Below are positions 1-64,000 of a stretch of DNA of 64,000 nucleotides, in pieces. Location of the stretch: the NCBI GenBank assembly GCA_964475265.1, contig CAYYVY010000003.1, positions 1,500-65,499 on the forward strand, in the 5' to 3' direction. This DNA is from an uncultured Anaerolineaceae bacterium (lineage in GTDB: Bacteria > Chloroflexota > Anaerolineae > Anaerolineales > E44-bin32). The position numbers were made by a program, and so were the translations under genes. The notes below the pieces were generated by a model. That model was not told where the DNA came from. It made no database searches and saw only the letters and a list, made by a program, of their open reading frames with translations. Each line of letters opens with the position of its first letter. Within the stretch, counting starts at the first letter, position 1.

Positions 1-306
1 TTCGGCAGCCTGGCGTTCGTCGACCTCGGTCACGTCGAACAGGGGCTGTCCTTCGTATTCGGCGTCCTGCAGCAGGCGGATGAAGGTCCGGCCCGCGGCG
101 GAGGATTCAGCGCCGGAAGCTCCGGTGCCTGCGTCGAGGTTCAACACCAGGACGGAAATATATTTGGCCAGACCCTCGCTCGTCGGGCCGAAGGATACGT
201 AATAGAAGCCCACGAGCAGCGCCGGGAAAACCAGCATCAAGGCCACGGTCATGCGCTCGCGCAGCAGTTCGCGCAACGTCTTGCGCATCACGGAGAGCGT
301 TTTCAT
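1..306 (-). CDS. ABC-2-type transporter permease, N-terminal part (runs off the window edge)
   Basis: Absent from the ORF track because it has no stop in the window. Hand translation from the ATG at 306 gives MKTLSVMRKTLRELLRERMTVALMLVFPALLVGFYYV..LVLNLDAG..FIRLLQDAEY..FDVTEVDERQA. This is the basic N-terminus, first TM helix and large loop typical of ABC-2 permeases. Its ATG overlaps the TetR stop (ATGA, 303-306). Confidence 0.55.
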   Translation of the reverse strand, partial: MKTLSVMRKTLRELLRERMTVALMLVFPALLVGFYYVSFGPTSEGLAKYISVLVLNLDAGTGASGAESSAAGRTFIRLLQDAEYEGQPLFDVTEVDERQAAE

Positions 307-1049
307 GCCCCCGCCTCCTGCATGGGCTGCGCCGACCCTTGGTCCCCGATCCCCGCCTGGATGAGATCGAGCAGCGCCTCGACGACACGTTCGAAGGACA
401 CCTTGTCATCACTCACGCGCAGGTAGCGGTTCAGGTAGGGCAGCAGCTGGCTGTCGCCGATGGCGAGCAGGGCGGCGTTGATCAGGCGCGCCGCGGCCTG
501 CAGATCGACGTCCGGACGCACTTCGCCGCGTGCGGCGGCCTGTGCCAGCATCTGCTCCACAAGGGCGAGCATTTTCCCTGCAATCGGTTCCACGCACTGC
601 GGGTAGAAGGATTCATCACCCTGGTAGGCGGCGCGAACGAAGAACTGCACCAGGCCGGCCTGCGTCTGGTTCCATTCCAGCCCGCCCTGCAGATAGGCGG
701 CCAGCGCCTCGCGCAGCGGCAGGGAGACGAGATAGGGTTGGAAGGCGTCGAACATATCCAGCACGTAGCGCGTGCAGATTTCGACCGTGAATGCGAGCAG
801 GTTTTCGCGGTTGCCGAAGTAGTTGTAGAGCGAGCCGACGGCGATGCCGGCGCGGGCGGCGACGTGTTTGACGTTGACCGCCGTCGGCCCGACCTCGCTG
901 GCCTCGTCGAGCACGGCCTGCAAGATCATCTGCTGGCGTCCGGGATCGAGGCGTCGGAAAGTGCGCGTGACCAGCCCGGCCTGCTCCAGGGCCAGGATGT
1001 GCGTGTGGATCGTCGTCCACTCGGGGAATTCGAGCATATCTGAACTCAT
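303..1049 (-). CDS. TetR/AcrR family transcriptional regulator
   Basis: 248-aa ORF. The N-terminal HTH VKHVAARAGIAVGSLYNYFGNRENLL is the TetR_N signature. It is translationally coupled to the downstream ABC-2 permease. Confidence 0.85.
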   Translation of the reverse strand: MSSDMLEFPEWTTIHTHILALEQAGLVTRTFRRLDPGRQQMILQAVLDEASEVGPTAVNVKHVAARAGIAVGSLYNYFGNRENLLAFTVEICTRYVLDMFDAFQPYLVSLPLREALAAYLQGGLEWNQTQAGLVQFFVRAAYQGDESFYPQCVEPIAGKMLALVEQMLAQAAARGEVRPDVDLQAAARLINAALLAIGDSQLLPYLNRYLRVSDDKVSFERVVEALLDLIQAGIGDQGSAQPMQEAGA

Positions 1050-1056
1050 GGTTCAT

Positions 1057-1085
1057 ATTATATAGAATATCGGTTCATAATTCAA
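1057..1085 (-). promoter_or_regulatory. sigma70-like promoter of the TetR gene, geometry implies a leaderless mRNA; overlapping palindrome is a candidate operator
   Basis: The minus strand reads TTGAAT (1085-1080), 17 nt, TATAAT (1062-1057), 7 nt, ATG (1049). There is no Shine-Dalgarno. The imperfect 16-bp palindrome ATATTATATAGAATAT (1055-1070) overlaps the -10. Confidence 0.5.
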
Positions 1086-1153
1086 GTCCGCAGGTTGGGT
1101 TGAGGGGGATCGAAACCCAAGATTTCACACGGGATGTACTCAACTCGTACGCT

Positions 1154-1328
1154 GGTTGCGGATATTCATCCGCAACCGATACCGGGCAGATATCGATCTG
1201 CCAATCTTCGCTTCGTGATGTGATGCCTAAGGGGGAAAAATAATTCGTCCCCCGATTCCCATTATTACGTGAGCACAGGTGGATGAATATCCACCAAATA
1301 CTGGCGCCGGATGCATATCCGGCGCCAG
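1154..1328. repeat. array of five perfect stem-loops in the TetR / ATPase intergenic region
   Basis: H1 1154-1177: GGTTGCGGAT-ATTC-ATCCGCAACC (10 bp). H2 1185-1202: GGCAGAT-ATCG-ATCTGCC (7 bp). H3 1231-1253: GGGGGA-11 nt-TCCCCC (6 bp). H4 1278-1295: GGTGGAT-GAAT-ATCCACC (7 bp). H5 1301-1328: CTGGCGCCGGAT-GCAT-ATCCGGCGCCAG (12 bp). H1, H4 and H5 share a GGAT-N4-ATCC apex. Confidence 0.8.
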
Positions 1329-1552
1329 TAATGTTCTCCTCTTCACCCGTCCCAGCCTTTCACTCATTCCCTTTCAATCATCCTGAGCGGAACGAGATGC
1401 GCAGCATCGAGTGTAGTCGAAGGAAAGGACGCCCGCATCCCGCCTGCGTGACGGCTGTGTCACGCTGAGAACACCCCCATCGTTCGTACAATAACAACGA
1501 AGCTATTCGTGTGCGGGGAGAAGCTGACCAACTCCTCGCAGTCAGGACGTGC

Positions 1553-4480
1553 ATGCTATCCGAGCCCGCGGTCGTTTGTCCGACCTGCAATCTCTCCCAG
1601 ACTCTGGCGCAAGGCGCCAGCCAGGGGATGCGCTGCGGCCGGTGCGGTGCGGAACTTGCGCCGGTCGATGTGCGCTGGATCACCCGAGACGAAAGTGCGG
1701 GTCCGTTTGCGGCCCCATCCGATTTCTCGGCCAGCCAACACTGCGTCGCCGAACTGCTCCTGCCGGCGCACAACGAGGTGGACGAGGAGGCGGTAGGGCA
1801 GTTTTTAAGTTCGCTGCCGCTCCCGTTGGCGCTGGAAATGTACGGCGCGGGGGACCGTCGGGTGATGCTCGTCCGCGGTCGACGAAAAGACCTGCGCTTC
1901 CTGGCGGGGAAGATCCAGACGCTGTGGCCCAGCGCCGTGCTGCGCCTGCTCGACCATGATCCCGTCGGAGCATGCAGCGACACAATGGTGCCCACTATGC
2001 GCTATGATTTTTCATTCCGATTGAAAGCAGCCGGCTACCTGCCGATCCGCACGTGGAAAACATACCTGCAGGGCGATCCGCTGCACTCGCTTCTGGCGGC
2101 CATGCTCGGACTTGAATCCCACGAGCGTATCTGGCTCCAGGTCTTTCTGGCGAGGAAGAGTGAACCGGAATGGTTGGCCAGGATTCAACGCAGGCTCAAA
2201 CTTGAGTTTCAGCGCGGATACGCCATCGATGACGGCGCTGCGATCAGCGCACAGGCCGCCGCTTTTGGGCAGACGCCGCTGCCGCAAAGGATTGCCTGGG
2301 TGAACGGAATCGCATACCTGATACTCCTGCTGTTCGCCTTCGTCATGGCGGTGCTCGCCATCCAGGGGAACTGGTTTTCTTTCACCATTTTTTCCATCCT
2401 GGGCATGTCCCTCGCGGGAGTGCTCTGGCGTTTTCTCGGCCGGCCGGAGGATCCGTGGCACGAAGCCGATCTGTCGCTCGTGCGGCAGAAAGTCGTCCAT
2501 CAGGACAGCTATTATCAGGCTGTGCTGCGGGCCAGTGTCTGGGCGAAATCTCCCGGCGAGGCGCGAAATCTGGCTGAACGACTCGAGGGTGCGATGGCGC
2601 AGTATGCTGTAGCAGGAGGCAACAGCTTCATGATCGCGCCGGATCCCTTTGAGGGTCTGGGCTCATGGCCGCTGCGGCACGTCGTGCCTGACGATACGTG
2701 GATATGGCTTGGCCCGGATGAAATTGCCGGACTTTGGCATCCGCCGATCGTCAATGACCGCATCTCTCCTGGACTGGTTCCGGTGCGGGGAGTGGAGATG
2801 CGTTCACCCGATCCGCAGGATGTTATCGGGTTCTACAAGATTGGAACGTACCTCACGGCAGACGGTGTCAAGAAGGCGGTTCATGTCTCTTCCGCGGCAT
2901 TGAAGCATAACATTTTCTGTATCGGAAAACCGGATGCGGGAAAATCAACGTTGATGCTGCATCTATCCCGAGCGGCGATGGTGGATCAAGATCAGCCGGC
3001 ATTGATCCTGATCGATCCACATGGCGATCTGGTCAATGAATTTCTGGGCACACTCGATCCTGCGGATGTGGATCGAGTTCGGATTTTCGACATCACCGAC
3101 GAGGACTACGCATATACGCTGAATCCACTCGATGTCCATCGAGAGGGATGGGGCGTCATCGAGGTCACGAATTCGATCGTCGACATCGGACAGGCTTTGT
3201 GGACGAGGTATTGGGGTCCGAGAATGCAGATTCCGCTCAAGCGCGGGGTTCAATTGCTCACGGCCGCCAACGAGCTTCGCCCCAAAGACGCATGTTTGGG
3301 ACTATCCCAACTGGCCGCGGTGCTGAATGCGGATGCGGGGGTTCGCCGAAAATTCATTGCTCAGGATTTAGACGGCAGTCCCCACAGGAAAACGCTCGCA
3401 AAATATTTTCTGCATGACTATGAAGACCTCTCACGCAGTTTCCGGGAACAGGTGATTCAACCCGTTCTTTCGAAGGCTCATCGTTTTGAAGAAGAGCCGA
3501 TGCTGCCAATCTTCAGCTGTCCCGAATCGAAATTGAACGTCGGTGAGATTGTGCGCAATCGCAATGTCCTGGTGATTAATACCGGCAAGAACAAGTATGG
3601 ATCTGAAGTGAGTGACTTTGTGGGCTCGTTAATGATCAACATCGTTCTCATGGAATTGATCCGGCAGGGGGAGAAAACATCCCACAACCGTGTGCCGGTT
3701 CTGATCGTGATTGACGAATTTCAGACTTTCACGGGTGTTTGCTGGGAAGACCTCGTACAACAAATGCGCAAATATGGTGGCCGTATGATCCTGGGAACGC
3801 AATCCATGGCCAGTCTTCGAAAACAAAATCCTGAAATCCCTGAAATCATTTTGAGCGGTGTGTATTCCCTTTTTGCTTTCACGATGAACGGAGACGATGC
3901 GGCGTATATTTCGAAAAATGAACTTAGCGGTGAGAAGGGTGGACCCAGTGCCGATACGCTCATCAGCCTCGAACCGCACAAGGCGTACGTGCGTCTTGAA
4001 CGGCAGTCTGGAGGGCTAAGTCGCCCCTTCTATTTTGAAAGCGAACCTCCTCCTGAATACGATCAACTCCTTGCCGATCGCGTCCTCAAATTACGCGCCA
4101 ATTATAGTTTCCCATATCAAGCCGCCATGCAAAATGCACTTGAAATGCTTTCGATTTTCGACGGACACGGACGGGCGATGAGCACGTTGGGGGTCCATGC
4201 GACCCAATCTCAACACCCGGTGTACGCCACTCGATCGCCGGCGTTTGGTGTCGGGTTGTCCGGAAGAGAGATCGATACGCTACGCGATTGTCTAGAGGAT
4301 GTTAAGTTGCCCTGGCAGGCTTGTGCTGGCAGTAGCGGGAATTCTTATATTTCTGACGACTTCCAAAACATGGCGGCAGAAGGAGAAATTGCGGCCGAAG
4401 AATGGAGGGATTTCATAGCGGGGTTTGAAGGACCACTGAAAAACCAGGACGAAATGGGGGAGGAGGCGAATTCATTGTGA
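1553..4480 (+). CDS. membrane-anchored zinc-ribbon / type IV coupling protein-like (VirD4/TraD, FtsK-HerA superfamily) P-loop ATPase
   Basis: ORF 1511-4480; the ATG at 1553 is preferred (AGGA 5 nt upstream). Motifs in order: CxxC-x15-CxxC (nt 1577-1645); two adjacent hydrophobic helices (IAYLILLLFAFVMAVLAI / FSFTIFSILGMSLAGVLW); Walker A GKPDAGKST (2924-2950); LILIDPHGDL; TLNPLD; Walker B VLIVIDEFQTF (from 3698); RKYGGRMILGTQS. This is the motif order of TraD/VirD4-type ATPases. Confidence 0.65.
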   Translation: MLSEPAVVCPTCNLSQTLAQGASQGMRCGRCGAELAPVDVRWITRDESAGPFAAPSDFSASQHCVAELLLPAHNEVDEEAVGQFLSSLPLPLALEMYGAGDRRVMLVRGRRKDLRFLAGKIQTLWPSAVLRLLDHDPVGACSDTMVPTMRYDFSFRLKAAGYLPIRTWKTYLQGDPLHSLLAAMLGLESHERIWLQVFLARKSEPEWLARIQRRLKLEFQRGYAIDDGAAISAQAAAFGQTPLPQRIAWVNGIAYLILLLFAFVMAVLAIQGNWFSFTIFSILGMSLAGVLWRFLGRPEDPWHEADLSLVRQKVVHQDSYYQAVLRASVWAKSPGEARNLAERLEGAMAQYAVAGGNSFMIAPDPFEGLGSWPLRHVVPDDTWIWLGPDEIAGLWHPPIVNDRISPGLVPVRGVEMRSPDPQDVIGFYKIGTYLTADGVKKAVHVSSAALKHNIFCIGKPDAGKSTLMLHLSRAAMVDQDQPALILIDPHGDLVNEFLGTLDPADVDRVRIFDITDEDYAYTLNPLDVHREGWGVIEVTNSIVDIGQALWTRYWGPRMQIPLKRGVQLLTAANELRPKDACLGLSQLAAVLNADAGVRRKFIAQDLDGSPHRKTLAKYFLHDYEDLSRSFREQVIQPVLSKAHRFEEEPMLPIFSCPESKLNVGEIVRNRNVLVINTGKNKYGSEVSDFVGSLMINIVLMELIRQGEKTSHNRVPVLIVIDEFQTFTGVCWEDLVQQMRKYGGRMILGTQSMASLRKQNPEIPEIILSGVYSLFAFTMNGDDAAYISKNELSGEKGGPSADTLISLEPHKAYVRLERQSGGLSRPFYFESEPPPEYDQLLADRVLKLRANYSFPYQAAMQNALEMLSIFDGHGRAMSTLGVHATQSQHPVYATRSPAFGVGLSGREIDTLRDCLEDVKLPWQACAGSSGNSYISDDFQNMAAEGEIAAEEWRDFIAGFEGPLKNQDEMGEEANSL

Positions 4481-4604
4481 TGGTCCAGTATGGTCCGAAT
4501 GTCTACGATGGAATAAATCCGGCAGTCAATCTCAGCAGTATGCGTTTGCCTGAACGATAAACTTAGGCACTTACATTGCGTATTAGAGGAGATTTGGGAA
4601 AACG

Positions 4605-4634
4605 GCACGGCACGCTGATACCGTGCATTTGTTG
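4605..4634 (+). terminator. weak candidate intrinsic terminator after the ATPase gene
   Basis: GCACGG-10 nt-CCGTGC followed by ATTTGTTGG. The stem is short and the U-tract poor. Confidence 0.25.
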
Positions 4635-4696
4635 GAAGTTGATTTTGATGGTAAACGGGACGGTTTCATTCGTCCTGAATGGGGGAGTGAAAAAGA

Positions 4697-4909
4697 ATGG
4701 GCGAGACACAGGAAGGTATGGATGTCGATGATGCTGATCGTCAACCCAAAGAAGAATCTGACGAGCGAGACGAAGTTGTTGACGGGATCATGTGCGGCTT
4801 GGAGGCAGGCGAGGGGGATGTACAGGCGGAGGCGATTTCTTACTTTCATCCCATACCGGATGAAGAGCTGGACGTTTCCGGTCTCGAAGTGCCCGAAAAA
4901 GAGGACTAA
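4697..4909 (+). CDS. hypothetical small, strongly acidic protein (70 aa)
   Basis: GGGGGAG lies 7 nt upstream of the ATG. The product is rich in D/E (MGETQEGMDVDDADRQPKEESDERDEVV...). Overlapping ORFs exist in two other frames, so the coding frame is uncertain. Confidence 0.35.
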   Translation: MGETQEGMDVDDADRQPKEESDERDEVVDGIMCGLEAGEGDVQAEAISYFHPIPDEELDVSGLEVPEKED

Positions 4910-4941
4910 AGCATTTATTGGACTCACAAGGATGACGAAGA

Positions 4942-5163
4942 ATGGACGATCAAGCATCCATCGAACAGGATATTGACTGCGTCGATCGCCTTTGGATAGA
5001 GGATCTTGCGTGGCGAAACGATCATTCCGGTGTTATGGAGTACAAGGGGAGAGCTCAAGAGGGGTTCATCGGCTACATTAATAAAAATCCCTTGCTGGTA
5101 TCAATCCTAACATTCATTATCGGGGGAATTGCTTTTTACATTGTTAGTCTGATTCTTATATGA
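4942..5163 (+). CDS. hypothetical small protein with a C-terminal transmembrane anchor (73 aa)
   Basis: AAGGA lies upstream of the ATG. The C-terminus LLVSILTFIIGGIAFYIVSLILI is one hydrophobic helix. Confidence 0.35.
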   Translation: MDDQASIEQDIDCVDRLWIEDLAWRNDHSGVMEYKGRAQEGFIGYINKNPLLVSILTFIIGGIAFYIVSLILI

Positions 5164-5302
5164 GTAGTGATCATCCATGAGGAACTACTCAAACGTTTAA
5201 TCGAAGAATGAGAATTCTGCATTCGGCGATTGATTTTTGATAAGCGCGATGATTGTGTCTCTTCTTTTGAAGGGGATGTCTCAATCAAAAAAGGAGGGTT
5301 TC

Positions 5303-5575
5303 ATGATGGATCATAATGTTGAAGGGACAACAGAAAAGTTAACGTTGCTCTACATCGGCCTGGGCCTTTCTATACTTGGAATTATCATCATGTTTGCATT
5401 TGGCCCAGGTCTGTCTTTCACGATTGGGTTGATCGCCACGGCTTTTGGTTTTATTTTCTTCGGTGTGGGACTTCGATCTCGAATCATGAGGAAAAATCCC
5501 GCATTAGGCAATCTCGTAGTCGTCGCAACATCGTTGTCCAGTGTCATTTTGATCGCCTGGTATTTACTCTTTTAG
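5303..5575 (+). CDS. hypothetical small integral membrane protein (90 aa, about 3 TM)
   Basis: A strong RBS AAGGAGG (5291-5297) lies 5 nt before the ATG at 5303, which is internal to track ORF 5237-5575. There are three hydrophobic segments. Confidence 0.5.
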   Translation: MMDHNVEGTTEKLTLLYIGLGLSILGIIIMFAFGPGLSFTIGLIATAFGFIFFGVGLRSRIMRKNPALGNLVVVATSLSSVILIAWYLLF

Positions 5576-5699
5576 GGCTTGCGTTCATCCATCACGAACG
5601 CTGCTATTTTGGGGATTAAATCAACTCCTCCTCGAAGGAAACGTATAGGAACTTTTGGGGGACTCAGGGGTTCGACCAAGTCCTGGCTCAGGATGAAAG

Positions 5700-6104
5700 A
5701 TGGGGATACAGGATCAATCCAGGTTGGTTGTCCTATCGGACGATGATGTAATTGCCGATAGTGTCATTTATTGCTGTTCTCGAGATTCGCGGCGCAAGGG
5801 ATTGTTGGGTAGATCTCAACTTGCTGTGAACGAGGGGATTCTGATGGCGATGCCAGTCTACCGCAAAGGGAAAGCGGGCGTCGTCAATTCCATACATATG
5901 CTGGGTATGCACTTTTCTATCGCAGTTGCCTGGCTGAATTTCGACGGAAGGGTTGTTCATTCCAAGCTTGCCAAGAAATGGCATCCTTACTATGGGACTT
6001 CCCATCCGTCTTGGTATATTCTCGAGCTTCACCCCTCAAAGCTTTCGTTGTTATCAGAAGGAACGACCATTCAATGGAAGGTTTGGCTGCCGAACGAACT
6101 CTAA
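5700..6104 (+). CDS. DUF192 (COG1430) family protein
   Basis: KGLLGRSQL..EGILM...SIHMLGMHFSIAVAWLNFDGRVVH...SWYILELHPS matches the remembered DUF192 pattern (GLMgr..gmlf..h.fwM....lDiifld.dG.Vv....a.yvLEl). Confidence 0.55.
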   Translation: MGIQDQSRLVVLSDDDVIADSVIYCCSRDSRRKGLLGRSQLAVNEGILMAMPVYRKGKAGVVNSIHMLGMHFSIAVAWLNFDGRVVHSKLAKKWHPYYGTSHPSWYILELHPSKLSLLSEGTTIQWKVWLPNEL

Positions 6105-6124
6105 ACCGGTTTGTAGGAAGCGAG

Positions 6125-7402
6125 ATGACCGTATCAGATTCCATGAAATTTCCACTTGACCTCGAGGACGTGATGGATTGGGCATTTTGTCCTTTGCGAG
6201 TCTGGTGGAAACGAGGGAAACATGATTCGAAAGTCGCCGATGTCGGAAGCAGCTGTACGGCGGATGGACTTGTGCGCCAGTCGATTCTTGCTGCAATTCG
6301 TTTGTACTACCGAGCTGTACGTAAAAGGGCGGAATTTACATTTGAAGAAAGCCTCGGTTTGATTTGGAGAAAATGGCTCAACGCCTGGAATTTATCCGAC
6401 ATCCTTGCCCGACCTCTGGTGGATTACCAACACCGGCGACGTTCTTTGCTGTGTAGATTCAAAGCGGCGACATTTCCCGGACAGAATGGGGCAGGCTATC
6501 GGAGTCTCATGAGGACACGTCAATGGCGGGAATTGGCTGAATCCCACAGACTTTCAAATCTGCGCAGGTTCATCGACAGTCAAGCGAAGAATACTGGCTT
6601 AGAAGTCATCGGACTTCCCGACAGAGAACATCACGGATCACCGATCGGCCTTGCGGATGCCTATTCGGATTCCGTGGACATGGCGGCTTACATCCGTTTG
6701 CCCGAAGCCAGCAGTGTAATTGGCGTAGGTGTTCCTATGGTGGTCGATTTGCCATCTGTCAGCCTGAACTGCCGAGCAGATATTGTTCGTGAAATCGGAA
6801 GATCGAGAGGCGTTGGGCGGCCCTCAAAGGATCCAAAGCGTACCGGCGGCATTCTAAAACTCGAAACCATTCTCCTAATATTTGACGAAGAATTTCCTTC
6901 TCTTCAGGGTCTGGCCAGGGATTTGCGTATCTTGGCATTTGGTAAGGCACGATTGGATCCCCATAAGCATGCGGAGAGAAATATCGTTGAGCGGGTAAGC
7001 CTCTACCACCTTCCGTCCGGGGAGCATCAGGATTTCACGCCTCGTTTGCATGAAGGGCTTGAGCTATTGGATTCAATCTCAAGTTCGGTGCTTACTGGAA
7101 TGCACCAGTCTGTGTATGTTCCTCGCATGGTATGTGGACGGGAAATATGCGGGGGTTGTGAATACTATGTTCACTGTTTTTCAGCAACGGATGTTATGGA
7201 AGTATTTGCTGCCACGCCTATGGCTCATGTCGATGCAAGCCACCCCGACCTTGATCGATTGATGGCGTTCATGATAGACAACTTTTCCTCCGTAAGCCGT
7301 GTTGATGACTTACGTGCAATTCTGGAATTCATGGTGAAGTCCGGCTCGTCTCCTGAAGGCCTGTTATGGCTGCTAGAGAAGATCGAAGCGGAACGATCAT
7401 GA
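6125..7402 (+). CDS. Cas4/AddB-like PD-(D/E)XK-family nuclease candidate with a 4-Cys (Fe-S type) signature
   Basis: Start chosen at ATG 6125 (AGGAAG 4 nt upstream), after the DUF192 stop. There is a single N-terminal Cys in DWAFCPLRVWW and a C-terminal CGGCEYYVHC = C-X2-C-X5-C (nt 7148-7177). That is the Cys arrangement of Cas4/AddB iron-sulfur nucleases. The D...ExK catalytic motifs are not clearly recognisable (RADIV ... LKLET). Confidence 0.4.
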   Translation: MTVSDSMKFPLDLEDVMDWAFCPLRVWWKRGKHDSKVADVGSSCTADGLVRQSILAAIRLYYRAVRKRAEFTFEESLGLIWRKWLNAWNLSDILARPLVDYQHRRRSLLCRFKAATFPGQNGAGYRSLMRTRQWRELAESHRLSNLRRFIDSQAKNTGLEVIGLPDREHHGSPIGLADAYSDSVDMAAYIRLPEASSVIGVGVPMVVDLPSVSLNCRADIVREIGRSRGVGRPSKDPKRTGGILKLETILLIFDEEFPSLQGLARDLRILAFGKARLDPHKHAERNIVERVSLYHLPSGEHQDFTPRLHEGLELLDSISSSVLTGMHQSVYVPRMVCGREICGGCEYYVHCFSATDVMEVFAATPMAHVDASHPDLDRLMAFMIDNFSSVSRVDDLRAILEFMVKSGSSPEGLLWLLEKIEAERS

Positions 7403-8964
7403 AAGATCTCTTCCGAAGACGCACCGTGCGATCGCGGCGACGATTTTTTCTATACATCGCAGGTATTTTTATCATCGCCATCAGCGGCGCGATTGCGATT
7501 TCGTCATCTTTGTTTCCACTGTATACGCGCGTTGGAAATTGGAGCGATGTCGTCCTACAGATTTTTATCGCTTTTCTTGGTGCCCTGATGGGCATCTTGC
7601 TCATCATCGCCGCACGTCAAGAAACAAAGGCATTAGATCTGTTCGACTGGTTGCAGGAATTGAACTCTCTTCTCGCAGGGTTATCGGCCCCACTCAATGC
7701 CGATAGTATCTATCCAGTCTGTGAAAAAATGTTAAGTGTTTTCACCGAAAACGCAGGTTGGATTCTATTAATTCGAGCTCCCGGCTTGCTAATTCGAGGT
7801 GAAGTAAAAAGGCGCAAGTATCTTCCCATCGTTTCCGCCAATTTAGACAGTGAGTGGAATGTCCATTGGGCTGAGAATTACCTCAAAGACTTGATTGAAA
7901 ACGTCGATGGAGACAAAGATCGTGTCACGGCTAGGGTATTGAAAGTCGCTAGGCAACCGGAGGGCACATGGTCGGCAGATATGGCGGACAAGTCCTTGAT
8001 CGATCAAATTGAAGTTGGCTACCAGCCTGGCGGCGCATCATGGAGACATAGATTGTTCTCAGGACAAAAAGCCGAAGATACTCCTGTGCTCGTATGGACG
8101 TCTAGCGTTAAAACTGGAGATATCTCTACTGGAATGGCGATCGGCCTGGGGGAGAAAAATTCGATCCCGGACACGATGACATTGCAGGCATTGACGACCA
8201 GCCTCGATTTGCTTGTGCAACGCATTGGCAGCATCTTGACAGAAGTAATCCAGCGACGTGAAGGATTGGGCATCGAGAACCTAGGCTTGATCATGCGTGT
8301 ACTTGCTCATGAGACCAACAATGATCTCCAGGGGGCGCTCAACACCATGGACGCCTTCTCCATCCCGGCCACAGAGATTTCAAGTGACCAGCTAATAAAG
8401 CTGCGCGCGATGCTTGCTCGGGCTAGTCATTGGAGTCATCTGATGCGTGAAGCGCCGTTTCTGGTAGATAACGTGCTTCCCGTTGAAAGGGACATCGTCT
8501 CTCTTTCGAATTCGCTTCGTCAGACACTTGACGAGATTCGCCAGGCCTGGCCCGACCTATCATTCGTTCTGAAATTTCCGGATGCCAGTGATACGCTGGA
8601 AGTTGTGGGAGATCAACATATATGCTCGATCATCCGCAACCTGCTGCACAATGCGGCTTCCTTTTCCCCAGAAGAAGGAACCGTGACGGTAAATGTTGTG
8701 GTTGATGACGAGTGCGCGCACGTTTCCGTCCATGATGAGGGCCCGGGAGTGGACCCGGCGGACACCGATAAAATTTTCTCTCCTTTGGCGAGTTACAAGG
8801 AGGGAAGGCGAGCGGGTGTGAGGGCAGATTATGGGATGGGGGTTGGATTGACCATTTCCAGGGCGATAACGCGTGCCTATGGCGGGGACTTACTCTGTTT
8901 CAGCAATACGCAAGAAGGTGGAGGCTGTTTCGAAGTTACCTTTCCCTTGGCGTATGAAGACTAA
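7399..8964 (+). CDS. sensor histidine kinase (2 N-terminal TM helices, no obvious periplasmic domain)
   Basis: The ATG at 7399 overlaps the upstream stop (ATGA). H-box LAHETNNDLQGAL; N-box IIRNLLHNAASFS; G1 HDEGPGVDP; F IFSPL; G2 GMGVGLTISRA. Confidence 0.85.
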   Translation: MKDLFRRRTVRSRRRFFLYIAGIFIIAISGAIAISSSLFPLYTRVGNWSDVVLQIFIAFLGALMGILLIIAARQETKALDLFDWLQELNSLLAGLSAPLNADSIYPVCEKMLSVFTENAGWILLIRAPGLLIRGEVKRRKYLPIVSANLDSEWNVHWAENYLKDLIENVDGDKDRVTARVLKVARQPEGTWSADMADKSLIDQIEVGYQPGGASWRHRLFSGQKAEDTPVLVWTSSVKTGDISTGMAIGLGEKNSIPDTMTLQALTTSLDLLVQRIGSILTEVIQRREGLGIENLGLIMRVLAHETNNDLQGALNTMDAFSIPATEISSDQLIKLRAMLARASHWSHLMREAPFLVDNVLPVERDIVSLSNSLRQTLDEIRQAWPDLSFVLKFPDASDTLEVVGDQHICSIIRNLLHNAASFSPEEGTVTVNVVVDDECAHVSVHDEGPGVDPADTDKIFSPLASYKEGRRAGVRADYGMGVGLTISRAITRAYGGDLLCFSNTQEGGGCFEVTFPLAYED

Positions 8965-8990
8965 CCAGACCAGAATGGAGGACGAAGATT

Positions 8991-9746
8991 GTGGCACAAA
9001 GGGATTACGAAAGGGTTGTCATCGCAGAAGATAATCAAGAGCGTGCTTCCGAGATGATGCAAATTCTCACAGTAATCGGTGGATTTGATGTATCGATTAC
9101 GAAATGGAGAGCCGAAGTAGACAATCTCGTCAGCACGACAAACGCCGGATGGCTTATCCTTGATTTGAACCTTGAAGATGGAAATTCGGCAGAAATCGTG
9201 CCTTTACTTCGGGAACGATATGGGGAAGAACTGATAATCATCATTTTATCTGGATATTATGAAGATTTTCCCGAATGGGATTTGTTGTCCTGCGGAGCGG
9301 ATCTATATCTCAGAAAGCCGTATCGACCAAAGGCAATGCTTCAACAAATGGAAACGCTGCGAGCCCGTATGAGAGGGCAGGCACTGAAACAATCCACCAG
9401 CATCAAGCTCAAGATTGGTGATGGCGTTCTCGATCTGGAACGAGCGATTTATAAAAAGGGAACGATGGAAATTGGTATTCCACACGTTCAGATCAAGTTG
9501 ATCCGACTGCTGGCGTCGGCGCGCGATAATGATGGCTGGAAGTTCGTTGAACGCCCAGAAATCATCATGCATGTATGGGGTGAAGACTTTGAAGTGGACC
9601 CGATCACAACGACGGAGCGGCTGCGGAAATTGAGAAACCGAATCCGGAACACGTTGGGCATGGAGATTACCGACAGCATTCAATCGAGCACGAAGCGACT
9701 TCCCAGATATCGACTGATCTCGGAGATTAAGGTTATCGAGGAATAA
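8991..9746 (+). CDS. OmpR/PhoB-type response regulator (receiver + winged-helix)
   Basis: GTG start with GGAGGA upstream. Receiver residues: IAEDN, ILDLNLEDG, ILSG, LRKPY. The C-terminal region (VQIKLIRLLA...ERLRKLRNRIRNTLG) looks like trans_reg_C. Confidence 0.85.
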   Translation: MAQRDYERVVIAEDNQERASEMMQILTVIGGFDVSITKWRAEVDNLVSTTNAGWLILDLNLEDGNSAEIVPLLRERYGEELIIIILSGYYEDFPEWDLLSCGADLYLRKPYRPKAMLQQMETLRARMRGQALKQSTSIKLKIGDGVLDLERAIYKKGTMEIGIPHVQIKLIRLLASARDNDGWKFVERPEIIMHVWGEDFEVDPITTTERLRKLRNRIRNTLGMEITDSIQSSTKRLPRYRLISEIKVIEE

Positions 9747-9785
9747 AAAAGTGTTTCCGTCAGTATTCGAAAAGGATCGGTAGAC

Positions 9786-10859
9786 GTGCCTAAAACCCCG
9801 CCAGGTTTCCATTTACCTCCTTTTGTCATGGTGCCAGAGGATCTTGAAGAGGTAGCCCTTCACGTCGAAGAGAACCTTGCTGCTGGTCGCGAGGAGATGT
9901 TTTGGCCCATCTCCACAGGATTTGAGCCCATCGATCGATACGCGGGTGGGGGACTCCATGCCGGCGATCTGACGATCGTGGGGGGTGTACAGAACGTCGG
10001 TAAAACAGCGCTCGTGCTTCAATGGGCCAATCACCTCGCCGTCAACGACGCCCTTGCCATTGTCGTTTGTTACGAGCACAACACAATCACGCTTTGGGAA
10101 CGTCTACTCTGTCAGAACTCCTATATTGCCAATCGCGAGGAACACATCACTATGGATTTACTCCGTCAGGCATACATCGAGGCAATTCGAGAGCGTGATC
10201 GGATTCAAGTCAATGCGTCCCACGACAAAATGCATATGCTCGACGAGGTCCTTTCGAGGATACCGAGAGGAACTCGAGCCTGGTCGACTCTGACCGACCG
10301 CATCCGCAACATCTGGTTGGTCATGGGCGATGGCGTGAATACAGATCTCGTCTCATTGCGCCGCTATGTTGAGCTTGCCGTTCAACACTATAATAAACCC
10401 AGGGTTGTGCTCTTTATCGATTACGTACAGCGAGTCCCGGTAATTGATGCCTCAGGCGCGCTCGAGACTGAAGAGCGCATCGAGCGAGTTCTGGCGGGCT
10501 TGAAAGGTCTAGCGATGCGGACGACAGCCCAGGGGGCTGTCTTGTCCGTTGTTGCGGTTGGCGCCGCGGATGATGATGGTCTTCGTAAGGGAAGAGTGCA
10601 TCTCGAGAATCTCTGGGGGAACCCCATCATGCAGTATGAGCCGGACGTTGCGCTGATTGCCAACCGGGATGGTGTCGATACAGATGGTGTTCCGTTGGTG
10701 CGTTGGTCGCTGGAAAAAAACCGGCGAGGTCAGAGCAATATCGAGTTTCGTCATCGCTACCACGGTGCCGCATACTCCTTTGAACCAAACGGTGTAATAA
10801 TTGGCCACAATGAAAGCTGGCAATCTGAGCGTGATGGATGTGAAAACCGATGCGAATGA
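9786..10859 (+). CDS. DnaB-C-terminal-like / KaiC-like RecA-fold ATPase (no DnaB N-terminal domain)
   Basis: FEPIDRYAGGGLHAGDLTIVGGVQNVGKTALVLQWANHLA (Walker A); VCYEHNTITLWERLLCQ; Walker B VVLFIDYVQRV (compare DnaB IDYLQL); ENLWGNPIMQYEPDVALI (compare DLReSG.iEQDAD). The start is uncertain (GTG 9786 or ATG 9828). Confidence 0.6.
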   Translation: MPKTPPGFHLPPFVMVPEDLEEVALHVEENLAAGREEMFWPISTGFEPIDRYAGGGLHAGDLTIVGGVQNVGKTALVLQWANHLAVNDALAIVVCYEHNTITLWERLLCQNSYIANREEHITMDLLRQAYIEAIRERDRIQVNASHDKMHMLDEVLSRIPRGTRAWSTLTDRIRNIWLVMGDGVNTDLVSLRRYVELAVQHYNKPRVVLFIDYVQRVPVIDASGALETEERIERVLAGLKGLAMRTTAQGAVLSVVAVGAADDDGLRKGRVHLENLWGNPIMQYEPDVALIANRDGVDTDGVPLVRWSLEKNRRGQSNIEFRHRYHGAAYSFEPNGVIIGHNESWQSERDGCENRCE

Positions 10860-10947
10860 CAGGCTGCGGGGGAATGAGTGTAATAGAACAGAATAACTTC
10901 GGAGTGTTAAACCTCTTGGATAGAACTCTACTTGGGACCACGATGGC

Positions 10948-11541
10948 ATGAACGCCTTCGTGGCCAGTTTTACGACGGCGCTTTTAATCTGGGCAGCGCG
11001 GCTAGACCTAATGACCAGGAAAATCCCCAGAGGTGCTGGTTTTGGCGTCTTGGCCATCGGTCTCTTCGTTCTGCTGTGGAATCAGCTTTGGATCGAAGCA
11101 TTGTATTACGTTCTCGCGATCTGGTGTACTTCGGGAGGCGTTTGGACGTTGCTGTTAATCCTTGCCTCACTGGCAACTGCATTCGTCCGCGGCGGGGATA
11201 GCATCCCGCTTGTTTTAGGCCTCGTTATTATTTCTGTGTTTTTTTGGATGCATTGGTTCGGTGGTGGGGATGCGCAGCTCGCCATCGGACTTATTGGGAT
11301 CGGCCACGATTGGGCCATTCTTGCTTTTCTGGTTGGAGCAACAATTATCTCGATGATTTTTCTTGTTTTCCGAAGACATGGAGTGACAGAAGGTCTCAAG
11401 CGGCTGCACCAGGTTTTTCGTAATCTCGCCGCAAAACCGGACGCACATGCGATCCGTACACCTTGGGCGGTGATTGCTATGATTGCGGGCATCTTGTATC
11501 TTTGGTTGTGGCCTTTGTTCATCGGAGGCAGCTCGGTATGA
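10948..11541 (+). CDS. A24-family prepilin peptidase (CpaA/TadV type, peptidase domain only)
   Basis: Polytopic membrane protein with the two catalytic Asp contexts AARLDLMTRKIP and FGGGDAQLAIGLIG. Confidence 0.75.
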   Translation: MNAFVASFTTALLIWAARLDLMTRKIPRGAGFGVLAIGLFVLLWNQLWIEALYYVLAIWCTSGGVWTLLLILASLATAFVRGGDSIPLVLGLVIISVFFWMHWFGGGDAQLAIGLIGIGHDWAILAFLVGATIISMIFLVFRRHGVTEGLKRLHQVFRNLAAKPDAHAIRTPWAVIAMIAGILYLWLWPLFIGGSSV

Positions 11542-12014
11542 GAAAAATCGTATTGGTTGCCGGCATAGTTGCGATGATCGTCGCAGGATGTTCCATCTTC
11601 GGAAAAGGAACAGACGAGGGCGTACCAGAGGAAAATGTCGCGGCCGGTGACGGAACTCCGCGTGTGATCAGCGGCCAGGAAGCGCTGCAGCTCTACGGCG
11701 TCGCAACGGAAGATCCGGTTTCGATAAAACCGACGAGCACGCCGCTCTATTACTTCCCGGCGCGCGCCTGGGTCCTGCCCAACGAGATTCCCTACGATCC
11801 GCAGGAGACGATCACCATCCTGCCCATGTTCACCCGTCCGGCGTTGAACGACGGCGGCACCTGGCTGGGGGACCTGGAAGCGGGCGCCGAAGTCGTGCTG
11901 CAGGGAGTCAACGCCGACCGCACGGCCTGCCTGGTCGAAGGGCTTACGCTGCAAGGCTGGAGCACCATGGGCTGGGTGGCCTGCAACCGGCTGAGTTTCT
12001 ACGAGGTGGATTGA
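11538..12014 (+). CDS. lipoprotein with C-terminal SH3b-like domain
   Basis: The ATG at 11538 overlaps the peptidase stop (ATGA). Signal and lipobox MRKIVLVAGIVAMIVAGC. The C-terminus LEAGAEVVLQGVNADRTACLVEGLTLQGWSTMGWVACNRL is SH3_3-like. Confidence 0.5.
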   Translation: MRKIVLVAGIVAMIVAGCSIFGKGTDEGVPEENVAAGDGTPRVISGQEALQLYGVATEDPVSIKPTSTPLYYFPARAWVLPNEIPYDPQETITILPMFTRPALNDGGTWLGDLEAGAEVVLQGVNADRTACLVEGLTLQGWSTMGWVACNRLSFYEVD

Positions 12015-12416
12015 GTATCCCTCGATAATGTATTGCACGGCATTTCCGGATTGTCGGGGCTTTTTCTTTGGTTGAAATGCATCCTGATCAAGCAAGATTT
12101 TGGCGAGAGGGGGAAAACCTGATCTTGTCGTAATTACCAGAAATCCAGCAATGAAGTGTATTAATTCCCCGAACGGTAACTGCAGATACAATTTAGACCC
12201 TGTATGTAAACGAGCGTTGTTTCTTCCAATATCAAGATAGCTCAGCAGAATCGCTTGAATATGCGCTCTTCAAAGTGTATGCTATGCCAAGATGCAGCCA
12301 GAACACAACAGAGGGCACATGATCTTATTCGGAAATCGGATTTTCTTGATCGCGCCCTTTTAGATTCAATGCGGAGATTTAGAGTACTTCTGTAGCAACA
12401 TTCAGGGAGGTCGACT

Positions 12417-13043
12417 ATGGGTTACTCCTACCGGTCACGCCAGGAAAATAGAAAGACCATGCTGATGATAGGCCTTGGGTTTGGTGTGCCGGCCTTTTTG
12501 TTGATCATGTACCTCTTCGTGTCTCAATTGCCGATGTCCTCCAAACAGCTGGCTCGTAAGTACGGCGATGAGGTGTATCTATGCCAGGACGTAATCGGGC
12601 TGCAGCCCATGCCGTTATCGGAGAAGAAGCCGGTGGATGAGATTCGGCGCATCGTCTTTGTCGAAGCGGATCTCGACACGAATGCTCTGACCCTGCACGA
12701 TTGGCAGCAACAGCTGCCTCCAGAGTGGGCTGCCAACGGAGAAGATGAAGTCGACGCAATCGTTTGCCTTCGTTTTGCCTATATGACTGTCGGAGAATGT
12801 TCCTACAGCGTAGGTCTCGGTACGGATGTGGTTCAGCGGCAACGCCAGAGACTCGAGATCACGATTATTGATGCGGAATCGGAGAAGTCAATCCGCTATG
12901 ATCAGATAAATGGGGCTGACCCGGGACCGTGCCCGGATACAATGCCCTCCATAGGTGGATCGGTTCCCAATATACAAGGCCCGGACATTTCGTATGAAGA
13001 AGTCGTATCCGAAATTATGCGATACATCGTCCCGGTCGATTGA
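12417..13043 (+). CDS. hypothetical N-terminally membrane-anchored protein
   Basis: 208-aa ORF with GGGAGG upstream and one TM helix (MLMIGLGFGVPAFLLIMYLFV). No family recognised. Confidence 0.5.
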   Translation: MGYSYRSRQENRKTMLMIGLGFGVPAFLLIMYLFVSQLPMSSKQLARKYGDEVYLCQDVIGLQPMPLSEKKPVDEIRRIVFVEADLDTNALTLHDWQQQLPPEWAANGEDEVDAIVCLRFAYMTVGECSYSVGLGTDVVQRQRQRLEITIIDAESEKSIRYDQINGADPGPCPDTMPSIGGSVPNIQGPDISYEEVVSEIMRYIVPVD

Positions 13044-13283
13044 TATACTCAATTGCTGCAGAGCACCAGCATGAACCTGGGTTTTGGATGGCGTAACTGG
13101 AACCGACATGAATGGGTTGATTCACAGTGCGGGTTGGGGATTTGACTTCTGCGCATTCATTTCGTAGTATTACGGTGTAAATCGTCGTATTTGCGCTGTG
13201 ACAGTCCACACTTGGGGAACGCCGTCGAAGCTGGTAGATTCAGGATTATAATCGTGAGTGGGACGAGCGAACGGAGGTCGAAC

Positions 13284-13505
13284 ATGGCACGCGAGGTCTG
13301 GCAGGTGATGAAAACCCGGCACTGTGAGCGCATCGGCGAGGAAGCCGCGCTGGAGGTGCATCTCGTCTTCCCGGCCGATATTCTGCCGGACGCTCGGCCG
13401 CGCGTGCTCGGCCACCGCTGCTCGCACGGTCTGCGCTGCAATCGGCTGGATGCGCCCACCTGCCAGTGGGCGGGGACGCTGCCGGGCTACGATCCCTTCC
13501 GCTAG
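13284..13505 (+). CDS. hypothetical small Cys/His-rich protein (73 aa)
   Basis: GGAGG lies 6 nt upstream of the ATG at 13284 (internal to track ORF 13191-13505). It is followed by a strong hairpin terminator. Confidence 0.5.
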   Translation: MAREVWQVMKTRHCERIGEEAALEVHLVFPADILPDARPRVLGHRCSHGLRCNRLDAPTCQWAGTLPGYDPFR

Positions 13506-13548
13506 TTTCCCTGCAGCACAACAGCGGCAATCCTTATTCGGAGAATCA

Positions 13549-13590
13549 AACGGTGCCCGCGATAAGCGGGCACCGTGTTTGTTGCGTGTT
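13549..13590. terminator. bidirectional intrinsic terminator between convergent genes
   Basis: CGGTGCCCGC-GATAA-GCGGGCACCG (10-bp stem). It is followed by TGTTTGTTGCGTGTTTT on the plus strand and by a T-rich run on the minus strand. Confidence 0.7.
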
Positions 13591-13608
13591 TTGAAGGGAT
13601 GCAACCGC

Positions 13609-14795
<1,187 letters not shown>

Positions 14796-14799
<4 letters not shown>

Positions 14800-15083
14800 G
14801 TGGTTTCACCTTCTCCAAAGTCTGTGCATGGTCGATCTTGCGAGTCGATCAGGTCCAGTTTGCGATCTCGCGAGAGTGATTTTATCGCCCGTTCCCGCTG
14901 CATGGCAGCAGACCGGTCGGGGAGACGCTCGAGGTAGGCCAGGTAAAGCGGGCGTCGAGCGCGCGTGTAGCGCGCCCCTCGGCCGGCATTGTGGTCGCGC
15001 AGGCGTCGTTGGGGATCGGTCGTCCAACCCGTGTACAGCGTCCCGTCCGCACACTCCAGCATGTAGCAGTAGAATTCGGCCAC
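14796..15083 (-). CDS. GIY-YIG nuclease family protein (small, URI domain only)
   Basis: [35 protein letters not shown]. The stop overlaps the kbl start (ATGA). Confidence 0.8.
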
Positions 15084-15153
15084 GGTTTCATTATACGGTA
15101 GACCTGCCGGGAGACCAACGCTTGGGCAAAAGGGGGCGGCCGGAAATGCGAGG

Positions 15154-16137
15154 TCAGCCTCGATCGTCGGGCATATTGATTCCGAGCAGTTTCTCGATCA
15201 AGCTGCGGCGTTTGGGGATTCGCTCGAAAGCCGTACTTTTATCGCTCCGTACGCCGGGCTGCCGGGTGGAAAGCCACTGTGCACGTGCGGCGTTCGCCGC
15301 GCTGACGTATTCGCTGAGTGAATTCCCGCTTTCGTCGGCAAGGGCGTGTTGGAGAGCCTGTAATTCGCCGATGAAGTGAGTCAATTTCGCGCGCAGGATC
15401 TCGAGATTCAGGGCACTGAAATTCCCGGGATCGCCGAGGGGATCTTCACTGCAAAGTGAAGTGATGTCCGCAAAGGTCAATCCCGCCATGCGCTGGATGT
15501 CCTGCCAGTTGCCGGCCCCGGCGGCCTCCTGTAAGACTGCCGCACCGATCAACCGCGGCAGCCACTCTATGGTTGCCGCTACTCCGTCGTGTTCGTACGC
15601 GTCGATGAAAATCGGCGTCGCACCGAGCAGCCTGGCCAGATCGAGTCCCGTCGACACCCCCTCTTCCGAGCTGTCTTTGGGGACGGCGATAGCCAGCAGG
15701 CCATTTTGGAACAGATCGAGTCTGGGCTGTTTTCTTTCTGCCGGCGCAGCGCTGAAAACGTGCGGCCCTATAATGGGGCTTGCGCCAATGTAATGGCGGT
15801 CGGCCGGAAGGGAAGTTTCAGCCCAGCGGATGGCCGTGGAACGCGCTGGTGTGGTGTCGATGAGCATCCCATCGGGTTTGAGTTTCTTTGCCAGCATTTC
15901 GAGATGTTCGTGCAGGGCATTGGGGGGAACGTCGAGTACCACCATGTCCGCCGATTTGGCCGCCTTGCCCGGATTCGAAACCAGTCGACCGATTGCGCCG
16001 AGATCTTTGGCGCGTCGTGCGTTTTCCTGAGTGGAGTCATAGCCTACAAGCACGATGTCCGCTTCGGATCTGGCGAAGTTCAAGGCGATCGACGTGCCGA
16101 TCTGTCCCAGGCCGATAAACAAAATCTCTCTGCTCAT
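15154..16137 (-). CDS. tyrA: prephenate/arogenate dehydrogenase family protein
   Basis: N-terminal Rossmann motif ILFIGLGQIGTSIA, followed by a TyrA-like layout (DMVVLDVPPNAL...MLIDTTPARS). Confidence 0.7.
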   Translation of the reverse strand: MSREILFIGLGQIGTSIALNFARSEADIVLVGYDSTQENARRAKDLGAIGRLVSNPGKAAKSADMVVLDVPPNALHEHLEMLAKKLKPDGMLIDTTPARSTAIRWAETSLPADRHYIGASPIIGPHVFSAAPAERKQPRLDLFQNGLLAIAVPKDSSEEGVSTGLDLARLLGATPIFIDAYEHDGVAATIEWLPRLIGAAVLQEAAGAGNWQDIQRMAGLTFADITSLCSEDPLGDPGNFSALNLEILRAKLTHFIGELQALQHALADESGNSLSEYVSAANAARAQWLSTRQPGVRSDKSTAFERIPKRRSLIEKLLGINMPDDRG

Positions 16138-16146
16138 GCGAACACC

Positions 16147-16662
16147 TCAATTCTCCCCGTCGGCCTGCTGCAGGCGGTAGAGTAAACGATCGATCTCCGT
16201 CTGCGGAGGTGCAGGAGAGGATCCTTGATGGCGGCCAACCAGCGCCACCAGATCGTCCGAACCTCCTGCGGCGCGGATGATTTCGGCACTCCAGCGGGGA
16301 TGCTGTGCGGCGATGACGAAGGGACGCCGCCAGCCGCGTGGTTCTGCGTTTCCCCAACGTTCGACCGCCCGCGGAAACAGCGCCGTGGCCAGCACGACCA
16401 GTATACGATCCCACAGCTGCGGGGGGTGATTCGCTTTGCCCACGTCGTGCAGCAGCGCTGCGGCACACAGGGTCGGGTGGGCATCGTCGGCGCGAATGGC
16501 GCGCAGGACTCGAACGGCGTGAAGTTGATCCGAGCAGCTCATGCGCCGAAAGGCATCTAGCAGGGAGGGAGAGAGGGTGTTTTCGATGAGCAGCTGGTCT
16601 TCCGGAGACAGTCTGGCGAAGAGGGCGTGGATGAATTGAGAGGCCCGGTATTGAATTTTCAT
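16147..16662 (-). CDS. HD domain-containing protein
   Basis: Start taken at [10 protein letters not shown] (the ATG at 16662 overlaps the M50 stop, ATGA). HAVRV...AALLHDVGK is an HD motif. The upstream part of track ORF 16147-17142 is antisense shadow of the M50 gene. Confidence 0.65.
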   Translation of the reverse strand: MKIQYRASQFIHALFARLSPEDQLLIENTLSPSLLDAFRRMSCSDQLHAVRVLRAIRADDAHPTLCAAALLHDVGKANHPPQLWDRILVVLATALFPRAVERWGNAEPRGWRRPFVIAAQHPRWSAEIIRAAGGSDDLVALVGRHQGSSPAPPQTEIDRLLYRLQQADGEN

Positions 16663-17306
16663 ACGCTGAAAACGAGATTTTGGAAGATCACATCCGCCGG
16701 CGCGCCGATGACCAGATCGAACAGATTGAAGCCCGTTACGTTTCCGATCAGAATGATGCCGATGAGAATCATCGGACCAAAAGGCCGCAGACGATAGAGC
16801 ACGTCCTGTCCGCCCGGCGGCAGGAAGAATGCGGCAATTTTCTCGCCGTCGAGCGGGAAAATGGGCAGGAGATTGAAAAAGAGCAGGATGAGGTTGTAAA
16901 AAATGAACAGCAGTAAGAAAGGGGCCACGATGCCGGCGATCTCCGGCTCGATGCTGCCCGAAGAGAACAACCCCATGCGGAACGGCAGTGATGCGAGGAT
17001 GGCGAGGAGCAAGTTCGAGAATGGCCCCGCCAGAGCAACGAGCATGAATCCGGCCGGCGTCCGTCGACGCAGGGCGAAGTAGTTCACGGGGACCGGTTTC
17101 GCCCAACCGAATCCGGCGATGACGAACATCAAGGAACCCCAAAGATCGAGATGGGCGAGCGGGTTGAGGGTCAATCGGCCCGCCAGGCGCGGCGTGTCGT
17201 CTCCCAATTGATCCGCAGTCCAGGCATGGGCAAATTCATGGATGGAGAGGGACAGCACCAGGGTGATGATGAGAGATGCGATTTGAAGCGGTTCAAGCGA
17301 TAACAT
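16659..17306 (-). CDS. site-2 protease (M50) family metalloprotease
   Basis: HEFAHAW (HExxH) inside a TM helix; polytopic; LNPLAHLD motif. Confidence 0.8.
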
Positions 17307-17416
17307 GTTCAGGATTATACCATCCGCAGGGGGCGCAGCGCTTTAGCGCGCCGGAGATTGACGCATATGTGGGTGGTATAATCCGCGCCAACGCCTTCTT
17401 CGTTTTAGGGTGTGAC

Positions 17417-17626
17417 ATGCTGCCGGAATTACAAATGGGAGACGTTCTACGCTTACGTAAGCCGCATCCATGTGGGAACACGGATTGGGTCGTGGTGCGT
17501 TTGGGTGCCGACATTGGTTTGAAATGCCTGGGATGCGGCCGGCGCATTCTCCTGCCGCGGCGAGAGGTGGCTCGCAGGATGAAATCCTACGTTACGAAGG
17601 GCGGTGTGGATGTAAACGGCACTTGA
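17417..17626 (+). CDS. DUF951 family protein
   Basis: [42 protein letters not shown] is the typical DUF951 sequence. The start is internal to track ORF 17276-17626. Confidence 0.7.
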
Positions 17627-17784
17627 GCCGGAAGCGACCTTGGCGCTGCGAGCCTGTTCCCGGTAAAGGCGTGCAGGCGCGAAGATTTTTTAACCGTACA
17701 GTTGCATCACGCAAAATAGAGATTCCAATCGATACGCTGGCACGCCAGCGAGGTTTCTGAGCGGCGTCCGGCCTCGATTGAAGT

Positions 17785-17958
17785 CTATAGGTTTGCGATG
17801 ACGTTACTATACATGTTCCCCACTGCGCCGCCAAAAAGGGCCAGTACCACGATCACGATGATCGCCACCAGAACGAGGATCAGCGCATATTCTACGAGCC
17901 CCTGACCGCGTGGGAAAGAATATAATGAACGAAGACTTCGATAATATAAATTTTGCAT
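17785..17958 (-). CDS. flp: Flp family type IVb pilin precursor
   Basis: 57 aa from MQNLYY.... The motif FPRG/QGLVEYALILVLVAIIVIVV has Gly, then E at +5 and Y at +6, followed by a hydrophobic helix. This is the Flp prepilin processing motif. Confidence 0.75.
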   Translation of the reverse strand: MQNLYYRSLRSLYSFPRGQGLVEYALILVLVAIIVIVVLALFGGAVGNMYSNVIANL

Positions 17959-18078
17959 AATATTAAGTATAGTATACGGTCGCAAAGCGGAATAACTCAA
18001 TAGTATTCCAGTGTAGGGTGTCATCCGGGGAGATTGGCGAGTTCTACCGGTTTACGAAGGAAGCGGGAAGGAGGAATC

Positions 18079-18399
18079 GTGCACAAGTTGATGCTCATTT
18101 TCCGGCGACCGGAGGATTTATCGACTTTCGAAACCCGTTGGAGCCACGATTTTGTACGGGCGGCGGAGAAAATGCCGGGGATCCGCCGTGTGACGGTGAG
18201 TCGGATCAATGGAGGCCTTGCTGAAGCGGTTGACTTCCATCTCGTGCATGAATTCTACTTTGATAACGCAGAATCGATGCGGCGAGCAATGGCTTCGTCG
18301 AGCGGACAGAACGCCGGAAGGATCCTGATGTCCTTTGCCGCAGACATCGTTACGCTTTGTTACGCCGAACATTGGGAAGATGATCTTGAACGATCGTAG
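18079..18399 (+). CDS. EthD family reductase-like protein
   Basis: GTG at 18079 lies 7 nt after GGAGGA. HKLMLIFRRPEDLSTFETRWSHDFVRAAEKMPGIRRVTV is the EthD/TIGR02118 pattern. Confidence 0.6.
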   Translation: MHKLMLIFRRPEDLSTFETRWSHDFVRAAEKMPGIRRVTVSRINGGLAEAVDFHLVHEFYFDNAESMRRAMASSSGQNAGRILMSFAADIVTLCYAEHWEDDLERS

Positions 18400-18452
18400 C
18401 CGGGTTGTATCTCGAGACACAGCAGCTCCGACAGAATGGAAGCGGAAGAGGA

Positions 18453-18938
18453 ATGATGCTGACTCCGGATGATTTGAGAGCGTTCATTGAGAAGAACAAC
18501 GTCGATGCGCAGGTGATCGTCCTTCCTGTGGCGACGCCAACCGTAGAGGACGCCGCACAGGCCGTCGGCACTTCCTCGAGCCAGATCGTGAAGAGCCTGC
18601 TCTTTTTAGCCGATGAAGAACCGGTGTTGGCCGTTGCCTGTGGAAAGGATCGAATCGATCGCCGCCCGATCGGCAGGCATTTCGGGATTGGGCGTAAACG
18701 CGTGAAGATGGCCGACGCCGATGCGGTCTTGAAGTTCTCGGGCTACCCGATTGGGGCGGTGCCGCCTTTTGGGTTGCCCGAGCAGCCGGTGACGCTCATC
18801 GATGTGCGTCTTTTCGAACATGAGGTCGTCTACGCCGGAGGCGGGGACATTCATGCGCTCATAAAAGTACATCCTCGGGAAATTGAGCGAGTGACGCACG
18901 GGATTCGGTTGGACCTTCTCAACCTCGGTGAGCGTTGA
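18453..18938 (+). CDS. YbaK/EbsC-type aminoacyl-tRNA deacylase domain protein
   Basis: TVEDAAQAVG...IVKSLLF...GYPIGAVPPFGL...IDV.L......YAGGG is the YbaK/ProX editing-domain pattern. Confidence 0.7.
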   Translation: MMLTPDDLRAFIEKNNVDAQVIVLPVATPTVEDAAQAVGTSSSQIVKSLLFLADEEPVLAVACGKDRIDRRPIGRHFGIGRKRVKMADADAVLKFSGYPIGAVPPFGLPEQPVTLIDVRLFEHEVVYAGGGDIHALIKVHPREIERVTHGIRLDLLNLGER

Positions 18939-18939
18939 A

Positions 18940-19644
18940 ATGAAAAGGCCCCTGGGTTTGGGTATTTCGCTGGTCGTTGTGGTCGTGCTCGTTGCGGCTT
19001 ATTACGTCTATCAAGGTTACCAATCTTCTTCCGGCCGGATGCAGCGATTGCGAAAATACTGGCAAAATCCCGAAGCGCAGCGCGAGGGCGTGATCCATGC
19101 GGGAGAGCGATGCGGCGAGGCGCCTTTCATCATGCCCACAGACGGGTTGATTGGCTTCGTGTGGGGAGATTCCTTTCGGCCCGGGCACACCCATCAAGGA
19201 CTGGATATATTCGGTGCGGACGGCTTGGGACGCACGCCGGTCGTGGCGGCGTACGATGCCTATCTGACGCGGCTGCCCGATTGGCGATCTTCGATCATTC
19301 TACGCATCGAATCCGATCCGCTTCAACCGACACGGCAAATCTGGCTCTACTATACGCATATGGCGGATGCGCAAGGGAATTCGTTTATTGTGGACACTTT
19401 TCCGCCGGGAACGTACGATCAATTCGTCGAAGCGGGAACGCTGTTGGGGTATCAGGGCAATTATTCGGCCGACCCCGATAACCCCACCGGCATCCATCTG
19501 CATTTCTCCATCGTGAAGGACGACGGAGAGAGGAATTTCAAAAACGAATTGGTGTTCAATAACACAATCGATCCTTCGCCGTATCTGGGCCTGCAGCTCA
19601 ACGCCGATGAGCTGGGCGACGGGGACATCACCTGCACTGACTGA
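18940..19644 (+). CDS. M23 family metallopeptidase (membrane-anchored)
   Basis: N-terminal TM helix, HTHQGLDIF (HxxxD) and GIHLHFSI (HxH). Confidence 0.75.
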   Translation: MKRPLGLGISLVVVVVLVAAYYVYQGYQSSSGRMQRLRKYWQNPEAQREGVIHAGERCGEAPFIMPTDGLIGFVWGDSFRPGHTHQGLDIFGADGLGRTPVVAAYDAYLTRLPDWRSSIILRIESDPLQPTRQIWLYYTHMADAQGNSFIVDTFPPGTYDQFVEAGTLLGYQGNYSADPDNPTGIHLHFSIVKDDGERNFKNELVFNNTIDPSPYLGLQLNADELGDGDITCTD

Positions 19645-19812
19645 CGTTGGACGTGCGGAATCGGCTGTGGCCGTAAATCGAATTCGAGCCTATCATTGTG
19701 GCGTTCGGATGCGATGAAGTCTTCGCTACATCGTAGTCGTGCGTTCGAATTTCCTGTGTTGAGATGCGAAAGCGAAGCGGATCAACGATCTCAAAGGGAC
19801 GTCATTCGAGAA

Positions 19813-20613
19813 ATGCCTTCCTACCGTGACATGATCCACACTTTCCGAGAATTGGAGCTTGGCCCTCACAGCCGTGTCCTGCTGCATGCTTCTCCAGCTG
19901 CGTTGCCGCCGATCCCCGGAGGTGCGGAAACCATTATCGGTGCGCTGCTGTCGACCTGCGAAACCATAATTGCGCCAGCGTTTACGCTGCGTTCGATGGT
20001 CACGCCTGGTGTGGGACCCGAGGACAATGCCTTGGATTACGGAGAAGATGAAGATCGGAATCTCGAGGCCGAGCTCTTCAGCGCAGATTTACCTGCGGAT
20101 GAAGGCCCCGGCAGCATCCCGGAGGCTCTGCGCGAACACCAGGATGCGCTGCGTTCCCGGCACCCCCTGCTTTCCTTCGTGGGCGTGAACGCCGTGGAGG
20201 CTTTGCAAGCGCAGACCATTGATGAGCCATGGGCACCCATCGCCTGGTTAGCGGAATATGATGCCGATGTGGTCATGCTAGGCGTCGATCACACGAGCAA
20301 CGTGAGTCTGCATTATGCGGAGATGAAAGCCGGCCGGCGTCAATTCGTCCGATGGGCGTTGACGCCAAACGCGGTAGTCGAGTGCCCGGGATTTCCGGGT
20401 TGTTCCGCTGGTTTTCAGACGGTCGCTTCGCGTTTACAGAGCATCAGCCGCACGATGCGGCTGGGTGAGGCGACGATCGAGGCGATCCCGCTGCGGGACA
20501 TGGTCAACATTGTCGTGGGCTGGATTCATGAAGACCCTCGCGCCTTGTTGTGCGACCGGAAGGGCTGCCCGCGCTGCGCCGCAGTTCGAGCCTCGGTGCG
20601 CCTCGACGGATGA
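19813..20613 (+). CDS. AAC(3)-family (aminoglycoside 3-N-acetyltransferase-like) protein
   Basis: VLLHASPAAL..IPGGAETIIGALL.....IIAPAFT, RSRHPLLSF and SNVSLHYAEM follow the AAC(3) fold motif order. Substrate unknown. Confidence 0.5.
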   Translation: MPSYRDMIHTFRELELGPHSRVLLHASPAALPPIPGGAETIIGALLSTCETIIAPAFTLRSMVTPGVGPEDNALDYGEDEDRNLEAELFSADLPADEGPGSIPEALREHQDALRSRHPLLSFVGVNAVEALQAQTIDEPWAPIAWLAEYDADVVMLGVDHTSNVSLHYAEMKAGRRQFVRWALTPNAVVECPGFPGCSAGFQTVASRLQSISRTMRLGEATIEAIPLRDMVNIVVGWIHEDPRALLCDRKGCPRCAAVRASVRLDG

Positions 20614-20842
20614 CGATGTCGTCTCGATCGCAACGCGATGTGGCTGAGGAAAAGTACGAAAAGATGCTCTGTTCCTTTGCAGAAGGGAACGAAGCGGGAC
20701 GGGAAATCGTCGCAGAAATAAGCTTCGGTTTGCTGCGGACGCCCCTTTTTGGGCGCTGAAACGATACGACTTTCGATTTCCTAACAAGGTCGCAATCCGT
20801 GGTAATATTTGATTGATAAAATCCACTTGGTTTCTTGCAGAG

Positions 20843-21238
20843 ATGACAGAACCCGAAAAAATCACCATTGTTGAAGGCCCAACCCCCACATTCGAACTGG
20901 TATCCGATCCCTGGCTGCACAGCATAATCGAGAGTCCGCTTCCATCCCGTGTGGCGATGTGCCGCGTGCGCGCTTTCAATGGGCCCGCATTGGTCGAACG
21001 CTGCTACCGCGCCTGGCACGCCGGTGAACCCATCTATCTCGAATATCGGGATGAAGAAGGCCTGACCGATCAAGCCAGCATCATTGCCGTGCGTTGGGTG
21101 GAACAACAAGAAGGGGACACGCTCTTCCTTTGGGTGCGGTTGGAAGAAAGCGAAATCGAGATCGAATTTGACATCGATCTGGATGATTTCGATTTCGACG
21201 ATGACTCTGAAGATACCGATCTGGGTTCCCTCTTTTAA
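20843..21238 (+). CDS. hypothetical protein with acidic C-terminal tail
   Basis: 131 aa from MTEPEKITIVEG, with a C-terminal EIEFDIDLDDFDFDDDSEDTD. Preferred over the overlapping antisense ORF 20504-21304, whose composition is not protein-like. Confidence 0.45.
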   Translation: MTEPEKITIVEGPTPTFELVSDPWLHSIIESPLPSRVAMCRVRAFNGPALVERCYRAWHAGEPIYLEYRDEEGLTDQASIIAVRWVEQQEGDTLFLWVRLEESEIEIEFDIDLDDFDFDDDSEDTDLGSLF

Positions 21239-21300
21239 TGGCCCGAGCTGCCTTGCGAGGCAGCCCGGGTAAAGCGCATTATCCATGGCGTTCGATCGTT

Positions 21301-23079
21301 TCAATCGATGGCGGCTCCCAAACGGCTGCGCTCCTCCTCCGCGATAGAATCATCCAATTTTTTGAACAACGGTTTTGGCTTTTGGAACTTGCGTCCGGCT
21401 TCGAGTTCGCTCGCTGCCCAGCGCCCCGTAGCAGTTGAGGGGTCATAGACGAGCGCCTCGTGCGGGCGGGATGATTCCTGAAAGCTTTCGATGTGCTGCT
21501 CGCCGAAGATGGGCTTTTCGTATCCCAGGCTGGTATGCAGGCGTTCGCTGCTGAAAGGCAGGAAAGGTGCCAACAAAACCTTCAATGAGTCGATGGCCCG
21601 TAGCGCGGTATAGACCGTTGTGGCTGCGCTCGCCTTGTCCTCCTTGATTACGCCAAACCAGGGCGCACGATCGAGATACCCGTTGACCTCCCGCGCCAGC
21701 CGCATCGCTTCCTGAAGCGCGGCGCGCAGTTTCACCGCCTCGATATGCTCCCCCACGCTATCGAAGCCGGATTCGATTTCTGCCAGTAAGGCGCGATCTT
21801 CTGATCGCAATTCCCCTGGTTCGGGAATGACTCCGTCCCAATGCTTGTAGGCAAACGAGAGCACGCGATTGGCGAGATTGCCCCACGTGGCGACAAGTTC
21901 GTCGTTGTTGCGACGCACGAAATCGTCCCAGGAAAAGTCGCTGTCGCGAGTCTCCGGCATTACCGCGGCCACGTAGTAGCGGATGGCATCGGCGTCGTAT
22001 CTTTCCATAATGTCCGGCAGCCAGATGGCCCAGTTGCGGCTTTTGCTGAATTGGGCGCCTTCGATGTTCATGAATTCGTTGGCGGGGACGTCGTAGGGCA
22101 GGTTGAGACGCAGGTTCTCGTCGTCCTCGTACAAGCGTTCGACGCCGAGCAATTCTGCCTGCCAGAACAGCGTGTGGAAGGGAATGTTGTCCTTGCCGAT
22201 GAAACAATAACCGTGCGCAGCCGGATCGTACCACCACGCTTTCCAGGCCTCCGGCTGCTCCAAGTTGTGGGCCCACTCCACGGAGGCGGAAAAGTACCCC
22301 ATTACGGCTTCGAACCAGACGTAGAGGCGTTTATCGTCCCAGCCGTCAAGCGGCACCGGGATGCCCCAGTCGATATCGCGCGTCACGGCGCGTCCCTTCA
22401 AACCGCCTTCGACGTAATTGCGGGCGAAGTTGATCACATTGGGACGCCAGTGGTCGGCATGTTCTTGCATGTAAGCCAGGAGGCGATCGCTGAAGGCGGG
22501 CAGATCGAGATAGAAGTGTTCTGTCTCACGCACGACCGGCGTGCTGCCGTCGGTCTTGCTGCGGGGATCGATCAATTCCAATGCGTCGAGCAAGTTGCCG
22601 CAGTTGTCGCATTGATCGCCGCGCGCTTCTTTGTATCCGCAGATCGGGCATGTGCCCTCCACATAGCGGTCCGGCAGAAAGCGGTCTTCGCTTTCGGAAT
22701 ATAACTGCTCCTGCGTTTGGCGATAAAGATATTCTTCCTCGAGCAAGCGGGTGAAGAAATCCTGGGCTATGCGATGGTGGTTCTCGGTGTCCGTGTGCGT
22801 GAACAGATCGTAGCTGATGCCAATCGCTTTCTGCGTCTCCAAGAAGCGGTGATGATAGTGTTCGAACAGCTCTCGCGAACTGATCCCACGTCGGTCGGCT
22901 TCGATGCTGATGGGCGTGCCGTGCGCGTCGGAGCCGGAGACCATGAGTACGCGGTTGCCCTTCAAACGATGGTAGCGCGCAAATATATCGGCGGGCAGGT
23001 ACGCACCAGCCAGATGCCCCACGTGCAGGTCGCCGTTGGCGTACGGCCAGGCGACGGAAATGTGAATCAGATCGGACAT
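21301..23079 (-). CDS. metG: methionine--tRNA ligase
   Basis: Start at MSDLIHISVAWPYANGDLHVGHLAG (HIGH-type motif) with AGGAG upstream. Zn knuckle CPICG...CDNCG. KMSKS variant FSKSRN. The 71-aa upstream extension in the ORF track is rejected. Confidence 0.95.
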   Translation of the reverse strand: MSDLIHISVAWPYANGDLHVGHLAGAYLPADIFARYHRLKGNRVLMVSGSDAHGTPISIEADRRGISSRELFEHYHHRFLETQKAIGISYDLFTHTDTENHHRIAQDFFTRLLEEEYLYRQTQEQLYSESEDRFLPDRYVEGTCPICGYKEARGDQCDNCGNLLDALELIDPRSKTDGSTPVVRETEHFYLDLPAFSDRLLAYMQEHADHWRPNVINFARNYVEGGLKGRAVTRDIDWGIPVPLDGWDDKRLYVWFEAVMGYFSASVEWAHNLEQPEAWKAWWYDPAAHGYCFIGKDNIPFHTLFWQAELLGVERLYEDDENLRLNLPYDVPANEFMNIEGAQFSKSRNWAIWLPDIMERYDADAIRYYVAAVMPETRDSDFSWDDFVRRNNDELVATWGNLANRVLSFAYKHWDGVIPEPGELRSEDRALLAEIESGFDSVGEHIEAVKLRAALQEAMRLAREVNGYLDRAPWFGVIKEDKASAATTVYTALRAIDSLKVLLAPFLPFSSERLHTSLGYEKPIFGEQHIESFQESSRPHEALVYDPSTATGRWAASELEAGRKFQKPKPLFKKLDDSIAEEERSRLGAAID

Positions 23080-23197
23080 GATTAACTCCTCGATGCGCTT
23101 GCACGCCTTTGCATGCCAGGCATCTCGTTCAAGTATAAACCGGGGGTGAGCATACCACACTTCCTGCGCGAGATTAACTCGGGCTGCGCGCCGCCCG

Positions 23198-23229
23198 GAA
23201 AACGAAAACGCCAGCTCTATCGCTGGCGC
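23198..23229 (-). terminator. intrinsic terminator-like hairpin 120 nt upstream of metG
   Basis: Minus strand: CGCCAGC-GATAGA-GCTGGCG followed by TTTTCGTTTTC. Confidence 0.5.
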
Positions 23230-23431
23230 TGATGGGCTGCCGGGGCTGGCGGCGTCCCCGATGTCTGCTGTTTCAGCAGGAGGCGCGGCCACTCCAAGCC
23301 GATGGTTCGCGCACCACCGGCGACGGCAGCTCAGACATGCGCATGGATTGCTGTGCTTTGAACATCGTTATCCCCGAGGTCGACCTATAAGAATTCGGCC
23401 TCAAATTCGTTTCTTTATTGTACCAATACTG

Positions 23432-23767
23432 TCAAGCGAGTTGATCACATTTCGCGGCAAAGATGAAGTCGGCTTCGCTGAGTCCGCCGATGGAGTGGGT
23501 CCAGAGGGTAATTTTTGCTTTGCCCCAGGTCAGGCAGATCTCAGGATGGTGATTAACCTTTTCGGCCAATTCCCCCACGGCGTTGGTGAAGTCGAGCGCT
23601 TCTTGAAAATCGGCGAATTTATAGACCTTTTCCAGATGGTCCTCATTGATGACCTGCCAATCGTCCCCGAGTTGGTCGTGCATGGCGTGCAGCTCATCAC
23701 CTCGCAATGGTGCGGCGTCCTTTGCGGGCAACTTGAGTTCTCTTCGTGCGAGTTCGGACATCATCAA
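23432..23767 (-). CDS. 4a-hydroxytetrahydrobiopterin (pterin-4a-carbinolamine) dehydratase
   Basis: FADFQEALDFTNAVGELAEKVNHHPEICLTWGKAKITLWTHSIGGLSEADF is the PCD/DCoH signature. Confidence 0.85.
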   Translation of the reverse strand: MMMSELARRELKLPAKDAAPLRGDELHAMHDQLGDDWQVINEDHLEKVYKFADFQEALDFTNAVGELAEKVNHHPEICLTWGKAKITLWTHSIGGLSEADFIFAAKCDQLA

Positions 23768-23829
23768 CTCCAGTTGAACTAGACAAATATTATCTAGATT
23801 CTATCATGCGGACTTTTATTTCTGTGAGG

Positions 23830-25725
23830 CTATTCCGATTGACGGATGGCTTCGATGATGTCGGCGGCGAGATCGTAGCGGTGGAAGGGCGGCATGAGGT
23901 AGACGCCCTGTACGATCGCGGAAAGAGATTCGAGCAATTCGACGGCGAGGCGTACGCCTTCCTGCGGCGCCCGGTCGCCCGCATCCGCGATTTGCCGGCG
24001 GATCGGCTCGGGGATCTGGATGCCCGGCACCTCGTTGTGCAGGAATGCGGCGTGGCGCGAGCCGTAGAGCGGCAGCACACCCACGAGCAGCGATAATTCC
24101 AATGGCCCATATTGTTTTTCGTATGCCTCGATGAAGACTTGGGCCAATTCGGGTTCGTAGACCGGTTGGGTGAGGGCGAAATCGGCGCCGGCGTCGATCT
24201 TCTTGCGCAGCATGCGCATCTCACGTTCGGGGTCCTGGGCGCACAGGTTTAAGGCACACCCGACGAAGAACGAAGTGGCTTCTCCGATGTCGGCCCCGGT
24301 GTGGTCCACGCCGCTGTTGAGTTCTTGTTTGATCAGCTTGATCAAGCCGGAGGGCACGAGGTCGTAATCGTCCATCGCCTCGGGGTAATCGCCGATTGCC
24401 GTGGGATCCCCCAGGACGACGAAGATATTGCGCACATCGAGGGCGTGCGCCGCGAGCAGGTCGCCCTGGACGCGCAGCAGATTCCGGCCGCGCGTCGGGA
24501 AGTGCAGCACGGATTCGATGCCCACTTCTCGCTGGATCAAATTACACACGGCCCAGGGACTCATGCGCATGCGCGCCATGGGGCTGTCGGCCACGTTGAT
24601 CACGTCGGCGCCGGCTTCGGCGAGCAACGATGCGCTGGCGAGCAGCTTGTGGGTGGAGAAGCCGCGCGGAGGGTCCATCTCGACTGAAATCACGAAGTGT
24701 TGCGATGCCAATTTCGAGGCGAGTTCGGTCGGCTCTGGTGACGCCATCGCCGTTTCTGGTTTGCCATCTGCGCCTGTGGAAGACGGTGATTCGATGCAGG
24801 GCGATTCCATGCTGTCCAGGGCGCTGCGCATGGCAGCGATGTGTTCCGGTGTGGTTCCACAGCAGCCGCCGATGATGGAGGCGCCCGCTTCACAAAAGGC
24901 GCGGGCATAATCGCCGAAGTAATCCGCCGTGGCGGGATACATGATGCGTCCAGAGACGCGTTCCGGCCAGCCAGCGTTGGGCATCACGCAGAAATGTGCT
25001 TCGGGCACCGCCCGGCGCATTTGGCGCAGGATGCGCAGCAGCTGCGCCGGCCCGCTGGAACAGTTGGCGCCGATGACGTCGGCGCCGTAGCCCGCCAAGC
25101 GCCTGGCGGCTTGTGTGGGACGGTCGCCCAGCAGCGTGCGGTCGTCGCGCGTGTAGGTAACCGAGGCGATAATAGGTACGTCGCCGATGTCCTTGGCGGC
25201 GCGAATGGCTTGATGAACCTCTTCGAGATCGTTGTGGGTTTCGATGAGCACCACGTCCACGCCCGCCTCCACCAGGGCTTCGATCTGTTCGTGAAACGCT
25301 TGATAAGCCTGCTCGGGTTTCACGCGGCCGAAGGGCGCCATGTGAACGCCCAACGGTCCTACACTGCCGGTCAGAAGTACCTCCTTGAAGGACGCCTCGA
25401 TCACCCGCCGGGCGAGTTGGACGGCGGCAGCGTTGATCTCCGCAACGCGGTCCTCTAAGCCGTGGACGGCGAGTTTGTAACGGTTGGCACCGAAGGTGTT
25501 GGTCTCGATCAACTCCGCGCCGGCGTCGATGTACTCACGATGGATCTCGGCGATTATGGCCGGCTGGATGAGATTGTATTCATCGAAGCATGTTTCGAGA
25601 GATATGCCTTTAACGTGCAGCATGGTGCCCATCGCGCCGTCGGCAAGAACGGGGTTTTTTCGTTCGAGCCAGTGTTGAAAGAGTTCTTTGTCTGCCATTT
25701 TCGTCTCGTTGGATGGTTTCGACAT
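23830..25725 (-). CDS. bifunctional homocysteine S-methyltransferase / 5,10-methylenetetrahydrofolate reductase (YitJ-like)
   Basis: 631 aa. The N-terminal Hcy-binding domain (DGAMGT..., GGCCGTTPEHI) is fused to a C-terminal MetF-like TIM barrel (ISVEMDPP...). Confidence 0.85.
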   Translation of the reverse strand: MSKPSNETKMADKELFQHWLERKNPVLADGAMGTMLHVKGISLETCFDEYNLIQPAIIAEIHREYIDAGAELIETNTFGANRYKLAVHGLEDRVAEINAAAVQLARRVIEASFKEVLLTGSVGPLGVHMAPFGRVKPEQAYQAFHEQIEALVEAGVDVVLIETHNDLEEVHQAIRAAKDIGDVPIIASVTYTRDDRTLLGDRPTQAARRLAGYGADVIGANCSSGPAQLLRILRQMRRAVPEAHFCVMPNAGWPERVSGRIMYPATADYFGDYARAFCEAGASIIGGCCGTTPEHIAAMRSALDSMESPCIESPSSTGADGKPETAMASPEPTELASKLASQHFVISVEMDPPRGFSTHKLLASASLLAEAGADVINVADSPMARMRMSPWAVCNLIQREVGIESVLHFPTRGRNLLRVQGDLLAAHALDVRNIFVVLGDPTAIGDYPEAMDDYDLVPSGLIKLIKQELNSGVDHTGADIGEATSFFVGCALNLCAQDPEREMRMLRKKIDAGADFALTQPVYEPELAQVFIEAYEKQYGPLELSLLVGVLPLYGSRHAAFLHNEVPGIQIPEPIRRQIADAGDRAPQEGVRLAVELLESLSAIVQGVYLMPPFHRYDLAADIIEAIRQSE

Positions 25726-25741
25726 GCCAGCGTGGGGCGGA

Positions 25742-28700
25742 TTATACCTCGTCCAATAATTGCTCTACGCGGCTCACGCCGACGCTGTAGTACTTCGCTT
25801 TTGGATGATGCAGGATGATCGCCGCGGTCGACTGTTCGGGAATCAGTTGATAGGCCGCGGAGAGCTGCATGCCCAAGGACTGCTGCGCAGGTAACAATTC
25901 GAACACCTTGGCGTGATCCTCGAGTTCGGGGATCGCCGGATATCCCCAGGAATAGCGTTTTCCCTGCCCCTCGGCAAGGCCCAGTTCGCGACTGATGTGT
26001 CGATGCAGATACTCAGCAGTCGCCTCCGCCGTTTGCACCGCCAGACCGTGCGTGAAGTAACTCTCGCTGTAATCCCCGGCTTGCTGCAGCTCGTTGATGT
26101 GGTCGCTGGCCTGCGCACCGACTGTCACGACCTGAAAGGCGACCACATCCATCCTGCCGCTTTCTACAGAAGCGAAGTAGTCACTGAGGCAGAGGCGCTC
26201 GCCATCCGGCTGGCGGGGAAAATGAAAACGCGTGAGGATTTGCGGCTGTCCGTCTTCGAACGTTTGGGGATCGTAGATCAGCAGTTCGTCTTCTTGCGCC
26301 TGCGCCGGCCAGTAACCGTACACGCCCTGGGGTTTCAACCAACCTTCTTTCAAAGCTTGTTTCTGCATGCGCTGGAGACGATCTTCGAATTCACTTTCCA
26401 ACGTATCCCATTCCTCGCCGCGCGTGTTCTTGGCGCCCCAGGAGAGACGAAAGAGCTCGTTCTTGAAAAGGTGCTGGAATACGATTTCCAGCGGCATTTC
26501 TTCCACAACGCGCGGCCCCCAATGTGGCGCTGTGGGGATTTCCTCGGCCAATTCCACGTCGGATGTGCCAGTCCTAGGCTTTCGCACCCGGGGCGGCCGG
26601 CTGATTTCGCGCTCCGCTTCCGCAAGACGATCGGCGACCAGCCGGGCGCGTTGATCGGGATGCTGCAGTTGGTCCATGACGCTGAGCCCCTCGAAGGCAT
26701 CCTTGCAGTAGAAAACCCCCGGGGCATAGGCTGGGCCGTCTTCGGTGAAGAGGATGCGCCGCCCGAAGCGACGGTTGATCGCCGCGCCGCCAATCAACAC
26801 GGGAAATTCCAATCTGCGGCGTTGCAGCTCGTTGACAATCAAGGGCATTTGCTTGCTGGTGCTCACGAGCAGGGCGCTCAAACCAATGGCATCGGCGCTG
26901 ACTTCGACAGCTTTGTCGATGATCACGTTGGCGGGCACCTGTTTGCCGAGATCGTAAACTTGATAGCCGTTGTTAGCGAGAATGGTTTTGACCAGATTCT
27001 TGCCGATGTCGTGCACGTCCCCGTATACAGTGGCTAGAACGATGCTGCCTTTGGAAACCCCCTCCTGGCGCTCGAGGAAGGTCTCGACGTGCGAGACGGC
27101 CAGCTTCATCACCTCCGCCGACTGCAGCACGAAGGGCAAAATCAGTTCGCCTGCGCCAAAACGGTCACCGACTTCCTTCATGGCCGGCAGAAGCACGGTA
27201 TTAAGCATCTCCACCGCGCCTTGCGCTTTGTCTTCTGCGGAGAAATCCGAGAGGATTTCGTCGATGTCGGCTTGCACACCTTCCTTGTGGCGGTGCAGGA
27301 TGCGCCAGTGAATGCGCTCCTGGGCGGTCATGTCTGCGGTGGGATCGATGCTGGTTTCCGCTGTAACGACCACCAATTCAAAGTGCTCGATCAGGCGCTG
27401 CAAGGCGTCCGCACGTCGGTTGAAAATCAAATCCTCTGCCAACTGGCGCTCCGCTTCCGGAATCTCCATGTACGGGGTGATGTGCGCCGGGTTGACGATG
27501 GCCATGTCCAGACCGGCCTGCACGCAGTGGTAGAGCATGACGCTGTTGAGCACAGCCCTGGCCGGCTTGCTCAAACCGAAGGATACGTTGGAGACTCCGA
27601 GGGAAGTGAATACGCCGGGGAGTTCGGCTTTGATACGGCGAATGCCTTCAATGGTCTCGGTGGCCGAATCGGCGAATTCGGGATCCCCGGTGGCCAGTGT
27701 GAAGGTCAGGGCATCGAAGATCAAGTCCTCGGGCCGCAAGCCGATTTCGTCTACTGCGAGAGCGAGTATCTTCTTGGCGATTTCGAGTTTACGCTCGGCC
27801 GTTTTGGCCATGCCGGCTTCGTCGATGGTGAGGGCGATCACCGCGGCGCCGTGATCGAGGGCCATCCGCAGCACGCTTTCGATCTTCTCTCGGCCGGACT
27901 CGAGGTTAACCGAGTTGAGCACGCAGCGTCCCGGGGCGGCTTTCAACGCCGCCCGCATGACGTCTGGTTCGGTAGAGTCGATCACCAGCGGCGCTTCGAC
28001 ACTCATGGATAACTTGTGCACGATCTGCTGCATCGTGTCGGCTTCGTCGTCGCGCTCGGTCAGCGCCACGCACACGTCCAGGGCGTGGGCGCCGCGTGCG
28101 ATCTGCTGGCGCCCGAGCGTCACGATGGCGTCGATGTCCCTGGTAAGGATCCATTCTTTCGCCTTGCGCGAACCCTGGGTGTTGATGCGTTCTCCAATGA
28201 GCAGCGGCGGCGGCTCTTGACGCATGGCGATGGATTGCAGTGCGGAGGAGAGCCGCGCCGGGGATTGCGCCGGCCTGGGAGGATGGTCTCGGCCGTGCAG
28301 CGCCTCGACGAGCGGTTTGAGGTGAGTGGGCGTCGTTCCACAACAGCCGCCGACGATACTGATGTTGTGTTTCTCGACAAAATCCAGCATATCCGCCACG
28401 AATGGATCGGGTTCGAGCGGATACACCGCCTCGCCGTCCACGTTGAGTGGAAGTCCGGCGTTGGGGATGCAGGACACCGGCAGGGCGGCATGTTCGCCCA
28501 GGTAGCGGATCGGTTCGCGCATATGTTCGGGCCCTGTGGAGCAGTTCAAGCCGATCACGTCTATCGGCAGGTGCTCGAGGGTGGTCAACGCGGCCGAAAT
28601 GTCGGTGCCCAGCAGCATGCGCCCGGAGGTGTCCAGCGTGACCTGGGCCTGGATGGGGAGCAACTCCCCGGTTTCTTCGAAAGCCTTGTGAATGCCGTGG

Positions 28701-29248
28701 ATGGTGGCTTTCACTTCAAGGATGTCTTGTGCGGTTTCGATCAGCAGTACGTCGACACCGCCCTGAATCAGGCCCACGGCCTGTTCACGGAACACGTCGA
28801 CCAGCTCGTCGAAAGTGATGTCTGAGAGGTCGGGATCGTCCGCCGAGGGGAGTTTGCCGGATGGACCCATCGAGCCGGCGACGAAGCGTGGTTGCCCGGG
28901 TGTGCCGTATTCGTCCGCCAACCGCCGCGCCAGCGACGCGGCAGCCTGGTTGATCTCGATCACTCGCTCCGCCAAGCCAAATTCCGCCAGCGTGATGCGG
29001 TTGGAGCGGAAGGTGTCGGTCTCGATCACATCGACGCCGACTTCGAGGAAGGACCTGTGCACCGCTTCGACGGCGTCGGGTTTGGTGAGCACGAGCACGT
29101 CGTTGCAGCCTGCGTAGCTTTCACCGCCGAAGTCGTCTGCGCTGAGCTGCATGGCCTGCAGGCTGGTGCCCATGGCGCCGTCGTAGACCAGGACGCGTTC
29201 TGCGAGAGCGTCCAGGTAGCGGCGGTTGGTGTAGCGGCGTTGGTCCAA
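25742..29248 (-). CDS. metH: cobalamin-dependent methionine synthase
   Basis: 1168 aa with Hcy-binding, pterin-binding, B12 cap and B12-binding (GDVHDIGKN) domains plus an AdoMet-activation domain. The start is TTG at 29248, with AAGGAG 8 nt upstream. Confidence 0.95.
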   Translation of the reverse strand: MDQRRYTNRRYLDALAERVLVYDGAMGTSLQAMQLSADDFGGESYAGCNDVLVLTKPDAVEAVHRSFLEVGVDVIETDTFRSNRITLAEFGLAERVIEINQAAASLARRLADEYGTPGQPRFVAGSMGPSGKLPSADDPDLSDITFDELVDVFREQAVGLIQGGVDVLLIETAQDILEVKATIHGIHKAFEETGELLPIQAQVTLDTSGRMLLGTDISAALTTLEHLPIDVIGLNCSTGPEHMREPIRYLGEHAALPVSCIPNAGLPLNVDGEAVYPLEPDPFVADMLDFVEKHNISIVGGCCGTTPTHLKPLVEALHGRDHPPRPAQSPARLSSALQSIAMRQEPPPLLIGERINTQGSRKAKEWILTRDIDAIVTLGRQQIARGAHALDVCVALTERDDEADTMQQIVHKLSMSVEAPLVIDSTEPDVMRAALKAAPGRCVLNSVNLESGREKIESVLRMALDHGAAVIALTIDEAGMAKTAERKLEIAKKILALAVDEIGLRPEDLIFDALTFTLATGDPEFADSATETIEGIRRIKAELPGVFTSLGVSNVSFGLSKPARAVLNSVMLYHCVQAGLDMAIVNPAHITPYMEIPEAERQLAEDLIFNRRADALQRLIEHFELVVVTAETSIDPTADMTAQERIHWRILHRHKEGVQADIDEILSDFSAEDKAQGAVEMLNTVLLPAMKEVGDRFGAGELILPFVLQSAEVMKLAVSHVETFLERQEGVSKGSIVLATVYGDVHDIGKNLVKTILANNGYQVYDLGKQVPANVIIDKAVEVSADAIGLSALLVSTSKQMPLIVNELQRRRLEFPVLIGGAAINRRFGRRILFTEDGPAYAPGVFYCKDAFEGLSVMDQLQHPDQRARLVADRLAEAEREISRPPRVRKPRTGTSDVELAEEIPTAPHWGPRVVEEMPLEIVFQHLFKNELFRLSWGAKNTRGEEWDTLESEFEDRLQRMQKQALKEGWLKPQGVYGYWPAQAQEDELLIYDPQTFEDGQPQILTRFHFPRQPDGERLCLSDYFASVESGRMDVVAFQVVTVGAQASDHINELQQAGDYSESYFTHGLAVQTAEATAEYLHRHISRELGLAEGQGKRYSWGYPAIPELEDHAKVFELLPAQQSLGMQLSAAYQLIPEQSTAAIILHHPKAKYYSVGVSRVEQLLDEV

Positions 29249-29270
29249 GATCGTTGCTCCTTGTTCGGAT

Positions 29271-29298
29271 GAAAAGAAACCCCTTCAGGAAGAAGGGG
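29271..29298 (-). terminator. intrinsic terminator forming the expression platform of the SAM-I riboswitch
   Basis: Minus strand: CCCCTTC-TTCCT-GAAGGGG followed by TTTCTTTTC. The 5' half of the stem is complementary to the 3' strand of riboswitch P1 (GGAAGATGAGGG), which allows an antiterminator. Confidence 0.8.
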
Positions 29299-29322
29299 CT
29301 GACTTGCATGCGCAAACGTTCC

Positions 29323-29431
29323 CTCATCTTCCAGAAGACCGGCTTGCGGCGGGCCTTCTGCCGGAGTTGGCACCATCCATTGGTGGTTGCCGAGGCTTCA
29401 CAGGGCCGGTCCCTCCGCCTCTCTCGATGAG
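29323..29431 (-). promoter_or_regulatory. SAM-I (S-box) riboswitch aptamer
   Basis: Minus strand: CTCATCGAGAGAGGCGGAGGGACCGGCCCTGTGAAGCCTCGGCAACC...GGTGCCAACTCCGGCAGA...GGAAGATGAG. This matches the S-box core (P1 pairing, GAGGGA, GGCCC, GAAGCC, GCAACC, GTGCCAA-TCC) upstream of metH. Confidence 0.9.
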
Positions 29432-29565
29432 CGACCGGCGAGTCAACGCCGGTCTATTCGGATAACGTTTGTCAGTTTACCACGTCCGCGCTGCGGATGT
29501 CAATTAATTGGATGGTCAAAGGGGGGCAGCGCCTCGTCAGCGCCACCCCCCTGGCGGCAGATGAA

Positions 29566-31677
29566 TTATGGCGTGCAGGGATCTCCGGGGACGGCGCCGT
29601 CGGGGCAAGGAACGGTACACACCGGGTCTCCGCCCCTTTCGGATTGGACCAGGCAACCGAGGATGGGGGTCTTCGTCGGCAGCGGAGCGGGAATGTAGAC
29701 CTTGGTGCCGTCGACGTCCCCCTCGGTCTCGACGATAGCCCGCAGAATCCAGCAGATTCCATTCCAATCCGGGTTGTTGATCACCAACCAGGTTCCCTCC
29801 TGATTGCGGCCGATCACTTCGGCGCTTTCGCCCGCCAGCAGGTAGCCGGCATCTTCGTAATCGGTGCTGTCGCCTTTGCGGCAGGTGGTGTTCTGGGGGG
29901 CGAAGAGCATGGGCACGAGCGGCTCGGGCGTGGGTGTTGCGGTAGGTTCTTGCGTGGGTTGTTCGTCTGCAGAGGACGTATCACCGCCTTCGCTTTCGAG
30001 TTCGAAAGCGCCGGTGTCACAAGCGCTTCCCGAAGGTTGCGGTCTCGAGACGCCGCGTTGATCCTGCGCCACCGCAGCGGCGGCAACATCGCTGCAGTCG
30101 GTGACAAGATTGAAAGCGATACTGGTGGATGAGATGGCGAAGGTCGGTGTGAAACCACCATTATCGCTGAAGCTGCCCAGCATCGGATCCATGTTGATCG
30201 AAATACCGGGGCAATCACCGACATTGTCAATATTTTCACCGAGGGCCTGGAAGGATCCACCTCCAATATCACAATTTTCCTGCATGCCGGGATCATACAA
30301 AATGCTGTTCTTGATCTGCGTGTTTCCGACGATTTGGAATATCGATTTGCCTCTATCGGCGCTCCCGGCCTTCAACGTTGCGAAGCTTAAGGAAAGATCG
30401 CCAACGTTCAAGATGTTGGCGCCATTTTGGGACACAATGTTCGAGGAAAACGAGACGTTGGTTGCGATGACCTGTCCATGGTTAATGATTGCGCCTCCAT
30501 GATAAGCGATGTTTGAGTCAAAGGCGGATTCCTGAATTGTCGCGGTGCCCTGGTTGTATATGGCTCCGCCCGTAGCGTACATGCCCAGCGTGTAATTCTG
30601 GATGAAGTAAGTTTCGCTGATGTCTACGCTTCCGGCTTCATTATAGATGCCACCGCCGTGTCCAGGACTTCCCGCGGGAGGTTGAAGGCCAGCGGTGTTG
30701 TTCTCGAAGGTGATTTCGTCCCTTAGGGTGAGGTCCCCGTTATGACTGTAGATCGCGCCGCCATTTTGCGCACAACCGTTCAGCTCGAAAAGGGTGCTGG
30801 CGATGTCGAAACGACCGTTCCAGATGTAGATCGCCCCGCCGTTGCTGGGTGAGGTAGAATTTTGGACCATCGCTGTGTTCTCATGGAAGGTATTTCCGCC
30901 GAGGGTAAAGCGGCCGTCTTCGGCGTAGATGGCGCCGCCATGCGAGCGAGATTCATTGTTGAGGAAGGACACGTTGTAGAAGGCGAACTGCGCTTCGGCG
31001 CTTTCGCTGTAAAGCGCGCCGCCCTGCCAGGCGATGTTTTCACGGAAGGTCGTGTGGTTGAGAGTCATGGGGATGCCGACGTCCCCGGCGCTGAAGATAG
31101 CTCCACCTTGGTATGCGTGGTTGTCCAGGAAAATCGTGTCCTGATCGGAAGTGACGGTTCCGCGGTTGAAAATCGCGCCTCCGACGGTTTGACTGAGATT
31201 GGCTTCCAGGGTTACCTGATTCAAGGTGAGTCCACCTCCGTCGTTATAGATCGCGCCGCCGCCGGGATCGACTTCATCTGGATTTTCCTCGCTTCTGCCG
31301 CCGTATAAGCTCATTTCGTCTAACCGCAAACCGCCTTCAGCGGTAATGAAGAAGAAGCGAAATTTGTGGTTCGCCGATGGAGAACGTTGCAGCAGCGCTG
31401 CGTTGCCGTTGATGCGCATATTCGTGGTGATGATCGGGAGTGCGTTGTAGCCGTGACCGCCGTCGTCGTTATCCGCGGAATTGAAGGTGTAGGTGCAATT
31501 CGGATCGAGATGGATGATGGTGGTGTCGTTGTTTGCGTTGGCTGTATTAATGGCGTTGACCAGGTCGTTCACGCTGCAGTTGACATTGATTTCGGAGGGT
31601 GGGTTGCAGCCGGCAAGCAGGATAGTGATGAACAAGGCTGTAAATATCAAGGCGCTGGATTTCATTTTTATATTCAT
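29566..31677 (-). CDS. secreted lipoprotein with polymorphic-membrane-protein-type (GGAIxN) beta-helix repeats and a C-terminal SH3-like domain
   Basis: Lipobox ILLAGC. There are more than 10 repeats of GGAIYN/GGAIFN/GGALYS at roughly 25-aa spacing. A Thr/Pro linker follows, then EDAGYLLAGESAEVIGRNQEGTWLVINN (SH3b-like). Confidence 0.65.
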   Translation of the reverse strand: MNIKMKSSALIFTALFITILLAGCNPPSEINVNCSVNDLVNAINTANANNDTTIIHLDPNCTYTFNSADNDDGGHGYNALPIITTNMRINGNAALLQRSPSANHKFRFFFITAEGGLRLDEMSLYGGRSEENPDEVDPGGGAIYNDGGGLTLNQVTLEANLSQTVGGAIFNRGTVTSDQDTIFLDNHAYQGGAIFSAGDVGIPMTLNHTTFRENIAWQGGALYSESAEAQFAFYNVSFLNNESRSHGGAIYAEDGRFTLGGNTFHENTAMVQNSTSPSNGGAIYIWNGRFDIASTLFELNGCAQNGGAIYSHNGDLTLRDEITFENNTAGLQPPAGSPGHGGGIYNEAGSVDISETYFIQNYTLGMYATGGAIYNQGTATIQESAFDSNIAYHGGAIINHGQVIATNVSFSSNIVSQNGANILNVGDLSLSFATLKAGSADRGKSIFQIVGNTQIKNSILYDPGMQENCDIGGGSFQALGENIDNVGDCPGISINMDPMLGSFSDNGGFTPTFAISSTSIAFNLVTDCSDVAAAAVAQDQRGVSRPQPSGSACDTGAFELESEGGDTSSADEQPTQEPTATPTPEPLVPMLFAPQNTTCRKGDSTDYEDAGYLLAGESAEVIGRNQEGTWLVINNPDWNGICWILRAIVETEGDVDGTKVYIPAPLPTKTPILGCLVQSERGGDPVCTVPCPDGAVPGDPCTP

Positions 31678-31906
31678 TGCAATCCCTCTCTTTTCTCTTC
31701 ATGGAACGTAGAAGAGAACCATCTCTCAAGGGGAATGTGCTGGCAAAGCGAGTGGTTCGAAGCCCCTCCTACACCTTATAACGAAATCTTCATACAACTT
31801 GTGACACATTGATTGTCCATCTTGAGTGCTGCGATATAACCATTCAATTGAGGTCAACATGTTAAGTGACCGGGACGGAGCGCATTGACAAAATGGGTCG
31901 TCTATG

Positions 31907-31926
31907 ATATTCTAATAATAGAATAT
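31907..31926. promoter_or_regulatory. perfect inverted repeat, candidate PadR operator overlapping the padR promoter
   Basis: ATATTCTA-ATAA-TAGAATAT. It lies 17 nt downstream of TTGACA (31885-31890), so it overlaps the predicted -10 (TATTCT), and 21 nt upstream of the padR ATG. Confidence 0.45.
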
Positions 31927-31946
31927 TATAGTATTAGGATAATGAG

Positions 31947-32486
31947 ATGACCAACGCAAAACTGGCGATATTGAGTCTGGTGGCGGAAAAACCCCGGCAT
32001 GGCTACGAAATCGAAAGCGTGATCGAGGAACGCGGCATGCGCGAGTGGACAGAAATCGGTTTCTCCTCGATTTACTACCTGCTTAAGAAACTGGAGGGCG
32101 AAGGCCTGCTTGAGGGGAGTCTGGAGGCGGCCGAGCGCGGCCCGGCGCGTAAAGTCTATCGGGCAACAGCTGCCGGACGTAAAGTGCTGAAGGAGGGCGT
32201 ATTGGAAGCGCTCTCGATTCCGCAACCATGCTACAGCCCGCTGCAGCTGGGGCTGGCCAACCTGCCGGGAATCACGCCGGCGGAGGCGCTCATCTCGCTG
32301 CATCAATATAACCAGGCGTTGTTGGAACGCCTGGCGCGCGTGCAGGAACGCCGGGAATCCCAGCGTCCGCTACCCTACTTCGTGGAGGCGATGTTCGAGC
32401 TTTCGGTCACGATGATCGAAGCCGAGCGGCAGTGGATCGAGCAATTCATCCAGCAAGTGGAGACAGAGGAAGATGGCAAAAATTGA
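31947..32486 (+). CDS. PadR family transcriptional regulator
   Basis: PRHGYEIESVIEERGMREWTEIGFSSIYYLLKKLEGEGLLE is the PadR winged-helix signature. Confidence 0.85.
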   Translation: MTNAKLAILSLVAEKPRHGYEIESVIEERGMREWTEIGFSSIYYLLKKLEGEGLLEGSLEAAERGPARKVYRATAAGRKVLKEGVLEALSIPQPCYSPLQLGLANLPGITPAEALISLHQYNQALLERLARVQERRESQRPLPYFVEAMFELSVTMIEAERQWIEQFIQQVETEEDGKN

Positions 32487-33144
32487 CTTCAAGAAGCAGA
32501 TGAAAGATATATACAACCCACCCAAAGGGAAGTTTTCCGTGGTGCAGGTCCCCGTGCTGAATTACATCATGATCGACGGGCAGGGAGACCCCAACACGGC
32601 GCTGCCCTATCAGCAGGCCGTCGAGGCGCTCTATGCCACGGCGTACAAGCTCAAGTTCATGAGCAAGAACGAACTGGACAAGGATTACGTCGTTCCACCG
32701 CTGGAAGGATTGTGGGGATCGGAAGAGATGCAGGAAAAACTTGCCGGAGCCGGGGATGCGCGCGAGTGGTTGGAACTGTTCAAGGCATCGGAGCGGGATG
32801 AGTGGTTGTGGACGATGATGATCATGCAGCCGGCCTGGATCACGGCGGAGATGGTCGCACAAATCCGTGGAGAAGTCGGGAAGGCGAAAGATCTTCCCGC
32901 GCTGGAGAAGCTGCGTTTCGATTCATACCACGAAGGTCTTTCGGTCCAGACCCTGCACGTCGGGCCGTACGCCGACGAGGGTCCCGTGTTGGCCGAGATG
33001 CATCTCGATTTCATTCCCAACAACGGCTACGTCGAAACGGGGAAACACCACGAAATCTATCTGAGCGATCCGCGCAAGACGGCTCCTGAGAAGCTGAAGA
33101 CAGTTCTCCGGCAGCCGGTTAAGGAGATTAACGATGTCGATTAA
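32473..33144 (+). CDS. GyrI-like small-molecule-binding domain protein
   Basis: KIDFKKQMKDIYNPPKGKFSVVQVPVLNYIMIDGQGDPN...HVGPY is typical of the GyrI-like/DUF family. It overlaps the padR end by 14 nt. Confidence 0.7.
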   Translation: MAKIDFKKQMKDIYNPPKGKFSVVQVPVLNYIMIDGQGDPNTALPYQQAVEALYATAYKLKFMSKNELDKDYVVPPLEGLWGSEEMQEKLAGAGDAREWLELFKASERDEWLWTMMIMQPAWITAEMVAQIRGEVGKAKDLPALEKLRFDSYHEGLSVQTLHVGPYADEGPVLAEMHLDFIPNNGYVETGKHHEIYLSDPRKTAPEKLKTVLRQPVKEINDVD

Positions 33145-34165
33145 ACCTTTGGAAGGTTTTAAATCCTTGGAGACCCATCACTGCGTCACCGGTTCGATGC
33201 TGCACGTCTATCACTACAACGATCATCCCCTCAGTGAGGACATGCTGCTGGGCATCGGCTCGGGGCTCGGGTTCTTCTATTGGCATCAAAAGGGCATGAT
33301 CCCCATGTTCCTCGGCCGCGGCAACGTGCATCGACCGGGTGTGGAAGGTTTGGAGATCACCACGGGGCGACGCACCGGTGTGCGGGTGGAACGCTTCCGC
33401 ACCAGCAGCCGCAAGAAAGCCGATCAAGCGTTGTTGGATTCCATGCGGGCGGACCAACCACTCATGATCCACGTCGACATGGGCTTTCTGCCCTATTTCG
33501 ATCTTCCGGATGATTACCACTTCGGCCAGCACGTCGTGGTTGTCTGTGGGTATGACGCCGCGAGTGAGGAAGTTCTGCTCGCGGATCGTGATGCAGCGCT
33601 GCACCCGGTTTCCATGATGGACCTGGCAGCAGCCCGCGGGTCGACGTACAAACCCTTCCCTCCTGAAAATACCTGGTACAGCTTTGATTTCAAGCAGAAA
33701 CGGATGCCGAATCCGGAGGATGTGCGGCAAGCGATCGGTGAGGTGTGTGCAACGATGCTCGAAGGCCCGATTACCAACATCGGGGTCAAGGGGATCCGCA
33801 AGGCAGCCAAAATGGCGCTGAATTGGCCGGGTAAGATGACCCCTGAAGAACTAAGCTGGGCGTGTTTTAACAACTACATTTTTATCGATGCAGAAGGTGG
33901 TACGGGCGGCGGTATCTTTCGCTACATGTACGGACGTTTTCTGGCGGAAGCGGCGGAGATCACGGGGCAGCCGCGCCTGGCTGAGATCGGGCGGGAACTG
34001 CACGCCGTTGGCGATACGTGGCAGGCCGTGGCGCAAATATTCAAACACGGCGCGGAGATCGATGATCCAGCTTCGATCCTGCCGGAAACGACCGATCCGT
34101 TGATGGAGATCGCGGAAGTGGAAGAGTCGCTCTGGATTGAACTTCGTGACTTGGCCGCCGTTTGA
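33134..34165 (+). CDS. BtrH_N-domain / DUF4872 family protein
   Basis: HCVTGSMLHVYHYNDHPLSEDMLLGIGSGLGFFYW is the N-terminal Cys-containing papain-like BtrH_N pattern. It overlaps the upstream gene by 11 nt. Confidence 0.6.
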   Translation: MSIKPLEGFKSLETHHCVTGSMLHVYHYNDHPLSEDMLLGIGSGLGFFYWHQKGMIPMFLGRGNVHRPGVEGLEITTGRRTGVRVERFRTSSRKKADQALLDSMRADQPLMIHVDMGFLPYFDLPDDYHFGQHVVVVCGYDAASEEVLLADRDAALHPVSMMDLAAARGSTYKPFPPENTWYSFDFKQKRMPNPEDVRQAIGEVCATMLEGPITNIGVKGIRKAAKMALNWPGKMTPEELSWACFNNYIFIDAEGGTGGGIFRYMYGRFLAEAAEITGQPRLAEIGRELHAVGDTWQAVAQIFKHGAEIDDPASILPETTDPLMEIAEVEESLWIELRDLAAV

Positions 34166-34245
34166 CCGTTGAGCCCTGATATGCAAAACTGGATATCCGT
34201 TTTCTTCTGCCTCGATAAGTTGTAGGTCTCTGCTACAATTACGGC

Positions 34246-35067
34246 GTGGGAACGCTGTACCTGGTCGCCACCCCCATCGGCAATCTGGAAGACATCACGC
34301 AGCGCGCGATCCGCACGCTGCGTGACGTGCGCTGCATCGCTGCGGAAGACACGCGGCACACCGGTAAATTGCTCAACCGCTATCAAATCGAAACCCCGCT
34401 GATCAGCTATCACGAACACAGCAAGCGCACCCGCATCGAGCGCGTTTTAGGCGAACTCGAGGCGGGTGATGTGGCGCTGGTTTCCGACGCCGGAACGCCG
34501 GGCCTTTCCGATCCGGGATTCCGTTTGGTTCGGGCGGCATTGGAGGCGGGGCACACAGTGAGTCCCGTTCCCGGGCCCTCGGCGCCGATCGCGGCGCTGG
34601 TTGCATCCGGACTGCCTACAGATTCCTACATTTACCTGGGTTATTTACCGCGTAAAGCTTCGGAAAGACGCAGCGTACTTAAAAGTCTGGCCGACGAAAC
34701 GCGCACGCTGATCCTCTTCGAGGTGCCACACCGCCTGCGGCAGGCTTTGGACGACATGATTTCGGTCTTCGGAAACCAGCGCCCTGTCGCCGTATGCCGG
34801 GAGTTGACCAAGATGCATGAGGAGATTCTGCGAGGCTCGCTGCAGACAATGCGTGAGCATTTCAGCGAAGTCGAACCGCGCGGAGAGTTCACCCTGGTGA
34901 TCGGCGCTGCGCCGCAGGAAGAACGGTGGTCGCCGGACAAAGTCCAGGCGGAAGCAGCCCGGCGCATGGATCGAGGAAGCAGCCCATCGCAAGTGGCGCG
35001 GGAAATTGCGCTCGAGTCGGGTTGGTCCAGACGTGAGGTATATCAGTTAATCATGGAGGAGAAATGA
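34246..35067 (+). CDS. rsmI: 16S rRNA (cytidine1402-2'-O)-methyltransferase
   Basis: GTLYLVATPIGNLEDITQRAIRTLRDVRCIAAEDTRHTGKLL. Confidence 0.9.
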   Translation: MGTLYLVATPIGNLEDITQRAIRTLRDVRCIAAEDTRHTGKLLNRYQIETPLISYHEHSKRTRIERVLGELEAGDVALVSDAGTPGLSDPGFRLVRAALEAGHTVSPVPGPSAPIAALVASGLPTDSYIYLGYLPRKASERRSVLKSLADETRTLILFEVPHRLRQALDDMISVFGNQRPVAVCRELTKMHEEILRGSLQTMREHFSEVEPRGEFTLVIGAAPQEERWSPDKVQAEAARRMDRGSSPSQVAREIALESGWSRREVYQLIMEEK

Positions 35068-36140
35068 AGCTGGACGATCTGCAACGTTTTCAATCGTACG
35101 ACCCTGAGGGATTGCTGGCGAAGATAGACGCCCTTCCGGATCAACTGCAGGAAGCCTGGGACCTAGGGCGAAAACTACCCTTGGGGGACATTTCCGGTGT
35201 GCGGCGGATCATCATCGCCGGCATGGGTGGTTCTGCAATCGGGGGCGATTTGCTCGCTGCTTACGCTGCGCCGATGTGCGCTGCGCCCATTCAAGTCTGG
35301 CGCGATTACGATCTACCCGCGTACGCCGATAGCCGGGAAACTCTGGTCATCGCCTCCTCCTTTTCGGGCAACACGGAAGAGACGATTTCGGCGCTGGAGC
35401 GCGGCGTGGAAACGGGGGTCCAGCCGCTGGTCGTGGCCACGGGTGGAAAGTTGGCCGAGCGAGCCGAATCGCTCGGTATTCCGCTTTGGCGTTTCGATCA
35501 TCCCGGCCCGCCGCGGGCGGTGGTGGGCTTCTCCTTCGGTTTGCTCCTGGCGGCGATCAGCCGCCTGGGATTGATCCCCGATCCGGAAACGGAGGTCTTG
35601 GACGCCGTGGCGGCCATGCGAGAGCAGCAATCCCGGTTGCGCGCCGAGATCCCCGTCGCAGAAAACCCGGCAAAACGTTTGGCCGGGCAGCTGATCGACC
35701 GTTGGCCGACGATCATCGGCGCGGAATTTCTGGCGCCCGTTGCGCGCCGATGGCGAACGCAGATCGCCGAGTTATCCAAGGCTGTGGCGCAGTTCGAATT
35801 TCTGCCGGAAGCGGATCACAACATGGTGGCCGGTGTCGTGAATCCGGAAGCGCTGCTCGCAAAGACGGCGATTATCTTTCTGCGTGCTGCCCACAATCAC
35901 CCGCGGAACCTGGCGCGCATTGACGTAACCAAGGAAATCATGATGGTGGAGGGTTTCAACACAGATGTCGTCGAAGCCCGAGGTGAGACTCTCCTGGCGC
36001 AGCAATGGACGGCGCTGCACTTCGGGGATTACGTAGCCTATTATATGGCCATGGCGTATGGCGTAGATCCTACACCGGTGGCCGCAATTGAGGATCTGAA
36101 GGTGCGGCTTCGGGAATTTTCGGGGTCGAAGGCGAAATGA
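35064..36140 (+). CDS. bifunctional phosphoglucose/phosphomannose isomerase (SIS domain)
   Basis: LPDQLQEAW..., IIIAGMGGSAIGGDLL and SFSGNTEETI form the SIS pattern. ATGA overlaps on both sides. Confidence 0.7.
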   Translation: MKLDDLQRFQSYDPEGLLAKIDALPDQLQEAWDLGRKLPLGDISGVRRIIIAGMGGSAIGGDLLAAYAAPMCAAPIQVWRDYDLPAYADSRETLVIASSFSGNTEETISALERGVETGVQPLVVATGGKLAERAESLGIPLWRFDHPGPPRAVVGFSFGLLLAAISRLGLIPDPETEVLDAVAAMREQQSRLRAEIPVAENPAKRLAGQLIDRWPTIIGAEFLAPVARRWRTQIAELSKAVAQFEFLPEADHNMVAGVVNPEALLAKTAIIFLRAAHNHPRNLARIDVTKEIMMVEGFNTDVVEARGETLLAQQWTALHFGDYVAYYMAMAYGVDPTPVAAIEDLKVRLREFSGSKAK

Positions 36141-37546
36141 GAACCCGCATGTCCAGCGTGCGGCGATCCTTCGTCGGCGGCGCGGCTTTGTTTCTGGCGC
36201 TGGTGGCGCTCTTTTTGCTCGCCACGCCCCGCGTCGTGCAGATCGTGCCGCGAGACGGCAGCGTCGATGTATCATCGAAGCGTGCGCTTCAAATTACTTT
36301 TACCCATGAGATGGACAGAGAAAGCGTTGAATCTCGTATTTTCATCGATCCAGATGTGGCCGGGCGCTTTAGCTGGGAAAGTCGAACACTGACGTTCGAG
36401 CCGGATGAGAGTTGGCCTGAAGGCACCCTGGTGAGCTTGCGATTGGAATCCGGAGCGAGTGCTAAGATTCTCCTGCCGATGCTGCGCAGCTATTCCTGGT
36501 CCTTTCAAATCGCGGAGCGGCGGATTGTATACCTGTGGCTGGAAAGCGGTCCAGCGGATCTCTATCTCCGCCATCTGACGGAAGATGATCCTGTGCGCCT
36601 CACTCAAAGCGGTTCGGGCATTCTCGATTACAGCTTGAGTCCGGACGGGGATACGCTTGTCTACTCGGCGTTGTGCGAAGACGGCAGCACCGAGCTGCGA
36701 GAGCTTTCGCTTTCGACGGCGCAGGATCGGTTGTTGTATGCATGTCCGCAAGGCGATCACTGTCAGGAGATTGCCGTCGAACCCCATGGGAAGCGGATTG
36801 CCTTCGAGCGTTTTGGTTTCGCAGCCGGGCATGGTGGGCAGCCGTTTCCGGGACCGAGCGGCGTGTGGGTGTTGAATCCGGACGCCGGGGAAGAGGTGTT
36901 TCCGATTGGAGATGTGGATCACGCCAGATCCAACCCCGACTGGTCGACGAGCGGTCGGCTGGCGTACTACGATGATACCTTGAAGGCGATCGCCCTCGTG
37001 GATGTTGAAAACAGCCTGGCTGAAAAGCCGTTCAACTTCATTCCCAACGATCTCGGGCTGAATGGCGCCTGGTCGCCGGACGGTCAGGAATTGGTCTATG
37101 CGTCCATCGTGATCCGGGAAGGCGACTCCACGGGTGATTCACAGGTGGACTTCTACAGCCATATCTACCGCATGGACGTGGCTTCGGGCAGCATTTTTGA
37201 TCTCACGGGTGATGAAGCGGGGCAGGTCGAGGACGCTGCACCGATCTACTCCCCGGACGGAAAGTGGATCGCCTTCACTCGCAAATACCTCGATAGCGAT
37301 CGCTGGACACTCGGCCGGCAGTTGTGGGTCATGCGCGCCGATGGATCGGATCCCAGGCAATTGACCGCGGAACCCAATTTGCACGTGTCCTCCGTCGTGT
37401 GGAGTCACGATGCTCGCATGCTGACCTTTGTGCGCAAGAATCAGGCAGACCTCGCCCAACCGATTGAAATTTGGGTGATCGGCGTCGATGGCGGGGGAGA
37501 AGAACTGCTGGTCGAAGGAGGCTATGCACCGCAATGGGTTCCGTAG
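36137..37546 (+). CDS. membrane-anchored Ig-like + PD40/TolB-type beta-propeller protein
   Basis: Signal anchor, an N-terminal SbsA-Ig-like segment (VQIVPRDGSVDV...), then repeated SPDG..L.Y / WSPDG / YSPDGKWIAF blades. Confidence 0.6.
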   Translation: MRTRMSSVRRSFVGGAALFLALVALFLLATPRVVQIVPRDGSVDVSSKRALQITFTHEMDRESVESRIFIDPDVAGRFSWESRTLTFEPDESWPEGTLVSLRLESGASAKILLPMLRSYSWSFQIAERRIVYLWLESGPADLYLRHLTEDDPVRLTQSGSGILDYSLSPDGDTLVYSALCEDGSTELRELSLSTAQDRLLYACPQGDHCQEIAVEPHGKRIAFERFGFAAGHGGQPFPGPSGVWVLNPDAGEEVFPIGDVDHARSNPDWSTSGRLAYYDDTLKAIALVDVENSLAEKPFNFIPNDLGLNGAWSPDGQELVYASIVIREGDSTGDSQVDFYSHIYRMDVASGSIFDLTGDEAGQVEDAAPIYSPDGKWIAFTRKYLDSDRWTLGRQLWVMRADGSDPRQLTAEPNLHVSSVVWSHDARMLTFVRKNQADLAQPIEIWVIGVDGGGEELLVEGGYAPQWVP

Positions 37547-37595
37547 CGAGGCGGACAGCCAAACCGAAAGACGGCTTTTCTCGTAGGAGGTACGC

Positions 37596-38249
37596 ATGGC
37601 GGATGTAATCCGTCTACCCATTCAAACGAGCGATGGGCGCCCCTTGATGCACAAGTTCTACCGGCAGGTTCAGGAAGCGGAAGGTTTGATCGTCCTTCTG
37701 CCGGGAGGCAACTACGGCGTGGATGGGCCGATGTTGTACTACCTTAGCGAGATGCTGCAGGCATCCGGTTGGGATTCGTTCGCCGTGACGTATGGTTACC
37801 AAACGCGCATGGAAGAACTATCTCTGGAGACCATCCCCGGGCTGGTCGGTGAATGCATCGCCGCGCTTCAACACGTACTCTCCGAGCGAAGCTATCCCCG
37901 CATTGGATTGGCTGGAAAATCGATCGGCGCCAGTGTGGTTGCCCACATTTGCCAGGTAGAATCCGCTTTCGCTGCGGCGCGTATCGCCTTGCTCAATCCG
38001 CCGTTTGGGCATCCGTTTTTCGATTCCACTTTTCTGGAGACTGCACAGCCTGCTTTCCTGGCGACCGGCACGGCGGATCGTTTTTACGATGAGGCGGCTC
38101 TCGAAAATTTACGTGCCGCGCGAGCGTTTGAGTTGTATGTCGTCAACGACGCCGATCACAGCATGGACGTGGTGGGGAATCTCGAGGCTTCCGTGGAAGC
38201 CATGAAGCAAGTCGTCACAAAGGCCGTTGCGTTCTTGACGAACGAGTAA
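37596..38249 (+). CDS. alpha/beta hydrolase
   Basis: Nucleophile elbow GLAGKSIGA (GxSxG) and a C-terminal DADHSM. Confidence 0.6.
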   Translation: MADVIRLPIQTSDGRPLMHKFYRQVQEAEGLIVLLPGGNYGVDGPMLYYLSEMLQASGWDSFAVTYGYQTRMEELSLETIPGLVGECIAALQHVLSERSYPRIGLAGKSIGASVVAHICQVESAFAAARIALLNPPFGHPFFDSTFLETAQPAFLATGTADRFYDEAALENLRAARAFELYVVNDADHSMDVVGNLEASVEAMKQVVTKAVAFLTNE

Positions 38250-38394
38250 TCATTCTCGACAACGAAAAGGCGCGGTTATGCATTGCGCGATCCTCACTCG
38301 ACAAGTTGCTCGGCGAGGCCTGGGTTTGATCTGATTGCGCAATGCTTTCAAAGTACCCATCTTGTAGGTTATCGTGGAAGGAGGAATGAAATAT

Positions 38395-38763
38395 ATGTCA
38401 ACGAACCCTGTAAATCTTGGTGTTCGCTTTTTGCTGGAAATGGCTGCGCTGTTGATTCTCGGTTCGTGGGGTTGGCATCAGGGAGACAGTCTTTTACGCT
38501 ATCTTCTCGCGTTAGGCGTTCCCCTATTGGCGGCTTCCCTTTGGGGGACCTTCGCCGTTCCGAATGATCCCAGCCGATCCGGTCGCGCGCCCGTTCCAAT
38601 CCCCGGTTATCTCCGGCTGTTACTCGAGTTCATCTTTTTCGGTGCTGCGGTTTGGATGTTGGCTGCACTGACGTCGAACGTAAGCCCTTGGATATTGGGA
38701 GCGGTTGTCGTGCTGCACTATGTATTTTCCTACGATCGTGTCGCCTGGCTGCTCAGACAATGA
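38395..38763 (+). CDS. DUF2568 (YrdB-like) membrane protein
   Basis: NLGVRFLLEMAALLILGSWGW...WGTFAVPNDP. The ATG at 38395 lies 10 nt after GGAGG; starts at 38374 and 38386 are also possible. Confidence 0.55.
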   Translation: MSTNPVNLGVRFLLEMAALLILGSWGWHQGDSLLRYLLALGVPLLAASLWGTFAVPNDPSRSGRAPVPIPGYLRLLLEFIFFGAAVWMLAALTSNVSPWILGAVVVLHYVFSYDRVAWLLRQ

Positions 38764-38930
38764 CCGGGCAGGGATGGAAACGCTCGGGACGATTAGCCTT
38801 ATCGGCCCAGTCGTCCAGAATCGGTTTTTTATGCTGTTTCTACGCATTCAAATCGCATATACTCGAGGAGCCTGGATATGCGGAAAATTCAAGCAGCAAT
38901 CAGTGTAATCACATAGGAGGGGAAAATACG

Positions 38931-39530
38931 ATGAAGAATCAAAAAAACCCTCGCATTTGGACGACCAGGACGTTCAACCGTTTGTCCCCCTACTATGACA
39001 GATTCATGAAGCTATTCTTCCCCATCGGTGAAACCGGGCGCGAGAAAATCGTGGAGAAACTGACCGCCGGTTCGGTTCTCGACGTGGCTTGCGGCACAGG
39101 GACGCTGTTGGAGATGGCCGTTGAAAAAGGGCTGAAGTGTTACGGTATGGATCTCTCCAAAGGTATGCTTGCACAGGCGCAGCGTAAGGTACCAAACGCC
39201 AGATTCCAGCGGGGGAGTTATTATCGATTGCCTTACGCTGCGGGCACCTTCGATCAAGTCGTTGCGACGAACGCGCTCAGTAGTGACTCGATCGATGCCG
39301 GAGAAGCGCTGCATGAAATGGTCCGCGTGTGCAAGACAGGAGGAAAAGTCTTCATCGCGGAGTGGCCGAAAGCGGTGGAGGAATCAATAACCGAGAGGAT
39401 CCTGGTTTGGTTTGCGAAACTCAACGATGATGCCCCAAAAGATTTTTTTGGGATATTCCGTGAAATGGGATACGAGCCGGAAGTCGATGTTCTTGATAAG
39501 CGGTACTATATATTCACCATTCGGAAGTAA
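38931..39530 (+). CDS. class I SAM-dependent methyltransferase
   Basis: Start at MKNQKNP (GGAGGGG upstream). Motif I VLDVACGTG and a later FDQVVATNAL. Confidence 0.8.
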   Translation: MKNQKNPRIWTTRTFNRLSPYYDRFMKLFFPIGETGREKIVEKLTAGSVLDVACGTGTLLEMAVEKGLKCYGMDLSKGMLAQAQRKVPNARFQRGSYYRLPYAAGTFDQVVATNALSSDSIDAGEALHEMVRVCKTGGKVFIAEWPKAVEESITERILVWFAKLNDDAPKDFFGIFREMGYEPEVDVLDKRYYIFTIRK

Positions 39531-39723
39531 TTGCGATAAAAAAATCGAGAAGGCACAGGACGATGCAGAAGCCAAAGCTGGGTATCCTGCATCCGGATTC
39601 CATGGGCGTCTCGACTGCGGTGTCGGCGCAGCAATCCAACTGAGAGTTTACAATATATCTACAGGTAGAATAATCAATGCTGGATTTGGATCTACTACGT
39701 AAAATCGGCTGGAGGATACACGT

Positions 39724-39933
39724 ATGCGTGATAAAAGTGGATGGGTGAATAGCGTGATCGGAATTGCCGTGATCGGGAGCGCAATCACCGGTGTTGCCGC
39801 GCTTCTCGTTGCTCTGGCATCCGCGCTGAGTGGCGATTGGATGGCGGCGGGTACCTGCCTCATCGCCGCTGCCTTGGCGTTTGGCCTATTGGCAGGCGCA
39901 TTTCTTGGTGGCCAGCCAAAGCCAGGGATGTGA
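39724..39933 (+). CDS. hypothetical small membrane protein (69 aa, 2 TM)
   Basis: Two Ala/Gly-rich hydrophobic helices. There is no other support. Confidence 0.3.
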   Translation: MRDKSGWVNSVIGIAVIGSAITGVAALLVALASALSGDWMAAGTCLIAAALAFGLLAGAFLGGQPKPGM

Positions 39934-39989
39934 GACACGGTACGTTAGCGATAGGTATAATCCATTCGCTGTTTCTGGATAATAAGTAT

Positions 39990-40454
39990 TCACGCCGTAA
40001 AATCGCCGATTTCCGGATTGACTGCCTGGAGTAGATCATCCCGTTGGAGAATGATGCCTGCGTTGCGTATCCCGGCGCCGATGGAGATGGTTTCGTGGTC
40101 CATGATACGGCGGTCGGCGAGGATGCGTATGGGTCGGGGCAGGCCGAAGGGCGAAACCGCGCCCGTCTCGTATCCAGAAACCTGGCGCACTTCGTCCGCC
40201 TCCGCCGTCGTTATGCGTGAAACCCCCAGGTAATGCCGCAGTTTTTGCCAGTCGACTTTTCCCGGACCGGGCATGAGCACCAGGATGTACTTTTCATTTT
40301 CGAGTCGAAATACCAGACTGCGCACGATTTGATCCGGCAGCAGCCCTCTCTCGCTCGCTGCCTGTTCGAGCGAACGCAGCGGCGTGGAGTGGAGGTGCAG
40401 GCGATAGGGGATGTCGAACGCATCCAGGGCCTGTGTGACAGGTGTTTGTTTCAT
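39990..40454 (-). CDS. YbaK/ProX-type aminoacyl-tRNA deacylase domain protein
   Basis: IVRSLVF...VSGYETGAVSPFGL...ISIGAG is the YbaK-family pattern. It is a second paralogue of 18453-18938. Confidence 0.7.
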   Translation of the reverse strand: MKQTPVTQALDAFDIPYRLHLHSTPLRSLEQAASERGLLPDQIVRSLVFRLENEKYILVLMPGPGKVDWQKLRHYLGVSRITTAEADEVRQVSGYETGAVSPFGLPRPIRILADRRIMDHETISIGAGIRNAGIILQRDDLLQAVNPEIGDFTA

Positions 40455-40647
40455 ATACGATTAGATATTCTATCGCAGAGAAACGAAAAGTCCCTGCAGC
40501 ATGTTTTTCATGTTATCTGCTATAATACGCCGGTCGCTCGGATCTGAAGGACCGAGACGAAAAAAGTTCGACCTTTATGCATACCGCCCCGGGTCCAGGC
40601 GGAAACCCTCGGACCGTTGGGCATCTCACTCAAGGGAGGAGATAGCC

Positions 40648-41520
40648 GTGTCAGAATCATCCGAATCCGTTAAACGCAAGAAAATAACCACACGTACCTT
40701 CCAGCAGAAAAAGGCGCGCGGCGAGCCGATCACCGTGCTCACGGCCTACGACTACGCCACCGCACTGGCCGTAGACCTGGCAGAGATCGATGCCATCCTG
40801 GTCGGAGACTCGCTGGGCATGGTGGTTCTGGGCTACGAGAACACCTTGCCGGTGACGATGGACGAGATGCTGCATCACTGCAAGGCCGTGGCCAGGGGCG
40901 CCAAGTATCCGCTCTTGATTGGCGACATGCCGTTCATGTCCTATCAGGTTTCAGTCGAAGAAGCGGTACGCAATGCAGGACGCTTCCTCAAGGAAGCGGG
41001 GATGGACGCTGTGAAGCTGGAAGGCGGGCGCGAGCGTGTCCCGGTGATCGAGGCCATCGTTGCCGCGGGAATTCCGGTGCAGGGGCACCTCGGCCTCACG
41101 CCGCAGTCGGTGCATCAATTTGGGGGATATCGCGCCCAGGGCAAATCGGCGCAGGCCGCCAAACGGCTGCTCGAGGATGCCTTGCTGCTGCAGGAAGCCG
41201 GCTGCTTTTCTATCGTCTTCGAAACGATTCCCACGCGCCTGGGCCGTTTGATCTCGGAGCGGCTGGAAATTCCCACGATCGGCATCGGCGCGGGAGCCGC
41301 TTGCGACGGGCAGGTGCTGGTCTCGCACGACGTGCTGGGACTCTTCGAGCGCTTCACCCCGCGTTTCGTGAAAAAGTACGCCGACCTGCACGGTGAAATG
41401 GTAAGAGCCTTCGCTGCCTATAACAGCGACGTGACGAGCGGCCGCTTTCCAACGGACGAACACAGCATCGAGATGCCGGATGAGGAGTGGGAAGCGCTGA
41501 CTGCGCTGCTCGATGACTGA
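40648..41520 (+). CDS. panB: 3-methyl-2-oxobutanoate hydroxymethyltransferase
   Basis: GTG at 40648 lies 6 nt after GGGAGGAG. ITVLTAYDY, ILVGDSLGMVVLG and GDMPFMSY. Confidence 0.9.
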   Translation: MSESSESVKRKKITTRTFQQKKARGEPITVLTAYDYATALAVDLAEIDAILVGDSLGMVVLGYENTLPVTMDEMLHHCKAVARGAKYPLLIGDMPFMSYQVSVEEAVRNAGRFLKEAGMDAVKLEGGRERVPVIEAIVAAGIPVQGHLGLTPQSVHQFGGYRAQGKSAQAAKRLLEDALLLQEAGCFSIVFETIPTRLGRLISERLEIPTIGIGAGAACDGQVLVSHDVLGLFERFTPRFVKKYADLHGEMVRAFAAYNSDVTSGRFPTDEHSIEMPDEEWEALTALLDD

Positions 41521-41531
41521 GAGACGGAATT

Positions 41532-42452
41532 ATGGGGCGTGAGTCGGTCTTGATCGCCGGGACCGGTGCACTGGCGTGCTACTTCGCCGCACGCCTGGCG
41601 CCGCATGTCGAAGTCACGCTGCTGGGCACATGGCTGCAGGGGATCGCCGCGCTCCAGGAGAGCGGCGTGCAGCTGGTTGCAGCAGATGGTGAAGCAGGTT
41701 CCTACAAAGTGCGCGCCACGAACGATCCGGCGGATTGCGTGGGGCACGCCTGCGCCCTGGTTCTGGTGAAATCCTGGCAGACCGAGCGTGCGGCTGAGCA
41801 ATTGACTGCTTGTTTGGATGAGGATGGCGTGGCGCTGACGCTGCAAAACGGTTTGGGCAATTACGATATCCTTCGGTGCATCCTCGGCCGATCGCGGGCG
41901 GCGCAAGGGGTGACGACCACAGGCGCAACCTTATTGGGACCGGGCCGTGTTCGTGAGGGTGGAAAAGGGGCCATCCTCGTCGCCGAGCATCCGCGAGCGG
42001 CAGCGTTGGTCGACTTGTTGAAGACGGCGGGCTTTGCGGTTGAAATTGTCACAGACATGGAAAGCGTGCTCTGGGGGAAGATGGTCGTCAATGCGGCGAT
42101 CAATCCGCTGACGGCGATCCTGGGGGTTCCCAACGGAGTCTTGCTGGAGCGCCCGCATGCGCGCAGGTTGATGCAGGCTGTTGCAGCGGAAGTGGCTGCC
42201 GTGGCGCGGGCTCGCGGCGTTTCTTTGCCCTACGATGATCCGATCGCACAAGTGGAACGGGTTGCACACCAGACTGCAGAAAACCGCTCCTCCATGCTGC
42301 AGGATGTCACCCGGGGCGCGCCGACCGAAATCGACGCCATCAACGGTGCCATCGTGCAAGCGGCTGAGGAAATGAACCTGGACGTGCCGGTCACAAAAAC
42401 ACTCTGGCACTTGATTCACGGCATGATTTCGGGCAATCAGGGAGAGGTGTGA
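41532..42452 (+). CDS. panE: 2-dehydropantoate 2-reductase
   Basis: VLIAGTGALACYFAARL Rossmann motif, and SSMLQDVTRGAPTEIDAINGAIV (ApbA_C). Confidence 0.85.
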   Translation: MGRESVLIAGTGALACYFAARLAPHVEVTLLGTWLQGIAALQESGVQLVAADGEAGSYKVRATNDPADCVGHACALVLVKSWQTERAAEQLTACLDEDGVALTLQNGLGNYDILRCILGRSRAAQGVTTTGATLLGPGRVREGGKGAILVAEHPRAAALVDLLKTAGFAVEIVTDMESVLWGKMVVNAAINPLTAILGVPNGVLLERPHARRLMQAVAAEVAAVARARGVSLPYDDPIAQVERVAHQTAENRSSMLQDVTRGAPTEIDAINGAIVQAAEEMNLDVPVTKTLWHLIHGMISGNQGEV

Positions 42453-43288
42453 TGAGAATCGTGGAGAGCATACTAGAACTACGAACAGCACGCGGGCAAC
42501 TCGAATCGCCATTAGGCTTCGTACCGACGATGGGGTTCCTGCACGAAGGGCACCTGTCGCTCGTGCGTCAGGCGCGTCAGGAATGCGGAAGCGTCGCGGT
42601 GAGCATTTTCGTCAATCCCACGCAGTTCGGACCGCAGGAGGATTTGGCCGCCTACCCGCGGGATCTCGAACGCGATCTGGGACTTCTCAAAGCCGAAGGG
42701 GTCGATCTGGTTTGGACGCCGACGACGGCGACGATGTATCCGGACGGCTACCAGACCTGGGTGTCGGTCGAAGAATTAACGCAGCACCTGGAGGGTGAGC
42801 AGCGGCCGGGGCATTTTCGCGGCGTGACGACGATCGTGGCGAAATTGTTCAACGCCGTGGGGCCCGATCGGGCCTACTTCGGGCAAAAAGATGCCCAGCA
42901 GGCGACGGTGATTCGCCGCATGAGCGCCGATTTGGATTTTCCCATTCAGATCGTCGTTTGTCCAACCGTGCGGGAAGCGGACGGTCTGGCAAAGTCGAGC
43001 CGCAACACGTACTTAAACGAAGCACAACGAAAGGCCGCGACGGTGCTTTTTCGCTCGCTGAATGCAGCCGTGCAGGCATTCGAAAGCGGGGAGCGCAAGG
43101 CGCAAACGCTGCGGGAGACGATGTCGACGGTGCTTGCCGGAGAGCCGTTGGCGGAGGTGCAGTACATATCTGTGGCCGATCCGGACACCCTGGAAGAATC
43201 GTCGGGAGAGATCACACGGGCACTGCTTTCGATGGCCGTTTTCATTGGCAAGACGCGTTTGATCGACAACATGCTGGTTGGAGAGTGA
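42452..43288 (+). CDS. panC: pantoate--beta-alanine ligase
   Basis: GFVPTMGFLHEGHLSLV and FGQKDAQQ. ATG 42452 is preferred to GTG 42449 on RBS spacing. Confidence 0.9.
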   Translation: MRIVESILELRTARGQLESPLGFVPTMGFLHEGHLSLVRQARQECGSVAVSIFVNPTQFGPQEDLAAYPRDLERDLGLLKAEGVDLVWTPTTATMYPDGYQTWVSVEELTQHLEGEQRPGHFRGVTTIVAKLFNAVGPDRAYFGQKDAQQATVIRRMSADLDFPIQIVVCPTVREADGLAKSSRNTYLNEAQRKAATVLFRSLNAAVQAFESGERKAQTLRETMSTVLAGEPLAEVQYISVADPDTLEESSGEITRALLSMAVFIGKTRLIDNMLVGE

Positions 43289-43312
43289 TTGTAGAGCTGA
43301 GGAGAGAGAATC

Positions 43313-44077
43313 ATGCTGTTAGCCATTGACATCGGCAACACGAACATCACCCTGGGCCTGTATCAGGCTGCAGAAATGAAAGCAGCCTGGCGTTTGGCGA
43401 CGGCGCACGAACGCATGCCCGACGAGTATGGACTGCAGATGTTGGGACTGCTGCAGCACGTCGAACATGGACCGGACGTTGTGGACGGGGTGGTGATGGC
43501 TTCGGTGGTGCCGCCGCTCACGGGTACCTTTCAACAGGCGTGCAAGGAATACATCGGCCAGACGCCGTTGGTGGTCGATGCCGGCGTGAAAACCGGTGTG
43601 CGCATCCGCTACGAGGATCCGAAGGCTGTCGGCGCCGACCGGGTGGTCGACGCGGCGGCGGTGCAGCACTTGTATGGCGGCCCGGCGTGCGTCGTAGATT
43701 TCGGTACCGCGACCACGTTCGACGCCATTTCCGCCGAGGGGGACTATCTGGGGGGAGCCATCGCGCCGGGAATCGGAATCGCCGCAGAGGCACTCTTTCA
43801 ACGCACGGCGAAGCTGCCGCGCGTGGAACTCTCCCGACCCCCGGCGGCGATCGGTAAGAACACCGTCCATGCCATGCAGTCCGGCCTGCTGTATGGTTAT
43901 GTGGGTCTGGTGGAAGGCATGGTGGACCGCTTCCGAGCCGAGTTGGGTCCTAAGATGAAGGTTATTGGCACGGGGGGATTGACCGAGATCATCGCAGCAG
44001 AAACGACTGTGATTCAAATCGTTGCCCCATGGCTCACGCTCGATGGTTTGCGCCTCATCTGGGAAATAAACTGCTGA
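43313..44077 (+). CDS. coaX: type III pantothenate kinase
   Basis: MLLAIDIGNTNITLGLY, VDFGTATTFD and GTGG. Confidence 0.9.
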   Translation: MLLAIDIGNTNITLGLYQAAEMKAAWRLATAHERMPDEYGLQMLGLLQHVEHGPDVVDGVVMASVVPPLTGTFQQACKEYIGQTPLVVDAGVKTGVRIRYEDPKAVGADRVVDAAAVQHLYGGPACVVDFGTATTFDAISAEGDYLGGAIAPGIGIAAEALFQRTAKLPRVELSRPPAAIGKNTVHAMQSGLLYGYVGLVEGMVDRFRAELGPKMKVIGTGGLTEIIAAETTVIQIVAPWLTLDGLRLIWEINC

Positions 44078-44171
44078 TTTACCTGTTTTCGCAGCGGACC
44101 GAATCGAAGTCCAGTGTAGATAACTGGGCCGGTCCTTGGTACACTTCTGCTTTGTAACCGAGGAGAAGCGC

Positions 44172-45149
44172 ATGAATCGCACTAGAGCCCACGCCGGAGA
44201 AGATGTACCTTCAGTGGAAGGACGCCCGGATGCGGCGCGCAAGCAGGATGCACAGGAAACGATCGATCCCGCCGGGTTGATCAGCCTGATGATCGTATAC
44301 CTCGCCTACGGCAGCACGTACCTGGCGATTCGCGTCGCCGTGCGTCCCGGCGGGGGTTTTTCACCGTTCACCCTCGGTTTCATGCGTCTGGTTCTGGCAG
44401 GCATCATTCTCCTGGTTTGGGGTGTGATGCGCAGGAAGCGCATGCTGCCACTGCGAGAGGAATGGCCCGTGCTCATCGGATCGGGGGTTCTCTTTTGGAC
44501 CATCGCCAACGGGCTTGTGGGGTGGGCGGAAATGCGTGCCGCTTCGGGATTGGCGGCGCTGATCGTCGCCTTTACACCGATTTGGGTGGCTTTTATCGAA
44601 TCTTTGATCGACCGTCGCCCACCGTCGTTTTTACTCTTCTTCTCGTTGCTGCTTGGATTTGGCGGCATCGTTCTCTTGAGTGTCCCTTCGCTGCAATCCG
44701 GTGTGCAGGCCGATCTGTACTCGCTGATCGCGCTGCTCGGCGCTTCCTGCAGCTGGGGGCTCGGTTCCGTGCTTCAAAGCAGACGCAAGGTTAGTCTCTC
44801 GCCGGAGGTGAGTTCGGGGTATCAGCAGCTTATCGGCGGCCTTGGTTTCATCATCAGCATTCTCCTCGCCGGCGACAGGTTGCCCACACCGACGGGCGAA
44901 GCCTGGGTGGCCTGGGGATATCTCGTACTGGTTGGCTCGGTTTTGGGGTTCACGGCATTCACGCAGGCTCTCAAGCTCCTGCCTTCCAGCGTGGCCATGA
45001 CCTACGCGTATGTAAATCCGGTGATTGCGGTCATATTGGGGGCGGTCATCTTGGGCGAGGAGATCACGCTGTGGACGTTTGCGGGCGCGAGCTTGGTGCT
45101 GCTGGGGGTAGCAGGCGTTTTCCGGGAGCGTTATGGCGGCATCTCGTAG
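44172..45149 (+). CDS. EamA/DMT family transporter
   Basis: 10-TM pattern with two EamA halves. The ATG at 44172 lies 6 nt after GAGGAG. Confidence 0.75.
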   Translation: MNRTRAHAGEDVPSVEGRPDAARKQDAQETIDPAGLISLMIVYLAYGSTYLAIRVAVRPGGGFSPFTLGFMRLVLAGIILLVWGVMRRKRMLPLREEWPVLIGSGVLFWTIANGLVGWAEMRAASGLAALIVAFTPIWVAFIESLIDRRPPSFLLFFSLLLGFGGIVLLSVPSLQSGVQADLYSLIALLGASCSWGLGSVLQSRRKVSLSPEVSSGYQQLIGGLGFIISILLAGDRLPTPTGEAWVAWGYLVLVGSVLGFTAFTQALKLLPSSVAMTYAYVNPVIAVILGAVILGEEITLWTFAGASLVLLGVAGVFRERYGGIS

Positions 45150-45266
45150 GACGAAGCGTCGTTCGGATTTCTATACAGCGTTGTGCGTGAGCGGAAATCA
45201 ACGGGGCTGTTCAACTTGAACAGCCCCATTCTCGTCCACTGATCGTTGCTTGTGGTTGACCTGCGC

Positions 45267-47327
45267 TCAGCTTATCTTGTCCGCCGCCAGAAGTTCTGCG
45301 TCCTGCGCTCGCGCAACCTTGCGTCCTTCCGCCACGTCTACCGTGGTTAACAGCCAACCACCGATGATGAAGAAGGCGATCAAACTCAGAATGGCGGGCC
45401 GGCTGCTGGCGAACGCCGCGCCGGCGGCTGCAAAGAGGATTGGACCCAGGACGGCGGAAAACTTCTCCATTACGCCGAACAGGCCGAAAAATTCTCCACT
45501 TTTCGCCGCGGGTGACATGACGGCGTACAGGCTGCGGCTTAGCGCCTGGCTGCCGCCCTGGACCGTGGCGACCATCCAGGCCAGGAACCAAAATTCGATG
45601 GTCGAGTTAAGGAAGTAGCCCCAGGCCGCAATGACTGCATACGCCAGCAGGGCCAGGATGATGCTGTGCTTCGTGTCCAGTTTGGCGGCGAGTTTGGAGA
45701 AAAGCCGGTCTCCGACAAGCCAGGCAAACAGCAGCCCAACGATCTGCAAGACCAGGATCAGGCCGAGGATGACGAGCAGACTTTGTTGGCGCGCGGCCGG
45801 CATGACCTCGAATGCGGCGATCGAGATCGTGTTTCCGGCGCTTTCCGCATTCCGATCCGGTGTGTTGATCAGGGAAAGGGTATGGACTCCGGCTTCGTCG
45901 ATCTCGATGGTGTCGGAGAGGACGCCGTAACGCGTAGTGGAAGCGTACGTATCGAGCGTAAGCTCCGTTCCTTCCGAGTCCAGGTAGGGTTCTCCGTCGA
46001 TTTCGACGGCCCAGATGCCCCCGTCCGGTCCTTCGCTGTACGTGAATTGAACTTCCTGCCCGTTGAAAGTGAAATCGAGGCGCGTGTCCGAATCACTGGT
46101 TTGTCGATAGATAACGTCTTCTACGCTTTCACCGAACAGGCGATTGATGAACTCGAAGAAACCGCCCCCGCTGATCTCGCTGGCAGAGACTTCCTCGTCG
46201 CGCCAATTGCCTGTGAACGAAATCGTCTCATGATCCACATCATGTATACCTTCGCCGGCGGCTGCAGCAGTGGCCTGGAAGACCGCGGGCTTCGATCCTG
46301 TAACGTCTGCAGGGAGCAGTTTAAGGCCCAGGACGCCAACGAGGGGCAGCATGATTATGTTGAAGACGATGAAAGCCAGATAGAACGATCTGCGTTTTTC
46401 ACGAGGGCTGGGAATTCGGCCGAAGATCAAACTGAAGGGAATGCCTACGAACTGCACCAGCAGAAGGGCGAGAATCAACTCGACCGTGCCGAAGCCAAGT
46501 TCGGCGCCGTAGATCGCGGCGACGCCGATGATCGTGCCGATGCCATCGTTGTAAATCAAGAAGGCGAGTAGAAATTTAAAGAGTTGACGATATTGGCGAA
46601 TATCTTTGAAGGTTTCACGCAGTCGTTTGAAACTTGCCGAGATAACGTTCTCTCTAGAACCAAGTTCAGCGGTGGCCGCGGGCGGTTCGGGTATGATGCG
46701 CAGCATTGGGACGGTGAAAATCGCCCACCAGACGGCAACACTGAGAAACGATAGGCGGGAGCCCAACGTCCCGGGCAGCATTTGAATCATGGCCACGTTT
46801 ACCGCCAGAAGGATGCCGCCGCCCAGGTATCCGAGTGCGTATCCGCGAGTCGAAACTCGATCGCGATCGTCTTCCTTGGCCACATGCGGCAGCAGTGCGT
46901 CGTAGAAGACATTCGCTCCAGTAAATCCAATGCGGCCGAGCACGAACAGGATCGACGCCAATACCCAGTCACCCGTCTGAATGAAAACCATCAGCCCGGT
47001 GGCCACGATGCCGATACCTGCGAAAACCGACAGAAAACCTTTTTTACCGCGTTTGATGTCGGATATCGTGCCGAGGATCGGGGAGAGCAGAGCGATGACG
47101 AAGAGCGAGATGGATAGGCCCAGGCTCCAAAGCGCCGTCGCAGCGGCGCGACTGGGCAGCGTCGCGCCGGCCACCTGGCTGTAATAAATCGGCAGCACGG
47201 CGGCCAGGATCGTCGTAGCGAAGGCGGAGTTTGCCCAATCGTACAGCGTCCAAGCGCGGATGCGGCGTTTGTATTCCATTTCACTGATTCCGTTATACGC
47301 GGCGACGGTTGCGGCTGCCATGTGCAC
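45267..47327 (-). CDS. MFS transporter, UMF1 (Atg22-like) family, with a roughly 175-aa soluble insertion
   Basis: AWTLYDWANSAFATTILAAVLPIYY is the UMF1 N-terminal signature. Residues about 340-515 (nt about 45783-46310) are non-hydrophobic and beta-rich (RLDFTFNGQEVQFTYSEGPDGGIWAVEIDGEPY ... GVHTLSLINTPDRNAESAGNTISIAAFEV). Confidence 0.7.
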   Translation of the reverse strand: MHMAAATVAAYNGISEMEYKRRIRAWTLYDWANSAFATTILAAVLPIYYSQVAGATLPSRAAATALWSLGLSISLFVIALLSPILGTISDIKRGKKGFLSVFAGIGIVATGLMVFIQTGDWVLASILFVLGRIGFTGANVFYDALLPHVAKEDDRDRVSTRGYALGYLGGGILLAVNVAMIQMLPGTLGSRLSFLSVAVWWAIFTVPMLRIIPEPPAATAELGSRENVISASFKRLRETFKDIRQYRQLFKFLLAFLIYNDGIGTIIGVAAIYGAELGFGTVELILALLLVQFVGIPFSLIFGRIPSPREKRRSFYLAFIVFNIIMLPLVGVLGLKLLPADVTGSKPAVFQATAAAAGEGIHDVDHETISFTGNWRDEEVSASEISGGGFFEFINRLFGESVEDVIYRQTSDSDTRLDFTFNGQEVQFTYSEGPDGGIWAVEIDGEPYLDSEGTELTLDTYASTTRYGVLSDTIEIDEAGVHTLSLINTPDRNAESAGNTISIAAFEVMPAARQQSLLVILGLILVLQIVGLLFAWLVGDRLFSKLAAKLDTKHSIILALLAYAVIAAWGYFLNSTIEFWFLAWMVATVQGGSQALSRSLYAVMSPAAKSGEFFGLFGVMEKFSAVLGPILFAAAGAAFASSRPAILSLIAFFIIGGWLLTTVDVAEGRKVARAQDAELLAADKIS

Positions 47328-47493
47328 CTCCTTCTTGGCATGCCTCGACGAAATTATCGAATCGATTTATCGGGCACTCTACATTACGAAAGGACCACCA
47401 AACATGGAATTGCTTCCTGGCGGTATTATCGCATCATAATGGGCAAAATTAAATAACCCATCACAAGCTCGAAAGCGTGGCGTCTCGTTCTCG

Positions 47494-49035
47494 CTACGGC
47501 TTCGTGAAAGGCCGATCTTTCTCCTCGATCATCTTAAGCATTTCTTGCTGCAGTTGCGAAGCAATTGTCGGATGGGTGGTGAGTAGATTCTGCAATTCTT
47601 CCGGATCATCGCGCAAGTTGTAGAGCTCGTACACACCGTCGTGCCCCTCGTAGCCGCGGTAGTGGATCAATTTGAAATCGCCTTTGATCATCGCCACCGT
47701 CGCTTTGCGTAAAGGAGCCAGTTTGGGGTTGCTTTTGGCTTCAACGACGAAGATGCTTCGCTCGCTGGGATGATCTTGTGCGGCATATGGGGGAAGAACC
47801 AATCCTTCACACCACGAAGGGATTGAACGACCGGCAAGGTGAAGCAGGGTAGGCAGAATGTCGATACAGCTTGTGGGGAGATAGACGTCCTGACGCTCTT
47901 TCTGACCGGGCCGTGTAATCAACAGCGGGACACGGACGATCGGTTCGAACAACGTAGGTGTGGTGTGTTTCCATATCTTGCGTTCAAACATCTCACCATG
48001 GTCGGACGTCAGCACGACAATGGTGTTGTCGTAGAACCCATTGGTTTCCAGATAATGATCCAATCGCCCGAACTCCGCATCGACGTAGGCGATGTATTCG
48101 TCGTAGAAGACGCGTTTCTCGTCCAAAACGTGCTGCCGATCTTCGAAGTTGGCAAAGAAATGATCGGGTTTCGGCGTTGGCGTCCAACCATCCCAGAAAA
48201 TGTTTACAAATTCCTCGCGTGGGCTGTAGGGATCATGTGGAGGCATCATGTGTAAATAACTGATGAAGGGTTGAGGCCACTCGGTCATTTGTTCTTGGAT
48301 CCAATCAATCGTCTCTTCGAGCGGGTAGAGCATGTCGTGATATCCCGGTACACCGCGGGGAAACCTTCGTTCCAAACGTCGCATTATGGATTGGTTCACG
48401 AACTTCTTTATCGACCATAAGATCGGGAAAAGGAAAAGAGAATTGGACGGTTCTCCCGGTTGTTTGTAATGACTGCGTTCGCCCTGGGAAGCGATACCAT
48501 AATCGCGCCGGAAGAGGTTATCGGAGACATTGAAGTCCACCAAGGCGATTTGATTGGGGAGTGTGAAAAGGTCGAGGTTTTGTTGGAGATAGAACAAAAT
48601 GATGTTTACCAAGAGATTGTGGGAAAACCCGACGCGGGTGTAGGTCTCTGCGTTGAATTCGCTGAAAATATTTCTGGAAGTGAATGAATCAAGCGGGGTT
48701 GCGTGGTGGCTGAATGCCCGATGCGTCCAGGGGAGCGTTCCGGTGAGTATGGAGGAGGTGCCGGGCGTGGTGAAGTTGCCGCCGGCGTAATGGTTGTGAT
48801 AGACGGTTGCTCTCTCTGCAAAGCGTTTCAAGTTGGGTGTCGTCTCCCGATGGAATCCGTAGAGAGACACATCGCGGGCTGCGAGCGTGTCGAAAACTAC
48901 GATGAGCACATTGGGTTTGTTCGCATTGGTTTTATTCCGGCCAAACGAAGGACTGGAGCCGGCAACCCACGGTGTGGCGAGCGAGATCAAGGAAGCCATT
49001 TTCAGGAATTCGCGCCGGTTAATTTTTGGTCTCAT
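47494..49035 (-). CDS. Tat-exported sulfatase-fold (alkaline-phosphatase superfamily) enzyme, Thr-type nucleophile motif
   Basis: Tat motif NRREFLKM. Metal and active-site motifs VLIVVFDTL, NFTTPGTSSILTG (TxPxT where sulfatases have CxPxR) and LTSDHGEMF. Confidence 0.75.
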   Translation of the reverse strand: MRPKINRREFLKMASLISLATPWVAGSSPSFGRNKTNANKPNVLIVVFDTLAARDVSLYGFHRETTPNLKRFAERATVYHNHYAGGNFTTPGTSSILTGTLPWTHRAFSHHATPLDSFTSRNIFSEFNAETYTRVGFSHNLLVNIILFYLQQNLDLFTLPNQIALVDFNVSDNLFRRDYGIASQGERSHYKQPGEPSNSLFLFPILWSIKKFVNQSIMRRLERRFPRGVPGYHDMLYPLEETIDWIQEQMTEWPQPFISYLHMMPPHDPYSPREEFVNIFWDGWTPTPKPDHFFANFEDRQHVLDEKRVFYDEYIAYVDAEFGRLDHYLETNGFYDNTIVVLTSDHGEMFERKIWKHTTPTLFEPIVRVPLLITRPGQKERQDVYLPTSCIDILPTLLHLAGRSIPSWCEGLVLPPYAAQDHPSERSIFVVEAKSNPKLAPLRKATVAMIKGDFKLIHYRGYEGHDGVYELYNLRDDPEELQNLLTTHPTIASQLQQEMLKMIEEKDRPFTKP

Positions 49036-49042
49036 TGAATAC

Positions 49043-49561
49043 TCACAGATTCCGTGCGATGACGACTATGACCCCGATGATGTCGAGAAACACATATAGA
49101 AAGGTCAGGATCGTAAGCCGTTCTGCCACGAGGCGGGTTATCTTTTGCAACTTTGATATTCTAGGTACGATGATGAGTGATATTGCCAGGGTCATCAGGC
49201 AAGCAACGAACATCCAACGTAAGGGGGAATACTGCTGTACAAGGTGTTGAAAGACGATGGCCATGATCGAGAGTTCAATCAAGAGGACTGCACACGTGGT
49301 TAGGAAAGGTTCTGGCAGCCATCTCTTGGGGATCAGCAAACCGATGACGAGTATGATGAGATAGATGAGGAGTGTCTCGAAAATCGTAAACATCAGATGG
49401 TATGCCACGCTGCCAACGATGTCGTCCCCACTCATGTACAGAATCCACGAGGGGACGTTTCTGAGCATGATGATGATCGACCAAACGTGGATTGGAAAGG
49501 CGCACAGAACGAATACGTGCATCAGATCTTGTGGAGAAAAGCGTTTTCGCAGGAATTTCAA
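49043..49561 (-). CDS. hypothetical polytopic membrane protein (paired with the sulfatase-fold gene)
   Basis: 172 aa with about 5-6 TM helices. The stop lies 7 nt before the sulfatase-fold start. Paralogue of 51171-51731. Confidence 0.6.
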   Translation of the reverse strand: MKFLRKRFSPQDLMHVFVLCAFPIHVWSIIIMLRNVPSWILYMSGDDIVGSVAYHLMFTIFETLLIYLIILVIGLLIPKRWLPEPFLTTCAVLLIELSIMAIVFQHLVQQYSPLRWMFVACLMTLAISLIIVPRISKLQKITRLVAERLTILTFLYVFLDIIGVIVVIARNL

Positions 49562-49611
49562 CGTTGCTTGACCTCGCTTGGAGATAGTCTCGTCATTTTA
49601 GAGAGGCAAGG

Positions 49612-51162
49612 CTAGTCTGAGTCCGATTGGATAAAAGGCGCATCCTTCTCCTCAATCTTCGCCAGCAGCTCATTTTTTAATGCTAACGCGATAGACGATT
49701 GAGTTGAGTAAAGATTTTCCAGTTCGTCAGGATCCTGTTCTAAATTATAGAGTTCGTATACGTCGTCGTATCCTTGATAACCCCGGTAATAGATCAGTTT
49801 GAACTCGCCTTTAATCATCGCGACGGTGGCTTTGCGCAGCGGTCCTATTTTGGGATTGCTTTTCGCTTCCACAGCGAAGATGCTGCGGTCGGGAGGTTGA
49901 TTTTGCGGCGTGTAGGGGGGAAGCACCGTGCCTTCAACCCAGGATGGAATCTGACGCTTTGTAAGATGCAGGAGGGTAGGCAGGACGTCCACGGAACAAG
50001 TCGTGGTGCGCACATCTTGCCGTGAAGTTTGGCCGGGGGTGGAGATCAGCAGTGGTACGCGGATGATGGGCTGGAACAGCGTCGGCGTAGTGTGCTGCCA
50101 TATCTTGCGTTCGAACATCTCCCCGTGGTCGGATGTAAGGATTACGATACTGTTGTCGAATACGCCAGTTTCCTGCAAATAGTCATGCAGACGTCCGAAC
50201 TCGGCATCCACGTAAGCTATGAATTGATCATAAAAAATGCGATGTCCATCGAGGATGTGTTGTCGGTTGGGGAAGTCGCCGAAAAAGTGGTCGGGTTTTG
50301 AAGGGGGTTGCCAACCATCCAGATACAAATCGATGAAATCTTTCCGGGGGCGGTAGGGATCGTGTGGCGGCATCATGTGCAGGTAGGCCAGGAAGGGTTG
50401 TGACCAGCGCCTCAACTGTTCCATGATCCAGTCGATGGTGTCTTCAAGCGGATACAGCACGTCATGGTCGCCGGGAATGCCCTTGGGGAAGTTGCCCTCG
50501 AGGCGATCGATCAGCAAGTTATTGATTTTTTCCCGAATAGACCAGAGGATCGGGAACAGAAAGAGAGAATCAGACAACCTATCGGGTTTTTTGAAGTAAA
50601 AAGTCTCGCTTTGGGAGGCGATCGAGTAATCCCATGGGAATATGTTATCGGCGAGGTTGTAATCGATCAAAGCCACCTCGTTCGGCAAAATGAATTCATC
50701 GAGGTTGGCTTTCAAATGGTCGAGGATCAGGCTGGCGAAGAAATTGTGTGTGAAGCCGATGCGTGTGTAATCACCGCCGCCAAATTCGCTGAAAACGTTA
50801 CGGTCGTTGTAGGCATCGAGCAGGGTGCCGTAGTGATTTATTGCCCTGTGGGTCCACGGGTAAGTCCCGGTGAGCAGCGAAGAAGTTCCCGGAGTCGTGA
50901 AATTGCCTGCGGAGTAATGCCTGTGAAACACTGTTGCGTGTTCCGCGAAACGCAGCAGGTTGGGGGTAGTTTCTCGATTGAAGCCGTAGAGTGAGGCATC
51001 ATGCGCGGAAAAAGCGTCGAAGACGATGATGATGACGTTGGGAGTGTCCGCATTTGTTCTCTGTTCTTCGAATTCGGGGTTCGACGCAGATAGAATTGGA
51101 GAGGTGAAAGGGATAAGGGATGCCAGCTTGAGAAATCCACGACGATTGATGGTTGGTTTCAT
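49612..51162 (-). CDS. Tat-exported sulfatase-fold (alkaline-phosphatase superfamily) enzyme, paralogue
   Basis: Start at MKPTINRRGFLKL (ATG 51162). The 97-aa upstream extension in the track overlaps the membrane gene and is rejected. It carries the same NFTTPGTSSLLTG and LTSDHGEMF motifs and is collinear with 47494-49035. Confidence 0.75.
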   Translation of the reverse strand: MKPTINRRGFLKLASLIPFTSPILSASNPEFEEQRTNADTPNVIIIVFDAFSAHDASLYGFNRETTPNLLRFAEHATVFHRHYSAGNFTTPGTSSLLTGTYPWTHRAINHYGTLLDAYNDRNVFSEFGGGDYTRIGFTHNFFASLILDHLKANLDEFILPNEVALIDYNLADNIFPWDYSIASQSETFYFKKPDRLSDSLFLFPILWSIREKINNLLIDRLEGNFPKGIPGDHDVLYPLEDTIDWIMEQLRRWSQPFLAYLHMMPPHDPYRPRKDFIDLYLDGWQPPSKPDHFFGDFPNRQHILDGHRIFYDQFIAYVDAEFGRLHDYLQETGVFDNSIVILTSDHGEMFERKIWQHTTPTLFQPIIRVPLLISTPGQTSRQDVRTTTCSVDVLPTLLHLTKRQIPSWVEGTVLPPYTPQNQPPDRSIFAVEAKSNPKIGPLRKATVAMIKGEFKLIYYRGYQGYDDVYELYNLEQDPDELENLYSTQSSIALALKNELLAKIEEKDAPFIQSDSD

Positions 51163-51170
51163 AGTATGGC

Positions 51171-51731
51171 TCACAGGATCCGGGTGAATACGACGACCAG
51201 GGCGACGATATCGACAAAAATATAGAGGAATGTAAGAACGGTCAGCCGTTTGATGATGGCGACGAAGATGTTGTTTAGCTTCTGGATGCGTGATACTGCA
51301 AATGCGACCACGATGGCCAGCAGTATCGCCGCGACGACCAGGAGGCGTCGATAGAGTACATATTTGAGCGTAAGGTATTGAATGGCGATCGCCAAGAGGG
51401 AGAGTTCGATCAACAACACAAAGCAAAAAGGAACGATCGATGGTCCGATCCACCGTTTGGGGATCAATAGTCCCAATAACAAAATACAGGCGAATACAAA
51501 GATGCTCTCGACGAGCATGAAGGTCAAAGTATAGGAAACGGCGCCAACAAGTTCACTTCTTGTTAGGTGAAGCAGCCAGGAAGGAACATCGCGGAACATG
51601 TTGGGGATCGCCCATACATGGATCGGAAACGAACAGGTGACGAAAATCTGTATTAACTCTTCTGAAGAAAACCTGTGCTTAAAGATAGCCAAGATCCTTG
51701 AGCCTTTCTTCCAGAGTTTCCCGATCTTCAT
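51171..51731 (-). CDS. hypothetical polytopic membrane protein, paralogue of 49043-49561
   Basis: Collinear with its paralogue from FKHRFSSEEL onward. The start is uncertain (GTG 51785, ATG 51731 or TTG 51692), and all candidates overlap the end of the upstream gene. Confidence 0.55.
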   Translation of the reverse strand: MKIGKLWKKGSRILAIFKHRFSSEELIQIFVTCSFPIHVWAIPNMFRDVPSWLLHLTRSELVGAVSYTLTFMLVESIFVFACILLLGLLIPKRWIGPSIVPFCFVLLIELSLLAIAIQYLTLKYVLYRRLLVVAAILLAIVVAFAVSRIQKLNNIFVAIIKRLTVLTFLYIFVDIVALVVVFTRIL

Positions 51732-53523
51732 CACTCGTAACTGGCGGCTTGGATGCTGAGGTTTCACGGGGTTGGAATTTTCCACCGATCACCAGATCCG
51801 GAACGTCGGCGTACGAGGGCGATGCGAGTTGTTCCAAGCTCGTGTTGGCAAACAGCACGCCCGGCACGAGGCCCGGGTCGATGCAGTGATCCGCACCCCA
51901 GTGATCGAGATTCCTTTCGAGTGCGTCGGCCTCCCAATTTCCGAGTCCCGTCTGCCCCGAAGCTCGATATCCGCTATTGAATCCCACTACAAGATCCGGC
52001 GCGTAGGGCGTGAGCGGGCCGTGGAACGCTTCCTCGCCCGTCCAGACCGTCCGCACAATCTGTCGGTTATCGGGTCCTTTCCAAGAGAGCAGCTCGTCTT
52101 TGATTTGGGCGGACAGCGCAGCTTGTTCGTTGTCGGCGACAATGCCGAGCTTCTCTCGCCCGGACATGTTGAGGTAAATGCTCGATAATCCCACCGCATA
52201 AGCACGGGTCTTCTGCCAGAGGACGTCCTGAAGTCCCCCTCGTGCCTCGTTGGTCTCAGGGGCAAGATGGCCATGTTCAATGAGCCAGCGATTCAGGTGA
52301 ACTTTGTAGTCGAAGCTGCTAAAGCCATGATCGGAGAGCACCAGAACTCTTGCATCTTGATGACCGCATTTTTTAATTTGCGCCACGATGCGGCCGAACA
52401 AGGCGTCCAATTTCAGGTACCATGATTCGACAATGTCCTCTCGGTCTCGCCAAAACATGTGCTGAAGACGATCGAGGGAGTCGAAAACGATGGCGAGAAT
52501 GCCTTCGTCGAAAGCTTGAATCTGACTCATAAGTACTTTTTCGCGAGACTCGAGGATCGAATCACACAAATATAAAAAGTGGTCGTCCTGAATGAATCCC
52601 TCGTCCAATGCGGTCGTGTCCTGTGGCCAGCCGAGGGTGTGAAACGGGCCGACATTTATCCACAGCCCCTTGGCGAAACCACCTGGATTGGCGTAAGGCC
52701 ACACAGCTTTTTGGGGATGTATCTGCAGCGGGAGGAAGTACAATCCCGGTCCATGGGAATTTTCGGTCAGCAGGACTTGCGTGATGGCGCGCACGGAAAC
52801 ACCGAGCCGCAGTTTGAAAGCAAGTTCGACAAAAGGACTCCAACGATCCTTTTCCAGCGCAATGATGTTCTTGTTGATTTGCAATCTGGCGTTGTTGGCG
52901 TCGATCCATTCGATCTCGAAAGCAAGTGAGGCTTGCTTGTCATCGGTTTTGTCCGATTTAAGCAGCGGTCCCTTCAAGGTGCCGTGTGCTTTTTGCTTGC
53001 CATCCGGTGAGAGGGTTTCGACGTTGGTTTTGTAGGTCTTTTCTGTGGGGTTGGGGTCAAGCTTGAAATAGGTTCCCACACCCAGGCGGCCGAGGATGTC
53101 TGGCGTCCCGAGGCCGGGGATCGTTTGTACGGGGGATTGCCTGCGGGCGGGAAAAGTTGCCGGCCACCAAAGGGTCGTAGCGGGATAGCCCATCTCTACG
53201 GCGTGTTCGAATACGGTATGGGCGTTGTGCGGGGGGACGAACTGCACGCCGAGCGCCGATTTCCTTGTGGGCAGTAAGGAAACGTGCAGGGCGTAATTGT
53301 CTGGATTGCGGTGTACGAAATCGAAGAGTCCGTGTTCGCCCGGGTTCATGCCGCTGGCGATACTGGTCCAGGAAACTTCACTTTGTGCAGGATTAGCAAC
53401 CGCCAAGCGGGCATAACCCTTGTTTGCGACATACTCTCCCAGGTTTGGCAGTTTCCCTTGGCTGTGCAGCCGTTCGAACAGGGTGGGATCGAACGCATCG
53501 AATCCGATAATAAAGGTTTTCAT
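51679..53523 (-). CDS. alkaline phosphatase family protein (type I phosphodiesterase / nucleotide pyrophosphatase-like)
   Basis: MKTFIIGFDAFDP, SEVSWTSIASGMNPGEHGLFDF and VLSDHGF form the PF01663-like motif order. Confidence 0.7.
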   Translation of the reverse strand: MKTFIIGFDAFDPTLFERLHSQGKLPNLGEYVANKGYARLAVANPAQSEVSWTSIASGMNPGEHGLFDFVHRNPDNYALHVSLLPTRKSALGVQFVPPHNAHTVFEHAVEMGYPATTLWWPATFPARRQSPVQTIPGLGTPDILGRLGVGTYFKLDPNPTEKTYKTNVETLSPDGKQKAHGTLKGPLLKSDKTDDKQASLAFEIEWIDANNARLQINKNIIALEKDRWSPFVELAFKLRLGVSVRAITQVLLTENSHGPGLYFLPLQIHPQKAVWPYANPGGFAKGLWINVGPFHTLGWPQDTTALDEGFIQDDHFLYLCDSILESREKVLMSQIQAFDEGILAIVFDSLDRLQHMFWRDREDIVESWYLKLDALFGRIVAQIKKCGHQDARVLVLSDHGFSSFDYKVHLNRWLIEHGHLAPETNEARGGLQDVLWQKTRAYAVGLSSIYLNMSGREKLGIVADNEQAALSAQIKDELLSWKGPDNRQIVRTVWTGEEAFHGPLTPYAPDLVVGFNSGYRASGQTGLGNWEADALERNLDHWGADHCIDPGLVPGVLFANTSLEQLASPSYADVPDLVIGGKFQPRETSASKPPVTSDEDRETLEERLKDLGYL

Positions 53524-53548
53524 CTAAATACTACAGTGAGTCCCGGTT

Positions 53549-53749
53549 TCACTGATCCGTGGATGGATCTACATCCGTGCTTTCGATTTCTGCAGGCGTG
53601 TCGCTTCCCGATTCTCGGAATCGTCGCTTCAACCTCGCCCAAAACATGCGAATCTTGCTTGAAAACACCAGAACCATCCCAGATATCGCCGCAAAGAGAA
53701 TCGCTAAGAGTTGAAAAATCTGGCCTCCGGTGTTCGGATCAATATACAT
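53549..53749 (-). CDS. hypothetical small membrane protein (66 aa)
   Basis: MYIDPNTGGQIFQLLAILFAAISGMVLVF (one TM helix) followed by a basic then acidic tail. It sits directly upstream of the AlkP-family gene. Confidence 0.4.
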   Translation of the reverse strand: MYIDPNTGGQIFQLLAILFAAISGMVLVFSSKIRMFWARLKRRFRESGSDTPAEIESTDVDPSTDQ

Positions 53750-53964
53750 GGTTGCACCTCTATTCTTAAATCGAAACGAAATTTGTGTTCATCCGGGTGC
53801 GATACGTCGCCGAAAACAAAAAGGTTTAACGTCTTTGCCCGAATTGGTGGATTTCATCGATTTATGATCCCCGACATTATAAACCATGTCGCAGGTTGTT
53901 TTCAGTTTGATAAAAATCTGGGCGTGGTTCCGAGCGGCCGCGGGGCCTTTTCACGATTCAATTT

Positions 53965-54564
53965 TTACTTGCGCTGACGGTAGAGCTTGGGATCAACCGT
54001 GCGAACCATCGAATCCAGATCGAGTGCGCAACCGAGGAATTGAGCGATCTTCTCGACGTAGGTTTGTGGATCGTTGACGATTTCCTTATAAGGCATATCG
54101 ATACGGGCAATGTAGTCTTGTTGGGAGAGCCATACTTCGATCTCTCGCAGGTGATTCTCGAGGATCGTTTTCATTTTCTCGTCATCGATCTTATCGGGGT
54201 TTTCACCGCGGCGAACGATCATCTTTCGCTGTGAGGCAAGCACCTCGCCGAGTTCGCGCTGCATAAAGATGACGTGATAGTGCAGGTCTTTGGGAAGCTT
54301 GGGAAGAAGATAGGAAATGATCTTGACGACTTTGCCTCCGGCGTTTTCCACCCAGGAAGTCTCCCCTTCCTTCAGCTGCTTCACTGCTTCGTATTCGTAA
54401 TACCCCAGGGGATTATCATCGTCCGCCTGGCGGACGCCATCGGTGAGGAGTTCTAGCCCGCCGCTTGCGAGCATATTCATCATCATGGATGTCCCTGAGC
54501 GGGGCAATCCAGATACAACGACGATGGTGTCGGATATTTTGGGGTCGATCGTGGGGTTGGTCAT
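53965..54564 (-). CDS. sulfotransferase family protein
   Basis: VVVSGLPRSGTSMMMNML is the PAPS 5'-phosphosulfate-binding loop. The roughly 200-aa size is typical of bacterial stand-alone sulfotransferases. Confidence 0.7.
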   Translation of the reverse strand: MTNPTIDPKISDTIVVVSGLPRSGTSMMMNMLASGGLELLTDGVRQADDDNPLGYYEYEAVKQLKEGETSWVENAGGKVVKIISYLLPKLPKDLHYHVIFMQRELGEVLASQRKMIVRRGENPDKIDDEKMKTILENHLREIEVWLSQQDYIARIDMPYKEIVNDPQTYVEKIAQFLGCALDLDSMVRTVDPKLYRQRK

Positions 54565-54616
54565 CGATTACACTCTGGTTGTTTTCTAATCACGGCAGAT
54601 CACACCCTTACAGACC

Positions 54617-56197
54617 CTATTGGACGGAATCTACGAAGTATTTCGGGTTCAGCGGCTCTGCGGTCACGCTTTCGAGGTGACTCGCCCAATCCTGGCTGGC
54701 GCCGGGTTTGAAGTAATTCTCAATCAGCCACCGGCCGGTCTGGGTCTGTCCCAGGCGTGTGCCACTCTGCTTACTCAGGAACGCTTGCAGCTGCGACGAC
54801 ACGAGATGGCCGATTTCATAGCTATGATAGTAGACGGGGACGAGTGCCACGTGGTACTTTGCAGCCCAGTCCGGTGCGCGCCGATTTTCGGGCCGCCGCA
54901 GCAACTGATATTTCTCGACCAGATCCCACCATAAAGTATCCAAGTCCCGTTCAGGATCAGCGTAGAGGGCACGCTCGAAATCCGTCATCACCATCGCCCA
55001 GCGTGTGAAAACCAGCCGCTGGGCGCGTTTCTGTTCGGCGGCGGCGGAAGAAAGGCGTTCCGCTTCACTGTCATCCATCCCCAGCACGCTGCTCAGCCAG
55101 ATGCGATCGTAGGTCTGTGCTTCCATCAACAGCGCGATGGCTTCTGTGGATAAGGAGTGCGGTGGGGTTCTTAGAATCCACGGCAATTGGGGATCGATGT
55201 GCTGGTCGTATACTGCGTGGCCGAGTTCGTGAAGCAGGATCGACGTCCAGTGGTGGGAGGGCTCCAGGTTGTTTAGCGTGCGTACGTCGCCTTCCCGATC
55301 GATGTCGATACAGAAGGCATGTTGGTCTTTACCTTCACGCGGGTAGAGGTCGGAGCGGTCGAGGATGCCGCGCACATCTATTTCCATGCCGTCGTAGGTC
55401 GCGAGGGCCAACTCGATGGGGTCTCGATCTGCAAAATAAGGATCCAGCGCCACTTCGCTGATCTCTGGCGCGCGTTGGAAAAAACGATCGCCGTAATGCC
55501 AGGGTCGCAGGTCTACCGCGTCGATTCCGAAGTGCCCGGCGCGGACCCGGTCGATCGTTTCCTTCAAGCGTATAAACGGTGTTCGAGTGGCTGTTTCGAG
55601 TTCGGCGAAGAGTGCCGCCAGCTGTGCCTCATCGATTTCATTGAGAACCAGCGACCGCTGGTAATGATCGCGGAAGCCTTGCGCCTGTGCAGATTTGTTC
55701 CGCAGGCGGGCCAACTCCCGTACGTAGTCGGCGACTTCTTCGCCGATGCGCTTGCTCGCTTCCCAGACCTGGCGCACGGCGGAAGAATCATGGCTGGTGC
55801 GCAAAATACTCTCTACTTCGTTATCACTGATCGATTTTCCATCGACGAGGGCGCGAAAGTTGTAAAAGCAATGTTGGGCCTTGGTCTCGAGATCGGTGAT
55901 GGCTTCGATGGTTGCTTCGTCTTGCTGCGCTTTCGCGCTCGCGAGGTAGATCCGCTTTAGCGTTCGACGGTGCAGCGCATCGTCCGTGGTGCTCGTTTCG
56001 TTGAATTTCTGCGCGGTTTCGTACAGTTTTTTATCGGCCCAGAAGCGCATCAATTCGGCTTTGGCGTCTTTCTCGCGTCGTGCGGCCTCTTCCGTGCCCG
56101 TCGTGGCGGACTGCCACATGGCGCTTGAGAATTGAATGTGCAGCTTGCGTACTCGCTCGGTGACTTCGTCAATGAACGTTTGCGGTCGTTCTGTCAT
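54617..56197 (-). CDS. gluzincin zinc metallopeptidase (M2/M3-like)
   Basis: Start at MTERPQTF (ATG 56197). HELGHAVYD is followed by a downstream STEAIALLME (compare HEAIGD of M2). Confidence 0.65.
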   Translation of the reverse strand: MTERPQTFIDEVTERVRKLHIQFSSAMWQSATTGTEEAARREKDAKAELMRFWADKKLYETAQKFNETSTTDDALHRRTLKRIYLASAKAQQDEATIEAITDLETKAQHCFYNFRALVDGKSISDNEVESILRTSHDSSAVRQVWEASKRIGEEVADYVRELARLRNKSAQAQGFRDHYQRSLVLNEIDEAQLAALFAELETATRTPFIRLKETIDRVRAGHFGIDAVDLRPWHYGDRFFQRAPEISEVALDPYFADRDPIELALATYDGMEIDVRGILDRSDLYPREGKDQHAFCIDIDREGDVRTLNNLEPSHHWTSILLHELGHAVYDQHIDPQLPWILRTPPHSLSTEAIALLMEAQTYDRIWLSSVLGMDDSEAERLSSAAAEQKRAQRLVFTRWAMVMTDFERALYADPERDLDTLWWDLVEKYQLLRRPENRRAPDWAAKYHVALVPVYYHSYEIGHLVSSQLQAFLSKQSGTRLGQTQTGRWLIENYFKPGASQDWASHLESVTAEPLNPKYFVDSVQ

Positions 56198-56488
56198 GCA
56201 TGACTCCAAACTGCAGTTGTTTGCAGCGCAGTGATGAAGTATATCAGAGGATCGCACTGCGCGATTGAATGCGCAGACGGCTTGGGCCATCGGCCCCGAG
56301 CGCTTCGTTTAGGAGCGAAAACGGATTTGCCGCAGGTTCGGCTTGAGTCTATTATGGGAGTAAGGCTGCCACGCGTTCTGCGAAACGTCACAAACGGTAG
56401 GCGCGATCCGTTTTGTATATAAAGACGGCAAACGATGACCTGAAATCCACTTTTTCACTCGTGACCGAGTCTAATCAAGGAGGTTCTC

Positions 56489-57448
56489 ATGAATAGCTAC
56501 TACCTTCGAAAATCTGCCGCAGCATGGATGTGCCTCATATTCCTGTTCCTCGCCAGCCTGGCATGCAGTCTTCCTACGAACCAATCATCCGCCGGGTTGG
56601 AAGCTACACAGTTGGCCCTCGAAGTGGAAGCCACGACATTGGCGCTGCAAAAAGCCGTGCTTACCCAGGAGGCGGCATCGCAGGAAGAATCGGCTGGTCC
56701 ACCTGAGGCTGAAGAGCCTGCGCCGGAGGAAGAGCCAGCAGAGGCTACACCAACGGCAACGCAAGAAGCGCTGGAAGAACCCTCCGAGGCGGTGGAGGGA
56801 AGCCTGGAGCGCGCCTCGTACGATCCGGCCTACGGCTGGGGATCGGGACACGACAGCGACAATTTCGACGCATCGACCGGAAAATTTCCTTCGAGCAGTG
56901 CGGGAGCGGCTACCTCCTGGTATGGGGACGGACGCTACAACATCACCTTCACCTCGCGCAACCGCTGGACCTGGTATTGGTCGTTCATCGACGCGGCAGA
57001 TTTCTACGCCGATTTCTTGATCTTCAATGGTGACCAATGTGTTTCCGGGGACACGGCAGGGTTTGTTTTCCGAGGCGATCAGGTTCAGGATTATGGGTTG
57101 ATGTTCGGCATCAGCTGCGGAGGGGAATACTTTATCGGCTTCACTGCCATTCCGGGATCGGACGGTTTCGTGATTAATTTCACAGAAGCAGGCATTGAGT
57201 TTGGTGACCGGCAATTGTTCCATAGCGATCTGATCGCAACAGACCCGGGTGCAGTCAACCGCCTTGGGGTCATGGCTAAGGGAACGGAGATTGACTTCTA
57301 CATCAACGGCAAATGGGTCGCCAACCGATCAGTGGCGATGTACGCTCCTGCCCTTATGCACGGTCATTTCGCGCTCTACCTGGGAACGGCGCAGAAACCG
57401 AACGCCAGTGTGAGTTTCGACGATTTCAATATTTGGTACCTCGATTGA
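56489..57448 (+). CDS. lipoprotein with C-terminal LamG/DUF1080-like concanavalin-type domain
   Basis: Lipobox LASLAC, a helical segment ATQLALEVEATTLALQKAV, an E/P/A-rich linker, then GFVFRGD...NRLGVMAKGTEIDFYINGKWV...FALYLGTAQKPNASVSFDDFNIWYLD. Confidence 0.65.
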   Translation: MNSYYLRKSAAAWMCLIFLFLASLACSLPTNQSSAGLEATQLALEVEATTLALQKAVLTQEAASQEESAGPPEAEEPAPEEEPAEATPTATQEALEEPSEAVEGSLERASYDPAYGWGSGHDSDNFDASTGKFPSSSAGAATSWYGDGRYNITFTSRNRWTWYWSFIDAADFYADFLIFNGDQCVSGDTAGFVFRGDQVQDYGLMFGISCGGEYFIGFTAIPGSDGFVINFTEAGIEFGDRQLFHSDLIATDPGAVNRLGVMAKGTEIDFYINGKWVANRSVAMYAPALMHGHFALYLGTAQKPNASVSFDDFNIWYLD

Positions 57449-57518
57449 GGTTCAGAGTTGAAATTTGCGTGTCGAAATCGAAGTGTGAATTGGCAAGAAA
57501 GTAACAACTCGGAAAGGG

Positions 57519-58475
57519 ATGAGGAGGCGTTCGAATTTGAACAAGATTCTCATCCCTTTATGTTTTCTCTCGCTGTTTATTGCTTCCCTGGCGTGCAGTT
57601 TGCCATCTGAACGGGTAGCCGAATCGCTCGCCTCGACACAGACGGCGCTCGAGGTGCAGGCGACGACTCTGGCGCTGGAGAAAGCCAGGCTCACCCACGA
57701 AGCGGAGCAGCAAGCCGAGTCTCCTCAGCCCACCGTCACTGAAACGGCGAAACCCGAAGCGGGAGAAAAGGCTACGCCGACGGATGACGGTCCGCACGAC
57801 GGCGCGGAAGGGGCTGTGGGGAGCCTGGAACGCGCTGCGTTCGATCCGGCCTTCGGCTGGGGAGCGGCTCACGACGGTGATGATTTCGATGGCGGATCGG
57901 GGAAATTCCCCACCAATTCCGCAGGCGCGGCGAACGCCTGGTACGAAAATGGCCGCTATAAAATTACGTTCAACTCACGGGGTCTCTGGACCTGGTACTG
58001 GTCGTATATCGACGCCGAAGATTTCTACGTCGATTTTCTGATATTCAACGGCGAACAATGCGTCGCCGGGGATACCGCTGGCATTGTTTTTCGGGGGGAT
58101 AAGGCTGCGGATCGAGGCTTGATGTTCGGCCTCAGCTGTGGCGGGGAGTATTTCGTAGGCAAAACCTACTGGCCTCCGACCGATAGCCCGGTGTGTTCTT
58201 GGCTCGGCGGAACGCTGCTCGATTGCGAGCGGAGAGTATTGACGGCTAGTGAATTAATCCAGACTGGACCAGGGGCAGTAAACCGCATCGGTGTTATGGT
58301 GAAGAGCGCGGATGTGGACTTTTACATCAACGGGAAGTGGGTAGATAACCGCGCGATCCCTGCGGGCTGGTTCGAGAGCATTCACGGGCAATTCGCCCTC
58401 TATCTGGGGAGCGCGCAGAAACCGAACGCCAGCGTGAGTTTCGATGATTTCAGCATATGGTACCTGGATGAATAG
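57519..58475 (+). CDS. lipoprotein with C-terminal LamG/DUF1080-like domain, tandem paralogue
   Basis: Same architecture as, and collinear with, 56489-57448 (IASLAC; STQTALEVQATTLALEKA; ...FALYLGSAQKPNASVSFDDFSIWYLDE). Confidence 0.65.
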   Translation: MRRRSNLNKILIPLCFLSLFIASLACSLPSERVAESLASTQTALEVQATTLALEKARLTHEAEQQAESPQPTVTETAKPEAGEKATPTDDGPHDGAEGAVGSLERAAFDPAFGWGAAHDGDDFDGGSGKFPTNSAGAANAWYENGRYKITFNSRGLWTWYWSYIDAEDFYVDFLIFNGEQCVAGDTAGIVFRGDKAADRGLMFGLSCGGEYFVGKTYWPPTDSPVCSWLGGTLLDCERRVLTASELIQTGPGAVNRIGVMVKSADVDFYINGKWVDNRAIPAGWFESIHGQFALYLGSAQKPNASVSFDDFSIWYLDE

Positions 58476-58718
58476 TGGTGTTTCATCCACTACCCGTTTA
58501 CGCCGGTGAAGGACGAGGATTGGGTTTCTACTATTCCTTTGATTGATATGCACCAGAGGGCCGGGGCGATGGCCGTGATATCGGGTTGACGGTACAATTT
58601 GACTTCTTGATCCACATCTCTACAGTAAAGTTGGATCGGCTCAGTGTACAATGGATGCAGGATTTCTTCCCTGATAGATGATGGGAAGCGCGACGCATTC
58701 GATAACGAGGACGGCCAC

Positions 58719-59957
58719 ATGCCGCAGAACGATGGAATTCCGGTTATAAAAGATCGGCATATTCTCTTGGGCGTGACGGGGTCGATCGCGGCCTACAAGG
58801 CTGTAGATCTGGCTTCCAAGCTGACTCAGGCAGGCGCCATCGTGGACGTAATCCTCACACCGGCGGCGCAGCACTTCGTGACTCCGCTGACATTTCAATC
58901 TGTCACCGGAAGGCGGGCCTACACGGATGACGATTTGTGGGGCAGCGAAGCGCACGTCATCCATGTTGGTCTGACCCACGAGATCGACTTGCTCGTCTTG
59001 GCGCCGGCGACGGCGAATACGATTGCCAAATTGGCCCACGGACAAGCCGATAATTTCCTCACCCTGACGGCGCTGGCCGCGACTTGTCCACTTGCCATCG
59101 CGCCGGCGATGGACGCCGGGATGTTCGCCCATGCGGCGACCCAGGCGAATCTCACGATCCTTAAAGAACGCCAGGCGTATATTCTCGGGCCCACTGAAGG
59201 CCGCATGGCTTCGGGGTTGGTCGGCAAGGGACGCATGCTGGAGCCGGAGGAGATATTCGGCCACGTACGCTTGATTCTCGGTCAGCGTGGGGATCTGCAG
59301 GGGCGGACCGTCGTCGTCACGGCCGGAGGTACACAGGAACCGATCGATCCGGTGCGCGTGATCGCCAACCGTTCCTCCGGCAAACAAGGATTTGCCCTGG
59401 CACAAGCGGCGATCGATCGCGGCGCGCAGACGATCCTCATCAGCGCGCCAACCATGCTGCCGACACCGGTCGGAGCCGAGCGAGTCGATGTCGATACCGC
59501 AGAGGAACTGCGCCAAGCAGTATTGGAACGAATCGAGGGCGCAGATGTGCTGCTCATGGCTGCTGCGGTGGCCGATTTCCGGCCAAAGCGCTCGGTCGAT
59601 GAGAAGATCAAGCGCAGCCAGGGGGTGCCCGAAGTGAAATTGGAGCCCACGGAGGACATCCTTGCATTTGTAACGGCGCAGCGCAAGAAGAGCAAGAAAC
59701 CGATCGTGCTCGTCGGATTCGCTGCGGAGAGTCAGGATCTGGTCAAAAACGCACGGGCGAAGCTGCAGCAGAAGGGCATGGACCTGATCGCCGCCAACGA
59801 CATCACGGCGATTGATGCGGGTTTTGGCGTGGATACCAATCGAGTTACTGTATTGGCCAAAGACGGCGACCCGATAGAATTGCCTGTAATGAGCAAATAC
59901 AAGGTTGCCGACTATCTTTTAAATCATGTGGTGGAATTATTGGCATCGGCCGATTGA
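58719..59957 (+). CDS. coaBC: bifunctional phosphopantothenoylcysteine decarboxylase / phosphopantothenate--cysteine ligase
   Basis: Start at MPQNDGIPV. ILLGVTGSIAAYKAVDLASKL (flavoprotein domain) and a C-terminal DFP domain (VVVTAGGTQEPIDPVRVIANRSSGKQG). Confidence 0.9.
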   Translation: MPQNDGIPVIKDRHILLGVTGSIAAYKAVDLASKLTQAGAIVDVILTPAAQHFVTPLTFQSVTGRRAYTDDDLWGSEAHVIHVGLTHEIDLLVLAPATANTIAKLAHGQADNFLTLTALAATCPLAIAPAMDAGMFAHAATQANLTILKERQAYILGPTEGRMASGLVGKGRMLEPEEIFGHVRLILGQRGDLQGRTVVVTAGGTQEPIDPVRVIANRSSGKQGFALAQAAIDRGAQTILISAPTMLPTPVGAERVDVDTAEELRQAVLERIEGADVLLMAAAVADFRPKRSVDEKIKRSQGVPEVKLEPTEDILAFVTAQRKKSKKPIVLVGFAAESQDLVKNARAKLQQKGMDLIAANDITAIDAGFGVDTNRVTVLAKDGDPIELPVMSKYKVADYLLNHVVELLASAD

Positions 59958-60050
59958 GTTACTTTCCGTGTGGGCAACGGTTTTCAGGGCATTTTTACAT
60001 CAAAATTCATTACTTCACGCCTCGCAAAAGAATGTGATCTAATTTTCAGT

Positions 60051-60863
60051 ATGGAAGCTCGAACAGGTAATCTCTATTTAGGCACGCAGGGTTTTTCATT
60101 CAAGGATTGGGTGGGTCCTTTCTATCCCGAGGGAACCACTTCACGATCTTACCTGGAGACGTACGCCCGCTATTTTTCGACGGTGGAAATCGATTCCACG
60201 TTTTATGGCATACCTCGAGCGACGACAGTCCGCGGCTGGTATGAGCGCACGCCGACAGATTTCAAATTCGCGGCGAAATTCCCCAAATTAATTACGCATG
60301 ACAAAAAACTCGAGGGCGCGCGCGGAGATGCGGAAGCCTTCGTCGGCAGCATGCAGGCCTTGGCGGAAAAGTTAGCCGTTCTCACCTTGCAGTTTGCCTA
60401 TGACTTCAAACCCGAATTCTTCGATCGGCTGGACGACTTCCTGGGATCCCTGCCGGTTGGTCCGCACTACGCTGTAGAGGTTCGCAACCGAGAATGGCTG
60501 ACGCCGGCGTTTCGCCAGATGCTCGCCGGACACAATACGGCCCTCGTGCTTCAGGATTTGCATTACATGCCGCGGCTGGATTGGGTCACGGCGGATTTCA
60601 GTGTGGTTCGCTGGTTGGGAAGACGGAAGGACATTGAGGTTTTCGACCGCATCCAGATCGACCGGACAAAGGTGCTCGAAACCTGGGCCGAAATCGTGGC
60701 TGGTTTTCTGGACGCCGGTACGGATGTGTATGGTTTCTTCAACAATCATTTTGCAGGTCACAGCCCCGCCAGTGTGCGTCAATTCGCAGCGCTTCTCGGT
60801 CAACCCGTTCTTGCACCGAAAACAGAAGGCCCGGATCAGCAATTGGATCTCGAGATTGATTAA
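60051..60863 (+). CDS. DUF72 domain-containing protein
   Basis: LYLGTQGFSFKDWVGPFYPEG...YARYFSTVEIDSTFY...VEVRNREW. Confidence 0.8.
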   Translation: MEARTGNLYLGTQGFSFKDWVGPFYPEGTTSRSYLETYARYFSTVEIDSTFYGIPRATTVRGWYERTPTDFKFAAKFPKLITHDKKLEGARGDAEAFVGSMQALAEKLAVLTLQFAYDFKPEFFDRLDDFLGSLPVGPHYAVEVRNREWLTPAFRQMLAGHNTALVLQDLHYMPRLDWVTADFSVVRWLGRRKDIEVFDRIQIDRTKVLETWAEIVAGFLDAGTDVYGFFNNHFAGHSPASVRQFAALLGQPVLAPKTEGPDQQLDLEID

Positions 60864-60919
60864 CGCCATGCGCCGTATCGTAGATTTATTGATCGGCGGA
60901 CCTCGCCGATTCGATTGAA

Positions 60920-61491
60920 ATGACCGAACGGATTGCGATTTCTGAATCCCCGTTTTTTCGTGCCGTACTGGGGCTGGTGCTTTTCTTCGGACTTAGTGCG
61001 CTGTTGTCATCTCTCTGGGGTGCGGCTTGGGGGCCCTCCTCGATGCGTACGGTCAAGAAGGTGTTGGAGATGGCGGCGTAAAACCGGGGGAGAAGCTCGT
61101 CGATCTGGGTGCCTGGGATGGGCGCATCGTGATCGTTGCCGCGTGAAATTTCAAAGCCTAGGCCGTCGGGGTGGAGATCGATCCGCTGCGTTGTTTGATC
61201 GCCAATTTGCTGATCAGGGTCTTGCGGTTGCAGGACGTCGCACGTGTCTATTACGGCAACATGTATACCTTCGACTTCCGTGATGCGGACGTTGTGAGCA
61301 TGTACCTTTTACAAGACACCAATCAGCGCCTCAAACCACGGCTGGCAGCGCAGCTGAAGCCCGGCGCGAGCGTGGTTTCACACTCATTTTCCTTTTACGG
61401 TTGGGCGCCCGTGGCGATCGACGACAAGCGTGGTATATTCCTCTACGAAATGGGGAATACCGGAGCGGATGTATTGCCCAAGCTGGTTTAG
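60920..61491 (+). pseudogene. decayed class I SAM-dependent methyltransferase (frameshift plus two in-frame stops)
   Basis: Hand translation gives frame 2 from 60920 to 61078 = MTERIAISESPFFRAVLGLVLFFGLSALLSSLWGAAWGPSSMRTVKKVLEMAA*. The sequence continues in frame 1 as GVKPGEKLVDLGAWDGRIVIVAA-TGA(61144)-NFKA-TAG(61159)-AVGVEIDPLRC...ADVVSMYLL...KPGASVVSHSF. Motif I reads DLGAWDG where DLGxGDG is expected. Confidence 0.6.
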
Positions 61492-61518
61492 GCGGATTCC
61501 CGCATGATGGATCTTTGT

Positions 61519-61551
61519 GAGGGCAGTAGGATTTTCGTGCCCTCGTTTGCG
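61519..61551 (+). terminator. candidate intrinsic terminator
   Basis: GAGGGCA-12 nt-TGCCCTC followed by GTTTGCG. The U-tract is weak. Confidence 0.3.
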
Positions 61552-61653
61552 CTACAATGAATACGGAAACCGGCGCACTAGCGCTGGGTTTTGTGGATGG
61601 CTGCAAGTGAAAATAGAATCTCTTGGGCCACTTGCCAGGGAGGAGATGAGCGA

Positions 61654-62139
61654 ATGGAATTGTTGAGCGTCAGGATCGAAAAGCCCGAAGCGGTAAACGT
61701 GATTATCGGCCAATCCCACTTTATCAAAACGGTGGAAGACCTTCACGAAGCATTGGTGGGCGCTGTTCCGGGGATTGAATTCGGCCTGGCTTTTTGTGAG
61801 GCTTCCGGGCCGGCGCTCGTGCGCATCAGCGGCACGGACGACGACTTGGTCGAATTGGCGAAGGAAAATGCGTTGGCGCTCTCTGCGGGACACGTGTTCA
61901 TTATCTGTTTGGGAAACGTGTTTCCGGTCAACGTGCTCAACGCCGTGAAAGCCGTGCCCGAAGTGTGCCGTGTCTTCTGCGCGACGGCAAACCTCGTCGA
62001 GGTGATCCTCGCTGAGAGCGAACAGGGGCGCGGCGTCTTGGGTGTGATCGATGGTGTTAAAAGCGCCGGCGTTGAAGGCGAGAAGGAAATCCAGGAACGC
62101 AAGGCCTTGCTGCGCAAGTTTGGCTATAAGTTGGAGTAA
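61654..62139 (+). CDS. adenosine-specific kinase family (PF04008-like) protein
   Basis: MELLSVRIEKPEAVNVIIGQSHFIKTVEDLHEALVGAVPGIEFGLAFCEASGPALVR, with GGGAGGAG upstream. Confidence 0.65.
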   Translation: MELLSVRIEKPEAVNVIIGQSHFIKTVEDLHEALVGAVPGIEFGLAFCEASGPALVRISGTDDDLVELAKENALALSAGHVFIICLGNVFPVNVLNAVKAVPEVCRVFCATANLVEVILAESEQGRGVLGVIDGVKSAGVEGEKEIQERKALLRKFGYKLE

Positions 62140-62264
62140 TCAAGTATTCCCGATGCTGCCCATGTCCACTGAACGTGGGGAGTATATTTTCTGTATCAGG
62201 ATTTCATAGTCTGGTTTCAGCGATAAGCTGGCTCGATCTTGATAGCCGGAGTTAGGGGTGTGCC

Positions 62265-63269
62265 ATGAAGTTCACAGATTCGATCACCGATGTGTCGGGA
62301 ATCATGGTCGGCCATGCGGACGATGCACAGGCGCTAACCGGATGTACGGTGCTGCTTTGCACGGACGGCGCCGTCGGTGGGGTGGATCAACGCGGCGGCG
62401 CGCCGGGCACGCGCGAGACGGACTTGCTGCGTCCGTCCCATCTGGTGGAGAAAGTCCACGCTGTCTTGCTCGCCGGAGGCTCGGCTTACGGCCTGGATGC
62501 CGCGGGGGGCGTGATGCGCTATCTCGAAGAGCGCGACATCGGACACGACACGACGATTGCCAAGGTGCCGATCGTGCCCGCAGCGATCCTCTTCGATCTG
62601 GGCCTGGGACGAGCGGACGTCCGGCCGGATGCCGAGATGGGGTACCTCGCCTGCCAGAATGCCAGCCACGACCGCTTGCAGCAGGGAAACGTCGGCGCAG
62701 GCATGGGGGCCAGTGTGGGGAAGATCCTGGGCATGGCAGGAGCGATGAAGAGCGGCATCGGTACGGCGAGCGCCGATTTGGGCGGCGGTATCATCGTTGG
62801 TGCGATTATGGCCGTCAACGCGCTCGGAGATGTCGTCGATCCGCAGACGGGAAACATTCTGGCGGGCGTACGTCCTGCAAAGGTGGGTCCGATTGCGATC
62901 GGTGGCGAAGGGCCTTTCGCCGACACGCTCGTGGTCATGAAGGGCATGGTGGGTAAAACCGCCCTGCGTTTTGCCGCAAAAAGCAACACGGTGATCGGGG
63001 TTGTGGCGACGAATGCACAATTGGACAAGGAAGAAGTGAACAAGGTAGCGCAGATGGCGCAGGACGGTGTTGCACGCACGGTACGACCCGCGCATACGAT
63101 GTATGACGGAGATACGATCATCGCCCTAGCCACGGGCAAAAAACGAGCGGACGTCAATCTCGTCGGTGCCTATGGTGCTGAAGTCGTCGCCCGCGCCATC
63201 GTGAACGCCGTGCTGAAGGCCGAGGGCGCAGGTGGATTACCCGCCGCAGCGGATATCCAGTCGGCGTAG
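62265..63269 (+). CDS. P1/S58 family peptidase (DmpA-like aminopeptidase)
   Basis: ITDVSGIMVGHADD...TGCTVLLC...GGAPGTRETDLL...NTVIGVVATNA. Confidence 0.8.
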   Translation: MKFTDSITDVSGIMVGHADDAQALTGCTVLLCTDGAVGGVDQRGGAPGTRETDLLRPSHLVEKVHAVLLAGGSAYGLDAAGGVMRYLEERDIGHDTTIAKVPIVPAAILFDLGLGRADVRPDAEMGYLACQNASHDRLQQGNVGAGMGASVGKILGMAGAMKSGIGTASADLGGGIIVGAIMAVNALGDVVDPQTGNILAGVRPAKVGPIAIGGEGPFADTLVVMKGMVGKTALRFAAKSNTVIGVVATNAQLDKEEVNKVAQMAQDGVARTVRPAHTMYDGDTIIALATGKKRADVNLVGAYGAEVVARAIVNAVLKAEGAGGLPAAADIQSA

Positions 63270-63384
63270 ATTCATTGCGGCGGACTTTGGCGGCCGGGCG
63301 ATCGCAGCTGCGGCCAAAGTGATGGCACATTGACATCCATTCCCTGAACGAGTATGCTCCCATTCGAAAGACGCTGGAGGTTGA

Positions 63385-63849
63385 ATGTTCCGGAGAACGA
63401 GCGACATGCCTGCCGAAACCCAGCCGGTGCCCGAAAGGGTGGATTCCGTGCTCGGGCCCGGAATCATCTGGCAAGGGCAAATCTCCGGCATAGGTGGTGT
63501 GCGCATCGAGGGGGTTTTCGATGGGGAGATTGCCCTGCAGGGTTTGGTAGTGGTCGGGGAAGGGGGACGAGTGACTTGCGAACACATCCGCGCAGTGACG
63601 GTGGTCGTCGCCGGCTCCGTCAAAGGGGACATTACCGCACGCAAAGTCGAGATCACGCGCAACGGCCGCATCTGGGGAGATGTCGTCACGACTTCATTTT
63701 CGACGGAAGAGGGCGCCTTTCTGCGGGGAAAGATCACCATGGAAGAGGAACTCGATCTCGGTTTCACGCAGGAATCGGAGCCAGGCGAAACGCAGGAGCC
63801 TCTCGATGAAGGGCAAGCGCCTTCTGAAGCGCCTGTGGGAGAATCGTAG
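63385..63849 (+). CDS. bactofilin family polymer-forming cytoskeletal protein
   Basis: A repetitive beta-helix segment (IEGVFDGEIALQGLVVVGEGGRVTCEHIRAVTVVVAGSVKGDITARKVEITRNGRIWGDV) followed by an acidic tail. Confidence 0.8.
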   Translation: MFRRTSDMPAETQPVPERVDSVLGPGIIWQGQISGIGGVRIEGVFDGEIALQGLVVVGEGGRVTCEHIRAVTVVVAGSVKGDITARKVEITRNGRIWGDVVTTSFSTEEGAFLRGKITMEEELDLGFTQESEPGETQEPLDEGQAPSEAPVGES

Positions 63850-63877
63850 GCTCGATCGTTATACTTTCCCGATTCGG

Positions 63878-64000
63878 CTAAACAATTTTATCGTTCGTTC
63901 CCGCCAATTGGCGCAGCAATTCTGTTTGCCCGGTGTGGTAGGTGTCGTGGAAGTACAAGCCGAAAATCTTTTTCCCAACCGTGACGGCGGGATTTTCCGC
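63878..64000 (-). CDS. DinB-family protein, C-terminal end (partial, runs off the window)
   Basis: Hand translation gives ...GLYFHDTYHTGQTELLRQLAGTNDKIV*. The H-x2-H-x-GQ C-terminal motif is typical of the DinB superfamily. Confidence 0.45.
   Translation of the reverse strand, partial: AENPAVTVGKKIFGLYFHDTYHTGQTELLRQLAGTNDKIV

Follow-up and report, generated by a model that had tools for sequence, protein, structure and literature searches.

The 64-kb window, i.e. the whole stretch of DNA analysed here, contains two minus-strand paralogues within positions 47494-51162, which share 63% identity and are designated A and B in the following. They are embedded in a string of genes on the same strand (Table 1). 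For B, a longer ORF reaching to 51453 was rejected as an upstream GTG extension overlapping the preceding gene.

Table 1 Genes of the A/B locus with their positions in the window
Feature	Position	Strand	Length	Remarks
Atg22-like MFS transporter	45267..47327	-		Downstream, same strand; Pfam ATG22 226 bits
Paralogue A	47494..49035	-	513 aa	ORF; predicted Tat signal, S1-sulfatase fold, Thr89 in nucleophile column
Partner 1	49043..49561	-	172 aa	ORF between A and B; five predicted TM helices
Paralogue B	49612..51162	-	516 aa	ORF
Partner 2	51171..51692	-	about 173 aa	5-TM protein; 45% identity to partner 1
Alkaline-phosphatase-superfamily enzyme (PF01663)	51679..53523	-	614 aa	Pfam 101 bits
Single-TM peptide	53549..53749	-	66 aa	ORF; N-terminus MYIDPN-GG
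Sulfotransferase	53965..54564	-	199 aa	Pfam Sulfotransfer_3 and Sulfotransfer_1; head of gene string

Scaffold and active-site residues of the paralogues

According to the translations, residues 87-99 read NFTTPGTSSILTG in A (48739-48777) and NFTTPGTSSLLTG in B (50866-50904), and both the motif NFTTPGTSS(I/L)LTG given in the initial annotation and its numbering of Thr89 and Thr93 are correct for the two proteins. Conservation within the family was derived from 225 aligned sequences with identities down to about 41%. Thr89 is kept in all 225, and hence its alignment with the nucleophile column cannot be ascribed to chance; neither Cys nor Ser occurs at position 89 in any of these family sequences. 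Thr93 is found in 211/225, being replaced by V, A or I in the others, and Pro91 in 195/225. The metal-ligand motifs are indeed retained in A and B, as had been noted, and the respective positions are conserved throughout the family (D49 in 224/225, D345 and H346 in 225/225 each). H262, H267 and H357 are likewise present in 225/225 each, and E348 in 217/225 (96%).

The N-termini (MRPKINRREFLKMASLISLA in A, MKPTINRRGFLKLASLIPF in B) display an S/T-R-R-x-F-L-K motif followed by a hydrophobic stretch. In 40 relatives, the twin-arginine motif RRxFLK is conserved, with R8 and K12 being invariant and R7 and L11 reaching at least 90%. The twin-arginine signal peptides assigned earlier to both proteins are thus real, and export via Tat is predicted.

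Pfam PF00884 matches A with 133 bits, in addition to SGSH_C, and the NCBIfam choline-sulfatase model yields 125-136 bits on A and B, in contrast to 25-36 bits for the LtaS and EptA models. An AF2 model of A (pLDDT 85.5, pTM 0.87) places Thr89 as the first residue of a helix (89-98) following a β-strand. Nucleophiles of the superfamily are located likewise, at a helix start after a β-strand. In a Foldseek search against the PDB, the best 50 matches were all S1 sulfatases or PMHs, with choline sulfatases being topmost. The nearest relatives of A and B by sequence and predicted fold are therefore found in the choline-sulfatase/PMH branch of the S1 sulfatases. Such proximity of the scaffold to true sulfatases and PMHs, seen in these 50 matches and in the scores against the family HMM (119-135 bits for BetC vs. 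28-38 bits for EptA and MCR-1), counts against the transferase reading put forward below.

The assignment of Thr89 to the column of the formylglycine-forming Cys/Ser, and of Thr93 to that of the Arg, had originally been made by eye and was confirmed using HMMER and MAFFT. In phmmer comparisons with PDB chains, Thr89 pairs with the Cys of CGPSR in SpPMH (4upk) and Thr93 with the Arg, while Thr89 also meets the equivalent position in three further sulfatases. The same pairing was obtained by MAFFT alignment with two BetC choline sulfatases and E. coli AslA (T89 with Cys/Ser, T93 with Arg) as well as by comparison of the family HMM with BetC (Thr89 with Cys, Thr93 with Arg). Hence, proper alignment with characterised sulfatases by phmmer, MAFFT and family HMM leaves no Cys or Ser in the nucleophile column of A and B, which read T-T-P-G-T in place of the C/S-x-P/A-x-R signature. 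Thr cannot give formylglycine, and Thr-type PF00884 proteins are not to be regarded as sulfatases without experimental evidence (SulfAtlas, PMC5066984). The S1 signature is absent from A and B, and no formylglycine can be made from their Thr89.

Further residues of the sulfatase site are affected as well. For choline sulfatase, contacts with the sulfate oxygens have been proposed for Lys102 and Asn75, and His201-Lys309 constitute the general-acid pair (PMC5870055). Arg58 of this enzyme is the Arg of the C-x-P-x-R signature, a column holding Thr93 here, and the column of Lys309 is occupied by His357, invariant in the family; the equivalent of His201, His267, is kept. No Lys or Arg is present in GFSHN (136-140), the counterpart of the Lys102 region in an alignment that is uncertain there by 1-2 residues. 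Judged by alignment, A and B lack the sulfate-binding Arg and both Lys known from S1 sulfatases, and they combine a Thr-type active site with an S1-like scaffold. The scanned ORFs of the window included no PF03781 or radical-SAM protein, and only 3/85 related loci have an ORF with an FGE domain near the cassette.

Instead of sulfatases, the aligned set of active-site residues matches EptA/MCR-1. The family HMM pairs Thr89 with Thr285 of MCR-1 and the nucleophilic Thr of EptA, D49 with E246, D345/H346/E348 with D465/H466/E468 and H357 with H478 of MCR-1, and a MAFFT profile alignment places H262 and H267 on H390 and H395; the MCR-1 sequence itself was consulted to confirm the residues on that side. 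In MCR-1, Thr285 is the phosphorylated acceptor and Glu246, Asp465 and His466 bind Zn1, His395 and His478 either bind a second zinc in one crystal form, at a site including a residue of a neighbouring molecule, or contact phospho-Thr285, and Glu468 orients His478 (PMC5216409). Going by alignment, H262, H267 and H357 of A and B would be expected to cluster around Thr89 in space. The NPP-like spacing T-x-P-x6-TG pointed out earlier is reflected in a PF01663 match (35 and 45 bits), which is confined to residues 43-106/109 of A/B and covers only profile positions 1-61/64 of 342 instead of the full length. The designation "NPP/LtaS/EptA-like" thus holds for the active-site residues, which resemble those of EptA/MCR-1, but not for overall sequence and fold, which belong with choline sulfatases and PMHs.

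Partner genes, wider locus and distribution

The stop codon of partner 1 lies 7 nt ahead of the start of A, and that of partner 2 lies 8 nt ahead of the start of B. With its probable TTG start, partner 2 shares 14 nt with the end of the gene upstream, an overlap recurring at the equivalents of partner 2 in many related loci. Among 104 family genes, 86 have a 5-TM gene directly upstream and another 10 come after a tandem copy; only 5 show neither arrangement. In this window as well as in two related loci (L001 and L007), pairs of TM and enzyme genes recur as repeated units. Tandem paralogues without a TM gene of their own exist too, with up to six enzyme-family ORFs in related locus L042; arrays of this type are more typical of scavenging hydrolases and count against a transferase.

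The 5-TM family comprises 1095 cluster representatives, and its alignment reveals invariant E62, E96, D160, W39 and Y54. Neither Pfam nor NCBIfam gave a match for the family, partner 1 included. The AF2 model of partner 1 shows five helices, is poor (pLDDT 67) and found no match in the PDB. No similarity of the 5-TM family to the EptA membrane domain was detectable (hhalign probability 0.35%), and neither the 120 best relatives of the enzyme nor the 150 best of the TM protein include a fused TM-catalytic protein; together with the missing PDB match, these results count against a split transferase.

The 614-aa enzyme has no signal peptide and carries a complete NPP-like two-metal site with Ser48 in the nucleophile position; D9, S/T48, D351-x3-H355, D398-H399 and D545-H546 are conserved in 46 orthologues, and no sequence relative was found in the PDB. 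In 42 of 72 testable cases, the gene immediately ahead of the 5-TM gene encodes an NPP-like enzyme (about 612 aa). The 66-aa peptide is present in 30/49 long loci and without a match in Pfam, its N-terminal motif being invariant when aligned with the corresponding small ORFs from four other loci. A sulfotransferase, which in the present locus is presumably cytoplasmic and PAPS-dependent, is encoded within 10 kb in 23/49 long loci, and in 15/49 its distance from the cassette is at most 600 bp. Glycan-assembly and sulfation genes in general recur near family loci, including PAPS synthase in several. Sulfotransferase neighbours would also fit a sulfate-ester substrate, and in this respect they count against phosphoryl transfer. 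An orthologue of the Atg22-like transporter occurs in only 3/85 loci, all of them close relatives, which indicates a weak association with the cassette.

At least 530 relatives are present in species-representative genomes, nearly all of them from Chloroflexota/Anaerolineae; the family is thus large, appears to be uncharacterised and is largely confined to Anaerolineae. The cell envelope of Chloroflexota appears to be poorly characterised. In databases, family members are named "sulfatase-like hydrolase/transferase" (NCBI) and "arylsulfatase A-like" or "choline-sulfatase" (JGI), and they pass PF00884 and COG-type "arylsulfatase" assignments. The initial annotation rightly warned that a sulfatase label would be misleading, a problem already known for PF00884, which holds many Thr-type sequences leading to false sulfatase annotations (SulfAtlas, PMC5066984). 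As metagenome studies have used PF00884 as a marker of formylglycine sulfatases and inferred degradation of sulfated polysaccharides from it, including in Chloroflexi (PMC9723792), genes of the present family would inflate PF00884-based sulfatase counts in metagenomes.

Proposed function and alternative explanations

A and B are probably envelope phosphoryl-transfer enzymes and not sulfatases. The earlier view that a phosphotransferase or phosphodiesterase is likelier than a sulfatase gains support from the EptA/MCR-1-like residue set, and it is from these residues that we infer phosphoryl transfer. More specifically, and with a probability of roughly 0.55, A and B are read here as extracytoplasmic Thr-nucleophile phosphoryl transferases, likely a two-polypeptide analogue of EptA/LtaS, instead of S1 sulfatases. 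Thr89, at the N-terminus of its helix and beside a metal held by D49, D345 and H346, would serve as covalent nucleophile. With the chemistry modelled on EptA/MCR-1 and LtaS, it would attack a phosphodiester to give a phospho-threonine intermediate, and His262, His267 and His357, the latter oriented by Glu348, would serve to bind either a second metal or the phosphoryl group. An acceptor, or water, would then take over the phospho-group, with transferase activity being favoured over hydrolysis. Each enzyme probably acts on the outer side of the membrane, jointly with the 5-TM protein whose gene immediately precedes its own. If the two proteins do pair physically, they would correspond, as two polypeptides, to the transferases in which membrane and catalytic domains are fused.

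The surrounding genes suggest an envelope lipid or glycopolymer as target, since the cytoplasmic NPP-like enzyme and the 66-aa peptide are encoded in the locus, and sulfotransferase, PAPS synthase, a Wzm/Wzt exporter and glycosyltransferases accompany the cassette in many genomes. Owing to the frequent linkage to sulfotransferase genes, the substrate may be sulfated. The near-obligate 5-TM pairing and the cytoplasmic NPP-like enzyme point to an undescribed envelope pathway. In terms of enzyme evolution, a choline-sulfatase/PMH-like scaffold and a phosphoethanolamine-transferase residue set are found in one family, which offers a natural case of nucleophile and charge-network exchange in the alkaline-phosphatase superfamily.

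The same active-site residues would equally suit exported or membrane-tethered hydrolases, i.e. NPP- or PafA-like Thr-nucleophile phosphodiesterases or phosphomonoesterases, which release phosphate or trim phosphodiester-linked polymers with the 5-TM protein merely anchoring or docking them. PhoD and PhoX phosphatases are Tat-exported as well, the N-terminal 60 residues fit the NPP Pfam profile, and the characterised enzymes closest to A and B, namely PMH and choline sulfatase, act as hydrolases. Additionally, the tandem arrays (up to six enzyme-family ORFs, some without own TM gene, as in L042 and L054) resemble substrate-diversified hydrolases. However, neither the near-obligate 5-TM partner with its 7-8 nt spacers nor the co-conserved cytoplasmic NPP-like enzyme would be anticipated if the enzyme simply served scavenging, the window and the Pfam-annotated loci showed no pst or pho genes, and the neighbours are glycan-assembly and sulfation genes. 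We consider hydrolases of this kind rather unlikely. That A and B instead act on sulfate esters, either as formylglycine-independent sulfatases or as extracytoplasmic sulfuryl transferases with a sulfo-threonine intermediate, would agree with the S1-sulfatase scaffold, the nearby PAPS synthase of several loci and the sulfotransferase neighbours counted above (23/49 and 15/49), whose PAPS-dependent product would be the substrate. Ser mutants of arylsulfatase A have been reported to form a stable sulfo-enzyme, and hydroxyl attack on sulfate is hence chemically possible in this fold. Still, this explanation is very improbable: Arg58, Lys102 and Lys309 of choline sulfatase are all replaced, about half of the long loci have no sulfotransferase nearby, no natural Thr- or Ser-nucleophile sulfatase of the superfamily was found in the literature searched, the Mn-arylsulfatase of Enterococcus, whose NCBIfam model matches weakly here, uses Cys61/formylglycine, and the SulfAtlas authors state for Thr-type PF00884 proteins that Thr yields no formylglycine (PMC5066984).

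Catalytically inert proteins that use the sulfatase fold for binding or regulation, sensing or holding an envelope component for the 5-TM partner, can hardly be expected here. No activity is known for family members, YejM models match weakly (33-40 bits), and the alkaline-phosphatase-fold domain of YejM/PbgA has a mainly regulatory role. Yet the nucleophile, three metal ligands, three further His and Glu/Arg are essentially invariant across the 225 sequences, down to about 41% identity, and such invariance is the signature of a working active site. A bolder and speculative proposal, to which we attach little probability, regards the cassette of sulfotransferase, 66-aa peptide, NPP-like enzyme, 5-TM protein and Thr enzyme as a hitherto overlooked machinery by which Anaerolineae modify their envelope. 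In the cytoplasm, a lipid carrier would receive a head group, which may be sulfated; the 5-TM protein would move this group, or accompany its passage, across the membrane, and the Thr enzyme would transfer it to a surface polymer via a covalent Thr intermediate. In the most radical version, sulfate itself would be transferred outside the cell, and, if true, no earlier case of an extracytoplasmic sulfuryl transferase would exist in the alkaline-phosphatase superfamily.

Comparison with known systems

Considering A and B as putative phosphoryl transferases, their best relatives by sequence and fold are nevertheless the choline-sulfatase (BetC)/PMH group, with about 26-29% identity to BetC over 93% of the length, a Foldseek E of about 1e-21 and a TM of about 0.6. 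Common to both are a division into two subdomains with an SGSH_C-like part at the C-terminus, the metal ligands (Asp, Asp-His) and the counterpart of His201. In contrast to this group, A and B possess Thr89 for Cys, Thr93 for Arg and His357 for Lys309, lack a basic residue at the Lys102 region, display an extra invariant His262 and come with a Tat signal and a 5-TM partner gene of their own; compared to BetC, they also contain some 110 inserted residues (about 141-255). With NPP (PF01663), A and B share the Thr nucleophile and the T-x-P-x6-TG spacing, and their order of candidate ligands (Asp, Thr, His-x4-His, Asp-His, His) mirrors the two-metal site. Unlike NPP, however, they match only the first ~60 profile positions, the remainder being sulfatase-like, and it is the adjacent 614-aa enzyme that represents the true NPP-like protein in this locus.

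Compared to EptA/MCR-1, overall similarity is low (25-38 bits, far below family cut-offs; NCBIfam EptA, MCR and CptA models give 16-29 bits vs. cut-offs of 404-1200), the catalytic domain is larger with a sulfatase-like fold, and export is predicted to proceed by Tat, not via a membrane-inserted N-terminal domain. On the other hand, A and B share with EptA/MCR-1/LptA, and more loosely with LtaS and OpgB, the Thr nucleophile and the Asp/Glu plus Asp-His metal site, and by alignment with EptA/MCR-1 also three His and a Glu (H390, H395, H478 and E468 of MCR-1). Activity outside the cytoplasm would be common to both, as is the association with five TM helices, which in EptA/MCR-1 form a fused N-terminal domain, whereas here the membrane part is encoded by the separate 5-TM gene upstream.

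Genes and nucleophile position of the sulfatase-fold pair

The interval 47494-51162 contains three minus-strand genes rather than two, as the ORF of a small membrane protein lies between those of the paralogous sulfatase-fold proteins A and B (63% identity). Both paralogues are matched by Pfam PF00884 Sulfatase (133 bits) and by the C-terminal domain SGSH_C, a match to PF01663 Phosphodiest is limited to the first ~60 structured residues, and in translation residues 87-99 of the two read NFTTPGTSSILTG and NFTTPGTSSLLTG. In the initial annotation, Thr89 had been placed by eye on the Cys column and Thr93 on the Arg column of the sulfatase signature, an assignment borne out by phmmer, MAFFT and a family HMM. 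In a phmmer search of all PDB chains, Thr89 falls on the Cys of C-G-P-S-R in phosphonate monoester hydrolase (PMH) 4upk and on the corresponding position of three sulfatases, and Thr93 falls on the signature Arg. A MAFFT alignment that includes E. coli AslA and two BetC choline sulfatases encoded on plasmids gives the same placement, as does the HMM of 225 family sequences. These sequences are A and B themselves, 104 genes of the related loci and 119 homologues taken from databases, each of the latter ≥440 aa long. Across this set, Thr89 is invariant and Pro91 is conserved to 87%; position 93 is Thr in 94% and V, A or I in the remainder. The contrary case named at the outset, a rigorous alignment with Cys or Ser at the nucleophile, did not arise, since neither residue occupies position 89 in any of the 225 sequences. 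The proposed metal ligands and twin-arginine signal likewise hold in the relatives, with D49, D345 and H346 invariant or nearly so and the motif RRxFLK conserved.

Hence, the core point that a sulfatase label misleads for these Thr-type proteins is correct, though it is an instance of an already published problem: PF00884 includes many Thr-type sequences which are not sulfatases and which seed false annotations (PMC5066984). In the SulfAtlas work, 30 of 59 PF00884 seed sequences carry Thr at the catalytic position, from which formylglycine cannot be formed (PMC5066984). The Anaerolineales proteins are named 'sulfatase-like hydrolase/transferase' by NCBI and 'arylsulfatase A-like enzyme' or 'choline-sulfatase' by JGI.

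Features of the cassette and its surroundings in the window
Feature	Position	Strand	Remarks
989-aa protein	1511-4480	+	weak TrwB/type IV coupling-protein domain
703-aa protein	29566-31677	-	built of Chlamydia-PMP-type repeats
Pantothenate/CoA genes	40501-44077 and 58644-59957		panB, panE, panC and type III pantothenate kinase on one side of the cassette, coaBC on the other
Atg22-like MFS transporter	45267-47327	-	Pfam matches end at residue 335
Paralogue A	47494-49035	-	513 aa
5-TM protein, between A and B	49043-49561	-	172 aa; five predicted TM helices
Paralogue B	49612-51162	-	516 aa
5-TM protein, upstream of B	51171-51692	-	~172 aa; five predicted TM helices; 45% identical to the other 5-TM protein
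PF01663 protein	51679-53523	-	614 aa; Ser48 at nucleophile position; without signal peptide
Single-TM peptide	53549-53749	-	66 aa; invariant N-terminus MYIDPN-GG-FQ
Sulfotransferase	53965-54564	-	nearby gene

Membrane partner, cassette and surroundings

A genome scan gave at least 530 relatives of the A/B family, and 85 related loci were collected, nearly all from Chloroflexota/Anaerolineae metagenome-assembled genomes. A homologue of the 5-TM protein is encoded directly upstream and on the same strand in 86 of 104 full-length A/B-family genes; the remaining ones follow another family copy (10), stand at a contig edge (3) or show neither situation (5). Stop-to-start spacers between 5-TM and enzyme genes in the window are 7 and 8 nt. 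The 5-TM family carries invariant acidic residues inside its helices (Glu62, Glu96, Asp160), has no match in Pfam or NCBIfam and comprises 1095 representatives at 50% clustering, the best 150 of which are small standalone proteins of 130-241 aa. If each enzyme works with its own 5-TM partner, the two chains together would form an analogue of EptA or LtaS made of two polypeptides. This split-enzyme idea has gained no direct support: hhalign detected no homology of the 5-TM proteins to the membrane domain of EptA (probability 0.35%), the AlphaFold2 model of the 5-TM protein is poor (pLDDT 67, pTM 0.46) and found no match in the PDB by Foldseek at E ≤0.001, and no fusion of TM and catalytic parts occurs among the 120 top enzyme homologues, none of which exceeds 521 aa, or among the 150 top TM representatives, none of which exceeds 241 aa. 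One Anaerolineaceae genome has a tandem array of as many as six ORFs for Thr-type sulfatase-fold proteins (locus L042, 9971-20323); one of these ORFs (248 aa) appears to be a fragment, and a 5-TM gene is found upstream of the first ORF only.

Among 72 5-TM genes for which this could be tested, 42 are themselves preceded by the gene of a ~612-aa PF01663 protein, and the two genes often overlap by 14 nt. This protein lacks a signal peptide and has all the residues of an NPP-like two-metal site (D9, S/T48, D351-x3-H355, D398-H399, D545-H546); for the 614-aa enzyme of the window, neither a sequence relative in the PDB nor an NCBIfam model was found. A second PF01663 type of ~560 aa comes after Wzm/Wzt genes in two loci, L002 and L004. 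Upstream of the ~612-aa NPP-like gene lies the 66-aa peptide, which has no Pfam match. It occurs in 30 of 49 long loci, with an N-terminal extension of ~25 residues in L002. Sulfotransferase genes occur within 10 kb in 23 of the 49 long loci, in 15 of them no more than 600 bp from the cassette, and single loci also hold ATP-sulfurylase/APS-kinase or a Wzm/Wzt exporter, glycosyltransferases, a Wzy_C protein and an acyltransferase. No FGE or anSME was detected among the window ORFs scanned, and FGE-domain ORFs lie near 3 of the 85 related loci only, and therefore show no association with the cassette. One of them (L001, 16302-18464, minus strand) adjoins the cassette of a close relative and is absent from the equivalent place in the window; its 720-aa product combines an FGE-sulfatase domain with BNR/sortilin-like repeats.

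The downstream MFS transporter is probably not a core member, since it is present in only three closely related loci; between its halves (~aa 340-525) it holds a non-membrane insertion of ~180 residues, beta-rich by eye. The cassette is situated within a pantothenate/CoA gene neighbourhood, as it is in L001, and its G+C content is ~50-51% (48001-52000) compared to 54-60% in the flanks (44-48 kb, 52-58 kb). A second G+C dip (48-50%) is seen at 4-10 kb of the window. The 989-aa protein adjoins a low-GC stretch with histidine kinase, response regulator and DnaB-like helicase fragment, and the two together may represent a mobile element, while the repeats of the 703-aa protein suggest a surface protein.

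Candidate function and competing readings

With a probability slightly above one half (roughly 55%), A and B are Tat-exported, Thr89-dependent phosphoryl-transfer metalloenzymes, each with its own 5-TM partner, acting on an envelope lipid or glycopolymer. Thr89 would carry out phosphoryl transfer as a covalent nucleophile, with His262, His267, His357 and Glu348 filling the roles of the sulfatase Arg and Lys residues, and each enzyme would act, physically paired with its 5-TM protein, at the outer membrane face on a target which may be sulfated in the cytoplasm. Residue pattern, fold, export motif and gene linkage are observed, and the chemistry, the pairing, transfer as opposed to hydrolysis and the substrate are inferred. 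An exported Thr-type phosphodiesterase or phosphatase, i.e. a hydrolase, is a less probable candidate.

True sulfate-ester chemistry via a sulfo-Thr intermediate, as suggested by the linkage to sulfotransferase genes, is improbable, given that the basic residues of the sulfate site have been lost. Enterococcus EfAS, considered as a precedent for a Thr-type sulfatase owing to a weak NCBIfam match ('manganese-dependent arylsulfatase'), was rejected because it uses Cys61/formylglycine. For another weak NCBIfam match, 'PhoY alkaline phosphatase', the term PhoY was not found in a literature search. Least probable of all is that A and B are non-catalytic proteins.

Comparison with choline sulfatase and EptA/MCR-1

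By overall sequence, A and B adjoin the choline-sulfatase/PMH branch of the S1 sulfatases. Their NCBIfam scores are 125-136 bits for choline-sulfatase, 111-116 for arylsulfatase PRK13759 and 89-93 for PehA, all far below the curated cut-offs, and 16-40 bits for the LtaS, EptA, MCR and YejM models; against the family HMM, BetC reaches 119-135 bits, AslA 42, EptA 38 and MCR-1 28. For paralogue A, AlphaFold2 gave a model (pLDDT 85.5, pTM 0.87; from an alignment of 40 sequences) whose best 50 Foldseek matches in the PDB are all S1 sulfatases or PMHs, led by the Sinorhizobium choline sulfatase (E ~1e-21, TM ~0.6, ~20% identity). Nucleophiles of the superfamily sit on the first residue of the helix following a beta-strand, and Thr89 begins helix 89-98 after a strand in this model. 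Model and alignment also reveal a ~110-residue helical insertion (~141-255) in the family.

A literature search, of incomplete coverage and thus yielding absence of evidence only, returned no account of a family of this kind. Four features appear to be new in combination: a large family, apparently uncharacterised and found largely in Anaerolineae; EptA-like residues on an S1/BetC-like scaffold; Tat export; and a dedicated 5-TM partner, unmatched in Pfam and NCBIfam, whose conserved cassette also encodes a cytoplasmic NPP-like enzyme and, frequently, a sulfotransferase.

In choline sulfatase, the metal ligands are Asp14, Asp296 and His297, formylglycine derives from Cys54, sulfate-oxygen contacts are proposed for Lys102 and Asn75, and His201-Lys309 form the general-acid pair (PMC5870055). 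Arg58, four residues after Cys54, is the Arg of the C-x-P-x-R signature. While the A/B family retains the metal ligands and, in His267, a counterpart of His201, Cys54 is replaced by Thr89, Arg58 by Thr93 and Lys309 by the invariant His357. Exact equivalents of SmCS Lys102, His104 and Asn75 were dropped because the alignment is unreliable beside the 110-residue insertion, so that the claim is limited to the lack of a conserved Lys or Arg in the Lys102 region.

In MCR-1, Thr285 is the phosphorylated acceptor, Zn1 is held by Glu246, Asp465 and His466, and His478 is oriented by Glu468; His395 and His478 either bind a second zinc in one crystal form, at a site including a residue of a neighbouring molecule, or contact phospho-Thr285 (PMC5216409). 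By HMMER, Thr89 corresponds to Thr285 and to the nucleophile Thr of EptA, D49 to Glu246, D345/H346/E348 to Asp465/His466/Glu468 and H357 to His478, and by profile alignment H262 and H267 correspond to His390 and His395, the MCR-1 residues having been confirmed in a plasmid-borne MCR-1.1 sequence. The conserved residues match those of phosphoethanolamine transferases rather than those of sulfatases. Since this set matches MCR-1 and H262, H267 and H357 are each present in 225 of 225 sequences, the A/B family is predicted to combine a scaffold like that of choline sulfatase with an active site which is of Thr type and resembles that of EptA.

Follow-up and report, generated by a model that had tools for sequence, protein, structure and literature searches.

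A tandemly duplicated gene pair for a five-helix membrane protein and a Tat-signal-bearing sulfatase-fold enzyme with threonine at the nucleophile position in an uncultured Anaerolineaceae bacterium

The analyzed window (a stretch of 64,000 nt from an uncultured Anaerolineaceae bacterium) carries two collinear two-gene units on the minus strand, each consisting of a gene for a small polytopic membrane protein followed by a gene for a sulfatase-fold enzyme. In unit A, the membrane gene extends from 51692 (TTG) or 51731 (ATG) to 51171 and the enzyme gene from 51162 to 49612 (516 aa), while unit B comprises a membrane gene at 49561-49043 (TTG start, 172 aa) and an enzyme gene at 49035-47494 (513 aa). 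The intergenic gap, given as 7-8 nt in both units in a preliminary description of the locus, was indeed 8 nt in unit A and 7 nt in unit B. The same description judged a majority of residues to be identical in both pairs of paralogues; in global alignments this held for the enzymes (324/513, 63%) but not for the membrane proteins (79/172, 46%), and the DNA of the two units was 65.6% identical over 2045 aligned positions.

The placement of membrane subunit A (51171..51692) was based on the ORF, the junction sequence and a family-profile match. TTG 51692 was considered a more likely start than ATG 51731, used previously (186 aa), since the resulting 173-aa product is identical to a database protein (P0022) and its 14-nt overlap with the stop of the upstream PF01663 gene is reproduced in two other loci (L002 and L009); the same PF01663/membrane gene junction was found in 14 metagenome loci, based on stop-to-stop ORF coordinates. 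For enzyme A, a 613-aa ORF was rejected as upstream read-through in another frame, and ATG 51162 agrees with enzyme B and with all homologues of about 510 aa.

Both enzymes matched PF00884 (Sulfatase, E about 1e-38; 1.1e-38 for enzyme A) and SGSH_C, and carried RRxFLK twin-arginine motifs at their N-termini, in agreement with the fold and the export route first assigned to them. Enzyme A, which contains the twin-arginine sequence MKPTINRRGFLKL and the motif NFTTPGTSS, was 80% identical to its unit 1 orthologue in locus L001. Motifs of the RRxF and N[FY]T[TS]PGT types were both present in all 43 + 12 homologues read, and seven residues (R7, R8, D49, T89, H267, D345 and H346, enzyme B numbering) were invariant in an alignment of 34 sequences. 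The nearest relatives were choline sulfatases and phosphonate monoester hydrolases (PMH): the catalytic domain matched NCBIfam models of choline sulfatase, arylsulfatase and PMH with E values of 1e-36 to 1e-39, against 1e-6 to 1e-10, in partial matches, for LtaS, EptA and YejM, and the best PDB sequence matches (4upk, 7oz8, 6fny and 2vqr) had E values of 1e-25 to 1e-22. As in the arylsulfatase/PMH branch, the catalytic domain has the x-P-x spacing of the C-x-P-x-R motif, a PPH-P motif and an SGSH_C subdomain. Judged by its sequence, the enzyme is a Tat-signal-bearing member of this branch of the alkaline phosphatase superfamily.

The C/S-x-P-x-R position is occupied by T-T-P-G-T, with an invariant Thr, and in alignments with PDB chains T89 coincided with the FGly Cys in PMH 4upk and with its Ser counterpart in chain 7oz8. 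Since the motif has lost both the Arg and the Cys/Ser that could be modified, formylglycine cannot form and the enzyme is not a formylglycine sulfatase; Thr is not convertible to formylglycine, and PF00884 proteins of this kind are not to be named sulfatases (PMC5066984). Given a Thr where true sulfatases need formylglycine, the enzyme probably acts as a membrane-docked transferase or hydrolase of phospho-esters rather than as a sulfatase, but considering the sulfation context described below, a sulfate ester could equally be its substrate, through an as yet undescribed chemistry.

The membrane proteins had no match in Pfam or NCBIfam, and belong to a family with 1099 representatives at E <= 1e-3. 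The AlphaFold model of membrane protein B (139 sequences) consisted of five long helices (pLDDT 94.4, pTM 0.86), and positive-inside counts over the family indicated an N-in/C-out topology, with net charges of +2.5, +1.9 and +2.3 for the inner segments and +0.4, +0.1 and +1.1 for the outer ones (139 sequences), the last of these being the C-terminal tail with an invariant Arg. W27, Y54, E62, Y156, R170 and N171 were nearly invariant, R170-N171 lying at the extreme C-terminus on the extracytoplasmic side. A relationship to the membrane domains of LtaS, EptA or OpgB, raised in the preliminary description, or to that of YejM found no significant correlate in sequence or fold: hhalign against the LtaS, EptA, OpgB and YejM membrane domains gave probabilities of at most 0.4%, and Foldseek matches in the PDB were non-significant (E 2 to 4.7, TM-score 0.34-0.36, rmsd 8-9 Å), the top one being the PbgA/YejM membrane domain for both independent models.

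The pairing was conserved well beyond the host genome. In metagenome loci, an enzyme gene followed the membrane gene in all testable cases (68/68), and a membrane gene preceded 60 of 73 enzyme genes. The two genes overlapped by up to 4 nt or were separated by up to 27 nt. About five sampled enzyme genes had no adjoining membrane gene, some arrays had one membrane gene common to two or three enzymes, and in some loci the pair stood alone in unrelated contexts. Fused forms, sought as Rosetta-stone evidence, were absent from the 94 enzyme genes of the metagenome loci, as well as from the 120 best enzyme clusters and 150 + 33 membrane-protein matches. The identity matrices of membrane proteins and enzymes were congruent (r = 0.84 over 77 pairs), and the A-type and B-type units had orthologues in L001, L002 and L004 that were closer to them than the A-type is to the B-type. 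On these comparisons, the tandem unit recognized earlier is one in which both genes were duplicated together and diverged together.

A larger cassette frequently surrounds the pair, including a cytoplasmic NPP-like enzyme, a "YIDPNTGG" mini-protein and a sulfotransferase. In the window, the NPP-like enzyme (51679..53523, minus strand, 614 aa; PF01663, E 1.5e-28) has no signal peptide; its gene, often the third member of the module, was present in 20/31 testable loci, in 14 of them directly upstream of the membrane gene. When a profile of 16 orthologues was aligned with NPP1, Ser48 took the place of the nucleophile Thr, and SDHG was conserved. The mini-protein (53549..53749, minus strand, 66 aa) begins with MYIDPNTGG, followed by a TM helix and a basic tail. 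A YIDPNTGG-type motif occurred in 21/21 loci, immediately behind either Met1 or a signal peptide. The gene invariably sat just ahead of the PF01663 or the membrane gene, and matches of the protein to LPXTG anchors were weak and non-significant. The PAPS-type sulfotransferase (53965..54564, minus strand, 199 aa; Sulfotransfer_3 and Sulfotransfer_1), found also in L001, L008 and L012, is a fifth, optional member of the cassette; among the 31 loci that span at least 6 kb it was detected in nine, each time together with the PF01663 gene. Thirteen of these 31 loci had neither gene near the pair, so that the link to glycans and sulfation is not universal. The neighbors were enriched in genes for PAPS synthesis and glycans, the census being headed by sulfotransferases, ATP-sulfurylase with APS kinase, GFO/IDH/MocA, GDP-mannose dehydratase/epimerases and glycosyltransferases; in L016, the module lies within a Wzy_C / Acyl_transf_3 / ABC2_membrane + Wzt_C / GT4 cluster. 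Directly downstream of the array, an MFS/ATG22-like transporter (45267..47327, minus strand, 686 aa) is syntenic in L001 and L002 but does not adjoin the module in L008, L011, L014, L015 and L016, and is probably outside the core module, its synteny being confined to close Anaerolineales relatives.

We tentatively propose, with a confidence a little short of an even chance, that the two proteins of each unit form one enzyme at the outer face of the cytoplasmic membrane, a catalytic subunit with Thr-based chemistry and its matched docking partner. The catalytic subunit would fold and take up metal in the cytoplasm before Tat export, and would then dock on its own five-helix membrane subunit, which would keep it at the membrane of the single-membrane Chloroflexota cell and would probably also give access to a membrane-embedded, lipid-linked substrate. 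As the invariant Thr replaces the formylglycine residue and makes formylglycine chemistry impossible, the enzyme would most likely attack a phosphate diester or monoester, and less likely a sulfate ester, via a covalent Thr intermediate that, as for LtaS, EptA and OpgB, would be resolved by water or an acceptor. The NPP-like enzyme, the mini-protein, the sulfotransferase, PAPS synthesis, sugar-nucleotide enzymes, glycosyltransferases and Wzm/Wzt-type exporters suggest that a (sulfated) glycoconjugate of the cell surface is made or remodelled. The tandem copies are old paralogous units whose partners have stayed matched, probably differing in substrate or acceptor specificity.

It is also possible, though rather unlikely, that the membrane protein serves its enzyme only as a dedicated, passive anchor, and that the enzyme is a phosphodiesterase, phosphatase or esterase scavenging nutrients from soluble extracellular substrates, with no lipid-linked substrate and no transfer reaction. 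Such a design is established for the rdhA-rdhB operons of reductive dehalogenases, where a Tat enzyme and a small adjacent membrane protein are multiplied in tandem (PMC8905343, PMC10624902), and the arylsulfatase/PMH relatives are all hydrolases. The MFS transporter after the array in the window would fit this role, but that neighbor is not conserved beyond close relatives, and the genes that recur with the pair serve biosynthesis (cytoplasmic sulfotransferase, PAPS synthase, glycosyltransferases, polymer exporters) rather than uptake or phosphate-starvation genes. Likewise, the lack of detectable homology to the membrane domains of transferases is consistent with an anchor, yet the near-invariant polar residues in or at the ends of the five helices (E62, Y54, Y156 and R170-N171) exceed what an anchor would need. 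An indirect role, in which the membrane protein is an export, maturation or metal-delivery factor or a substrate/product transporter with no stable complex, or the genes are merely co-transcribed, appears improbable: enzymes without an adjacent partner and arrays sharing one would be accommodated, but the 68/68 linkage, translational-coupling distances, unit-wise co-duplication and matched divergence are typical of stoichiometric partners, and with 172 aa, five helices and neither a repeat nor a known transporter fold, the protein would be small for a transporter. Least probable, and not supported by the sequences, is the split version of a fused gene suggested in the preliminary description (fission of an LtaS/EptA/OpgB/YejM-type gene, with the 172-aa protein homologous to the 5-TM domain and the enzyme transferring a phospholipid head group such as phosphoglycerol or phosphoethanolamine to an envelope polymer), for although helix number and topology are alike, the nucleophile is Thr, PbgA/YejM ranks first as fold match for both models, and post-translational cleavage separates the membrane and catalytic domains of S. 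aureus LtaS, that fold match is non-significant (TM-score 0.34, rmsd 8-9 Å), a fission product would not have had to gain a Tat signal, fused homologues were absent from the sets given above, and the catalytic domain is far closer to the choline sulfatase/arylsulfatase/PMH branch.

The proposed two-subunit enzyme and its cassette can be compared with several known systems. The 614-aa PF01663 protein shares the PF01663 core, the nucleophile position (Ser48) and the SDHG metal site with NPP1 and the bacterial NPP 2gsn, but is cytoplasmic, exceeds them by about 200 residues, carries a large insert and had no solved relative below E 7e-4. The enzymes resemble formylglycine-dependent S1 sulfatases, choline sulfatase and PMH in their two-subdomain architecture, metal ligands, PPH-P histidine and SDHG motif, and differ from them in the T-T-P-G-T motif, the obligate adjacent membrane partner and the universal Tat signal. 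RdhA-RdhB (PceA-PceB), encoded in the reductive dehalogenase operons of Dehalococcoidia and Firmicutes, likewise combines a Tat-exported enzyme with a small dedicated membrane protein in a multiplied unit, but proteins and chemistry are unrelated, and here the membrane gene comes first; RdhB, which has two or three helices, is also the smaller protein. Designs of the RdhA-RdhB type are also common in Chloroflexota. With LtaS, EptA (MCR-1), OpgB and YejM (PbgA, LapC), the units share an extracytoplasmic PF00884 module, in which the nucleophile position holds Thr and the metal ligands are Asp / Asp-His, as well as a membrane module of five helices (N-in/C-out) and an envelope-glycoconjugate gene context. 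In those proteins, however, both parts form one polypeptide instead of two genes, the nucleophile lies in other Thr-containing motifs, the catalytic part lacks the Tat signal and SGSH_C subdomain found here, and the membrane parts have no detectable sequence homology to ours. The LtaS/EptA-type likeness drawn earlier is thus partly supported, by the Thr and the helix layout found here, while a split ancestry is not shown, and it is plausible that the pair works like LtaS and EptA, whose soluble domains hydrolyze substrate but are unable to carry out transfer without their membrane domains (PMC7576196).

Two tandem units, A and B, each made up of a gene for a small membrane protein followed by a gene for a sulfatase-fold enzyme, lie in the same orientation on the minus strand of the window. 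Membrane gene A extends from 51692 (TTG) or 51731 (ATG) to 51171 and enzyme gene A from 51162 to 49612, while membrane gene B and enzyme gene B occupy 49561-49043 and 49035-47494, respectively. The TTG at 51692 is the most likely start of membrane gene A, because its 173-aa product is then identical to a database protein (P0022) and because the 14-nt overlap with the upstream gene is reproduced, as in loci L002 and L009 from relatives; a junction equal to this overlap, in stop-to-stop coordinates, was found in 14 metagenome loci. The duplication of the two-gene unit is real. Whole units were 65.6% identical at the DNA level, enzymes A and B shared 63% of their residues (324/513) and the membrane proteins about 46% (79/172), based on global alignments. 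The preliminary description had seen a majority of identical residues in both proteins, which holds for the enzymes but not for the membrane proteins; the equal 7-8-nt gap that it reported was measured as 8 nt (unit A) and 7 nt (unit B) from the membrane-gene stop to the enzyme ATG. A scan for promoters and terminators gave nothing informative within the array. The G+C content was 0.50-0.53 across the cassette (48001-54000), compared with typical values of 0.55-0.62 in most of the window.

Two or three tandem units were also present in close Anaerolineales MAGs, with a shared gene order (M3 peptidase, sulfotransferase, small ORF, PF01663, units, MFS, EamA, pantothenate kinase). The M3/M2-like oligoendopeptidase gene (54617-56290, minus strand), upstream of the cassette, and the gene for the 686-aa MFS/ATG22-like transporter (45267-47327, minus strand) were syntenic in L001 and L002 only, two loci of close relatives; the transporter carries a soluble insert of roughly 190 residues (about 335-530) between its halves, outside the Pfam matches. 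Unit A was closest to units 1 and 3 of L001 and unit 1 of L004, another close relative (membrane proteins 76, 68 and 59% identical; enzymes 80, 75 and 66%), and unit B to unit 2 of L001, unit 1 of L002 and unit 2 of L004 (66, 68 and 66%; 77, 80 and 74%). Units A and B were less alike (membrane proteins about 45%, enzymes 63%) than each was to its orthologues. Identities of the membrane proteins and of the enzymes were correlated over 77 pairs (r = 0.84), and r was 0.57 when only comparisons below 60% enzyme identity were considered. The orthologue grouping and the correlation argue that the units were copied whole, long ago, and that each membrane protein stayed with its own enzyme.

The preliminary description had made its proposal depend on the pairing being conserved in other genomes, and this was found to be the case. 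A genome scan returned five loci, all from Anaerolineales or Chloroflexota MAGs, since its patterns were derived from a narrow first alignment. A Chloroflexota MAG (L008) carried a single unit with sulfotransferase and PF01663 genes in other surroundings. The pair was kept in distant members (26-30% identity), either alone in unrelated contexts (L011, L014, L015) or with the PF01663 gene (L009, L016, L018/19). Among 80 metagenome loci (L025-L104) retrieved with the enzyme profile, the enzyme gene came next after the membrane gene in all 68 testable cases, and a membrane gene was directly upstream of 60 of the 73 enzyme genes with enough upstream DNA. Unpaired cases consisted of extra tandem enzyme copies, frameshifted fragments and about five singletons. 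Array architecture varied among L016 (9558-11099), L068, L094 and L064, with membrane-enzyme-enzyme arrangements, three enzymes in succession without a visible membrane gene and, in L064, three full units; a single membrane subunit may serve several enzymes.

Both enzymes matched the Sulfatase family PF00884 (E about 1e-38) together with the SGSH_C subdomain, and D49, D345 and H346 (enzyme B numbering) satisfied the metal-ligand pattern of the fold, that is, an N-terminal Asp and a C-terminal Asp-Asn/His pair. Their closest curated and solved relatives were choline sulfatase, arylsulfatase and phosphonate monoester hydrolase (PMH), with PDB relatives at E 1e-25 to 1e-22. Choline-sulfatase and arylsulfatase NCBIfam models gave E 1e-32 to 1e-39 and LtaS, EptA, YejM and CptA models E 1e-10 to 4e-3 over short partial stretches, every one of these scores, in both branches, lying far under the curated cut-offs. 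The C/S-x-P-x-R sulfatase signature was absent, with T-T-P-G-T at its position. HMMER aligned N-F-T-T-P-G-T-S-S of the enzyme onto N-P-C-G-P-S-R-A-S of PMH 4upk, so that T89 faces the Cys of 4upk (in 7oz8, the corresponding Ser) and T93 the signature Arg; by this alignment, therefore, the formylglycine Cys/Ser corresponds to Thr89 and the Arg of the signature to Thr93. In an alignment of 34 sequences (46-66% identity), T89, D49, H267, D345 and H346 were invariant and T93 was conserved in at least 90%. The covalent nucleophile in the alkaline phosphatase superfamily is Ser, Thr or formylglycine, and its Thr-using transferases are LtaS and the phosphoethanolamine transferases (PMC3249071, PMC7576196).

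The N-termini in the window carry the motifs INRRGFLKL and INRREFLKM, both satisfying the S/T-R-R-x-F-L-K twin-arginine pattern followed by a moderately hydrophobic stretch. R7 and R8 were invariant and L11 and K12 at least 90% conserved in the 34 sequences. The Tat signal already proposed for the enzymes was recovered in the two copies and in 55/55 homologues, all of which combined the RRxF signal with the Thr motif. The enzyme is therefore best described as a member of the arylsulfatase/PMH branch with a Thr nucleophile and a probable metal requirement, whose export and chemistry are predicted from motifs.

No Pfam or NCBIfam family was retrieved for the membrane protein, even at E = 10, with 22 diverse members as queries. 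In a profile search of 1.84 billion representatives, 1099 proteins reached E <= 1e-3, and the 150 top-ranking ones were all 130-241 aa long. The AlphaFold model built with 139 sequences consisted of five long helices (pLDDT 94.4, pTM 0.86), the deeper alignment having raised pLDDT from 74 to 94. Mean family charges (Lys+Arg minus Asp+Glu) were +2.5 at the N-terminus, +1.9 in loop 2-3 and +2.3 in loop 4-5, versus +0.4 in loop 1-2 and +0.1 in loop 3-4; the value for the C-terminal tail (+1.1) came essentially from the invariant Arg170. These counts indicate a predicted N-in/C-out topology. Near-invariant residues were W27, Y54, E62, P78, L152, Y156 and the C-terminal R170-N171. Foldseek gave no significant match in the PDB, but with either model, shallow or deep, the top entries were the membrane domain of PbgA/YejM (7t6d for the former; 6v8q and chains C and D of 7t6d for the latter) at E 2-4.7 and TM-score 0.34-0.36. 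Alignment by hhalign of the 22-sequence profile with the membrane domains of E. coli EptA/B/C, LapC and OpgB gave probabilities of at most 0.4%, a comparison without power with single sequences, because known members were likewise not linked (0.3% in the EptA-EptC and EptA-LapC controls).

Tentatively, we favor a reading in which the enzyme consists of two subunits and works on the outer surface of the membrane, where the Tat-exported Thr-nucleophile catalytic subunit would dock on its own five-helix partner. In a cell with one membrane, this partner would keep the enzyme from being lost and would probably give it access to a membrane-embedded substrate; the reaction would pass through a covalent Thr intermediate, with a phosphate ester as the more likely substrate and a sulfate ester as the less likely one. 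For transfer, LtaS, EptA and OpgB need their membrane domains, and their soluble domains by themselves are capable of hydrolysis only (PMC7576196). The main rival, which we consider rather doubtful, is a scavenging hydrolase for which the membrane protein does no more than provide an anchor. It has a precedent in the RdhA/RdhB pattern (PMC8905343, PMC10624902), a Tat enzyme with an adjacent co-oriented gene for a small membrane protein, and the linkage observed in the metagenome loci matches that arrangement.

The array is part of a larger cassette. Upstream of unit A, an NPP-like PF01663 gene (51679-53523, minus strand) encodes a cytoplasmic protein of 614 aa; the last 14 nt of this gene are shared with the start of membrane gene A, an overlap that recurs in many loci. 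Alignment of its profile to NPP1 placed Ser48 at the nucleophile position, with a conserved SDHG site; mean column identity over 16 orthologues was 65%, and the protein contains an insert of roughly 200 residues. It has no solved relative better than E 7e-4, and as a single sequence it had no match in the PDB, NPP1 being reached by the profile alone. The gene was present in 20 of 31 testable loci, in 14 of them directly upstream of the membrane gene. Just upstream (53549-53749, minus strand), a 66-aa mini-protein begins with MYIDPNTGG, followed by a TM helix and a basic tail. Counterparts of 53-97 aa, with one TM helix and a Lys/Arg-rich tail, were found in L001 (5788-5988), L002 (7944-8144), L009 (3858-4151), L016 (5336-5593), L018 (9843-10004) and 21 metagenome loci, where they precede the PF01663 gene or else stand immediately before the membrane gene. 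The Y-I-D-P-N-T-G-G motif was at the extreme N-terminus in 21/21 loci, preceded either by Met1 or by what looks like a cleavable signal peptide, with ..A|YIDP at the junction. The mini-protein resembles a sorting signal without cargo, and searches of Pfam and NCBIfam gave nothing beyond sub-threshold matches to LPXTG-anchor models (E 0.14-0.17).

Further upstream lies a gene for a 199-aa PAPS-type sulfotransferase (53965-54564, minus strand), for which the PDB offered nothing usable. It was present in 9/31 loci of at least 6 kb, in all nine alongside the PF01663 gene. Bifunctional ATP-sulfurylase/APS-kinase genes and a second, longer type of sulfotransferase recurred near the module in the L025-L104 census, and together these genes suggest a sulfation pathway. 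Among 132 neighboring proteins from 25 loci, the leading Pfam assignments were sulfotransferases (9), GFO/IDH/MocA oxidoreductases (7), ATP-sulfurylase plus APS kinase (4), GDP-mannose dehydratases/epimerases (4) and glycosyltransferases, and the L016 module sits within a Wzy_C/Acyl_transf_3/Wzm-Wzt/GT4 cluster. Such biosynthetic surroundings suggest a surface glycoconjugate, which may be sulfated; the pair stood bare in 13/31 loci of at least 6 kb, so this context is not universal.

A less probable proposal, which we regard as a long shot, is that the pair forms the extracytoplasmic half of a hitherto undescribed envelope system of five components, comprising the sulfotransferase, the bare YIDPNTGG mini-protein, the cytoplasmic NPP-like enzyme, the 5-TM subunit and the Tat-exported Thr "pseudo-sulfatase". 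In the cytoplasm, the mini-protein or a lipid carrier would receive a group that is sulfated or phosphorylated, and the Thr enzyme, docked on the 5-TM subunit, would then transfer this group to the cell surface. The set has been seen so far in Chloroflexota MAGs and unassigned metagenome contigs only. If this proposal were true, a transferase activity would have evolved on an arylsulfatase scaffold and would, in these bacteria with a single membrane, take the functional place of LtaS/LCP-type enzymes; the pair would gain in importance if the system turned out to modify the envelope by a new route.

A true sulfatase dependent on a maturase was rejected, as the enzymes have no modifiable Cys/Ser and no FGE-domain gene was found in the window or in loci other than L001, and so was the Mn-dependent arylsulfatase EfAS (a weak NCBIfam match) as a model, since it uses Cys61/FGly. 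In L001, from one Anaerolineales MAG, a 720-aa protein with an FGE-sulfatase domain and BNR repeats (16819-18981) adjoins the array. Thr cannot yield formylglycine, and according to the SulfAtlas authors PF00884 proteins bearing it are not to be named sulfatases (PMC5066984). Source annotations read "arylsulfatase A-like", "choline-sulfatase" or "sulfatase-like hydrolase/transferase" for the enzymes and "hypothetical" for the membrane proteins, and about 3,400 protein clusters matching the enzyme at E <= 1e-20 go under the first two of these names. Because 55/55 homologues examined were devoid of the sulfatase-defining residue, many such names are probably wrong, as are the numbers of "sulfatases" reported by metagenome surveys of Anaerolineae. 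The literature searched contained no description of the pair, the T-T-P-G-T subfamily or the mini-protein. What appears to be new, judging from sequence, is that an envelope enzyme of the alkaline phosphatase superfamily combines Tat export with an obligate membrane subunit encoded by a gene of its own. With about 1,100 clusters at 50% identity and no Pfam entry, the five-helix partner provides a way into an unstudied membrane protein family, and the pair may bear on the decoration of the Chloroflexota envelope, possibly with sulfated glycans.

The preliminary description had considered the pair a split version of LtaS/EptA-type transferases. The search for fused homologues that it proposed found none, the genes being separate and 7-8 nt apart: no single ORF held both parts among 94 enzyme genes in the metagenome loci, among the 120 best enzyme clusters (446-521 aa plus one 352-aa partial) or among 150 + 33 membrane-protein matches (117-241 aa). 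The pair was not assigned to that family, nor regarded as its fission product, because the branch of its catalytic domain is a different one, the sample contained no fusion and homology of the membrane parts is at most putative. Members of the LtaS/EptA type are one polypeptide, whereas two genes are found here, and the enzymes match choline-sulfatase/arylsulfatase models better than LtaS/EptA-type ones. The pair shares with LtaS, EptA, OpgB and YejM a Thr nucleophile at a single metal site (T89, D49, D345 and H346, matched by alignment only). The helix number and predicted topology of its membrane protein are those of their 5-TM domain. It is proposed to work like LtaS, EptA and OpgB, with a membrane module and an extracytoplasmic catalytic module. 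If it is indeed a two-subunit transferase, the LtaS/EptA solution would have been reached independently from the arylsulfatase branch, with Tat export.
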